Shown piece after piece: positions 1 through 39,717 of a stretch of DNA of 39,717 nt. The position numbers were made by a program, and so were the translations under genes. Where the stretch lies: the NCBI GenBank assembly GCA_001724265.1, contig MEDY01000289.1, positions 1 to 39,717 on the forward strand, written 5' to 3'. Below the pieces are notes generated by a model that made no database searches, was not told the DNA's origin, and saw only the letters and a program-made list of their open reading frames with translations. Positions within the stretch are counted from its first letter, which is position 1. Every line of letters starts with the position of its first letter. This stretch comes from Rhizaria sp. SCN 62-66. Its lineage: Eukaryota.

Positions 1-1
1 G

Positions 2-208
2 AAGCCCGCTTGCGAGTACCAGGCCCCCGTCCCCCAGCAGCTCACCGCCCTCGGCTGCTGCCCCTGCAACCCCGCCAACGTCAAGGCCTCGATGATCTCC
101 GCCTCCGAGTCCGTGACCTCCGAGAACCTTCCCTCGTTCGCCGAGGTGATGGCCTCCGTCAAGTACCAGGCTGCCAACGGCCAGGAGTGCTGCGCTTGCA
201 AGGCGTAA
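2..208 (+). CDS. 3' end of an unknown Cys-rich protein (partial, 5' end outside window)
   Basis: Frame from position 2 reads KPACEYQAPVPQQLTALGCCPCNPANVKASMISASESVTSENLPSFAEVMASVKYQAANGQECCACKA then TAA at 206-208. Strong C/G third-position bias like the housekeeping genes, then AT-richer sequence. Not in the ORF track. Confidence 0.7.
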   Translation, partial: KPACEYQAPVPQQLTALGCCPCNPANVKASMISASESVTSENLPSFAEVMASVKYQAANGQECCACKA

Positions 209-688
209 GCTCTCTCTGCTCCATGACTAAACCTGTATATAGGCTAGGCTGGGAAAGGGTAGACCCGCATGTGTGTTGTGTGACTGTTTGTTGAAGACAG
301 GACAGCAGCGACGCTTGAGACTCGAGGCAAGTGCTTTCTTAGCACGTTCACCGCCCGCTTTCCCGTCGTTTGTTTTGGTCGTGTCGAGGAAGGAAATGGC
401 TACTCTAGAAAGTAGTCTCTTGATTGTGTACACGTCAATCCGATTTGTACCACTACTGTACATGAAAAGTTCTTAAAATACAAATCATGACTCTTGTACC
501 TGCTCACCCTCCTGCACCGCGATATCATAGCTCTCGACTCCCTGTTCTGCTCGTACGAATCGTCAATACGAAGATAACAGCATCATATGAAAAAATCACA
601 ATGTATCACTTTTAAATCTATTATTAATTTTCTCATAAGTCTTCAATATTCCCATCATCCGTTTGTTTTCAGACAAAGGCCGTTCACG

Positions 689-3410
689 ATGTCTTCGGAG
701 GGCGGCATAGGCTTCGCAGAGGTGCCTCTCTCTGCGGCTGCCGCTGCGTCCCTGACAACGTCGTGGGCCACTGTTGTATTTCTTGACGTTCCTGCTGGCG
801 CCGAGGTTGGCATCGATTGTGCCGTTTGGCGAGTCGGCGCCGCGTTCCGCGGTTTCCGCTCCGTGCCCCCCGGTGCCCACTACCTCCACTGTACGCAAAC
901 CTCCTCCCAGCCCTCCCAGCGCGCCCCCGCCGCCCCTACGCTCCCCGCGCCCTCCGCATCCGACGGCGGCGTTGCCCTGGGCTCCTCCGTTCCGCGCGCG
1001 GGCTTCTGGGCGTACTTGCACCCCGGCTCGGTGCTGGTGCGCCGCTGGAGCCCCGCCGCGGCGCGCCTGGAACCGCCCAGCGACGCGCGCGACGCCGCCC
1101 GCATCGCTGCGGCCGTGCGCGGCGGCGCCGACGTGCCGCTGCTGCGCGGGCTCGCGCCGTACCCGCTGGACCGCATCGCGCAATGGCTTGCCCTCACGGG
1201 CTGGGTCGCGCCGCGGGTGGTCGCCGTAGGCACCGTCGACGCAGCAACCGTCACGGCGACTGCGACAACAACTGCGGCTGCAAAGACTGCGACTGCTGCT
1301 GGTGGAGTGACATCCGCGACAGCAAGCGCCCCTGCTTTAACTGCTGTTACCACAACCGATGCTACGAATGGCTGTGAGAGCGCCGTTATGTCTGTCGCAA
1401 CATCACAATCAACAGCAGAGGCTGTCAGTGCAGCCGACTCTGCAGCGACCAACACCCCGGTGACCCCCCCTGCTGCTGCCGACTCCACCGCGGCAGTGGC
1501 AAGTAGTATGACGGCGACGCCCGTGCTGCAGCGCCGCGCCACGCGCTACGAACGCGCGGAGCGGGCGCGGCTTGACTTCCTCGCGCAGCGCGACGCAGAG
1601 TACCGCTTCACCCCCGTGCCCGCGCCAGAGGCCGCCGCGGCCGCCATGCTGGGCCCCGACTGGGCCACCAAGCCGCTTCAAGTACTTGAAGACGACCAAC
1701 ATTCCGCAGCATCGACTCACGAGGCAAGCGCGTCCACCTCATCGAGTGCGAGTGCGCCTGCGCCTGCAGTAGCTGCGACGAGTAGAGTCAGTGTGGCCGA
1801 GTCGGCTGAGCGCCGGTCGTGGATCCACCATGACTCGTCGCTGCGGCTTGTGGCGCTGCTCCAGGGCGGGTTGACTTCTGCGCGCTACGGCGACCCACAG
1901 TCATCTTCGCTCTGCCTTCAACAGCAGCATCAGCAATCGTCACAGCAACAATCACAGAAGCAGGAGCCGCAGAGCTGTGAGTTTGCGTGCGCGTGCTCCT
2001 GGGGCGTCGACACGGTCTGCCGCGGTGTAAGTACCCCCTTAGACGTCTGCGTCGACGGGCACTGGCGGCCTGAGGGCAGCGCTGCGTTTGAGCAGGCGCG
2101 TGAGAAGGAGATTCGCGCAATGCTAGCGCGCCAAAGCAAGCTTTTGCAGCAACAACAACAGCAGGGTAGCAAGCACGCCCCGTCGCAGGCGCAGCTGCGT
2201 GTGGTGTCACGCTCTCGGTGGTATTCTGCCCACTTCCTCGCGCACTTAGAGCGCATCTTGCCGTTGTTGACCCTCTGTATTCGCGCATACGCACCGAGCC
2301 TCGTCGCCCCAGTCTCTCATGCGAGCGCGGTCTCTAATGCGAGCACAACTACAACAAGCAGCAGTAAGAGCTCTAGTACGCACACGGTAGGTGGCTTGAC
2401 TTTCGGCGAGAGCCTGCTGGCCCTGCTGGAGCCGCTCACGGCAACTCCGCTGCACGTGCTAGCCGCCGCGCTGCCGCAGTGGCTGCTGGCGCTGCTCACG
2501 GTTGCAGACGACGCCGCAGCCGCGTTCTACGCGCTAGAGTCTCTCTCCGCAGACTCCACAACCCACGCTGCCCACGGTCACTCTGCCCACGGTCAAGACT
2601 CTGCGCGGAGTGATCCGCCGCCTGCTCCCACTGCGCTCACGGTCTCTCAGCCGTCGTTGCAGCCGCTGTCTCCGCTGTTGTTGCTGGACTGGGCGTGGGC
2701 GGTGGGGGAGGGTCAGTTGGCGTTCGCAGCCATGCTCGTGGGGGAGAGCTACGAGGGTTACGACCACTGGGGCGCCCTCGTCGAGCTCATCGCGAGCGCA
2801 GAGGCCGCAGTTGCTGGCTCAGACTCCACTGTCAACCCCAACTCCAACATCAGGAACAACCGTGCTGTTGTAAACTCTGTCACGAAACCAAGTGCGAGCT
2901 CAAGCAATGGAGGCGTTGTGGCTGATGACCTCGCAGCTTTAGCGCGGCTCATGTGCTCGAATGCCCCCACCGACACAAACAGCGGACTGACTCACAATAG
3001 CACCTCTACGCTAGACTCACACGAGACCAGCACGCGTTCGGTCGCGGCGCGCAGTACCGTCACCGCATTGCATGCGCTGCGCATCACGTCCCCCGCGCTG
3101 CTGCGCTCGCTGCTGTCCCCGCGCAGCGCCCGCGCGCTTCTGTGCGCGCTGCTGCCCATGGTTGCGGCGCAGCTAACCGTGCTGCCGACCGACTGGTTCG
3201 TCGACTCGCTCGCCACCGACAACGCGCCCGCCGTGGCCGCAGCAGCCGCAGCCGGCGCCAGGGCGGGCACGGGCGCGGGTGCGGTGAGGGCGATCACACC
3301 GGCGAGCAGTGCGAGTGCTGCGTATCACAGCGAGGCGGTTGTCTGTGGCGACGAAGAGGAGGGCGCGGGCGGCGGCTTTGTTTTAGAGGCCTTGCGCGGC
3401 ATGCGCGCCG

Positions 3411-3444
<34 letters not shown>

Positions 3445-4228
3445 ATCAACTGCTACTGCGACCGCAACTGCTGCTGCTGCTAATGATGAGTACGTGAATG
3501 ACGGTGAGTTTGAGGAAGAGTGCAGTGGCGGTCTGGCGCGCAGCGAGCTGGTGACCGTGGCGTGGGGGGACGTGGCCGCAGCCCTGTGGCAGCGGTTCGG
3601 CGTTGATCTCAGGGAGTTTGTCGCGGTTGACACCGGCGACGGCGGCGCTGACATCATCAGCGGCATCAACCGCGCCAATGCGAGTGCTCACACCAAATCG
3701 AGAGTGATCGAAGACAAGGGCGCTGTGAGCTCGAATCAGGGCGTGAGCAAGGACTCTAAAAGCTCTATTGCTGTTGACGCTGCTGATGATGCTGGGGACG
3801 ACGACGATGACGCGCTCAGCGACAACGACGACGACTATGACGGCTATATCCCAGACTTTGAGAAGATCGATGTTCCGGAGCAGCTCAACACGAAGGCACG
3901 GCTCAGCACGCGCAGCTTCGGCAACAATCACGCAAATAGTGGCATATCAAACGCACTGAGTACGTCTGGCACTAACACAAATGTCAGTCACAAGCAGGCG
4001 TCCGCTGGCGCGAGCGACCACAGTGTGGGCTCGACCGTTGCGGAGTGGAAGCAGCTGCAGCAGCAGCGCCAGCGCAGGGCCCGCGGCTTCGCTGCCTCCA
4101 CTGCCACTGCCACTGCGACAACAGGGCGCGAGTCGACTGGGACTGCAACTGGATCTGCGACTGTGAGTAAGACGAAGGCGCCCGACACGAACTCAAGCTT
4201 GCTTACGTTTCACAGTGACAGTGAGTAA
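689..4228 (+). CDS. AAR2: AAR2-family U5 snRNP assembly factor, expanded by low-complexity insertions (~1179 aa, no CDS intron seen)
   Basis: AAR2 blocks ATVVFLDVPAGAEVGIDCAVWRVGAAFRGFRSVPPGAHYLH, LAPYPLDRIAQWLALTGWV, GEGQLAFAAMLVGESYEGYDHWGALVELI and QLTVLPTDWFVDSLATDN. ATG 689 is preferred over 587 because 587-672 is AT-rich and ends in ttttcag. Stop TAA. Confidence 0.88.
3413..3442 (+). repeat. (GCC)10 coding microsatellite (poly-Ala) in AAR2
   Basis: Ten perfect GCC units read directly. Confidence 0.9.
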
Positions 4229-4896
4229 ACAACATCACTTGAGCTACACACAAATCGATTATATAGAAGACACGATTACTTACTTATCACGACTGTTTAT
4301 GCAATACACATTTTAACAACATGAGTTAGAAAGCTTAGTCAGAAAGCTTCTTTTGTATTCATTCTTGAATTCTGATTATGATTCCCTATCAAATTAGAAA
4401 GCTAATTGTACCCATTGCTTCAAGCAAATGAACACTGCAAGGTCTGTTGATGTTCCTGTTAGTTCGTTGTTGCGAAGTGTCATTCTCACTATACAGCCCA
4501 AGTCCTAGCGCACTGCTTGACTCTACTATCCCCCTTCCAAACAATTAATTATCGCCTAGTGATGACCATTGTATCACAGCAAGCAGCCGCATCTCATGCG
4601 ACAGACCGATTCCCGAATTTACATTACCACCAGAAATCAAAACTGATGCACACTGTTGCGATCTGTAATACGTCACAAAAAAGCGAAACAGATAGCGATG
4701 AAAGCTAACGAGGACACAACGTGAGTTGCTACTCCGAACAACTCACTGCCAGGGCTGAAGCAAACGCAGCGCACACAACAGCGAGCTCAGGAGATCCGCA
4801 ATCACAGTAAAAGTATTCTCGCATGATAGCTTAGCTTACCTAGACATCACTTGCTGGGACCTACACGCACCCATGCGTAGCAGTCGGCACGCGCGC

Positions 4897-7800
4897 TCAC
4901 ATGTACTGGCTCTGCGCGGCGTAGTACTGCGTGGCGCTGGCGCGCGGGGACGCGGCGCCGCTGCCGTCGCCGGCCGAGGCCGACGCCGCGGCCGCGACCG
5001 CCGCGGACGACACGCCCCCGGCAGCGCCGCCGGTGCCTGCAGCCGGCGAGGGCGCGGCGTGGAGCACCGAGGGCGTGCGAGCGCGCAGCACGTGGTCCTG
5101 TCCGCGCGACCCCGCGGCGGGGGCGCTGGCTGCCGAGCCGGCGGCGGCCGCGTCGCCGGGGCCCGTGGTGCTGCGACGCAGGCCCGTCGCGAAGTTGGGC
5201 CGGTCGATGCCCGCGCCCGCGCCGGCCGCGGCGGCGGAGTTGGAGGCGGAGTCGTAGGGCGGGGACATGTACGCTGCGGCGGTCGAGGGCGGGACGGCGA
5301 GAGAAGAGTGGTGCGAGGGGCTGGCAAAGGAGCCCGACATGGGGCTCAGCGCAGCCGCGGGGGACACCACGCCCGTGGCGCCCGGGGCCGAGGCCGAGGC
5401 GGCGACGGGGTTCGCCGTGATGATGAGCCCGTTACCGCTGACGCTCGAGGAGCTAGACGACGCCGACGCCGACATAGAGCCCGTCAGGCCCGCGCCCGAG
5501 GCGGACTGGGAGAGCGAGGACGCGGCCGTGACGGCGGGCGCCGTGGCGGTGCCAAGCGCGGACATCGAGGCCGCGGCGGGCAGCGCGGCAGTGCCGTTGG
5601 CGGCGGCCTCGCGGGCCTCCTTGAAGGCGGCCATCGAGGCCTCCCAGCTGGGAAAGTTGTTCGGGCTGACCTTGAAGAGGCGCATGGAGCCGAGGATCAC
5701 CTCGGGCTGCTCATCGTCCTCATAGCCCTCGATCGTGAAGCCCCAGTCGAGGATGACCTGGGACATCTTGGGGATGAAGTTGTAGAGCACGTTGCGCGCC
5801 ATGTAGCAGAAGTTGTGGATGTCGAGGCAATACTCGAGGTAGCCGTCGCCGCGGTGCACCGAGTGCTGCGGCCGCGTCAGGAACGGCTTGCCGTTGTACT
5901 GCGCGATGGTCTTGCGCAGCGCCCAGCCGAAGTCGAAGTCGTCGGCGTTGACGAGGCGCGGCAGGGCCTTCATGCGCAGCATCATGGCTGCGCCCTCCTT
6001 GGTGTCGAAGTCGGTTTCGGCGAGCCGCTTGAGCAGGCGCACGGCCGGGATCTGCGGCCCGCTGGCGTTGAGCAAGTCGCGCTGCGTCTCGTCCGACGCC
6101 AGCATGTACCACACCAACGTCAACGTCTCGCCGTCGCCCTTGGCGGACATCATCGACGGCTGGTACGTCGGCATGCTGAAGTTCACCACGAAGATCATCT
6201 TGCGGTCCAGAGTGCCGAAGTTGAACGGCAGCTGGCCGCCGATGTTGGCACCCGTGCCGGGGATGATGTCCGCGGCGGGGTCTGCGCGGGCCGGGGGCGC
6301 GCGCGCCTGCTCCGCCTTGGCCGCCAGGTACTCCTGCAAAGCGTCGGATTAAATGGGAATAGATCAAGGATGTTTGAGTGAGTTTTGAAAGAAAAATTAT
6401 TTTTTACACGTTGACATTAGTTTAGATCCCCAATATTAGGTTGCATATCAAGGTGTGCTATTTCAGTGAGACATATACAATATTGTTTTAGTTTGCTGCG
6501 TACCTGGTCGATCTTGCCGCCGAGCGAGACGTAGGGCGCGGGCTTCATGTTGCGGATCTCGTCCATGTTGATGTGCTTCGAAGCGTGAATGATCTTCTTC
6601 TCGCTGCGGAACACGTCCATGCCGACGAGGTTGAACAGCGACGGCGCCGAGGGGGCCTTCTTCTTGTTCTTCTTGTAGTTCGGTCCGCAGCGCACGGGCC
6701 ACGACTCGCCCTGGGGGTCGCTGTAGGCCGACACGTCGCCGGGCCCCGAGGAGGCCTTCATCGAGCACCCTGGCGTGATGCCTGCCGCGGACACGTTGGT
6801 GGCCTTGCCGGCGTTGTTAGCGCCCGCGACGAGCCCGCCCGTCGAGAGCGACGACACGGCGCTGTTGCTGTTGGAGCTCAGGCCGCCGTGGGGGTTGCCG
6901 CCGCCCGTGGCGCCGTCGTCGTCGTCGTTGGACGAGTCACCGCCGCCGGAGGACTCGCCCTCGCTCGCAGTCGTGCTGCCGCGGCGCTGGCGCGTGCCAT
7001 AGTGAGAGGACGGGGGCGAGTAGGCGTCGTCGCTGCCGTCGCCGGTCGACGCGCCGTCGCCGTAGCCGCTGTTGGTGATGCCGTTGCCCGCCGAGGCGCC
7101 GGCGGCGGCCGCGCCGGTCTGCTGGCAGGGCAGCTCGCCCATGAGCAGCGCGCGCGCGGCCGAGTGCAGCACGGTGTGGCCGTTGGCGGCGAGCGCCGAC
7201 GCGGGCTGCAGAATGGTGAGGCCGAGCGTGGCGGGGACGCCAACGATGGCGAGCAGGAAGAGGATGATATTGAGCACGGCCAGCGTGGCCAGGAAGGTCT
7301 TGGGCGTCGCCTCGCGCATCAGTAGCGCGGGCATGTTGGTCGCCGCGATGAGAAGCAGGAACGCCACGATGCCGCGCAGGGGCCACGTCGTCACGGGGAC
7401 CAGCGCGTCGCCGCGCGGCAGCTTCACCAGGCCCGCGCCCAGCTTGCCGTTGCCGCTCTTGGGCGCCACGATGATGCCCGGCAGCGCGCCGGCCTTGATG
7501 CTCCCGCCGCGAGCAGCAGCGGCAGCAGCGGCGGCAGCGGTCGGGGCAGCGGCGGCGGCGGCGGCGGCGGCGTTAGCGGCAGCTGCAGCAGCGCCGGCGT
7601 TGGCCCCAGCGGCGCCGCCGGCGGGGGCTGCGCCGCCCGCGCCGCTGGACGCCGGCGACGAGAGCGACGACGGGGTCACGTTGCCCGGGTTCGACCCAGC
7701 AGCGGCGGCGGCGTTAGCGGCGGTCGGCGCGGCGGGGACCGCGTTGGCGGCGGCCGCGGGGGTCGGGGCCGTGGGGGAGGCGTTGCCGGGAGCGGCCCCG

Positions 7801-8261
7801 CTGTGGTGGTGGTGGTGGTGCTGGCCGTTGCCGCCGTCGTCGTCGTCGTCGGAGCCATGCGCGTAGGCATCGTTGCCGCGGCGCTGAGCCTCGATTCTAT
7901 CGATGTCGACGCTGCCCGTCTGGTCGCGCGCGCCGTCGATGTCGATGGCGCGGCACGAGATGTGCGCGATGATCCACACCAGCTGCGTCTTCTCGTCCAT
8001 GTTCGGCGGCATCGCGCGGGGCAGCGCCTCGGTGACATACTTCCACTCACGCTCGCGCATCTGGTTGAGGTCGTTGGCGTAGGCGAGCTCGTAGTACGTG
8101 TGGCCCTTGGTGAGGATGCGGTAGTTCGGGCGGCCCGAGCTTGACTTGGCCGACTTGCGCTTCTGGAGCACGAAGAGCGGCGACGAGTCGATGTCGACGT
8201 ACTGCGAGAAGCGCTTCATGCGCGTGTACGTCACGCGCTTGACGGGCACGATGAAGACCAT
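4897..8261 (-). CDS. EDR2_C/DUF1336-domain membrane protein; exons 8261-6504 and 6333-4897 (~1064 aa)
   Basis: DUF1336 signatures SDPQGESWPVRCGPNYKKNKKKAPS..LFNLVGMDVFRS, FVVNFSMP, RMKALPRLVN, YLEYCLDIH and DWGFTIEGYEDDEQPEVILGSMRL. Two hydrophobic segments upstream. A phase-0 intron joins the two track ORFs. Stop TGA. Confidence 0.85.
6334..6503 (-). other. Spliceosomal intron, 170 nt
   Basis: Minus strand CAG|gtacgc...tttgcag|GAG, AT-rich, keeps frame inside the DUF1336 domain. Confidence 0.9.
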
Positions 8262-9328
8262 GGTGGCAGAGCGGGCACAGACGACTGCTGGCGAACAGCT
8301 CGCGACACGCGGAAAGCGGCCTTACGGGAAGGGATGAACGCGCGGGACGGGCCGAGGGCGCGGGCGCGGGGAGGAAGTGGCGAGAAGAAGGGAGAGAGAG
8401 AGACGGAAGAAGCTGGTGCGCTGCTTACTGTCTGCTAGCGAGGGAAGGAAACAGACGGCTCTCGGTTCTGCTTTTCAGAGGCACGAGGGACACAGGAGAG
8501 CAAAAGAGACAGATGACGGTGAGTATGATGTACAGAAAAAGATAACACAGAGGAAAGTATGCGGAGACGACGTCCCCCAACGGGGTCTTGAGGGACGGAT
8601 TTAGAGCTCACTCGAGGTTGCCAGAGTAGCTTTGGCAAGCACTGCCGTATCAAGTCTTTCACAGTACACACACAAGTCAGTCCGACAATGAACCAAATTA
8701 ATACAGCAGTGCACTTCGTTAACTATCTAGCTATGTATATTTCAATCAGACCAACGGCCTCTTTGGCCTCTAAATGCCGCTTTCTTTGCGCGGCTTGACT
8801 TGTGGCGCTCGTCGCGAGCTTGATCGACTGATTGCCTTCGGTCGGAGGTCGGTCAGCCAAAATGACCGTGAGCAAGTGGCTTGCGAGATGACGCCCGTCG
8901 TGGCCACGCACCGTATTTAGAGATGAGTGGTTCGCGATGTGGGGACTGCGCGCGGGGTTATGCTCCGCGCTATAGGGGGTTATTCGTATCGTTGAATACG
9001 GGTCTCTATTTATAGCATGTGTCCACACCAGTCTTTCGTGTGTTTAGCCAACTGCGCACTGTTGAGGAGGGCGCGACAAAACAACGACCCCTTTTTGAAA
9101 CCCGGACGCTGCTTTAATTCGATATACCACCTTCCGCATCCGCACAAGACGCGTGAAAGTTTATGTCACTATCACCAACGCTTCTGTTCTACTACCTTTA
9201 CATTCTGTAACTCACTTTCACTGATTTATTTGTGGTTTATTTTCTAATCTCCTTGCAGACCCCGTTCCGCACTTTCGTCAGAGTCCTACCGCGTTGGCAG
9301 TAGTTTCGTGCAGTAGATCAGACCAAAG

Positions 9329-11665
9329 ATGGCGTCCACGGCCCCTCTCGTCTCCGAGACGGAGACTTACCTCCGCGCGGAGCTTCAGAAGCGCATCATG
9401 GTGCTCGACGGCGCCATGGGCACGATGATCCAGCGTCACACGCTGACCGAGGCCGACTTCCGCGGCGAGCGCTTCAAGGACCACCCGTGCATGCTCAAGG
9501 GCAATAACGACCTGCTGTCGCTCACGCGCCCCGACATCATCTACGACATCCACCGTCAATACTACGAGTCCGGCTCCGACATCGTCGAGACCAACACCTT
9601 CTCGGGGACGTCGATCGCACAGGCCGACTACCAGCTCGAACCTGTCGTCTACGAGCTCAACAAGGCCTCGGCCGAGCTCTGCAAGAAGGCCGCCAACGAC
9701 GTGGCCGCCGTCGACGGCCGCCGCCGCTTCGTCGCGGGCGCCATCGGCCCCACGAACCGCGTGCTGTCGATGTCGCGCCAGGTCGACGACCCGTCGTTCC
9801 GCGACCTCACCTTCGACGAACTCGTCGCGGCGTACATGGAGCAGATTAATGGTCTTATCGACGGTGGCATCGACATCCTCATGGTCGAGACCATCTTCGA
9901 CACACTTAACGCCAAGGCCGCGCTCTACGCCATCGAGGAGTACTACGCTGCGCACCCTACCCTGCCCCGTCTCCCGCTCATCATCTCCGGCACCATCACC
10001 GACGCCTCGGGCCGCACGCTCTCAGGCCAGACGGTCGAGGCCTTCTACACCTCGGTGCGCCACGCCAAGCCGCTCTGCATCGGGCTTAACTGCGCGCTGG
10101 GCGCGGCCGAGATGCGGCCCTACGTGAAGCGCATCAGCGACATCGCCGAGTGCTTCGTGTCGTGCTACCCCAACGCCGGTCTGCCCAACGCCATGGGCGG
10201 CTACTCGCAGAAGCCCGAGGAGACGTACGGGCTGCTGCGCGACTTTTGCACCGCCGGCTTTGTCAACATGGTCGGCGGCTGCTGCGGCACCACGCCTGAC
10301 CACATCCGCGAGATCGCGCGCTCGACGCTCGACGCGGCGCCGCGCGTGCCGCAGCCCACGTACGAGAACATGCGTCTGTCCGGGCTCGAGTGCCTCGAGT
10401 TCCGCGCGGATACCAACTTCGCCAACATCGGTGAGCGCTGCAACCTGGCCGGCTCGATCGTGTTCAAGAAGCTCATCATGAACGGGCAGTACGAGCAGGC
10501 GCTGGCGATCGCGCGCAAGCAGGTTGAAGACGGCGCGCAGATCATCGACATCAACATGGACGACGGCATGCTCGACGGCGAGGCCGCGATGGTCAAGTTC
10601 CTCCGCCTCATCATGTCGGAGCCGAACATCTCGCACGTGCCCATCATGATCGACTCGTCCAAGTTTGCCATCATCAAGGCCGGCCTGCGCAACGTGCAGG
10701 GCAAGTGCATCGTCAACTCCATCTCGCTCAAGAACGGCGAGGAGGCGTTCCTGGCCGAGGCGCGCGAGGTCATGCGCCACGGCGCTGCCGTCGTGGTCAT
10801 GGCCTTCGACGAGCAAGGCCAGGCCGCGACCAAGGACGAGAAGGTACGCATCTGCAAGCGCGCCTACGACCTCCTCACGCAGAAGCTCAACTTCCCGCCC
10901 TGGGACATCATCTTTGACGCCAACGTGCTGACCATCTGCACGGGTATGTCGGAGCACAACAACTACGCCGTCGAGTTCCTCGAAGGCATGCGCGAGATCA
11001 AGAAGGTCTGTCCGCACGCCAAGTGCTCCGGCGGCCTCTCAAACCTGTCATTCTCCTTCCGCGGGCTCGAGGTGATCCGCCAGGCGATGCACGCTGTGTT
11101 CCTGTACCACGCCATCCGCGAGACCAAGTTCGACATGGCCATCGTCAACGCCGGCGCGCTGCCCATCTACACCGACATCGAGCCCGAGCTGCTGAAGCTG
11201 TGCGAGGACGCCATCTTCAACCGCACCGAGGACGCCACCGAGAACATGATGGCGTTCGCGGAGAAGGAGAAGGAGCGCCTGGCCGCGCTCAAGGCCGCCG
11301 GCGCGGGCGGCGCCGTCGTCGTCAAGAGCAAGGATGCGTGGCGCCAGCTGCCGGTCAACGAGCGCCTGAGCCACGCGCTGATCAACGGTATCGTGGACCA
11401 TATCGACGCCGACACCGAGGAGGCGCGGCTCGCGGCCCCCAAGCCGCTCGAGGTGATCGAGGGCCCGCTCATGTCGGGCATGTCGCGCGTCGGCGACCTC
11501 TTCGGCGCGGGCCAGATGTTCCTCCCGCAGGTGATCAAGTCTGCGCGCGTGATGCGCAAGGCCGTGGCGTACCTGATCCCGTTTATGGAGGCCGAGAAGG
11601 CCGCGCGCGTGGCGGCCGGCGAGGTGGTGAAGCAGGCGGGCACGGTCATTATGGCCACGGTGCAG

Positions 11666-11697
<32 letters not shown>

Positions 11698-13443
11698 CGG
11701 CGTCGTGCTGGGCTGCAACAACTACAACGTCATCGACCTGGGCGTGATGCGGCCCTGCGACGAGATCGTCAAGGCCGCGATCGAGCACAACGCCGACATC
11801 GTCGGGCTGTCGGGGCTCATCACGCCCTCGCTCGAGGAGATGGTCAAGGTCGCCAAGGAGTTCCAGCGCCTCGGCTTCACCTTGCCCATCATGATCGGCG
11901 GCGCCACGACGTCCAAAATGCATACGGCCGTCAAGATCGCGCCCCAGTACGCGTCGCCGTGCGTGCACGTACTCGACGCGTCGCGCTCCGTCACGGTCGT
12001 GGCTTCGCTGCTGGACGAGAACATGAAGCGCCACTTCATGGACGAGATCAAGGAGGAGTACGAGGACCTGCGCAACGACCACTACGAGTCGCTCGACGAG
12101 CGCAAGTACGTGACGCTGGAGCAGGCACGCGCCAAGAAGTTCGCCATCGACTGGGCTGGCACGAAGCAGGAGGACTTGCCGTGCAAGCCGCAGTACCTGG
12201 GTACCAAGGCCGACAAGTGCATCGACCTGTCGCTGCTCCTGCCGCTGATCGACTGGAACCCGTTCTTCCAGGTGTGGCAGCTGCGCGGCAAGTATCCCAA
12301 CCGCGGCTACCCGCGCATCTTCCAGGACGCCGACGTGGGCGCGCAGGCCAAGTCGACCTTCGCCGACGCGGAGAAGATGCTCGCCGCCATCGTCGAGGGC
12401 AAGTGGCTCGAGGCGCGCGTCGCCGTTTCGTACTTCGCGGCGCAGGCCAACGGCGACGACATCGACGTCTTCTTCAGCGACGAGGACCGCGCGGGCGCGC
12501 CCGCGGCGACGTTCCACGGCCTGCGCCAGCAGCAGCAGAAGGAGGATCCTGAGCAGCCCTACGACTGCCTGTCCGACTTCATCGCACCCAAGTCCTCGGG
12601 GCTCAAGGATTACCTCGGCGCCTTCGCCTGCGGCATCTTCGGCGTCGAGGAGAAGGTCGCCGAGTTCCAGAAGGACCACGATGACTACAAGAGCATCATG
12701 GTGAAGGCGCTGGCCGACCGTCTCGCCGAGGCGCTCGCCGAGTACACGCACCGCGAGATGCGCACCAAGACTTGGTACGTTTACATTCACTGTCCAGTAT
12801 ATCTCTAATATCTCTATTATTCAATGTTGGTTCGCCTCCGTATATATTGTCAGCAAGCAAGTATGAGCAAACTATGTTTTGTTTCGCTTCTCTCGCGCTG
12901 CTGTGTGTCCCTCGTACTGCCGTGGCCGGCTTTTTGGTCCTGCCTTGGAATTTTTGGGACTAGATTCTATCTAGTTTTTACTTTATTCTCTTTTACACCT
13001 CGCTATTTGTCCACGATTTTCTTCAATGTCGGCACGATCTCACTCAATATTATCATTATGTTCCTGTTCCCATTTGCGTTTTGTTTCACCTACATCACAG
13101 GGGCTACGCCAAGGAGGAGGAGATGACCGCGGCCGACATGCACCAGATCAAGTACCAGGGCATCCGCCCCGCGCCCGGCTACCCGTCGCAGCCGGACCAC
13201 ACGGAGAAGGGCCTCATGTGGAAGGTCATGGACGTGGCCGCTCTGACGGGCATCACGCTCACTGACTCGTTCGCCATGATGCCCGCGGCGGCCGTTAGCG
13301 CCATCTGCTTCGCGCACCCCAAGGCGCGCTACTTCGCCGTCGGCAAGGTGCAGAAGGACCAGGTCACCGACTACGCGCAGCGCAAGGGTATGACCCTCGA
13401 CCAGGCCGAGTCGGCGCTCTCCGAGCTCCTCTCGTACATGTAA
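9329..13443 (+). CDS. MTR: Cobalamin-dependent methionine synthase; exons 9329-12774 and 13101-13443 (~1262 aa)
   Basis: [17 protein letters not shown] and GGCCGT (homocysteine/Zn), [10 protein letters not shown] (pterin), [11 protein letters not shown] and SGLITPSL (B12 binding), ALADRLAEA and [11 protein letters not shown] (reactivation). Splicing restores WGYA. Stop TAA. Confidence 0.97.
12775..13100 (+). other. Spliceosomal intron, 326 nt
   Basis: TG|gtacgt...catcacag|G, T-rich; removal gives TGG GGC TAC GCC (WGYA). Confidence 0.93.
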
Positions 13444-15059
13444 GGCCTCGTACTTGTAATTGTAAGGATGCGTCAGCGCCCCAGTGCCCATGGTCAGTGC
13501 CCCAGTCAGTGTCCCGGTTAAGCGCTCTCTTGGCTTGACGATGATGATGACGACGCGACAAAGCGCCGGCGACAACGACGAGGTGACTATCAAGCACTCG
13601 GAGCAGGTATGTCTAAGAAGGTGTGATCTTGATCATTTGCGTTGTGCTGGTCTTTGCTTGTTTGTTCCTAAATGTGGGTGTGATGATACTTCATTTGAAT
13701 TCTTTACTTATGGTCACGCAAAGTAACGTTTTGTTGCTTTGTTCCATTTTCATGATGCTTATTCTACATGTCATAGTTACTCTGATCCACTTTTACTTGA
13801 TGTAATTTTCGAAATCGATGATGTGCATTGTTTCGTTGATAAATACTCTCACTCTAGTCATTCTCGTTATCCTCTTTGACTCATCCTTGTGTAGTTGTGA
13901 GTGTTTTACGACATGCTTTTTTGTGTATGTACTTTTTGTACATTTATTTTGCTCTTATGATTGCTACTTGCTCTCTTATCAGTTTGTGTAAGTTGTTGCA
14001 AACTGAATCATGCCATCAGTTATAGTAACATCAAGCCGTTTTGTTACTGTTATTGTTTATTTTTCATTTCGTTAAATCGTGATCACACATTCAACACATT
14101 TAGTTTCAGCTTAATTTAGTTTAGTCCTATTTTACCTCGTTTCTCCTGACACATGTGCTTTCGTCTTGTTTATTGTTTATATCTGTCACACCGACCTTAC
14201 ACTCGCAACGTCGCTGCAAAGCTTTTATTAGCTGTCGTGACTTAGAGTCGTTAACCGTTTCGATGTGTTCAGTCGTCATTTTGACTCTCGCATGTTGTCC
14301 GCTTGCTTCATTGCTCCCCCACTGTATTCACCGTGCATCCCTTTATTCACTACCACAAATTCACCCGCTCTAACTTATGCTGTAATGTCGATGATTACGA
14401 TATGCGTGATGTTTGTCTGGAGAGCGAACAGGGTTATGACATGCTTTGACACTACTGTCCCTGTGCTATACGCAGGGCTTTGACTGTGGTCACAGCCGGT
14501 GTAGCTCGACTCTCTGGGCGGGGGGAAATACAGAACTCTACTTAGCGATTCACTACTTCGTTATCCTTGTGCGTTCTCTGCGTTACTTTGCTCCGATACA
14601 CTGTAGGACGCTGTGATGACAACGCTATGGGACAGATATTTAGTATTTGACTATTCACATACGATTGAACGTTTTATTCACGAGTTTACGCCATAACGCG
14701 TTTTACAACGTACCGATTCTGCAATTCTTCAGTTTTTCGTCATCGACGCTGTTTTGGTGCGAGTTACGGGCAAGGAGATAAGCACTTTACTTCAATGCAC
14801 TCGATCCGGCCTCGCTCATCGTCAAATGTCAATGAAACGGACTAGTCCAGTACTTAATTTGTTTGTGATATCTTATCCTAAATTATATTGCTTTATGACG
14901 CCATCACATATTATACTTTGACGTTTTGTTCTCGCCCACCTGAACACGATCTTTGCAGTCGTTTTCTATCTGTCTAAAACGCGTACTAAGGCTTCATTAA
15001 CCGACGTTCAGAGGAAACCAAGCCGATTTCGGTAGGGCCCTGTGCCCTTCTGCGAGTAA

Positions 15060-18000
15060 ATGAGTGGTGTCTCCAGATCTATGTCAATTGGCGCGCCATA
15101 CGCTGCTGAAGAATCTACCACAAGCTCAACGATGTTCTCTCCAGCAGCTGAGCAGCGTGCTCTCTACAGCGCCACTGAAAGCTCATCTCTGGGCAGCACT
15201 ACGAGCCCGACACTTTACGTCCCTATGTCGCCCACCTCGTCCGTGTCGCAGCTTGTGTCGCCGCCATACCGCGCGGACAGCGACGGTGCAGCTTCCGCAT
15301 TCGACCAAACACCGGACCAGCAAGAGCGGTCGCAACTGGAGCAGCGCGAGCAGCAGCAACAGCAAACGGGGCCCCATCAGTCCCGCCCGCGTCCCTGCCC
15401 GCGCCCCCTGCAGCAGCCCCCGCAGCCGCGGCCGCCGCCCGTTTCTGTGCAGTCCTCGCTCGCGCCGTCCGCCGCCGCGGGCTCGGCGACCGCGATGTCG
15501 ATGTGGCCGCTCTGCTCCTTCCCGCCCACGCCGGCGCTGACGATGCCGGTCGTCGTCCCGCGCTACCACCCCGCCGCGCGCGCCGTGCCCGCGCTCGTGC
15601 GCGCGTCGCTGGACCGCGATCGCGTGTCGGTGCTTTCGACCACGGCGGCCACAGGGAGGACGACGACGAGGACCAGAACCTTCGCGGCCTCAGCGTCAGC
15701 GTCGTCAAGGACGGCGGGGGCGTCTGCGGTGACGAGGCATGGCGGCACTCAGCTTAGAACAGCGCCAGCGGCAGCGATAGGTGGGGCACGCACGGCTTCA
15801 TCAAATCTTGCTTGCAACAGTAACAACAAGCAAGGCCATTACAACAACAGCAACAACGACATGACCAACGAGAGCGCACCTACGATGACACTGAACGACG
15901 CCACACCAGCAGCGGATTTGCAGTCCACGGCCTCTGCCACCCAACCCCCCATGCTGGACTCCAGCGCACAGCGGTTGGCCGACTCACCGGTGGACGTGGT
16001 TGAGTCGCCGCTGTTCCTGGCCGAGAGCGGGTGCCTCGGTTCGGTGCCGCCGCACGACTACGAGCACGGCTACGGCTACTGCTCGCGGCTAGAGGACCTC
16101 AGCAACCACATGCAGACGCACACGTATGGGCACAGCGGCGGCCACAGTCATTTGCACGGCGGGACTGGGCGTAGTGGAGGTCATTCGGTGACGGTGACTG
16201 TGAGGGCCAACAGTACCAACAACAACAACAACGGCAGCGACGCTTATGTGAACCATCCGAGTACCAATGGTTCACAGAATGTAACTGCTACACTGCAAAG
16301 CCCAGACATGAGCAATCTCACAGCAAACATGAACGCTCGCAGTCACATGCAACACAGCTTCAGTCATCAGGCTGGCATTGCAGACGGTCACAGCGACGAC
16401 GACGGCGAAGGTGAAGAACTCGAGATGACTGCTCTGGGGGGTAGTGATATGGGTAATCTCGAACGAGGACGCGGGCTTCCTCGCTCGTAGTCGCGTGACC
16501 GAGGGCGGCCTAACTTTGTGGCCTCCCCGGGCAGCACAGGGCGCGGATTGCGCCAGAGGCCGATGCGCGACCAGCACCCGAGCCAGGGCCAGGGCCAGGA
16601 GCAGGGACAGGGGCAGGGAAGGAGGCACAGGTCTCGCCGCCGCGCCGTCGTGCCTCTGTTCCTGCCGTTAGTTGACCAAAGGCTAGTGGCGATGCTACAA
16701 ACCCCGAGCAACGACGGCAAAAACAGTAAATGCAGTGGCAACAAAGACACCACAGATAGCAGCGCTGATGCGGAGGCAAGCGCGGTCACCACAGCGCCTA
16801 CGGTCGCGGCCCCCGTTGCGGCGCACACGGTCACAGTGCCCGCTTTGACCTTGCTGGGCACGCTGGGCCTCAAGTGTGCGCTGCCCATCGATGCGGCGAT
16901 CACGCTCACGGCGCACGGCCCCATTCCCCCCGCCGCGCCCATAGTAGCCTGCCCCGACACGGGCACGCTCTACACCGACGCGCGCACCAACCTCACGCTC
17001 TCCTTCCTGCCCCTTGTCGTCTTCTTCATCTTAGCCGGATTGTTCCTTGCCGCCGCCGTGTCGGCGTTCCCGTACCCCTCGCTGGTGTCGACCGCGCTCG
17101 TCATGGTCCCCGTCGCCGCGCTGCTTGCGCTCTGGGCACGCGTACGCGCGCGCGCGCGGCTCGGCTCGCTGCTGAGCGTCTTCGCGCTGGGCGCGTGCGT
17201 CATGCTTGTCGTCACCGTGATTGGGCTCATCGTCTTCTTGCTCATCGCCTGGTTTGCGGGGCTCTTTTCAAGTGCGGCCACAGTTGCCGACGCCACGCCC
17301 GGCGGGCTCTCTCGCGCCTCGGCGCTGCGGTTAGCACTCAGCTACGCCTTCGTCGCGCTCTTCGTCATCGCGCCCAGCGAGGAGGCGATCAAGTACCTGC
17401 TCCTAACGCATCCACGCGCGGCACCGCTGCTGCTGCGCAACTCTCCGGAGTCGCTGCTGTACCACCTGGCGTTTCTGGCGGGCGTCGGCTTCGCCCAGAA
17501 CGCCTCGATCCTGTGGCTGGCAGTGGTGACGTTGCTGCCGTACTACGCTGCGGCCCCGCGCGGGCACACCACCTGGCTGCTGGTCGCCATTACGCTCTAC
17601 AACGCCGTCTTCACAACGCTCTCGCACGTGTTGTCGGGCCACAGCGTCATCTCGACCATCATCCTGCGCCGCTCCTTCCCGCATCGGCTGCCGCGGCAGT
17701 CGCGCCGCTCGCGCCGCCGCTTCGCGCCCTGCCCCGCGTTTGTCGCGGACCGCTGGTACGGGGCCATGATCCCGCCTGTGCTTGCCAGGGGCGTGTTCCT
17801 CACGCTCTTCATTCTGCCCGTTGGCTGGCCCGGTACGTGTGCTTATTGACGACTTGTCGTGACATGTGTATGAACGTGTTTGTCCAGATTTTGTGTAGCG
17901 AATGTCCTGTCCTGTTTCCGAAGTTTTTTCTATGTTATCTACTGATGTTTCTCACTTCAGTGTGCTTTTCATTCCATATTTTGTTTCCTTCGTACAGGCA

Positions 18001-18236
18001 TTTGGGGCATTCTGTCCCTCTACGCTGGCGCGCTGCTGGTATGCGGCGCGCTCTACGCCTACTCGTCGCACCTCGTCCGGCTGCTGCCGCGGAGGTTCCA
18101 CGCCGGACTGGGCGTGCGGGCTACGGTTGAGAAGAAGCGCGGTCGCGGTAGTCCTGTTGCTGCCGTCACGACTGCGCTTCCAACCACGACCACGAATCCG
18201 CTAGGTTCCGCTGCTCCTGTTGGTACTGCAACATAA
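15060..18236 (+). CDS. PrsW-like multi-pass membrane protein with long disordered N-terminus; exons 15060-17832 and 17998-18236; in-frame TAG at 16488-16490 (~1003 aa if read through)
   Basis: Track ORFs 15060-16490 and 16518-17849 share a frame and are separated only by TAG plus nine open codons. The C-terminal half has many TM segments and APSEEAIKYLL, AGVGFA and HVLSG. Exon 2 adds GIWGILSLYAGALLVCGALYAY and ends TAA at 18234-18236. Confidence 0.68.
17833..17997 (+). other. Spliceosomal intron, 165 nt
   Basis: G|gtacgt...ccttcgtacag|GC, T-rich; splicing continues the hydrophobic frame. Confidence 0.85.
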
Positions 18237-18575
18237 CAGAGGAGAGGAGTTGAAAAAATGAAGCACATTGCTTTCACTACTTAGAAACATCCTATTTAGC
18301 TATTATTTTTGTCAAATACATGCTTTTATGTCTTGAACATCACATTTTTAGTTGAGTTTGTAGCTTTTTGCCCGTTGAGGCTGGCCATGATGCCGACTTC
18401 CCCGCCTTGTACCAGATCTTTATTTTTGTTTTCTTCTCCGCAAAGCTCCGTCAATAGAATAACAGACCTTTGTTCGCAAATTAACGGTTTATTTCACATA
18501 TTATTATCTTTTTATACCTCGAAATTCCTGCAGTGTGTGGCATTGCCACCTTCGTAAGCTTGAGGGTGAGAAGCG

Positions 18576-21500
18576 ATGAGCTCCCTCTACAAGCAGAAAC
18601 CAGCGGCGGCTCCTACCTCCACACCTGCGAATGCGACGCAACCGATGACAACTGGAGCACAACTGCCAGTTAGACAAGGACCGACTGGAGCTACCTCTAC
18701 GCAAACCATGTCCGACTCTGACACCGTACAGCCGCCTCATCCCCCTGCTGCCAATGTACCTGCAACCTCTGCGACAACAGCTGTGCCGATCGCAAACCCG
18801 CACCCACGCCCGCTCCCGATGCCGCCGCCGCCCTCCACCGCCGGTGCCAGTCTCTGTCGGCCTACGCTGACAGCGTCGACGTCATCTACCGTGAATGGGA
18901 ACGCTCGTTTTGCCCCGCTGAACGCGTCCGCAGCGACGCGATCGATCTATCGCAACCCCAATGTTAGCAGCAGCTTGAGCGGTAGCACGCGCAGTCACCC
19001 CACCGCGACACGGCACGCCAACAGCAGCAGTGCGAACGTGTATTCCACACAATGCGGCGCGGCTGCTGCCAGTCAGTCTGTGCCACCGCTGCCGTCACAC
19101 CCTGTTGCAGCCCCTGCTGCCGCGGTCCCTCCTGCAGCTGTGACGAACACTGGTGAGTCACCAAACAACCCCGCACCCCAACTTCCGCTGCAGCAACCGA
19201 GGCAACAGCAACAGCCACGGACAGGTTTCCGGCCACTTTGCCCCCCACCACCAGCAGCAGCAACAACGGCGGCAGCAGCAGCAACGGCCCCGTCAGCCGG
19301 AGCGCTCGCGAGCGTGGCGGCCGCGCGCGCGTCTCTCTACAGCGCAAGGCGCGCGCCGTTTGTCCCCGTGGATGCGAGCCAGGGCTCCAGCCAGAATCAG
19401 CCGCAGTCCCACCTGCAGCCGCAGTTCCACTCACAGTCTTCGTCTCAACCACAAAGCTCCATCCAGAGCTGGCGTCAGAGCCAGAACCAGAGCCAGAGTC
19501 CTAGTCTTGAGACCTCCACCCCCACCGATACCTTGATTGCAACTACGACTGACATTTTGTCTGCAGCTGACTGTGAGCCGGAGCCTGCACCCGCAAGCGT
19601 GTCCGCGCACCTGAACGCCTCGCAATGGCGCGCCGTGTCGCTGCCGCGGTCCTCAGCCGCCGTTGTTCTCGCAGGCCCCGGCTCCGGCAAGACGCGCGTG
19701 CTCGTGTACCGCGTCGCCTACCTTATTTCGGTTGCGCGGGTGCTGCCGGACCGGGTGCTCGCGCTTACTTTTACCAACAGGGCCGCCCGGGAGGTCTTGG
19801 CGCGCGTCAAGGCGCTGCAGAGGCAGGGCTACAGCGTGTTCTCGTCCATTGCCACCGGTGACGAGGTCGCTGACGGCGACGACAGTGCTGACTGTAAGAC
19901 CAATGGCGCAGCGAGTTCGAGTAACGGGAAAGGTGGCAGCGCTGCCGGTGTCGGCGTCGGTGGCGGCGAAAAGATGCCCTGGGTCAAGACGTTCCACGGC
20001 TTCGCTCGCATTCTGCTGTCGAACTTCGCGCAGTACATCGCGTTCGCGTCTGAACACGCGGAGCCAGAACCAGATGCTGATGAGACAAGCGCTGACGCAA
20101 GCATTGCTCTTGTTGCTGGCGCTGTCAGCACCGATACTGCACATCTCACAGCTGGTTCAGACTCAGACAGTGATTCAAGCGGTGAGTCTGAACGCGATGA
20201 CAATGACGACGTTGATATTGACGAGTCCGTTTATGATGAATTTTACGCTAGTGCCCGCAGCCAATACGGCAATGTTGTCGGTTGCGCTGCATCTACGCCT
20301 AGGCACACTCATGTGCTTACGAGTCATGCCCACAGCAACTCGCGTGCCCACGGTCACGCCTCGGCTCGCAACCGCGCTGTTGCGCGCGCTTACGCGTACG
20401 CCAACACCGGGGCTCCCGCTCCAGCGCACCAGAGCCTGCACAGCAGCAGTGAAGGTAACCCGCAGCAACAGCGCGGGCGCGACGGCTTCGTCATTGTTGA
20501 CGACAAAGAGCAGACGAAGCTACTTAAGACCTCGATCACGGCTGCGACGATCGGTCTTGCGACTGCGGCTGCATCAGTCTCTTCGATGTCAGCGAAGTCA
20601 GACAATGGCTCTTACTTACCCTTTGATACGAGTGTTGATGCCAACGCGATTGCTGTTACTGCGACTGCTTCTTCTTCTGAAGCACAATCAGAGACTTCTG
20701 ACTTGCCACAGCCCTACACAGGCCTGCTGCCGCGCCCGCTGCTCCCCTCGGCGCCGCTATCCCCGCCCTCCACAACGGAGACAGCGTCGCTGCTGACCGC
20801 GGTGGCGTCCGCGTTTGCGTGCGAGTGGGCCTCGGCGCGGGCCGCGGCGGCGACTGCGCGCAAGGGCGACCAATGCCGGCTCAGTCTGCCGGTCTGCGCG
20901 CTGCGGCTGGGGGACCTGGTGGCGGCGCAGACGCGGCCGCGTTGGCGACTGTGCACCGCGGCGAACAACGACAGCAACGACTGCCACAGCGAGCCAAAGA
21001 GCAGCGGCACAGCCGGCGATGCCTCGGGTGCCCACTCCGAGAGTGTAGTGTTGCAACCCGCGGTCAAGCGGCCCCGCATCGCTGCCAATGACTCTGCGAC
21101 TGCAGCGACTGCGTCTTCGACTGCGCATGAAGCTGAATCCACTGCCAGCGCGGCGACAGCGAGCATCAGCGCGGAGGCCGAGGCGCACGCCGCCGCGGCG
21201 CTCGCGGCAACGACTCCCGCTGCAGCGGCGCAGGCGTGCTTTAACGCGGTCATCTCCCGTGCTCGTGGGACGCCGACGCAGACAGCGTTGTCCGCCGCTA
21301 CTGAACAGCCCCTGCAACAGCAGTTGCACACGAGGACATCGTCACCGTCGCCACAGACTGCGCCCGTGCGCGTGCCGGCCAGCAAGTTCCTGTCCACACC
21401 GCTGCCGACGCAGACTGCCGCGCCCGCGCCCGGCGCGTTCAGCGCGTTCATCGACTGCGCGAAGGCGCACTTCCTTCGGCCCGTCGACGTGCTCGCCCTT

Positions 21501-24500
21501 GCCGTTGCGCTAATGCTGCCGCCGGCCGCGAGCGCCGCCGTGACGGCGCCTGCGACGGTAGCTGCGCCACAGTTGCAGGCGCAGGCGCACCCGCTGGCAA
21601 ACTTATACTCGTCGCAGCTGCAGCAGGAGACTCAGTCACGCTACCAGTCACGGTCTCAATCCCACTCACAACCGCAGCTACAGTCAAGTCGCTATGGCCC
21701 CTCTGCGTCTGCTGGCTTTGGCTTCAGCAGGCCCGGCGCTGCTAGCGCTAGTCTGGACACTGGGGCAGCGGCTCTGGCCGGCTCTTTGTTCAACACGGAT
21801 GCCGATCGCGCGAATGCCAATATGCTTGCCAACAACAAAATCAGCCATGGGAGCATGAGCCAAAACATCAGCGCCAGTCTCAACAGCAATCTCAACAGTA
21901 GTGGCTCCAATGGCGGGTTTGTGCGCGCGTCTGCGATGTTACCGTCGATGAACCGCGGCAATGCCCCTTCAGTTCGCAGCAACGCCCACTTCGGGTCCTT
22001 CATTAACAAGAAGCCTACCGCGCCTGCCATCGCTAGTGACGTCGCCGACGTGGTCGATGACGAGGCTGAAGCTCCCACCCCCCCGCGCGATACATTCATC
22101 TCCGAGGCGGCCGCACGCACTCTGTCGCTTGCGGCCATCATCGCGCCGTCTCTCGCCCATTGCGCCCCGCCGTCAGCCCCACTAGACTCGACATCGGCCG
22201 CCGCTGGTGCGCTGCTCGCCAACACCGTCGCCGGCTACCCACTCTCCCCAGTTTCTGGCCGCGCTGCACCCTTCGCCGCCACCTACGGCGCCGGCGTCTC
22301 GAGTCTCGCCGGCAGCGCAGGCCCCGGGTTGCGCGCGCTGCTGCTCGCGGCCTCGGGGCCCGACGGCGACCTGGCCGTGCTGCGCCAGGGCTTCCGGCCC
22401 TCGGTCTGCGCTGGGTGCGCGGCCAGAGGGCTCTCGGGAGGAGGAGGAGGCGCTCACACTGAGAGTGACGGCGAGATGCTGGAGTCGGCCCTGGGCGTCA
22501 TCACGCCGATCGACGGCCTTGCCGCAGCGGCGCAACATCAGCAACCATTGTAGCAGCCCAGGGCCGCGGCGTCGGCTTCGGCAGATAACCGGCGCCGTTC
22601 TCCTCAGCCCCCGGCTGAGCCGAAGTCTAAGTGCGACTGTGGGCACGGGTCCCAGCGCCGGTCCCGCGTTCTAAGGGGCTGCGAGGACTACGCGGCCGCG
22701 CTGAAGTCATTTTACTTGGACGCCGACATCGCCGCAATCTCGCCCCCGTCAGCACAGTCAATTACGGGTCAGTTACCCACCAGCCAATCAGCTGTGAGCC
22801 AGACTACGGCGAGCCAGGCCGAGGCGCGCCGGGCGGCCACTGTGAGCCGCGGGGTCCTGGACCTGACGACCCGCGTCGCCGAGATGCGACTAGAAGGCCT
22901 TCGCCGCTTACTTTCGCTGCACGCGACAGCGACGACAACAACATCAGCGGCCGTGGCAACTGGGAGTAACACGAATCCTTACAGCAGTGCGTCAAACGAC
23001 GGTCTGGCGGACGTGCTCCCCCGCGCCGCCTCGGTGCTGGCGGCGGCGCTGCCGACCATCGACACGCCGGCCTTTGCGCTGGCAGCGCTCGTGTTCGCGG
23101 CCTACGAGCGCGCCCTTGCGCGCGCGCGCGGCGCCGACTTCAACTCGCTGCTGTCGCACGCGCTGGCGCTGGTGTTGACCCACCGCTCCGTGCAGGGCTG
23201 GGCGGGCCGCCGGTTCGAGCAGGTGTTGGTGGACGAGTTCCAGGACTCGAACGCCATGCAGTACCTGCTCGTGCGCGCCATGGTGCCCGCATTTACCTGT
23301 GGCGGCCCGACCTCTCAGCATGCAGCAATCGCTCTCGACAATCATAACAGCAGCAGCAACAGCAACAGCAACAGCGGCACTAACAAAAGCTTGACTGTGT
23401 GCGACGCAGCCGCGCAGAACTCGTCTCAGCCGGGCAAGAAGGGTTTCTTCGTCGTCGGTGACCCGCACCAGAACATCTACCTGTGGCGCTTCGCGACGCC
23501 GCGCAACATGCAGCTTGTGTTCGAGGACTACGCCAGCGCGGTGCAGGTAAACCTGCGCGAGAACTACCGCTCCACGCCGCGCATCGTCGAGTTCTGCAAC
23601 AAAATCGTGCACGCGACAGCGCCCCCAGCACTTTTACACAGTCCAAATACAACCGGGAGTGGCGCCAAGACGAACGGAAACGGTCTCAATAACACCTACG
23701 ACGGTCGTCCGATAATGCCAGTAGAACGCAGCAGCAACGCCAATTGCGCAGCGCTCACCACGTATCGAGCTCCAACAACCGCTGCGTCGGCCGCAGCTGG
23801 TCCCGCCCCCCCGACTGCTGTCGGAGCCCGTGTCACGCTGCCGCTGGCGCTGCAGCCGCTGGCGCCGCCTCTGTCGTTGCCGTCGCGCATGCTGCTGCCG
23901 GCGCCGTGCCGCTCGCCCGCCGCGGCGCCTGGGCCGGTGCCGTGGCTGCTCGAGTGTCTGGCGCCGGAGCAGGAGGCGCTGTTCATCGCCAGCGCCATCT
24001 ACCAGCTTACGGCCGCGCGGCCCAGCCCCTGCGGCGGCTATTTCCAGCGCGCGCTGTGCGAGCCGCGCGAGATCGCCGTACTCTACCGGACCGCGGCCGT
24101 GGGCAAGACGGTCGAGGCTGCGCTGCGGCAGGCCGCCAAGGCGGCGGCCACCACCTCGGCGGCAGCGGCCCGGACCCAGGGCAAGGAGCGGGGCAGGGGT
24201 TAGCCGAAGCGCGAGAGCGGCTCTGGGGGACGCGAGCCGGGCGGTGGATACACAGGGTTTATGTTCGACTTCTCGTCGACATCAGACTCTGCATCAAGCG
24301 CTGGTAACGTCGCCAACAAGACGGGGCGCTCCCGCGCTGGTGCGGGCTTGACCGTGAGCGAGCGCATGATGCGGTACGTGCTTGCGCAGGGCTTCCCCGA
24401 CGTCACGGGCGACGGGCGGGCCGCAGTCCACGGCTGGGACCCCGAGTGGCGGCCCGAGCCCGGCACGGCAGCGGTCAGGCCGCAGCAGACGCAGAACAAG

Positions 24501-27500
24501 CACTTTGCGACACCGCTCTTTGGCAGCAGCAACAACAAGACTGTTGCCATGACTGATGGCGGCGGCAGCGTTGACGACGCCGAGCTTAGCAGTGGTACCA
24601 CCAAGCCTCTGATGTCGCTGCAGCGCCCGCTGCTGCACGTCGGCTTCACCGTCGTCGGTGGCAGCAAAAGCTACGACCGCAAGGACGTCAAGGACGCGGT
24701 TGCCTACGTGCGCCTAGCCGTCAACGGCGCTGACGCGCTCGCGCTGGAGCGCGCCGTCAACACTCCCCCGCGCGGCGTCGGACCCGCAAAGGTCGCCGCG
24801 CTGATGCACTTCCTGGAGCACGCTGACATTTTTCGGTACCGCGAGCGTGAGCACGAGCGCGAGCGCGCGCGCAGGCGGGCGCAGCGGCGTCGGCTACGTC
24901 CCGGCCAGGCATCTCAGACTGGAGCGAATCGCCCTTTTATCGCAGCCACATCGACCGCTAACATGAACGACGATGACGACGACGGCGGCGGCGACAATAG
25001 CGACGATGACGACTGCAGCTCTGACAGCAGCGACTCCGGAGATGGCAGCACCATAGACCACCCGCGCCGCCCCCGCGGCGGCAAGCGCGGTGGGCCGGAC
25101 TTTACTGACGTCTCGTTTAACCCCGCGCTGTATCGCGGCGAGGGCGCGCTGCCGCCCGGAGTCATCCCCAAGGCAGACCGCAAGGGCGCTGCGACCAACA
25201 CCACCGCGGCGCGCGCTGCCGCCTCCGCGCGGGCCGCGGACGAGCCCAACGCTGCCGCCGCCGCCGCCACAAAGGCTGAGGTCGACGCTGCTGCGAGGGC
25301 GAGGGCGGCTGCTGAGGGCAACGCGACCGGCGAGGGCGTGATTGTGAGCAAGGCTAGGCGGGAAATCAAGGGCCCGTCGAGGCGGCTTAACTTGTTCGAG
25401 CGGCTGCTGTGGGTATTGGACCAGGTCTTCGCGCCCGACGTCGACGCGGTGCTGCGGCAGCAGCAGGAGCAGGCGCACGCGCTCGCACAGGCGCAGCTGC
25501 AGATTCAGCAGCGGACGTTGCGGCAGCAGTCGCAGTTTTATAACCAATTCCAGCCCAGTTTCGACCCTTTCAGCGCTGCTGATGGTGCTGCTGCAAACTC
25601 CGGCAGCGGTGACGTTGTTTCAGATGCTTGGCACCGTCTATCCCCTGATGTCTTTGTCGGAACTGGCTCCGTGGCCGTCGCTTATACGAATAGTGGCACT
25701 GGTTTGAGCCCCATTAGCGTGCAGACGACTGCAGCAGGCATCAGCCCCACCGGTGCCTCACATGTACCGGCCAACGGTAACTCCGTGTTTGTGCGCGCCG
25801 GTGCGCTCTACGCCAACTTCAAGCGCAAGCCGCCTCAGTCAGCCACACCGACTGCATCGACCGCGTCACCGGTGCCGAACACGTGGACTCCATCAGCAGC
25901 TGTGCTCGCGCCTGCACCCGCGCCCGCGTCTGCACCTGCGTCTGTGTCTACACCTGCGACGGAGGCTTCGCCAGCCCAGCCAGGCGCGCAGCCTCATGCC
26001 GTCACGCCGGCGTCAATGGCCGATTTGCTTGCTGCAGTGAAGGCTTCTACGGACGCTGTGACAGCGGGCGACAACAGTACACCTGTCGCAAACACGCCCA
26101 CCGACACTGGTGTCATTTTCGCCACGCGCCCTGGTGCGAGCAGCAATGTGTTGGACCGGCTGATGGCGAACGCTGCCCGCGGCGGCGCGCGCACACCGAT
26201 CTCCAAGCGCAACTCCCCTGCGAAGGTCGCGAAAGCCGCGAACGCTGCAGCCTCGCCCGTTCCCGCTGCGGCGACGGTGCCCAGATCAGCGCCCGCCACC
26301 AAAACGACCGCGCCTGTCGCCGCTGCCAAGGCGGCTGCTGCTGACGCCAAGACCGGCAAGGGTACGCATGCCGTTTCCGCTGCGAGTGCGAGCGGGAGGG
26401 CGCCCGCGAGCGCGAAGTCGCTGTTTGCGCAGTGGCGGCTGCCGCGCGCAGGAGATGGCGGCGGCGCGGAGACTCGCTGCGCTGCTTATAGCGGCGTATC
26501 AATCCACCGTGCGAGCGCGAGTCCACCTGTCCCCGCAGGTGTCGTCGCGCCGATGGTAAAAATCGAGTTGGTTGATGATGGCGACGCTGACGCCAGTCGC
26601 GGCGATGCGGCCCCGACCACCGGCAGCAATCGCACTGACCACGACGATCTCGACGATGACGACGACTATGGTGCGAGCAAGAAAGACAATGCAGCCACAA
26701 GTTTCGCTGTCTTGACAGCGAGCAAGAGCACGAGCAGCACCCCCGCCGCCGTCGAGGATACAAACGGCGTCGGCGTGACCATTGGTGGCGACGTCAGCAA
26801 TGGCTCGCGTCCCATGTCCTACATTATCGCCACCACGAAGCGCCCCACGTCGACGCCGCCGTCCGGTTCCCTTGCTGGCAGCTACCACAACGACATAACA
26901 AGCGCTGGTGCGTTTGTCCCGGCGTTCGGCGCCAACGCCAACAGGTTTCTTCTTCAGTCCGCGGTCGACGGCTCTACGCGCGCTCTGCAGCGGCCCACCG
27001 TTACCCCGCTCTCGGTCGCCACTGCCGCCGCCGCCAATGGGGCTGACTCGGGCGCGGTGGCCAACAGCAGTGTTACCGGCACGACGGGTGCTCCAGCGAA
27101 GGCCGAGCCTCTGCTGCCTGCCGCCCCTGCCGCCACCGCGTCGGCCGCCGCGCGCACTGCGTTCCTCAAGGCGCGGCTGGAAGCGCTCGGCCGCCTCCTG
27201 GGGCTGCCAGCGCTGAGCCTGGTGCAGTGGCAGGCGCTAAGGGACTTCGCGCGGGTTGTCGTCGGCGCGCGGCGCATGGTCTTCGGACTCGGGTCCGCGT
27301 TGTCAGATGCACTGGTGCGTCATGCCCCGAGCGCTAGCGTGGCAGCGAACGACGGAAATGACACCATCAGAGGTGTCTCTACGTCCAGCACCACATCCGC
27401 GGTGTGTTCTAGTGCGGACACCGCAGCACCGAGTGCCAGCGCAGTGTGTGGCGCCGTCTGCGGCGGGTGCAGCCGCCCCGTCGCCCCCAGCTCCGGCGTC

Positions 27501-30476
27501 GCCGCGGCCGAGGCGCAGGCGTTGCGCCGGTCCTGGGGCGTCAAGCGGGCCGCCCGCGCCCAGCGCAGTGTCGCGGGCAGCGGCGGCGCGGACGGCGGCG
27601 GCGACGACGACTCGCGGAGCGACGAAGACGGCGACGATGACAGCGAGCACGAAGATGGAGTCAAGGGCGAAGACGGCGCCGACAGCTTGTTTTGTTCCGC
27701 GGCATCGTTGGCCGCCGGCAGCAATGGCCGCAAGCGTGGCCCTAACAGCTCCGGTCTCCACTGCCAGTGTGGGTGCTTTTGCCACCTCTGTCAGCCACAG
27801 AGGCCGCAACAGCGAATCCCGCCCTTGCTGCAACCTGACACCGATTCGCGCGCTGACGACGGCTACACGCAGGCTGGCACGATGGCGAAGACCGACGCCG
27901 CCGCGCCGACCGTGGGCGCGTCGATCGAGGCTGTGCTCACGTACATCGTCCACGCCGCCGGGTTTGCGGCCCTGCTCGCCCCCGCTGCGGCCGCGGCCCG
28001 CGCCATCAGGACTGCCCTCGCCAAGCAAGAAGGCGACTCTGCTGCCGCAGCATCTCTTGCGGCAGCGGTTGCAGCCGCCAACGGAATTAACTATGACGAG
28101 GACGCTGGCGACATCGAGGACAACAATAGCGCCTCTGCGGCGACTAAACTGAAGACTGAGTCTACCGGTAGCAAAGCCGTGGCGGCTGCGAAAAGTGGTA
28201 AGGGCAAAAACAAGACTGCTGGGATGCCTAAGATCACGGATTTCCTTGCCGCTGCTCCCAGAAACAGTTCGAGCTTAGCGCTGACGGGCGCCGCAACAAC
28301 ATCGCACGCGGGCAGCGGCCCGCAGTCCCGCTCTACGTCGCCCGCCTTCGTCACCGCCCGCTCTGAGAGCATCGCTAGCAGCAGTGACGGCACGATCTCC
28401 AAAGCGCAGGGTGCTGCACCAGCTGTCGCGGCTTCTCCTGCTGCGGCAGATGCCGCTGCCGCCGACGCTCTTGCAGCCGCAGGTGCCGCGGTGCCTTCAG
28501 CGGCGACCGAGGCGTGGGAGTCGTTGCGCGAGCTGCTGCTGCTCGCAAAGCGTGTCGACGATACTACTGCAGCGAATACCAATATCGCTGACCTCAGTTC
28601 CTATCTCGAGCTCTTGGGTTACGATAACCAGAAAATGTCGACTACTGATGATGACGATCTTGACAGTGGCACAAGCCCTGCTACCGCGCACGCCAGCGCG
28701 CGCGTCCTGCCGACCGAGAGCGACAGCGACAGCGAGGGCGAGACCTCGCGGGAAGGCGGCGCGCATGTGCGTGTGACGGTAAAGCGCGGTATCGCGTTCG
28801 CGAGTGGCACTCTGTTTGCTGCGTCTGCTCTCCGCAACAACGTTCATCGTCGCCCGACAGTGCCGCGACTGCAGCACGCGCCATTCGCGCCCAGTGACTC
28901 CCACACGGATGCTCAGCATGCCGCGCCCAGTCTGGACAACACCCCGCGTCACCGCCTCGCCTCGGTCGAGCGCGCGTGGCGCCATGCGGAGCCCGTCACC
29001 GAGTTCCTCTCGGACTGCCTCCTCGACCCCGCGTTGGGGACCGACTTCGCGCCGCAGAGCGATGAAGTCAAGCTGCCGCCTGCGCCTGGGAGCCTGCCTA
29101 CTGTCAAAGAGATGCCCACTGTCAAAGAAGAGGAGACCAAGCTGCAGTCAGAGACGCTCACGCGAACAACGGCAGACTTGCTTTCCACAAGTGGTCTTGC
29201 TGATGTAAGTAAAGGAGCTGCAGATGCGTCCCGTTTACTTCGTTTGCCTAGTCACACGATTAACTTCAACACAATTACCATTCCATCTGATACCGGCGGC
29301 GACGACAGTACACGAGCTCACCGCGCTAGCGCAACTGCAAGCGCGAATGCGAGTGCGAGTGTACGTGCTGCGGCCCCACGCTACACGCCTCCGGACGCGA
29401 ACAACCGCGTGACTCTGTCGACGATCCACGCGGCCAAGGGGCTCGAGTGGCGCGTCGTCTTCCTTGCAGGCGCGCAGGAGGGCTCATTGCCGCACGTGCG
29501 CACGCTTGCCGCACAGCACACCGTCGCAACAGTCGCGTCGGCGACACCGCAACAGCAGCGAACCCAACAGCAACATTTGGCCGAGAGTGAGGAAGTTGCA
29601 GAGGAGCGCCGAATGGGCTACGTTGCTGCAACGCGCGCACGGGAGCGACTGTTCGTAACCTACTGCATCCGTCGCAATTTCGGATATCACAACAACAACA
29701 ACAACAATGACAACAGTGCCGAGGCGCTATTGAAGGATGACGGCGGCTTCGCTGGCGGGCCCCGCGGCGCTGCGGCCGCTGCAGGCGCCGGGTCCGGTAG
29801 CGCTGGCGGCGTCGCCGGCGCTAATGCGAGCGGGGCGGGCAGCGAGTTGAGCCAGGAAGACATGGGGGCTCTCTTCGAGAAGCGGCAGCGCGAGCGCGAT
29901 GCAATCACGCGCAAATACGCACTCGTGCAACATCAAGAGCAGCTGTCACTGCGGCAACGGACGGCTGCGAAGCGCAATAGCTGCACGATGTCTGTATACT
30001 ACGGCGAGGATGAGGAGCAGCAACAACAATACGCGTTGCGGCTGTGGGCCAACCCCGCTGCTCACAGTCATACGCATCACCATCAACAACCCCCGCAACA
30101 ACAGCGGAGTCGCGGGCGCTTGTTAGGGACACTACCCGAGTTTTTGCCGTACTCGCTATCGCGTCTGTCACGTTTTTTTGGGCACATTGAGCTCGCTCCG
30201 ATATACGTTGCACCATCTACATCTACTGCATCTGCGACTTTGCCTGCGACTTTGCAGCGTCAGAACCAGGCAACGTCGTCGAGTGCAAGTTTGAATGCCA
30301 CCGGGACGCTAGGTCAGAGCGAGCTAGTTGAGCATGTTAGGGGGGACTGGGGCGTGCAGGTGCGCACGGTCTCTTTGGCGCGCCCGATCTTTGAGTTGAT
30401 CAATGGGGAGGCGCTGCAGCGTGAGGAGCAGCAAAGGAGGGACCGGCAGGAATGGCGCGGAGATGACGACGACTAA
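18576..30476 (+). CDS. Giant UvrD/PcrA/Srs2-family SF1 DNA helicase (~3966 aa if read through) with in-frame TAG at 22551 and 24201
   Basis: Motifs in canonical order in one frame: LNASQ, AGPGSGKT (19671), LTFTNRAA, TFHGFA, then TAG, DFNSLL, VDEFQDSNAMQY (23229), VGDPHQNIYLWRFA, ENYRST, IAVLYRT, then TAG, YDRKDVKDAVAYVRL..NTPPRGVG, TIHAAKGLEW (29421), EERRMGYVAATRARERL (29601). Final stop TAA, then AT-rich spacer. Confidence 0.88.
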
Positions 30477-31478
30477 ACTACCATCCAGCGAATACAACAT
30501 AATACTTAGCAATGTTACAATCACGATCTTGTTTGCGTACTTAAGGGAGTCGACTTCAGTCAATAACGTCGACTGGTATCCCATTGTTTCTAAAGTATCA
30601 GTGACTTTAACGGTTCGCGATGTCGTGTTGTTCGTTAGAATAACGATGCTTGTTCCTTTTGTTTGTGCACTTTGAGCCTTGTGTGAGGTTCGCTTTCGTC
30701 AATGATACAGCTCGTATTTATTGTGACCAAGCGATCAAAATGCACCAGTTGATGTTAATCGGTTGGCTACGAAAATCTACACAATGTAACAAAGCTGGAT
30801 CGCAAATTCAGTGTCCGCAAACACGCAAGCTGACGGCACTACCTTCTGTGGACTGTCACAAACTTCCCGCCGTGAAAGCCAAATACACGAGCGAAAGCTC
30901 GCGGAGCCTGCCCCAGACTTGTCGCGCATATATGATCATACGATCTCTCTTGCGCGGCAGATCTTCAAGTTGTTCAATAGGGAGGGAGGAGTAGCTGCAG
31001 GAGTGGCGCGGATCGACCGAACAATCTGGCAATACAAATTAAAGTGGTTAAAATACGTAGATATATTAATTTTTTTGTTTATTTAAAGGATTACGCATGT
31101 CTTTATCGTTTCGGCCATGATATGCATGAATCTAACTAAAAAGTGACTTAAAATAACGGTTTTAGGTACATGGTCACCCGTACGTCAGTAAAAATTAAAA
31201 CCAGGCCGCCAAAAAGCCGGGCCCTCCAGGCCTCGTCGTCGCTGTTTTGAGAGCGAAGTTTAAACACGAAATAACGACACTTCCCTCCATTGAAGCGGAT
31301 GCTACATACAATCATTCCATACAATTAGTACAAAAGTGATATATTCATTTCATTATAGAATCAGTTGAGTTGATTACCAACCAGTATCAAGATCATAATA
31401 TAGTCTGTGCATCACTTGCGGTCTCCTTTACCACTCACAGAACCGTTCTTCTCGACTCTCTCTTTCCTTGCAGAACGC

Positions 31479-34400
31479 ATGCTTCGCAGTCGGTTTACCA
31501 CTGCCGCGTGCATCCTTGTTGTCGTCGCGTGCGCTTCGTTTGCGGCTGCTCAACAGAGCCCCGGCAACGATGGCTGGCGTCAATGCACTACGACCAACTT
31601 TTGCTATCGCACACGCGAGCGCGCGCCGGTCTCTTACTCCCTCTCGAACGTTGAGCACACAGATAACGGCGTGACCACATTCCGTCTCAATGCCCAGAAC
31701 GTGGACCCCGCGCTGTACCCGTCACACCTTGAGGCCGAACTTGGTCTGCTGACCTCGGGCGCCGTGCACTTCCGCGTCACCGAGTCCTCGGATATCACCG
31801 ACAAGAAGGGCAAGCGCTTCGAGGCCGCGCCCTACGTGCTCGTTCCCGACGCCCTTACGATTGAGCCCAACCCGACGCGCTTCTTAGACGAGACCTATTT
31901 CACCATCTCGCGCCCTAACGGGACGCACGGGATTAAGGTACTCTTCAAGCCCTTCAAAATGCAGTACATCATCAACAAGTTCGAGGTCATCGCCGAGTTC
32001 AACAGCGAGAGCTTCTTCAACGTCGAGCAGCGCCGCGCGCGCCATGCGAGCGACCCCGCCGAGGCGTGGAAGGAGACCTGGGACGGCTGGACCGACACCA
32101 AGCGCTTCGGCCCCTCTGCGCTCACCTTCGACGTGTCGTTCCCGGAGTCGCAGGCGCTGTTCGGGCTCCCGGAGCACACCAACAACATCGCGCTCAAGCG
32201 CACGCGCGGCAAGGACCGCGAGCACGACGAGCCCTACCGCCTGTACAATCTCGACGCGTACGGGCACCCGCTCGACTCGCCCGCCGCGACCTACGGCATC
32301 GTGCCCCTCGTCACCTCGCACTCGATCCGCGGCGGCAACGGCAACGGCAACATCCAGTCCGCCGCTGACGGCAAGCCTCTGCGCGAGACGCGTCTGCGCC
32401 GCATGTACAACGATGCCGTGTCTGCCAGCTCCGCCGCGAAGCTGTTCTCGGTCTCCGCGGGCGTTTTCTTCCTGAACCCGTCCGAGACCTTCGTCGACGT
32501 GGGCCGCTCCGAGCGCGACGGCACCCCCTACACGCGCTGGATGGCCGAGTCGGGCGTGCTGGAGCTCTTCTTTCTGGGCGGCAACACGCACGCCGACGTG
32601 GCGCGCCAGTACCACCTACTCACGGGGCTGCCGCGACAGCCGCCAGCGTTCGCGATGGGCTACCACCAGTCGCGTTGGAATTATGTCGACGACAAGGACC
32701 TCACCGACGTGGCCAACAAGTTCACAGAGTACAAGATCCCCATGGACGTCATGTGGCTCGACATTGACCACACGGACCAGATGAAGTATTTCACCTGGGA
32801 CAAGAAGGCCTTCCCGAATCCTGCCGTGATGCAGAACTACATCGGCATGGACGGCCGCCAGCTCGTCACTATCGTCGACCCCCACATCAAGACCACGCCC
32901 GGTACGGTGAAATAACGAACGCCACGGTATTTGTGAACAAAATCACATCACAACACATATATCTGAACCATCGTTTTTCTCACTCTTTTAACTTGTTGTT
33001 GTCTCTTTTGCTGTGATTTGCATTACTGTTTGTCGCTCTAGGCTACCACGTGTACGACGCGATGACCGCGGGCGACCTGTTCATCAAGGACGGCGCCAAC
33101 AATACCTTTGTCGGCGAGTGCTGGCCGGGCCGCTCGAGCTGGGTTGACTTCACGCTGCCCAAGGCGCGCGCGCAGTGGGGCGAGTTCTTTGCGCTCGACA
33201 GCTACAATGGCTCCACCGTCAACCTGCACATCTGGAACGATATGAATGAGCCCTCGGTCTTTTCGGGCCCCGAGAAGACGATGCCCAAGGACGCGCTGCA
33301 CAACAACGGCGCGATCGAGCACCGCGAGCTTCATAACCTCTACGGCTTCCTCTACAACTCGGCCTCGAGCGACGGCCTCTCCGCGCGCCAGCTCAAGTCG
33401 GTCCCCGCGCCGCCGATGATGGCGCCGCCCGCAGACGCGCCCAAGGGCTCCGTTACCGTGACCCCGGTCGCTGGCGCGGCCATCTCGGCGCAGCGCCCGT
33501 TCCTGCTTACGCGCTCCTTCTTCGCCGGCACGCAGCGCATCGGCGCCGTCTGGACCGGCGACAACCAGGTACATGCTCACCCTCGCAATCTCCCTTGCTA
33601 CATCACATCCGTTTATTGCGATGTCGTCCAATTTCTCTTCGAATCAACGATTTTATGTTCCGTAAATTTTAAATATACCTGTTAGTGCATATCTCATCGA
33701 GTCATACCTTGTTTTGTTTCTATTTTCTCTATTGTGAATGTGAACAACAGGCCACGTGGGGCTTCCTGCGCTACTCGCTGCCCATGCTGATGAACCTCGG
33801 CATTGGCGGCATCTCCTTCTCCGGCGCTGACGTCGGCGGCTTCGCGGGCAACCCCGACGTGGAGCTGCAGACGCGCTGGTACCAGGCCGCCGCGCTGACG
33901 CCCTTCTTCCGCGCGCACAGCAGCAACGACACCGCGCGCCGCGAGCCCTGGCTTTACGGCGAGCCGCACGTGAGCAACATCCGCGACGCCATCCGCGTGC
34001 GCTACACGCACATGCCCTACGTCGTTACGCAGTTCCGCCACGCCAACGCCACCGGCCAGGCCCCGCTCCGTCCGCTGCTTCAGGTACGCGCGCGCCCTTG
34101 CATTCGCAGTGCAACAATTGAACGTGTGATGTCTTGAGTGATTATATCACAAATGAAACGATCATATTTTCATTGCATTACAGCTCTGGTATCATTCAAT
34201 TTCTCAAAAGCACATCATTCTCACACGTCTTTATTGTTCTCTTCTGACCGTTTTATGATAGGCGTTCCCCCTCGACTCCAAGGTCATCTTCACGGACGAC
34301 GTGTACATGCTGGGCGACGCCGTGCTGGTGGCGCCCGTGCTCGAGGCCGGCAAGTCCACGGTCGACTTCTACATGCCGCTCGAGACGGACGGCAAGCGCT

Positions 34401-35005
34401 CCGTGTGGTACGACTCGCGCACGCTGGTCCGGGTCGCGCCCAAGGACCACTCCGACGAGTGGGCCGTGCTGGCGGCGCCGCTGTCGTCGATCCCCGTGCT
34501 GTACCGCGGCGGCCGCATCATCGTGACGCAGCAGCGCGCGCGCAAGGCCACGAGCGGCATGACGGCGGACCCCTACACGGCAGTCGCCTGCCTCCGCGAC
34601 AACGCCGCTTCCGGCGACGTCTACATCGACGACGGCGCCACGTTTAAGTTCCTTAACGGTACCTACGTCTACCGCAAGCTCGCCGTGCAGATGACGCTGC
34701 CCAGCGCCAGCGGCGTCCCGGGCCAGCTCGTCTTTACCTCCACGGCGGCCACCGTGCCGTCGATCGTCGACGCGCCCGCGCACAAGCCCGAGGCCGTGGC
34801 CAACAACGTGCTCGACTCTGTCCACGTGTTGGGCTTCCCGCGCGGCGTCGTCGCCGGCAAGGCCACCGTCACCACGGCTGCGGGCGTCACGCGCGCCGTG
34901 AGCATCACTGTTGTCGCCGAGACCAACGTGCTGCTGATCCAGAGCGCCGACATGCTCGTTAGCGACGAGCTCACCGTCACCATCGAGCTTACCAACTCCG
35001 ATTAA
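31479..35005 (+). CDS. GANAB: Glucosidase II alpha subunit-like GH31 enzyme; exons 31479-32901, 33042-33568, 33751-34083, 34262-35005 (~1008 aa)
   Basis: Signal peptide-like N-terminus; GLPEH, EPYRLYNLD, GYHQSRWNY, WLDIDHT..KYFTWD, catalytic WNDMNEPSVF, WTGDN, GADVGGF, PFFRAHS, RREPW and LVAPV. Three GT-AG introns restore the frame. Stop TAA. Confidence 0.92.
32902..33041 (+). other. Spliceosomal intron, 140 nt
   Basis: G|gtacgg...gctctag|GC; gives DPHIKTTPGYHVY. Confidence 0.9.
33569..33750 (+). other. Spliceosomal intron, 182 nt
   Basis: CAG|gtacat...aacaacag|GCC; gives WTGDNQATWGFL. Confidence 0.9.
34084..34261 (+). other. Spliceosomal intron, 178 nt
   Basis: CAG|gtacgc...ctgac...atgatag|GCG; gives RPLLQAFPLD. 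Confidence 0.9.
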
Positions 35006-35688
35006 GTCGGTCAGTCGAGCCTCGCTCACGTCGCAACAGCCTCTTTTTAATATGTTTTTGAGAGTATATTATTCTCTTTCTTTTTAAACCACTGAAAAAA
35101 ATGTTTCTATTTTTCAATGCTTTCTTTCATCATGCCATTTTTTTGTGAATGCATGATCGTTTCCATACAAATTTGACTGCTTCAAGTCAATCCCAACTCC
35201 GTCGAACTCGTTCAGTTTAATGCGATCAAATAAATACGATGAAATGTATTATTATTATGCTTATTATTATGGTTGTTGTTGCTTGTTGTTGCTTTGATTG
35301 TTGATTGTTGTACATATACAAGTACCTCAATGCATTCCTTATACAACCCAGAACGCATGAAGTATGACGACGAAGACGGACGGATTGTTGTTACTCATGT
35401 TGTTGTTGTTTTGTTTGTTCCGTATTCCAACGTCTTTCTCCACCCCCTTCCTGTCATGAGAGCAAACAATGACTGGGTGTACGTCTACACACATTGTTGC
35501 TGTTGTCGTTGTTACTCTCATAAGGCCCATTGCTTGTTTTCTTTCTCCCTCCACACCACGCTCGCGCCCATCCCACAAACACACTTAAATATATTAAAAC
35601 TGCTCACATATTGCACGTTCCTTTTAAAACCTAAAAACGAAATGTACACCAAATCGCGCCGTTATAGTTATACCATGCCGCGCCGCGC

Positions 35689-37862
35689 TTAGGTGCTGTC
35701 AACGGCGACGATGGGCTGGTACTCGGGGCGCCACATGAGATCGCTGATGTACTGCTCCCACGTGTCCTTGTAGGGCGGCAGCTCCTCGGTGCACTCGCCC
35801 TGCTCGCGCGCGACCTTGGCGACGGCGCAGGCGACCTTGTGCGAGACCTCGCGAATGTTGCTGATGGAGCAGAAGAGGCGGCCGGCGTCCATGTCCTCCT
35901 TGGGCAGCGCGTTGGCGAGCGCCTTCGAGGCCTCGTAAAACATCTCGTCCGTGACGCGCTTGGCGCGGGTGGCGACGCAAGCGAGCCCGACGCCCGGGTA
36001 GATGAAGATGTTGTTGCCCTGCGCGGGGACCATGACGGTCTTGCCGTCGCGCACCACGGGCGGGAACGGCGAGCCGAAAGCGGCGATGGCGCGGCCCTGG
36101 ATTACACAGAAAGAGAAAATAAACACACACAGATGTGAGTGGCATGAAACAAAAAGAGGTCAAAATAAACTATAGTTATTATTAAGAAAAATCACATATT
36201 TGTTCAATGGATTCCCATAACGCGGATGAATAAACGAGATATCGCATGTTCTAGAGGAGTGCATACCTGGGTCCAGTCGTAGACCTGCTCGGCCGTGCAC
36301 TCTGACTTGTCGGTGGGGTTGGACAGCGCGAAAATGACGGGGCGCTCGTTGAGCGGTGCCAGCGAGTCAGTCATGGCCTTGACGACGTTCTCGGTGAAGA
36401 TACCGCCGACGCCCGAGAGCCCGAGCAGGATGGTGGGCTTGACGCGGCGCACCACCTCCTCGAGCGGCATGCCCTCGGCTAGGTCGAAGTCGCACCCGGC
36501 ATCACGGTCGTGCTCGCCCTCGGGCGAGGCCAGGAACGCGCGGTCTTCGCCGATGTCGCGCGCGTAGTTCTCCTGGTTGCTCATAAGGTCGGAGCGCTCC
36601 TTGGTGAGCAGCCCGTCCTTGTCGGTGACCCAGAAGCGCGAGTAGGAGCGCTCGTTGGGCAGCCCCTCCTGCTTCATCGCGCGGCGCACCGAAGAGCACA
36701 CGCCAAGCCCCGCGGAGCCGGCGCCGACGCAGAGGATGCGCTCGTTGACGATGTCGGAGCTCTGCTTGCCCTTGACGCGGAGCGCAGCGAGCACGCCCGC
36801 GACGACCATGGAGCCCGTGCCTTGGATGTCGTCGTTAAAGCACGTGTTGAAGCGGCGGTAGCGGCTCAGAACCATCTCGGCGTAGGGCGTGCGGATGTCC
36901 TCAAACTGCACCAGCGCCTGCGGCCAGCGGTACGTGATGGCGTCCATGAGCTCGTCGAAGACGGCGAGGTACTCGGCGCCAGTCAGACGGGGCTTCTTCT
37001 GGCCCAGGTAGAGCGGGTCCGAGTGCAGCGACGGGTTGTCCGTGCCCATGTCGATGAACATCGGCAGCGTGCGCGACGGGTGAATGCCCGCCGCGGCGAC
37101 GTAGGTGATGAGCTTGCCGATGGGGATGCCCATGCCGTAGGCGCCCAGGTCGCCGAGACCGAGGATGCGGGAGCCGTCGGTGATGACGATGACGTCGACG
37201 TCCTTGGTGGGCCAGTTGTTGACGATCGAGTGCATGTCGCCGCGGTCGGCGTGGCCGTCGATCCAGAGACCGCGCGAGCGGCGCCACAGCTCGCCCGTGT
37301 GCTGGCAGGCGTAGCCGACGACGGGGGTGTAGACGATGGGCGCCATCTCCTGCAGGTGCTCAGACAGGAGGCGGTGGAACAGCACTTCGTTGCGGTCCTG
37401 CAGGTTCGACAGGTAGATGTGCTTGTCGACAAGCTCCTGCGTCACCGTGGGAGTCAGGTGCTGGTTGCGGCCATGCGCGCCGGCGCGCTGGAAGCCGAGG
37501 TAGGCACGCTTGACCTGCTCCTCGATGCTCATGACGCGGGGCGGCAACAGGCCGCGGAGCCCGAAGCGGTCGCGCTCGCGAGGCGGGAACGCAATGCCCT
37601 TGTTCGTCAGCGGGTCGTAGAGGATCTCCTGCCCTGTCTGCTTCTTGGGCACCTCGAGGGGCTGGAGCGAGTCGGGGCCGTAGCGGGATACGCGCTGGGT
37701 GATGGCCAGGCCAGTAAGTCCGCGGGCGGCCGGGGAGCGCACGGGCAGCGCCGGGATACGCGTCGCAGTGGCCGTGGAACCAGCCTGTGTGCGGAGTAGA
37801 TGTGACAGGGTACTCGTCAGCTTAATCGCTGAGCGAGGAAGGGACGAACAGCGCGGAATCAT
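35689..37862 (-). CDS. Malic enzyme, probably mitochondrial NAD-dependent type; exons 37862-36267 and 36096-35689 (~667 aa)
   Basis: GLRGLLPP, PIVYTPVVG, TDGSRILGLGDLG, QFED, FNDDIQGT, GAGSAG, ALSNPT..ECT, GSPF and QGNNIFIYPG. Arg/Ser/Thr/Ala-rich, acid-free N-terminus from ATG 37862 resembles a mitochondrial presequence. Stop TAA. Confidence 0.93.
36097..36266 (-). other. Spliceosomal intron, 170 nt
   Basis: Minus strand CAG|gtatgc...gtaatccag|GGC; gives WTQGRAI. Confidence 0.92.
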
Positions 37863-38437
37863 CTGGCTGTGCGGGTCTGCAGGGAGGCGGAAACGGAGAC
37901 CGACGCAGCCAAGAGTGAGGGCAGCGGACCGAACGGCGGATATAGTACAGTGGGATCGAGTGTGTAAGACATGTGAAAGGTATAAAAAACAGGAAAACCC
38001 CGGTTCATTGTCAAATAAATTCGAAACCTCATCCAATAACGAACTACACCCAGAGAAATCGGGCCTTAACTGGACTTGACGATTGCATTTCTCATGTCAC
38101 ATTGGTCAGTCGACGAGAGCGACTGTGAGACAAGTGACCGTGAGCAGAGTCCGACCGACGAGTTATAACTCGTCTAATCTTACGAATATATGAATGTTAC
38201 AAGTTAAAAATACAATTTTATTGACAATCAACGTTATTTGCACGATGACATGCTTGGATGCATACATATTTGTTGTTTTTAGTCATACAGATTTTGAAAT
38301 AATCAAATCGCGTCACTCTGCGCTATTGCAAGTACGCGACATACACGGTGCGTGTACAAGTATAACAGTTGGCCCAGGCTTGACAAAGCGAGTCCGATTC
38401 GCCACAGTCCAATGATAAGACTCACGCTCGCAGCGAC

Positions 38438-39717
38438 ATGAGTGCCGATAACAGCTGTATCGTAAGTGGTGCCGTCGTGTCAGTACAAGACACTTCTGCG
38501 CGTCGTAACCCTAACGTACGTATTATCTGGTCAACCTTTTATTCAAACTGGTTAGTGCTTCCGAGAGTTGACGTATGATACCAATGTCTCATGACTCATG
38601 ACGTGTGACTGATGAAGAGGATTAAAAAAACCTACTTGTTGCTGACGAGTATCACATTCACATGATTTCTTACTTCATCTGTTTCTAAAACATGGCTATC
38701 TGCCCGATTCAAACGTATATAGTGTTGCTACAAGCACGACGAGCCCGTGCTCATGCTTTACTGGTGCGACACTTGTGTCAACGTCGTATGCGGCCACTGC
38801 GTGGTGATTAACGGTGAGCATAAAGATCACACTATTCGCGGTGTTACAGCCAAGCATGCTGAGCTTCGCTCTCACGCCGCCACTCTCACTCCCAGAATCG
38901 ACAAACTGGCACAGCAACTTAAGGACGAGACTGCGCTCACTGAAGCCTTACACACGCAGACCGAGGCCAAGCTGACCGCACTCTCAGCCACAGCTAAGCA
39001 GTATTCATCCCACGCACGTGCTCCCCTGTTAGCGTTGGCGAACCAACTGCGGCTCTTTCTGTCACAGCGCACCAAGCAAGAACTGGAGGTTCTAGCGCGG
39101 ACGCAAAACACACTTGCAAGCATGACTGGCGCCACCGATGCGCCAAGTATCACACGTCTCGGTCGGCTCCTCGCGTCACGTCCTGTCTGGCCTTTCACAA
39201 GTGCGACCGCTAGTGCATCCGTAAACGCAGACCTAGATGGCAGCGATCCAAACGAGCAAGTCATCACGAATACACTTGCTGACACGCCCTGGGCTGCTGC
39301 ACGTGCTGCGTTTAAGGCAGCGACCACCGATGCGACTGCTGGGTTAGTACCGCGGGAGGTCACGTGCGAAGCTGATGTGCCACTCGCCGACTTGCTCTCT
39401 GCATCTAGCGACAACGGCTTCGTTGCTGAGATTGGCACGGTTGAGCTGTGCGGCGTGCGTTTCACGTACACTGTGCGCCGCGGCTGCGGCTGCGGTGCTT
39501 CCTCGTTGCTTTTGTCTCAACAGGCACAATTGCAAGATAGCAAAGACGGTGCCATTACGGATGCATCTGTTGAAGGCACACCGTCCAGTGCAAACGCAGA
39601 CGCAGGCTTAAGTCCTATAACATCTGCGACAGCTTTGCCTCTGTGCCGATGTGCGCTTGTCGGTGAGGTCACGGCGACTATTGTGTCAACAAGCCTTGCT
39701 GCAAGCTACGACGCCTG
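38438..39717 (+). CDS. B-box zinc finger/coiled-coil protein (partial); exon 38438-38515 and exon from 38723 past the window end
   Basis: Frame from 38723 is open to the end and begins CCYKHDEPVLMLYWCDTCVNVVCGHCVVINGEHKDH (B-box type 2 pattern), then a helical Leu/Ala/Gln-rich stretch. A 26-codon exon from ATG 38438 joins in phase 0. Confidence 0.75.
38516..38722 (+). other. Probable spliceosomal intron, 207 nt
   Basis: AAC|gtacgt...tatag|TGT, AT-rich, phase 0; supplies the start codon missing upstream of the first B-box Cys. Confidence 0.7.

Follow-up and report, generated by a model that had tools for sequence, protein, structure and literature searches.

The window analysed here, that is, the whole 39,717-nt stretch of DNA from an uncultured GC-rich wastewater protist, contains nine modelled genes. 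These include the genes for an insertion-swollen AAR2-like splicing factor (587..4228, plus strand; 1,214 codons, TAA), an EDR2_C-domain protein (4897..8261, minus strand; two exons, intron 6334-6503), which has the sole TGA terminator in the window, the B12-dependent methionine synthase MetH (9329..13443, plus strand; two exons, intron 12775-13100, TAA; GC3 0.94), a GH31 glycosidase (31479..35005, plus strand; four exons, introns 32902-33041, 33569-33750 and 34084-34261, TAA) and a malic enzyme (35689..37862, minus strand; two exons, intron 36097-36266, TAA). The latter three served as control genes, and MetH has no in-frame stop. Neither tRNA genes nor Rfam matches were found in the window.

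Two further genes, adjacent to each other on the plus strand, host in-frame TAG codons. The membrane-protein gene (15060..18236; 1,004 codons) consists of exon 1 (15060-17832), an intron (17833-17997) with the ends GTACGT..TACAG and exon 2 (17998-18236), with a TAA at 18234. Its product combines a low-complexity N-terminal half with a multi-pass membrane C-terminal half and has no Pfam match; the best Atlas match, to the PrsW family (score 0.90), is taken as a lead only, suggesting a PrsW-like protease. The second gene (18576..30476) is a giant, intron-less gene of 3,967 codons, swollen by low-complexity insertions and ending with a TAA at 30474, which encodes a UvrD/PcrA-like SF1 helicase. 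Its matches to PF00580 (E = 1.2e-41) and PF13361 (E = 4.3e-34), both above the curated cut-offs, represent the N-terminal ATPase domain and the C-terminal domain, respectively, and place the protein among the UvrD/Rep/PcrA helicases of SF1. The stretches GPGSGKT, VDEFQD, GDPHQNIY, NYRST, TIHAAKGLEW and ATRARERL, which we take to be the helicase motifs, are all intact.

As the original prediction had stated, these genes carry three isolated in-frame TAG codons: TAG no. 1 at 16488-16490 (codon 477 of the membrane-protein gene; context tcg TAG tcg, next base T), TAG no. 2 at 22551-22553 (codon 1326 of the helicase gene; ttg TAG cag, next base C) and TAG no. 3 at 24201-24203 (codon 1876 of the same gene; ggt TAG ccg, next base C), all on the plus strand. 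The same frame continues uninterrupted past each of them, TAG no. 1 joining ORFs 15060..16490 and 16491..17849, and TAGs no. 2 and no. 3 joining ORFs 18570..22553, 22554..24203 and 24204..30476. The surroundings are indeed GC-rich and free of AT-rich spacers, with a GC content of 0.66-0.70 within 100 nt and 0.64-0.76 within 50 nt on either side. Over its 3,969 codons, the helicase ORF has two TAGs and the terminal TAA in frame 0, whereas the remaining frames contain 64 and 139 stops; for the membrane-protein gene, the corresponding figures are one TAG against 28 and 17 stops. Frame 0 is also the best-scoring coding frame throughout the stretch across TAGs no. 2 and no. 3; the region of TAG no. 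1 (16368-16607) has only a weak coding signal. Not a single in-frame TAA or TGA occurs in the ~10,580 modelled codons of the nine genes, the three TAGs being the only internal stops; seven genes have none. That all three stops are TAG, which had been put forward as an argument, is true but carries little evidential weight, because, given the codon make-up of the two genes, a random one-step nonsense mutation would yield TAG in 58-62% of cases, and three of three would arise by chance with P ~0.20-0.24.

The two helicase TAGs separate motifs I/Ia, II-IV and V/VI from one another. In a per-piece Pfam scan, PF00580 falls into two parts around TAG no. 2 (profile positions 1-100 before, 162-236 after), and PF13361 sits downstream of TAG no. 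3. Ordinary UvrD homologues of 600-800 aa match either side of TAG no. 3, in three to four stretches each, and the orthologue P0131, a single unbroken ORF of 2,994 aa with no in-frame TAG of its own, is collinear with all three helicase pieces; we found neither a relative closer than P0131 nor one with a TAG at the corresponding places. Conserved motifs and orthologue blocks span both TAGs and, therefore, a working helicase requires both of them to be decoded, so that the need to read through in-frame UAG to obtain a conserved protein applies to the helicase, within a total of three codons in two of the nine genes. TAG no. 3 lies inside a ~160-aa insertion that separates the blocks 'EIAVLYRT..EAALRQA' and 'VVGGS..RKDVKD', and P0131 also bears a ~180-aa insertion at this place. 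All three sites fall into low-complexity insertions, and none of the TAG columns is alignable to P0131, the sole orthologue. In this window, TAGs are confined to disordered low-complexity protein parts of long genes whose codon bias is weak (GC3 0.71 and 0.76, compared with 0.90-0.94 for MetH and GH31), both of which encode largely disordered products.

The tally of gene ends was borne out: seven of the eight are TAA (206, 4226, 13441, 18234, 30474, 35003 and, on the minus strand, 35691) and one is TGA (4899, minus strand). TAG terminators are absent, and TAA is preferred despite a GC3 of 0.55-0.94; under the standard code with a TAG share of 15-35%, such an absence from eight ends has P = 0.03-0.27. 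The base following the TAG is a pyrimidine at all three sites, whereas a purine follows seven of the eight true stops (P = 0.024).

Sequencing or assembly error, or a chimeric contig, for which no support was found and which would have undone the original prediction, is effectively refuted, and we assign it a negligible probability. The source-like run X1 yields a single contig (13156-31999) with no differences to the window, run X3, from another study, yields contigs that cross all three TAGs, again with no differences, and a contig from run X4 of a third study (2025), covering 15703-17676, keeps TAG no. 1 and differs at three other sites; an X4 contig that starts 23 nt before TAG no. 3 was not counted as bridging. 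ORF pieces ending or beginning at the TAGs are present on four to six contigs, and the helicase is stored in a public protein collection as three pieces, of which the one ending at TAG no. 2 (P0005) is present on six contigs. TAG-bearing assemblies come from three studies, at least two of them further ones (2017 and 2025), date from 2015 to 2025 and include one of a strain that has diverged by 0.1%. None of the four runs has a variant letter listed at a TAG, and no near-identical or functional paralogue was seen in the reads. PolyA RNA contigs were found on both TAG genes, downstream of the TAGs, one of them at 16921-17162 in the membrane-protein gene, with those of the helicase falling in pieces 1 and 3; RNA depth was zero in all four intergenic bins.

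The seven real introns of the window are 140-326 nt long, with donors GTACG (five), GTACA (one) and GTATG (one), that is, GTAYR, the acceptor YAG and, in the six measured, a GC content of 34-39%. Such features of the spliceosomal introns of this genome are not encountered around the TAGs, and the mismatch in GC and donor type renders an ordinary intron over the TAGs very unlikely. The claim that no GTAY..AG intron lies nearby holds for sites 2 and 3, where no TAG-spanning candidate has a GTAYR donor, and needs qualification at site 1, where the best candidates have 57-59% GC, unlike the real introns. A less ordinary route, whereby the TAGs are edited in the mRNA or spliced out of it within a second, unrecognised class of GC-rich in-frame introns, appears very improbable. 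It draws on the GT that overlaps each TAG (GTAGTC, GTAGCA, GTTAGC), on the hundreds of in-frame GT..AG pairs that span TAGs no. 1, no. 2 and no. 3 (198, 140 and 174, respectively), on the detection of the intron set via AT-richness, which a GC-rich class could escape, and on the fact that none of the eight RNA pieces listed crosses a TAG. Yet the GTAYR donor common to all seven real introns fits none of the three GTs that overlap the TAGs, the minimum GC of the TAG-spanning candidates is 0.53, 0.66 and 0.69 at sites 1, 2 and 3, and the GC within 50 nt of the TAGs is far from that of the measured introns. All three introns would, furthermore, have to be multiples of three and otherwise stop-free (~1 in 100, by our own estimate), frame-breaking GC-rich introns are absent from the nine genes, the frame-0 codon bias runs on through sites 2 and 3, the insertion of P0131 at site 3 is translated, and the RNA run has no joint or variant letter listed at the TAGs.

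A long-decayed pseudogene is excluded by the lack of frameshifts and of TAA or TGA in 4,971 codons, by motifs that are intact before and after the TAGs and by the unbroken orthologue. Recent nonsense alleles, which would make the two genes young pseudogenes under the standard code, with the TAGs as true stops and the downstream frames, motifs and transcription as yet undecayed, have more in their favour, and we regard them as unlikely rather than far-fetched. The X4 strain differs from the window by 13 SNPs, one of which (19471) lies in a repeat-rich spot and is possibly of foreign origin. These SNPs look neutral (four synonymous and nine non-synonymous, with a neutral expectation of 29% synonymous; omega <= 0.3 rejected, P = 0.048) and give no sign of purifying selection. 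Moreover, CAG-rich as these genes are, ~60% of their nonsense mutations are expected to produce TAG, both genes combine weak codon bias with much disorder, and the relatives have no TAG at these places. However, three independent events would be needed in two neighbouring genes that show no frameshift and no other stop over 14.9 kb. Because nonsense changes make up only ~2.3% of random substitutions, a second neutral nonsense mutation in the helicase implies ~40 other substitutions, as well as several indels (at a rate that we estimated ourselves), and none of these is seen. The motifs and orthologue-conserved blocks past the TAGs are intact, mRNA is still found downstream, the TAGs are shared by assemblies a decade apart, including that of the divergent strain, no functional paralogue is apparent in the reads, and none of the eight visible gene ends is TAG. 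Readthrough, leaky or programmed, with the code otherwise standard, UAG ending genes elsewhere and near-cognate tRNAs yielding some full-length protein here, is improbable in our assessment. The pyrimidine after each TAG is a weak termination context, and TAG CAG CCC at site 2 comes near the CAR-YYA readthrough motif, but hardly any full-length helicase would result from two serial events, the 120 nt 3' of the TAGs have no significant fold (z = -0.67, -0.86 and -1.63; controls +0.63, +0.42 and -0.68) and, again, TAG is missing among the eight terminators.

Given that assembly error and an old pseudogene are excluded, that an ordinary intron is very unlikely and that none of the eight gene ends is TAG, the reading of UAG as an amino acid emerges as the best single explanation, towards which we lean slightly, and which the window by itself cannot prove. 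The original prediction of a sense UAG thus stands in part: the DNA is real, the helicase needs readthrough and TAG ends are absent, but the case comprises three codons, shared between two neighbouring genes under weak constraint, with no TAG in a conserved column. UAG would be an inefficient stop in this organism, at which the ribosome inserts an amino acid, its decoding relying on a tRNA, either suppressor or reassigned, on an eRF1 that binds UAG less firmly, or on both; genes would be terminated by UAA and rarely by UGA, and UAG would serve as a very rare sense codon (3 in ~10,580). We infer the actual decoding of the TAGs, along with an inserted amino acid and a responsible tRNA. The rarity of UAG and its restriction to disordered parts of weakly biased genes fit a young or inefficient reassignment. 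Tentatively, and with clearly less confidence than in the sense reading itself, one may envisage an early or ambiguous UAG reassignment in a GC-rich non-ciliate protist, possibly a rhizarian, in which UAG has gone from the terminators and is just re-emerging, still rare, as a sense codon for disordered proteins that are weakly expressed.

Eukaryotic eRF1 recognises UAG and UAA together and, to our knowledge, lineages with UAG-only changes are few, namely one sainouroid rhizarian, one fornicate and some ciliates. In the literature, we found no report of such a UAG change for a non-ciliate of high GC content or a protist from wastewater. If true, this would be a code change of a known kind in a new lineage and a further independent case of how eRF1 and tRNAs uncouple UAG from UAA. 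Stop reassignment is usually met in AT-rich genomes, and the base composition of the window is the opposite; a GC-rich genome that hardly uses UAG could reveal an early step of reassignment and, if the early-stage reading is correct, provide a natural snapshot of codon capture. A sense UAG would also mean that gene callers break the genes of this organism at each TAG and that eukaryotic wastewater-metagenome bins would require a different translation table.

Among known systems, ordinary nonsense pseudogenes resemble the two genes in having the mutationally commonest stop type, TAG, and neutral-looking SNPs, but differ from them in that the genes have no frameshifts or other stops, retain intact catalytic motifs, are transcribed and remained stable from 2015 to 2025. 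Ciliates offer another comparison, the phyllopharyngeans reportedly being joined, as regards UAG-only changes, by the ciliate Oligohymenophorea sp. PL0344. Strong UAA preference alongside UAG-only reassignment has precedents in two reports (PMC5304391; PMC11687900). In phyllopharyngean ciliates, repeated UAG-only changes gave the codon the meaning Leu or Gln, UAA is fixed as the preferred stop, suppressor tRNA(CUA) genes are known, and UAG is widely used, whereas it is nearly absent from the window (PMC11687900). Unlike ciliate DNA, the window carries many genes on one 40-kb contig, its exons being GC-rich and its introns 140-326 nt long. These introns presumably lack metamonad features. In the fornicate Iotanema spirale, like the organism of the window a free-living protist of low-oxygen habitats, UAG encodes Gln and is the only reassigned codon, UAA and UGA still being stops, as proposed for the window; however, UAG is frequent in Iotanema (PMC5304391), and no phylogenetic link was seen. 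The rhizarian exLh (Sainouroidea), in which UAG encodes Leu (Panek et al., 2017; PMC5304391), is likewise a non-ciliate eukaryote. There are 384 UAGs in 71 exLh genes, many at conserved Leu columns, compared with three in nine genes and none alignable here (PMC5304391), and the sole sainouroid genome on record has a GC content of 37.7% (PMC10770858), compared with 60-70% in the exons of the window. In both cases, nevertheless, UAG is the only in-frame stop, highly expressed genes avoid it and terminators are dominated by UAA with some UGA (56 to 15 in exLh, 7 to 1 in the window; PMC5304391 for exLh). In the MetH tree, which represents one gene and has no support values, the organism of the window adjoins rhizarian sequences, and its MetH is only 60-63% identical to cercozoan MetH.

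Three in-frame TAG triplets, all on the + strand, lie within two adjacent genes: one at 16488-16490 in a membrane-protein gene (15060-18236, +) and two, at 22551-22553 and 24201-24203, in a giant UvrD-like helicase gene (18576-30476, +). Decoding of UAG as an amino acid is, on balance, a probable reading of these triplets and the best explanation that we can offer. The sites coincide exactly with those of the original prediction, and each TAG links long same-frame open reading frames. The helicase frame holds two TAGs and a terminal TAA in 3,969 codons, compared with 64 and 139 stops in the other two frames, and the nine gene models (~10,580 codons in total, of which UAG makes up 0.03%) contain no internal stop besides the three TAGs. 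The accompanying claim that no visible gene end here is TAG is borne out, seven of the eight visible terminators being TAA and one TGA. In-frame TAGs also occur in the 5′ leaders of the MetH, GH31 and B-box genes (9314, 31401 and 38720, 12-75 nt before the start ATG), but these are uninformative because a sense reading adds no upstream ATG.

The window, 39.7 kb long, derives from the nuclear genome of a eukaryote. Besides the two TAG-containing genes, the models comprise a 5′-truncated gene ending at 206, an AAR2-like gene (587-4228), an EDR2_C-domain gene (4897-8261, minus strand), a B12-dependent methionine synthase (MetH; 9329-13443), a GH31 glycosidase, a malic enzyme (minus strand) and a 3′-truncated B-box gene. 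Low-complexity insertions rich in Ala, Ser, Thr, Gln and Asn strongly swell the products of 587-4228, 4897-8261, 15060-18236 and 18576-30476; in the AAR2 protein, for instance, which reaches 1,214 aa, ~500 residues separate the two Pfam domains. Three products, those of the MetH, GH31 and malic enzyme genes, are of ordinary size, and GC3 in these genes is 0.81-0.94. Seven introns were placed using reading frames and Pfam continuity (12775-13100, 17833-17997, 32902-33041, 33569-33750, 34084-34261 and, on the minus strand, 36097-36266 and 6334-6503). They measure 140-326 nt, with a GC content of 34-39% in the six measured, and have GTACG (5/7), GTACA (1/7) or GTATG (1/7) donors and YAG acceptors. 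The GC content is 60-75% in exons and 34-45% in introns and spacers. The 5′ splice sites are thus strikingly uniform and the AT-rich introns are set in very GC-rich exons, a possible signature for binning contigs of this organism.

The three TAGs are real features of the DNA, and an assembly or sequencing error is a vanishingly improbable source of them. We compared the assembled contigs of four metagenome runs with the window over 12000-31999. In run X1, which may be the source run, a single contig covers 13156-31999 with zero differences; coverage in this run is about 37x. These genes are also found on a contig of 120,861 bp. Contigs of X3, a run from a different study, span all three TAGs (15425-21344, 21346-22649 and 22772-25303), again with zero differences, and a contig of X4, from a third study in 2025, retains the first TAG (15703-17676) despite three differences elsewhere. 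Another X4 contig (24178-25008) shows the third TAG and was not counted as bridging it, its left flank being only 23 nt. For none of the four runs is a variant letter listed at a TAG; nor was a second, TAG-free copy seen in the compared runs. In a public protein collection, the helicase is represented by three pieces, cut at or just past the TAGs, on 4-6 contigs. Across 20 kb, the strains differ by a single listed indel, a 3-base TAA insertion in X4 at 31166, in the AT-rich spacer before GH31.

Judging from the alignments, the helicase TAGs would have to be read through to yield an intact protein. The Pfam domain PF00580 is split around the second TAG, with profile positions 1-100 before it and 162-236 after it, and the PF13361 match lies beyond the third. 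Among the best 150 HMMER matches, UvrD/PcrA proteins of 600-800 aa align in 3-4 stretches straddling the third TAG, and P0131, an orthologue from another metagenome organism, is unbroken over 2,994 aa, collinear with all three helicase pieces and shares lineage-specific blocks with the window protein. P0131 carries an insertion of ~180 aa where the window has one of ~160 aa holding the third TAG; in the relative, the insertion is thus translated rather than being an intron. None of the TAGs falls in an alignable column of the P0131 alignment. At 3,967 aa in the window and 2,994 aa in P0131, these proteins represent a giant eukaryote-type family of UvrD-like helicases (ordinary UvrD, 600-800 aa), with blocks beyond the helicase core common to both, such as ‘PW..ECLAPEQEA’ and ‘ERLLW.LDQV’.

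The readthrough argument is weaker for the membrane-protein gene. Its GC-rich open reading frame runs past the TAG without an AT-rich spacer, the real spacers of the window all being AT-rich and at least 330 nt long, and then contains a normal intron before ending in TAA. No Pfam match was obtained, even at E ≤10. The membrane half (16731-18236, +) resembles PrsW-family intramembrane proteases in a protein atlas (score 0.90, 191/256 features), and a ‘SEEAIKY’ stretch is reminiscent of the PrsW EExxK motif.

The serious rival, which we regard as unlikely though far from negligible, is that the TAGs are recent nonsense alleles. Between 58% and 62% of random nonsense mutations in both genes would yield TAG, and three TAGs out of three therefore have a probability of ~0.2. 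Furthermore, the 13 SNPs distinguishing the X4 strain from the window (4 synonymous, 9 non-synonymous) match the neutral prediction, with omega ≤0.3 rejected (P = 0.048). Yet only ~2.3% of random substitutions are nonsense, and under this scenario three would have struck two adjacent genes that accumulated no frameshift, TAA or TGA in 14.9 kb. Beyond the TAGs, the motifs and the blocks conserved in the orthologue are intact, the TAGs recur in three studies spanning ten years, and contigs of polyA RNA map downstream of them, with an RNA depth of zero in intergenic bins.

The TAGs could also be removed from the mRNA by hidden introns or editing, which appears improbable, or be bypassed by leaky readthrough under an otherwise standard code, which is slightly less so. 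Ordinary introns at these sites are very unlikely: the surrounding GC content is 64-76%, the sequences at the TAGs (GTAGTC, GTAGCA and GTTAGC) mismatch the GTAYR donor pattern of the mapped introns, and, although 198, 140 and 174 in-frame GT..AG pairs span the respective sites, the lowest GC content among them is 0.53, 0.66 and 0.69. Frame-0 codon bias carries on across the second and third TAGs and is weak near the first, and three hidden introns would each need a length that is a multiple of three and no other stop. None of the eight listed RNA pieces, all assembled contigs, crosses a TAG, and the uncovered parts say nothing. As for leaky readthrough, the sole hint is the following base, a pyrimidine after all three TAGs and a purine after seven of the eight true stops (P = 0.024); RNA folding lends no support (z −0.67 to −1.63, not significant).

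Near-identical DNA is present in bioreactor, wastewater and activated-sludge metagenomes from several studies (2015-2025), and the window accordingly derives from an uncultured wastewater protist. This organism is possibly a rhizarian. The window MetH is 73% identical to two metagenome proteins, P0024 and P0025 (encoded on contigs of 181,966 and 30,274 bp), followed by the cercozoans Mataza (63%), Paulinella (61%) and Amorphochlora (60%), and in a FastTree phylogeny of 40 sequences the clade of the window, P0024 and P0025 adjoins cercozoan sequences. The placement is a lead only, since it is a single-gene tree without support values. The two 73%-identical proteins in the clade imply that related uncultured protists are present in public data. 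A protein atlas supplied no usable taxonomic assignment, and Rosculus was rejected as the source, its genome having a GC content of 37.7%. A metagenome scan with helicase peptides retrieved no close relative, and among the 80 loci listed with P0024 the sole close one was the window itself (8919-13797, 100% identical). All 80 loci listed in a GTDB genome scan with P0025 were bacterial (41-60% identity), and viral-contig scans gave no match. A protein word search with helicase residues 1200-2100 returned no match at ‘near’ lengths and, at ‘shorter’ lengths, only the window's own three pieces and two UvrD/PcrA-type helicases (27-32% identity).

No tRNA genes were found in the window, and an Rfam search of it gave no match. 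If UAG is indeed a sense codon here, the window would represent a new lineage with an already known kind of code change, possibly at an early stage of UAG reassignment. Reassignment of UAG alone is known from three systems. UAG encodes Leu in the sainouroid rhizarian exLh, with 384 UAGs in 71 genes terminated by UAA (56) or UGA (15), and Gln in Iotanema spirale (PMC5304391); several phyllopharyngean ciliates read UAG as Leu or Gln and prefer UAA as the stop (PMC11687900). Beyond these two papers, literature searches on rhizarians, cercozoans, sainouroids, and Rhogostoma and wastewater yielded no such report. The window differs from all three systems in the extreme rarity of UAG, the GC-rich exons and the lack of an amino-acid assignment, but resembles them in that UAG alone occurs in-frame and UAA dominates at the gene ends.

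What the first reader, a model, noticed from the sequence alone, without database searches (positions are those of the whole stretch)
22551..24203. Two TAGs split one helicase between essential motifs with no other decay
Seen: Walker A/Ia/Ib lie before TAG 22551, motifs II-IVa between the TAGs, and the 2B domain and motifs V-VI after TAG 24201. The linkers (QPRAAAS..EDYAAALKSFYL; PKRESGSGGREPGGGYTGF) are open in the same frame. There is no frameshift, TAA or TGA in about 3966 codons and the motifs are intact. Known: the first stop falls inside RecA-like domain 1A, so the fragments could not work separately. Inference: full-length translation; this is the strongest support for UAG decoding.
Basis: partly seen in the sequence, partly recalled or inferred. 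Interest (0 to 1): 0.85.

Follow-up and report, generated by a model that had tools for sequence, protein, structure and literature searches.

The report
Giant helicase gene with in-frame TAGs
One very long DNA-helicase gene of an uncultured wastewater protist carries two TAG "stop" codons but is otherwise intact, which suggests, without proving, that this organism does not use TAG as a stop signal.

Summary
Window 18576..30476 (+) is one 3,966-codon frame with two in-frame stops, both TAG (22551, 24201), and it ends in TAA. Walker A, Ia and Ib lie before TAG1. Motifs II to IVa lie between the TAGs. Motifs V and VI lie after TAG2. A 2,994-aa uninterrupted orthologue (P0125) is collinear with all three pieces.

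Both TAGs stand unchanged in DNA contigs of an independent study, so they are not assembly errors. Neither TAG sits in an intron of this genome's type: 6 of 6 verified introns are 140-326 nt, GC 0.41 or less, with GTAY donors, while the TAG flanks are 65-77% GC with no such donor.

A third TAG (16488) interrupts the neighbouring gene. All 7 recognisable gene ends are TAA or TGA.

Best reading (0.6): UAG is decoded rather than terminating. There is no transcript, peptide, tRNA(CUA) or eRF1 evidence. All three TAGs lie in unconserved low-complexity inserts, so the amino acid is unknown. A very young nonsense pseudogene (0.2) is not excluded.

UAG-only reassignment is already known (rhizarian exLh, Iotanema, some ciliates). 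This would be a new member of that kind, possibly cercozoan on a single-gene MetH tree.

The parts
18576..30476 (+). Single gene for a giant UvrD/Rep-family (SF1A) helicase: 3,966 codons including two TAGs, ending in TAA
22551..22553 (+). TAG1 (codon 1326), context ..CCA TTG TAG CAG CCC... It lies in a low-complexity insert between motif Ib and the UvrD 172-236 equivalent.
   Evidence: unchanged in X3 contig 21346-22649
24201..24203 (+). TAG2 (codon 1876), context ..GGT TAG CCG AAG... It lies 37 codons after motif IVa and 150 codons before the VVGGSKSY block.
   Evidence: unchanged in X3 contig 22772-25303 and X6 contig 23957-24315
19674..19694 (+). Walker A (GPGSGKT), in piece 1. Ia is at 19767-19787 and Ib at 19989-20006.
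23232..23246 (+). Motif II / Walker B (DEFQD), in piece 2. III is at 23457-23489, IV at 23559-23573 and IVa at 24075-24092.
29421..29651 (+). Motif V (TIHAAKGLEW, 29421-29450) and motif VI (ATRARERL, 29628-29651), in piece 3
30474..30476 (+). True terminator TAA. The next in-frame stop is 10 codons on, and the next 150 nt have GC 0.41.
15060..17849 (+). Neighbouring 929-codon ORF with a third in-frame TAG (16488-16490), ending in TGA. The N half is low complexity and the C half is a multi-pass membrane domain with a PrsW-like lead.

Best explanation
The region is one gene for a giant UvrD/Rep-type DNA helicase of an uncultured, GC-rich, intron-poor eukaryote. In this organism UAG most likely does not end translation. 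Ribosomes insert an amino acid at both UAGs and make one polypeptide of about 3,966 residues, while UAA and UGA remain the stops.

Inferred mechanism, by analogy with known UAG-only codes: a tRNA with anticodon CUA reads UAG but not UAA, possibly helped by weakened eRF1 recognition of UAG. The inserted residue is unknown; Gln, Leu and Glu have precedent.

Shown: the gene is one unit, the TAGs are real, and they are not in introns or at gene ends of this genome's type. Inferred: that translation continues, and how.
For: (1) One gene. P0125, a 2,994-aa single ORF from another metagenome organism, aligns collinearly with blocks in pieces 1, 2 and 3. Walker A, Walker B and motif VI lie on different pieces.

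(2) The frame is kept open. There are 2 stops in 3,966 codons, against 64-139 in the other frames. Codon-position GC (GC3 0.70-0.94) continues across each TAG.

(3) The TAGs are real. X3 is from a different study than the likely source run. Its contigs 21346-22649 and 22772-25303 have 0 differences. X6 contig 23957-24315 has 0 differences. No variant row at either TAG appears in any of the 4 runs laid. The exact pieces P0124, P0122 and P0123 recur on 6, 4 and 4 contigs. No uninterrupted version appears among 11,990 hits of the representative search.

(4) Not introns. All 6 of 6 verified introns (EDR2_C-like, MetH, GH31 x3, malic enzyme) are 140-326 nt, GC 0.41 or less, with donors GTACG/GTACA/GTATG. 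Of 163 and 156 frame-keeping GT..AG candidates across TAG1 and TAG2, the lowest GC values are 0.61 and 0.62. None of the 10 GTAY[GA] sites in the ORF is followed by AT-rich sequence. None lies within 2,155 nt upstream of TAG1 or 3,805 nt upstream of TAG2.

(5) Not gene ends. At 7 of 7 recognisable gene ends the stop is TAA (5) or TGA (2). The next in-frame stop follows 6-31 codons later and the next 150 nt have GC 0.31-0.57. After the three TAGs the frame stays open for 452, 549 and 2,090 codons, with GC 0.65-0.73.

(6) TAG-specific pattern. Only 3 of 2,047 stop triplets are flanked by 300 or more open codons on both sides, and all 3 are TAG.

(7) Precedent. In the rhizarian exLh all in-frame stops were UAG and the true stops were 56 UAA and 15 UGA (PMC5304391, passages read). 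A single-gene MetH tree places the window within a clade that holds the cercozoan rows (SH-aLRT 99).
Against: There is no direct evidence of translation or of UAG in mature mRNA. The listed contigs of the RNA run X5 do not cover either TAG. Two of the X5 contigs over the GH31 gene contain intron sequence, so that library may carry DNA or pre-mRNA.

The sample is tiny: 3 TAGs in 2 genes and 7 gene ends. All three TAGs lie in unconserved low-complexity inserts, so no conserved residue aligns with them. MetH (about 1,270 codons) and the other conserved genes hold no TAG, so UAG would be a very rare sense codon, about 3 in 8,857 counted codons.

The window holds no tRNA, and eRF1 could not be examined.

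In the nearest relative with DNA in hand (L002, MetH 73% identical), TAGs occur only 8 and 25 codons before the final stop of two ORFs. They probably terminate there, so any change would be lineage-specific.

Random nonsense mutation would give TAG about 61% of the time in this codon usage, so 3 of 3 TAG has p about 0.23.
Confidence: 0.6

Rival explanations
1. Very young pseudogene. The helicase, and independently the neighbouring gene, acquired nonsense mutations recently, and nothing else has decayed yet.
For: Three of three stops being TAG is only mildly unlikely (p about 0.23). If indels are rare, absence of frameshifts can be likely (P up to 0.52 at an indel:substitution ratio of 0.03). 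Ten strain SNPs in the ORF split 4 synonymous to 6 nonsynonymous, with no clear purifying signal. All TAGs sit in sequence under little constraint. Conserved genes hold no TAG.
Against: It needs three independent nonsense hits in two adjacent genes of a compact genome. There is no TAA, TGA or frameshift in 3,966 + 929 codons, and every catalytic motif is intact. At indel:substitution ratios of 0.1-0.2 the chance of no frameshift before a second stop arises is 0.002-0.12. The TAGs are fixed in runs of 2015-2025 from several studies. It does not explain 0 of 7 gene ends using TAG.
Confidence: 0.2
2. UAG is still a stop genome-wide, and this gene is expressed by gene-specific leaky or programmed readthrough using near-cognate tRNA.
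For: Two of the 3 TAGs are followed by C, recalled as a readthrough-prone +4 base. TAG1 is followed by CAG CCC, close to the recalled CARYYA motif. The very low TAG frequency would fit rare tolerated readthrough sites.
Against: No significant RNA structure follows any of the three TAGs: z = -0.87, -1.49 and +0.17, similar to three control stretches. Two successive inefficient readthroughs would leave very little full-length helicase. It does not explain why none of 7 gene ends uses TAG.
Confidence: 0.08
3. The stops are removed at RNA level. Either unconventional GC-rich in-frame introns are spliced out, or editing changes the codon (for example A-to-I turning UAG into UGG, as recalled for some filamentous fungi; no call checked this).
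For: TAG1 ends in ..TTGTAG, which resembles a YAG acceptor. Frame-keeping GT..AG pairs exist by chance (163 and 156). No RNA data cover the sites, so this is untested.
Against: All 6 of 6 verified introns are AT-rich, 140 nt or longer and have GTAY donors. No candidate across the TAGs has GC below 0.61 or such a donor, and one class of candidates would delete motif IVa. No editing system is known in this lineage, and no variant row appears at the sites in the RNA run, whose coverage there is unknown.
Confidence: 0.08
4. There are three separate polypeptides that assemble into a split helicase.
For: The PDB holds nicked PcrA deposited as separate 'subunit' chains (1qhh, 2pjr), so fragments of this fold can stay together. 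An ATG follows TAG2 at 24261.
Against: Eukaryotic mRNAs do not normally start translation at internal ORFs. No promoter-like AT-rich spacer separates the pieces, whereas every real gene boundary here has one. The orthologue P0125 is one chain. The frame between each TAG and the next ATG is kept open.
Confidence: 0.02
5. Assembly or sequencing artefact.
For: None found.
Against: Contigs of an independent study (X3) cover both TAGs with 0 differences, and X6 covers TAG2. The TAG-bounded pieces recur on 4-6 contigs.
Confidence: 0.01

Closest known systems
Nuclear code of the rhizarian exLh (Sainouroidea): UAG = Leu, with UAA/UGA as stops (PMC5304391; passages read)
   Same: Only UAG appears in frame. 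True stops are UAA more often than UGA, with no UAG (56/15/0 there, 5/2/0 here). UAG is scarce in highly expressed genes. A single-gene MetH tree places the window in a clade that holds the cercozoan rows.
   Different: There, 384 UAGs occur in 71 transcripts, many at conserved Leu positions. Here there are 3 in 2 genes, none at a conserved position. Here the residue is unknown and there is no transcript evidence. Relation to Sainouroidea is untested.
Iotanema spirale (Fornicata), UAG = Gln (same paper), and UAG-only reassignments in phyllopharyngean ciliates (PMC11687900; search listing and start of abstract only)
   Same: UAG is decoupled from UAA, which stays a stop. The predicted mechanism is a tRNA(CUA).
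   Different: These are unrelated lineages and have transcriptome-scale evidence. TAG1 here sits in a Gln-rich run (QHQQPL?QP), which is compatible with Gln but is not evidence for it.
UvrD/PcrA/Rep superfamily 1A DNA helicases
   Same: All core motifs are present in canonical order. Pfam UvrD-helicase and UvrD_C score above their cut-offs. The core aligns to PcrA, UvrD and Rep chains.
   Different: The protein is about 5 times longer (3,966 against about 650-770 aa) because of huge low-complexity inserts. The only comparable protein found is P0125 (2,994 aa, 34-38% identical in the blocks). Its cellular role is unknown.
Programmed stop-codon readthrough (UAG-CARYYA type, or stop plus downstream structure; recalled)
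   Same: UAG followed by C at 2 of 3 sites.
   Different: No significant downstream structure. There are two sites in one gene and a third next door. TAG is absent from gene ends.

Membership tests
UvrD/Rep/PcrA (SF1A) helicase | Walker A (motif I) and motif Ia | tested here: met
   GPGSGKT at aa 367-373 and TFTNRAA at 398-404. They align to PcrA 8-79. Pfam UvrD-helicase scores 85.6 bits against a cut-off of 23.
UvrD/Rep/PcrA (SF1A) helicase | Motifs II (DExx), III and IV | tested here: met
   DEFQD at 1553-1557, GDPHQNIYLWR at 1628-1638 and ENYRS at 1662-1666. They align to UvrD 172-298.
UvrD/Rep/PcrA (SF1A) helicase | C-terminal RecA-like domain with motifs V and VI | tested here: met
   Pfam UvrD_C scores 111.1 bits against a cut-off of 25.6. 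TIHAAKGLEW and ATRARERL align to PcrA 557-625.
UvrD/Rep/PcrA (SF1A) helicase | ATP-dependent DNA unwinding | not testable with these tools
   Needs the protein.
Nuclear genetic code with UAG as a sense codon | In-frame UAG in several otherwise intact genes | tested here: met
   There are 3 TAGs in 2 of the 7 genes with a recognisable end and no in-frame TAA or TGA. The sample is small.
Nuclear genetic code with UAG as a sense codon | UAG not used as a terminator | tested here: met
   0 of 7 gene ends use TAG; 5 use TAA and 2 use TGA. The sample is small, and the AAR2-like end is not checked by homology.
Nuclear genetic code with UAG as a sense codon | UAG aligned with one amino acid at conserved positions | tested here: inconclusive
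   All 3 TAGs lie in inserts that do not align with P0125. The neighbouring gene has no homologues of near length.
Nuclear genetic code with UAG as a sense codon | Cognate tRNA(CUA) and/or altered eRF1 | not testable with these tools
   The window holds 0 tRNAs and 0 Rfam matches. No genome is held.
Nuclear genetic code with UAG as a sense codon | UAG kept in mature mRNA, and peptides across it | tested here: inconclusive
   The listed contigs of RNA run X5 do not cover the TAGs and include intron sequence.
Spliceosomal intron of this genome | GTAY donor, YAG acceptor after a T-rich tract, 140-326 nt, GC 0.41 or less | tested here: not met
   All 6 of 6 verified introns fit. No candidate across either TAG does: lowest GC is 0.61 and no GTAY[GA] donor lies within 2 kb upstream.
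Decayed pseudogene | Frameshifts, mixed stop types, lost motifs | tested here: not met
   0 TAA or TGA and no frameshift in 3,966 codons, with all motifs intact. A very young pseudogene is not excluded.
Programmed readthrough element | Stable RNA structure just downstream of the stop | tested here: not met
   z-scores are -0.87, -1.49 and +0.17, against -0.35, -0.21 and +0.82 for controls.

The most novel reading that the evidence does not exclude
An uncultured, possibly cercozoan protist of wastewater reactors is at an early stage of UAG capture. UAG has already disappeared from gene ends and is decoded, but is still used at only about 3 per 10,000 codons, confined to low-complexity inserts of weakly constrained giant genes. 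This would be a natural snapshot of a stop-codon reassignment in progress, independent of the exLh case, because the nearest relative in hand seems still to end genes at TAG.
Probability: 0.35. Interest if true: 0.8.

Novelty: new member of a known kind. Interest (0 to 1): 0.6.

Why it matters
UAG-only reassignments in eukaryotic nuclei are known from only a few lineages. How a stop codon changes meaning (codon capture or an ambiguous intermediate) is still argued mostly from end states. If UAG has left the gene ends here but is barely used as a sense codon, this organism would show the intermediate state directly.

There is also a practical cost. Gene callers split this organism's genes at TAG: the databases hold this helicase as three unrelated proteins. 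That corrupts annotation of eukaryotic bins from wastewater metagenomes.

The giant UvrD-like helicase family (this protein and P0125) is itself undescribed in what I searched.

Tried and rejected
- RNA evidence. One read-laying run on 15001-35000 with X5 (RNA), X4, X3 and X6. The listed X5 contigs do not reach either TAG. No intron-like joint was listed, and 83 joints and 2,182 pieces were not shown. X5 contigs 33403-33671 and 34236-34622 contain GH31 intron sequence. The run therefore says nothing about splicing or expression here.
- More sequence of the same organism. The metagenome scan with MetH returned only a 4.9-kb contig of this organism (L001) and one relative (L002). Scans of viral contigs and genome contigs found only bacterial UvrD or nothing.
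- Relative L002. It has no long read-through TAG. Its TAGs near two gene ends are ambiguous.
- The neighbouring gene read through (P0121). No homologue of 510-1,626 aa was found. Its C half has only a PrsW-like lead (score 0.90). Such proteins can be about 250-340 aa, so a separate start downstream of TAG3 cannot be excluded.
- SNP test of constraint. 4 synonymous to 6 nonsynonymous, which is uninformative. The GH31 exon-2 rows of that call used a wrong codon phase and are dropped.
- Downstream RNA structure. Not significant.
- Taxonomy from GH31 exon 1. No clear signal: 46% identity to unnamed proteins and 31-36% full-length identity to plants, fungi and algae.
- My first list of gene ends was wrong in three places. 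6381 is on a shadow ORF. 6417 and 12808 lie inside introns. Searches corrected this, and one search replaces for that table.
- Paper supplements were not consulted. Tables S1-S3 of PMC5304391 could refine the comparison of UAG frequencies.
- Literature searches for a follow-up on sainouroid codes or a wastewater cercozoan code found none in the held library.
Full report
**What is there**

The window is GC-rich eukaryotic DNA: 55-69% GC in genes, about 31-45% in most spacers and introns. It matches sequence in bioreactor and wastewater metagenome runs.

Positions 18576..30476 (+) form one reading frame of 3,966 codons. The only internal stops are TAG at 22551 and TAG at 24201, and the frame ends in TAA. 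The other five frames of the same stretch hold 64-139 stops.

- Pfam places the first 100 positions of the UvrD-helicase profile in piece 1, positions 162-236 in piece 2, and UvrD_C in piece 3.
- Alignments to solved PcrA, UvrD and Rep chains put Walker A, Ia and Ib before TAG1. Motifs II, III, IV and IVa lie between the TAGs. The 2A/2B junction and motifs V and VI lie after TAG2 (coordinates).

One nuance: TAG1 lies in the huge insert at the 1B position, so it separates the two halves of domain 1A (Walker A from Walker B) rather than lying in a 1A element. Domain names are recalled.

**One gene, not three**

The representative search gave 11,990 hits with E of 0.001 or less. Only 3 had E of 1e-30 or less, and these were the window's own three pieces, filed as separate proteins of 1,325, 469 and 2,071 aa. 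The next hit was P0125, a 2,994-aa single ORF from another metagenome organism. P0125 matches blocks in all three pieces in the same order: query residues 336-488, 1500-1678, 1783-1855, 2014-2086, 2271-2297, 2875-2914 and 3599-3701. The remaining hits are ordinary 600-800-aa UvrD proteins.

**The TAGs are real**

In contigs of run X3, from a different study than the probable source run, pieces 21346-22649 and 22772-25303 have 0 differences and 0 gaps. X6 piece 23957-24315 also has 0 differences. X4, a slightly different strain with 10 SNPs in the ORF, has a piece 24178-25008 that carries TAG2, but with only 23 letters to its left. No variant row at either TAG appears in any of the 4 runs. The exact pieces recur on 6, 4 and 4 contigs.

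**Not introns**

I verified six introns by homology:

| Gene | Intron | Length | Donor |
|---|---|---|---|
| EDR2_C-like (-) | 6503..6334 | 170 nt | GTACGC |
| MetH | ~12777..13101 | about 326 nt | GTACGT |
| GH31 | 32902..33041 | 140 nt | GTACGG |
| GH31 | 33569..33750 | 182 nt | GTACAT |
| GH31 | 34084..34261 | 178 nt | GTACGC |
| malic enzyme (-) | 36266..36097 | 170 nt | GTATGC |

All have GC of 0.41 or less, and the donor motif is GTACG/GTACA/GTATG. All six overlap the low-GC segments found blind; the MetH intron spans two of them.

No low-GC segment lies near either TAG. Among 163 and 156 frame-keeping GT..AG pairs of 30-600 nt across TAG1 and TAG2, the lowest GC values are 0.61 and 0.62. 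Of the 10 GTAY[GA] sites in the ORF, none is followed by AT-rich sequence. The nearest one upstream is 2,155 nt from TAG1 and 3,805 nt from TAG2.

**Not gene ends**

After correcting the gene models, the 7 recognisable gene ends use TAA 5 times and TGA twice. Each is followed by another in-frame stop within 6-31 codons, and the next 150 nt have GC 0.31-0.57. The three TAGs are followed by 452, 549 and 2,090 open codons with GC 0.65-0.73. These are the two helicase TAGs and TAG 16488 in the neighbouring 929-codon ORF.

Of 2,047 stop triplets in six frames, only these three have 300 or more open codons on both sides.

**What remains open**

- Nothing shows that ribosomes pass the TAGs. The one RNA run's listed contigs miss both sites and include intron sequence.
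- The window holds no tRNA or Rfam match. No genome is held. Further scans recovered no more of this organism.
- All three TAGs sit in low-complexity inserts that do not align with P0125. The neighbouring gene has no homologue of near length. The encoded residue therefore cannot be inferred.
- No significant RNA structure follows the TAGs.

The pseudogene alternative is weakened but survives.
- With this codon usage, 61% of random nonsense changes give TAG, so 3 of 3 has p about 0.23.
- The chance of no frameshift before a second stop arises ranges from 0.52 to 0.002 for assumed indel:substitution ratios of 0.03 to 0.2.
- Ten strain SNPs split 4 synonymous to 6 nonsynonymous.
- Against it: three nonsense hits in two adjacent genes with no other lesion, persistence over runs of 2015-2025, and 0 of 7 gene ends using TAG.

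**Relatives and lineage**

MetH of the window is 73% identical to P0005 (locus L002, GC about 52%) and to P0006. The named proteins with the highest identity are cercozoan: Mataza 63%, Paulinella 60-61%.

In a quick single-gene tree the window, P0006 and L002 form a clade (SH-aLRT 100). That clade sits inside a 13-row group with the cercozoan rows, one euglenid and unnamed rows (SH-aLRT 99). I used 33 of the 120 listed proteins, chosen for having names or high identity. This is a lead, not a placement; GH31 gave no signal.

In L002, TAGs occur only 8 and 25 codons before the final stop of two ORFs, and never inside long frames. Any change of code would be specific to the window's lineage.

**Comparison with what is known**

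UAG-only reassignment is documented for:
- the rhizarian exLh (UAG = Leu; 384 in-frame UAGs in 71 transcripts; true stops 56 UAA and 15 UGA) and Iotanema (UAG = Gln), from passages of PMC5304391 read;
- ciliates (PMC11687900, PMC10553269; listing and start of abstract only).

The same paper notes that the relative Guttulinopsis ends nearly all genes in UAA, a state that would ease capture of UAG. The window and L002 show the same TAA dominance.

Searches of the held library found no report of a follow-up on sainouroid codes or of a wastewater cercozoan code.

**Verdict**

The feature is real and not an artefact.

| Reading | Confidence |
|---|---|
| UAG is decoded in this organism and the helicase is made full-length | 0.6 |
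| Very young pseudogene | 0.2 |
| Gene-specific leaky readthrough | 0.08 |
| RNA-level removal of the stops | 0.08 |
| Split protein | 0.02 |
| Artefact | 0.01 |

If true, it is a new member of a known kind. Its unusually low UAG usage could mark an early stage of reassignment.

Noticed in passing
window 15060-17849 (+), TAG at 16488-16490: A third in-frame TAG joins a 476-codon low-complexity N half to a 452-codon multi-pass membrane C half. The C half has a PrsW-like intramembrane protease lead (Atlas feature score 0.90, 192 shared features). No AT-rich spacer lies at the TAG.
   Followed up: partly
window 9329-13443 (+): The B12-dependent methionine synthase gene has an intron of about 326 nt (~12777-13101). 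The 1,159-aa ORF product held in the databases is truncated. The last exon is 13102-13443 and the true stop is TAA at 13441.
   Followed up: yes
window 4897-8261 (-): The EDR2_C-like gene has two exons (8261..6504 and 6333..4897) with a 170-nt intron. The 502-aa ORF on the + strand at 4873..6381 is a shadow of exon 2, not a gene.
   Followed up: yes
window 587-4228, 18576-30476; protein P0125: Proteins here are inflated by low-complexity A/S/T/Q-rich inserts: AAR2-like is 1,213 aa and the helicase 3,966 aa. P0125 (2,994 aa) shows that a family of giant UvrD-like helicases with inserts at the same places exists in at least one other uncultured eukaryote.
   Followed up: partly
L002 4092, 4434, 4392: In the 73%-MetH relative, two ORFs (anoctamin-like and EDR2_C-like) have a TAG 8 and 25 codons before their final stop (TAA for the anoctamin-like ORF). 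It is unclear whether TAG or the later stop ends them. The other three gene ends examined are TAA.
   Followed up: partly
window 13601-15030: An AT-rich stretch of about 1.4 kb (GC 0.36-0.43) has no ORF of 150 aa or more on either strand and no Rfam or tRNA match. It is much longer than the other spacers.
   Followed up: no
window 33403-33671 and 34236-34622 (run X5): Contigs from a poly(A) metatranscriptome run contain GH31 intron sequence. That library therefore carries pre-mRNA or DNA of this organism.
   Followed up: no
window 33505-33535 (run X4): A cluster of six differences spaced by multiples of three lies within 31 nt of GH31 exon 2, all at third codon positions once the phase is corrected. 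This suggests a second, more diverged strain or paralogue in that sample.
   Followed up: no

Follow-up and report, generated by a model that had tools for sequence, protein, structure and literature searches.

Three in-frame UAG codons in a probable cercozoan from wastewater: a candidate rare sense codon, with glutamine as its most likely but unproven meaning

Three TAG codons interrupt the reading frames of two adjacent genes of an uncultured protist. They raise the question of whether UAG ends translation in this organism or is read as an amino acid and, if it is read, as which one. The initial annotation had proposed a disfavored third glutamine codon, as in translation table 15, rather than leucine or, by editing, tryptophan. 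The window, by which we mean the whole stretch of DNA that was analyzed (39,717 nucleotides), is a contig of eukaryotic nuclear DNA that comes from metagenomes of bioreactors or wastewater. Its introns are AT-rich and of the GT-AG type; the four that were verified are 142 to 326 nt long and have a GC content of 0.38 to 0.41, a donor of GTACG or GTACA, and a G after the acceptor, while noncoding DNA in the window has about 40% GC. The GC-rich, low-complexity open reading frames had suggested a trypanosomatid, an origin that we ruled out because clear GT-AG introns are seen in the MetH and GH31 genes.

Judging from sequence, the organism is probably a GC-rich, uncultured cercozoan of wastewater bioreactors. 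In a tree of MetH, a single gene and a data set without any sainouroid sequence, the window formed a group with its 73%-identical MetH relatives P0007 and P0008; Paulinella was the sister of this group (SH-aLRT, 80), and Mataza joined them in a wider clade (SH-aLRT, 89). Both genera are cercozoan, and they provided the best named matches to the protein (Mataza, 63%; Paulinella, 60 to 61%). No rRNA was found in the window with Rfam, comparison of the malic enzyme with the ESM Atlas gave no usable taxonomic signal, and genome contigs yielded no match to an exact 41-mer or to an AAR2-like protein. When genome contigs were searched with the MetH relative P0008, the only returns were contigs of metagenome-assembled genomes or isolates labeled as bacterial, at 41 to 60% identity.

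The three TAGs are real and lie inside coding exons. Two of them belong to a giant UvrD-like SF1 helicase gene (18576..30476, forward strand) of 3966 codons in one exon, which ends in TAA (30474..30476, forward strand; next base, A), one of the seven gene ends that we mapped. TAG 1 occupies 22551..22553 (forward strand; codon 1326; context QHQQPL*QPR; next base, C) and TAG 2 occupies 24201..24203 (forward strand; codon 1876; context ERGRG*PKRES; next base, C). The third lies at 16488..16490 (forward strand; codon 477; context GLPRS*SRDRG; next base, T) in a gene for a PrsW-like membrane protein. Translation agreed with what had been noticed at these sites: the stop in AQHQQPL*QPR (22530-22562) is TAG 1; its comparison peptide, PLQQPR (19185..19202, forward strand), is in the same gene and frame; the membrane-protein TAG sits in RS*S, within PRS*SRD; and RSQS, with which it had been compared, is encoded at 21651..21662 (forward strand).

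The setting of the codons was also as first described, in that by GC3 and codon counts they fall in weakly biased genes (GC3, 0.68 to 0.83) and in none of the strongly biased enzyme genes (0.87 to 0.94). The absence from the enzyme genes is not significant, because only about 1.5 TAGs would be expected there at the same rate per glutamine codon (our own arithmetic from codon counts). In the 4895 codons of the two host genes, the three TAGs are the only in-frame stops, with no TAA, no TGA, and no frameshift; overall, UAG occurs three times in about 10,400 codons, each time in a weakly biased gene of low complexity. All three sites are in GC-rich, exon-like DNA in which GC is highest at the third codon position, no low-GC, intron-like island was found near any of them, and GC3 downstream of the TAGs remains high (0.80 and 0.71).

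Errors of assembly do not explain the TAGs, because contigs assembled from other samples, some of them belonging to a different study, carry the same letters. Contigs of runs X2 and X3, which seem to be a single data set deposited under two entries, span all three sites without any other letter, leaving the TAG at 16488 (contig 15425-21344), TAG 1 at 22551 (contig 21346-22649), and TAG 2 at 24201 (contig 22772-25303) unchanged. Run X4 comes from the other study and from a strain with single-nucleotide differences; its contig 15703-17676 retains the TAG at 16488 alongside three differences elsewhere, and a further contig reaches the TAG at 24201 but starts just 23 bases upstream. Among the matches listed, no X4 contig covers 22551. 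The TAGs are fixed in the 2016/2017 assemblies, and the one at 16488 is found in the 2025 strain as well. Fixed differences to this strain were transitions in 12 of 12 cases, four synonymous and eight nonsynonymous, with no purifying selection visible. In polyadenylated RNA (run X5), contigs fall before TAG 1 and after TAG 2 of the helicase gene and after the TAG of the membrane-protein gene, and none among the matches listed spans a TAG. Depth was zero in only 4 of 30 bins, all within two intergenic spacers. One X5 contig lies within a MetH intron, which means that the library includes unspliced RNA or some DNA.

For the helicase, a complete product requires that both TAGs be read through, because the frame is collinear across them with UvrD1, which is a single chain, and with an uninterrupted metagenomic homolog (L001). 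Pfam recognized PF00580 (1.2e-41) and PF13361 (4.3e-34), each split over several stretches. Against the UvrD1 chain (9dci_A), the 3966-aa frame aligned with a whole-sequence E value of 3.6e-43 in five collinear stretches, in which residues 330-414, 1491-1571, 1624-1709, 2002-2082, and 3605-3708 of the helicase correspond to chain positions 5-90, 177-256, 268-353, 376-458, and 586-666, respectively. Both TAGs fall between these stretches, TAG 1 between chain positions 90 and 177 and TAG 2 between 353 and 376. Walker A precedes TAG 1, with DEFQD and motifs III-IV between the TAGs and motifs V-VI after TAG 2. L001, the sole return of a metagenome scan, is a 2994-aa open reading frame (33% identity in that scan) with blocks collinear to ours on either side of both TAGs, which again lie between the aligned blocks. 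Its organism has a standard-looking code and ends two of four genes in TAG; a change of code, if there is one, is therefore confined to the lineage of the window.

Searches for homologs of the helicase that span the TAGs returned little. Region 1250-1950 had no homolog among proteins of 2181-6941 aa, and, besides L001 and pieces from the window itself, an exhaustive search of 1.84 billion representative proteins recovered nothing but UvrDs of ordinary length (about 700 aa). The clusters of the window's pieces have one member each and thus revealed no strain variant that differs in length. Database proteins from this gene are separate pieces of 1325, 469, and 2071 aa. We considered that the gene might be split and encode three separate polypeptides, and we rejected this because such a split would break up the ATPase core and because the DNA downstream of the TAGs contains neither a spacer nor an AT-rich, promoter-like stretch. 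Like UvrD, PcrA, and Rep, the helicase has all the SF1 core blocks in collinear order (9dci_A, 1pjr_A, and 2is1_A), but it differs in being about five times longer through low-complexity inserts, a giant form that among the 1.84 billion representative proteins is approached only by L001.

The membrane-protein gene (15060..17849, forward strand) has 929 codons and a TGA end, and it encodes a long low-complexity N-terminal part followed by a multipass C-terminal membrane domain. Except for its TAG, it is a single open frame, with GC3 highest in that frame on either side of the TAG and no low-GC spacer within the gene. Intergenic spacers in the window are at least 669 nt (by coordinate subtraction), and each has a low-GC island; since nothing comparable follows 16490, the TAG at 16488 does not mark the border between two genes. 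It need not be read, however, because the PrsW-like domain could start at a Met downstream. As for the PrsW-like label, Pfam gave no match to the protein, PF13367 included, even at E values up to 10, whereas 28 of 30 ESM Atlas matches were in PrsW clusters (features, 0.91; structural TM score, 0.48/0.65), and PrsW identity is suggested by the ESM Atlas only. An EExxK-like motif was seen by eye. Among proteins of 510-1626 aa, the 929-aa protein had no homologs, in a search for which low-complexity words probably chose the candidates.

How the organism ends its genes bears on how it reads UAG. The seven mapped ends comprise five TAA, two TGA, and no TAG, and UAA dominates despite a GC3 of about 0.9. 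By our own arithmetic, seven ends are few enough that none would be TAG with a probability of about 0.13 to 0.2 even if a fifth to a quarter of genes stopped at TAG. This pattern fits a code like table 15. Together with the collinearity of the helicase, it supports that part of the initial annotation which held that the TAGs are read and that only TAG is affected. We consider it fairly probable that TAG is translated rather than used as a terminator in this organism, and we infer that this would apply throughout the genome. UAG would then be a rare, disfavored sense codon, with UAA and UGA kept as terminators. By analogy with worked-out cases, its decoding may depend on a tRNA with anticodon CUA, one base change away from tRNA-Gln(CUG) or tRNA-Leu(CAA), accompanied by an eRF1 that would read UAG poorly. 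ARAGORN and Rfam found no tRNA in the window, Rfam found no other RNA, and eRF1 is not among the genes of the window. A bolder reading, which we offer as a tentative possibility, is that Rhizaria have reassigned a stop codon a second time, independently, and that the change here is still young: UAG would have been freed from termination, and its use as sense would have just begun, affecting about 1% of glutamine codons, all of them followed by a pyrimidine and all in weakly expressed genes of low complexity.

Several explanations would leave the standard code in place. The TAGs could be recent CAG-to-TAG (or similar) nonsense mutations, in dispensable genes that are in early decay or as nonsense alleles picked by the assembler. 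TAG is the expected type, with CAG as its main source: in the host genes it makes up 58 to 62% of one-step nonsense outcomes, so that even random nonsense mutation would give three TAGs out of three with P of about 0.2. Moreover, the strain differences are all transitions and look neutral, every site is in a low-complexity part of a weakly biased gene, the relative L001 uses TAG as a stop, and mutation would leave the glutamine-like context that is seen at TAG 1. Yet three such changes in two adjacent genes came without a single frameshift, TAA, or TGA, and by our own rough estimate neutral decay that gives two to three nonsense changes should add several indels. Furthermore, every SF1 motif block downstream of the TAGs has been preserved and still shows about 34% identity to L001, GC3 past the TAGs is undiminished whereas noncoding DNA here has about 40% GC, the TAGs are fixed across assemblies and at 16488 in a second strain, and no mapped gene ends in TAG. 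We regard nonsense mutation as unlikely. Leaky or programmed readthrough of these UAGs under the standard code, by near-cognate Gln, Tyr, or Lys tRNAs, is very unlikely in our view. The base after the TAG is a pyrimidine at all three in-frame sites (T, C, and C), whereas six of seven true terminators precede a purine (Fisher P, ~0.03; our own arithmetic). In coding sequence, however, codons are not rarely followed by a pyrimidine, and if about 60% of first codon positions are purines, as we assume, P is about 0.06 for all three sites. The readthrough context of the tobamovirus type is UAG-CAR-YYA, to which the CAG-CCC after TAG 1 comes close; only one of three contexts resembles a known motif. 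In organisms with the canonical code, tRNA-Gln is reported to mediate near-cognate readthrough (PMC13192750). Nevertheless, if translation of a 3966-codon mRNA had to pass two such events in succession, full-length helicase would be very scarce, and products truncated at the TAGs lack half of the ATPase core. Finally, the TAGs might be removed or changed in the mRNA, as GC-rich introns with a length that is a multiple of three or by editing of UAG to CAG or UGG, for which the chance appears remote. Each TAG is formally usable as a YAG acceptor, the sites are crossed by no RNA contig among the matches listed, and one in-frame GT..AG candidate, the single one found with GC below 0.55 (16200-16490; 291 nt; GC, 0.53), ends on a TAG itself. 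None of the features of the verified introns (low GC, donor, and G after the acceptor) is present at the TAG sites, however; among the matches listed there was neither a joint nor another letter at these sites; and one gene would need two frame-preserving introns.

If TAG is translated, glutamine is the most likely residue, although unproven; we put its chances at somewhat better than even, leucine being unlikely and all other residues taken together equally so. That local context points to glutamine, as the initial annotation held, is not supported, because flanking residues predict weakly. When calibrated on the proteins of the window, a recurring flank of two plus three residues (the PL?QPR type) gave the right residue between its two parts in 105 of 506 cases (21%), and a flank of two plus one (the RS?S type) did so in 12%, no better than guessing alanine. 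RS?S itself has five different residues at its open position (M, Q, T, E, and Y, in one case each), of which RSQS shows one, and in G?P, Q fills 0 of 40 residue-bearing occurrences. The PLQQPR stretch uses different codons from the TAG 1 stretch and aligns with it poorly at the DNA level. In addition, a glutamine-like context is equally explained by plain CAG-to-TAG mutation, and for that reason it speaks to the ancestral codon and not to present decoding. Residues opposite TAG in conserved columns, a comparison first put forward in the initial annotation, were looked for, and no homolog aligned at any site in two length-limited searches, in the exhaustive search of representative proteins, or in L001. 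With just three sites, all of low complexity and without homolog cover, no residue can be read from a conserved column. What favors glutamine is the transition bias between strains (12 of 12) combined with CAG as the main source of TAG, CAG being the commonest one-step source (37 to 39% at a kappa of 2). PL?QP, with Q in two cases and L in one, also leans that way, and among published reassignments of UAG glutamine is the most frequent meaning (PMC11687900).

Leucine keeps some weight, because the organism falls among Cercozoa in the MetH tree and the only published rhizarian variant, that of Rhizaria sp. exLh (Sainouroidea), reads UAG as leucine (PMC5304391). We therefore weighed the possibility that UAG is a sense codon for leucine, as in exLh, or for some residue other than glutamine, and we find it distinctly unlikely. 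The grouping with Paulinella and Mataza supports it, although the placement comes from one gene. According to the same source, exLh terminators (56 UAA, 15 UGA, and 0 UAG) resemble the five TAA and two TGA here, UAG is likewise avoided in highly expressed genes, and tRNA-Leu(CUA) arises easily because leucyl-tRNA synthetase ignores the anticodon (PMC5304391). Locally, PLLQP is present in the same helicase, and a model of the two adjacent residues, applied to the three sites and to residues one step from TAG, gave Leu 0.49 to 0.56 versus Gln 0.06 to 0.30, but local-context models have little predictive power (21% and 12% in the calibration). By contrast, exLh uses UAG heavily, with 384 in 71 genes, and UAG is the commonest leucine codon of its proteasome genes (PMC5304391); our organism has 3 among about 10,400 codons, as compared with 72 TTGs in the three weakly biased genes. 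Deriving TAG from TTG would be a transversion, whereas all 12 strain differences are transitions, and the three sites are polar and disordered-looking rather than hydrophobic. The two organisms, which probably share a supergroup, also differ in habitat, exLh being insect dwelling and ours having been found in bioreactors. The initial annotation is thus partly supported: in that TAG, and only TAG, is read through, but not in that context points to glutamine.

With glutamine as our preferred reading, the window can be set beside known systems. Codes of the table 15 type, in which UAG encodes glutamine and UAA and UGA remain stops, occur in Iotanema spirale, Protocruzia tuzeti, and some phyllopharyngean ciliates. 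Codes in which UAR encodes glutamine are found in many ciliates, hexamitin diplomonads, oxymonads, ulvophycean algae, and Amoeboaphelidium. The latter would share with our organism, if glutamine is right, a passage from stop to glutamine through a tRNA one base from tRNA-Gln; however, UAA is also reassigned in them, whereas here TAA ends five of seven genes and is never in frame. The table 15 type is alike in that only UAG is in frame, UAA is the main terminator, and UAG is a minor codon. It differs in that its meaning was established from many conserved columns, of which there is none at the window's TAGs, and in that our organism is neither ciliate nor fornicate in the MetH tree and uses UAG far more rarely. 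UAG makes up about 8% of glutamine codons in Iotanema (PMC5304391) and would make up about 1% here if it encodes glutamine (3 versus 263 CAG plus CAA in the three weakly biased genes). For other cercozoans and activated-sludge eukaryotes with a variant code, PMC5304391 is the one source among the papers listed.

Our findings carry a practical lesson, that the local peptide context is unfit for assigning the meaning of a reassigned codon. Because standard-code gene callers have already split the helicase, eukaryotic bins from such samples need a check of the code before annotation. More generally, a further case of UAG in an abundant, uncultured wastewater protist would, if true, be an independent data point on the uncoupling of UAG from UAA. 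The rarity of UAG might mean that reassignment has only recently begun here, and the organism would then exemplify in nature the intermediate, with the codon unassigned or ambiguous, that codon-reassignment theory postulates. If the residue is glutamine, two meanings of UAG would have arisen within one supergroup.

The genes on the window are eukaryotic and nuclear. They encode an AAR2-like protein, an EDR2_C-domain protein, a B12-dependent methionine synthase (MetH), a membrane protein, a giant UvrD-like helicase, a GH31 glucosidase and a malic enzyme, with a GC content of about 62% across the 39.7 kb. Four clear spliceosomal introns split MetH and GH31 (12775-13100, 32902-33041, 33569-33750 and 34084-34261; 142-326 nt, GC 0.38-0.41), and in these verified introns the donor is GTACG or GTACA and the YAG acceptor precedes a G. 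Two further introns on the minus strand, in the EDR2_C-domain gene (about 6340-6416) and the malic enzyme gene (about 36127-36203), are predicted from Pfam continuity and GC3 only. The low-GC islands of the window correspond to introns and spacers, and the exons to GC-rich blocks (GC 0.6-0.69); exon borders in this organism are recognizable from composition alone. A plus-strand ORF at 4873..6381, with a GC of 0.92 at its first codon position, was rejected as an antisense artefact, the real gene being the two-exon EDR2_C-domain gene opposite it (4897-8261, minus strand). Metagenomes of bioreactors, wastewater, and activated sludge dated 2015 to 2025 contain the DNA of the window, whose ORFs are on record from contigs of up to 120,861 bp.

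Our results confirm three in-frame TAG codons, one in the membrane-protein gene (16488-16490, in 15060..17849) and two in the helicase gene (22551-22553 and 24201-24203, in 18576..30476), with no further stops in the 4895 codons of these two genes. The peptides quoted in the initial annotation were also recovered (AQHQQPL*QPR at 22530-22562, PLQQPR at 19185-19202 and RSQS at 21651-21662), as was the weak codon bias of the TAG-bearing genes, in which GC3 is 0.68-0.83 compared with 0.87-0.94 in the enzyme genes. The TAGs are not errors. Contigs from sequencing runs X2 and X3, apparently a single data set submitted twice, have no differences at any of the three sites. Furthermore, the TAG at 16488 is kept in a contig of run X4, which comes from another study and another year and represents a strain with 12 fixed differences. 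A further X4 contig includes 24201, flanked on one side by just 23 bases, and none of the X4 matches listed covers 22551.

In structural terms, the two helicase TAGs are clearly predicted to be read through. The 3966-aa frame aligns with one UvrD1 chain (9dci_A) in five collinear stretches (whole-sequence E = 3.6e-43), with the first TAG (codon 1326) located between positions 90 and 177 of that chain and the second (codon 1876) between positions 353 and 376, while the N-terminal UvrD domain of Pfam straddles the first. In addition, the same giant protein is a single uninterrupted ORF of 2994 aa (6743-15727) in L001, a relative from a metagenome scan and the one similar giant helicase found among 1.84 billion representative proteins. 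The two are 33-38% identical in blocks that are collinear before the first TAG, between the TAGs, and after the second. We considered and rejected three separate helicase polypeptides, since a single ATPase core would be divided among them and the DNA past the TAGs does not resemble a spacer. Low-complexity inserts extend the UvrD-like helicase (18576-30476) to about five times the usual length.

Readthrough of the third TAG is a weaker case. The frame of the 929-codon membrane-protein gene is continuous and coding-like on both sides of the TAG, without a spacer; the real spacers in the window, obtained by subtraction of gene coordinates, are all at least 669 nt and each carries a low-GC island. 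The PrsW-like domain could begin at a Met downstream of this TAG. Although Pfam returns nothing for that C-terminal domain (16902-17846) at E values as high as 10, ESM Atlas comparisons (features 0.91, structure TM 0.48/0.65 to the PrsW type) point to a putative PrsW-type intramembrane protease, and an EExxK-like motif can be seen in it by eye.

Other features of the window bear on the meaning of UAG. Neither TAG-bearing gene contains a frameshift, TAG is the sole in-frame stop type, and GC3 is not lowered downstream. The seven mapped gene ends (4226, 13441, 17847, 30474 and 35003, with 4897 and 35689 on the minus strand) comprise five TAA, two TGA, and no TAG; TAA is used at five of seven despite 70-94% GC in the third codon position. 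PolyA-RNA contigs (run X5) lie at both ends of the helicase gene and on the membrane-protein gene past its TAG, with none among those listed spanning a TAG, and RNA depth is empty in 4 of 30 bins, all in two intergenic spacers. Taken together, the TAA/TGA-only gene ends, intact frames, undiminished GC3, and RNA cover fit the view that UAG does not act as a stop in this organism. One X5 contig lies in the MetH intron (12934), which, with the spacers lacking RNA depth, may reflect a retained intron or pre-mRNA more than carried-over DNA.

Yet, the evidence for readthrough is weaker than its appearance. If TAG closed between one in five and one in four genes, its absence from all seven ends would have P ~0.13-0.2 by chance (our arithmetic). 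Because TAG represents 58-62% of the possible one-step nonsense outcomes in the TAG-bearing genes, three TAGs out of three have P ~0.2 under random nonsense mutation. Similarly, codon counts predict only about 1.5 TAGs in the enzyme genes (our arithmetic), so that finding none there is not significant. The two TAG-bearing genes show a very strong transition bias and little visible constraint. All 12 fixed differences from the X4 strain (15703-29781) are transitions, and they divide into 4 synonymous and 8 nonsynonymous changes with no sign of selection.

Recent nonsense mutations under the standard code are unlikely, although they are the strongest of the rivals, and an ordinary CAG-to-TAG mutation would leave the same Gln-like context. 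The standard code has difficulty accounting for the presence of three nonsense codons in a pair of neighboring genes without any other lesion, for helicase motifs that are intact downstream of the TAGs, and for TAGs that are fixed across different samples. Leaky readthrough specific to these sites is more doubtful again. A pyrimidine follows all three in-frame TAGs compared with one of seven true terminators, the other six being followed by a purine (Fisher P ~0.03, our arithmetic), which fits weak termination contexts. Hidden introns or RNA editing at the TAGs seem very improbable; the surroundings of all three are GC-rich, with the third codon position highest in GC on both sides and low-GC islands distant. 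We regard translation of UAG in this organism as probable, if far from certain, and the statement that UAG is not a stop here as moderately well supported.

The amino acid is a separate matter. The initial annotation held that local context points to Gln rather than to Leu or, by editing, to Trp, but such context had little predictive power when calibrated on the window's own proteins (10,400 residues). Flanks of 2+3 residues are found again elsewhere for 506 of the 10,399 positions, and in 105 of these 506 (21%) the middle residue is predicted correctly; a 2+1 flank of the RS?S type is correct in 12%, below the frequency of Ala. In these proteins, RS?S is filled by M, Q, T, E, and Y once each, PL?QP by Q twice and L once (PLLQP, in the same helicase as the first TAG), and G?P by Q in none of 40 occurrences carrying a residue. 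When restricted to the seven residues reachable from TAG in one step, a ±1-neighbor model gives Leu 0.49-0.56 and Gln 0.06-0.30 across the three sites. Moreover, PLQQPR and PL*QPR are encoded by different codons, and their DNA sequences align poorly. At most, the Gln-like context shows that the ancestral codon was CAG, which is plausible because TAG arises in one step most often from CAG and the strain differences are exclusively transitions. In fast-changing low-complexity sequence of this kind, a Gln-like context could be tolerated equally well with TAG read as Leu or as any other residue. With a single relative of the giant helicase, no conserved column stands opposite a TAG, and both helicase TAGs lie in inserts unaligned with L001.

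Placement of the organism matters, since the only known rhizarian variant code reads UAG as Leu. The best named MetH matches are from Cercozoa (Mataza sp., 63%; Paulinella, 60-61%), followed by a euglenid, chytrids, and animals (59-61%). In a tree of 37 sequences (quick search, LG+G4, SH-aLRT support only), the clade of the window's MetH is sister to Paulinella (SH-aLRT 80) within a clade that includes Mataza (89). Because this is a single gene, a position with Cercozoa is probable rather than shown. The nearest kin seen are the MetH proteins P0007 and P0008 (73% identity; source contigs of 181,966 and 30,274 bp), which form a fully supported clade with the window's MetH. P0007 (1300 aa) is long enough for a full-length single ORF, and its gene is suggested to lack an intron at the window's MetH intron site. 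L001 closes two of four genes with TAG, so that an altered code would not be common to it.

That code belongs to Rhizaria sp. exLh (Sainouroidea), in which UAG is Leu and genes end in UAA (56) or UGA (15) (PMC5304391). UAG is a frequent codon in exLh (384 in 71 genes) and very rare in the window, which argues against the same code. A UAG-only change to Gln is described for Iotanema, Protocruzia, and phyllopharyngean ciliates, and UAG as Ser for Scotinosphaera (PMC11687900). Taking published codes as a prior, together with the bias toward transitions and the hint from phylogeny, we consider Gln the likeliest meaning, somewhat better than an even bet if UAG is translated, and this preference rests on priors and not on the context originally cited. 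Leu is a serious alternative with a much smaller share, similar to that of all other residues combined; that UAG is both translated and means Leu is, within the probability of translation, quite unlikely.

If UAG is translated, a tRNA with anticodon CUA would likely read UAG and not UAA. Such a tRNA could be derived via one base change from tRNA-Gln(CUG) or tRNA-Leu(CAA), and may act alongside an eRF1 with poor UAG binding, a combination argued for exLh and Iotanema (PMC5304391). Genes for tRNA(CUA) and eRF1 are absent from the 39.7-kb window. If real, the change would add to a known type of code variant; for Rhizaria it may be the second, and the reassignment may have been caught at an unusually early stage.
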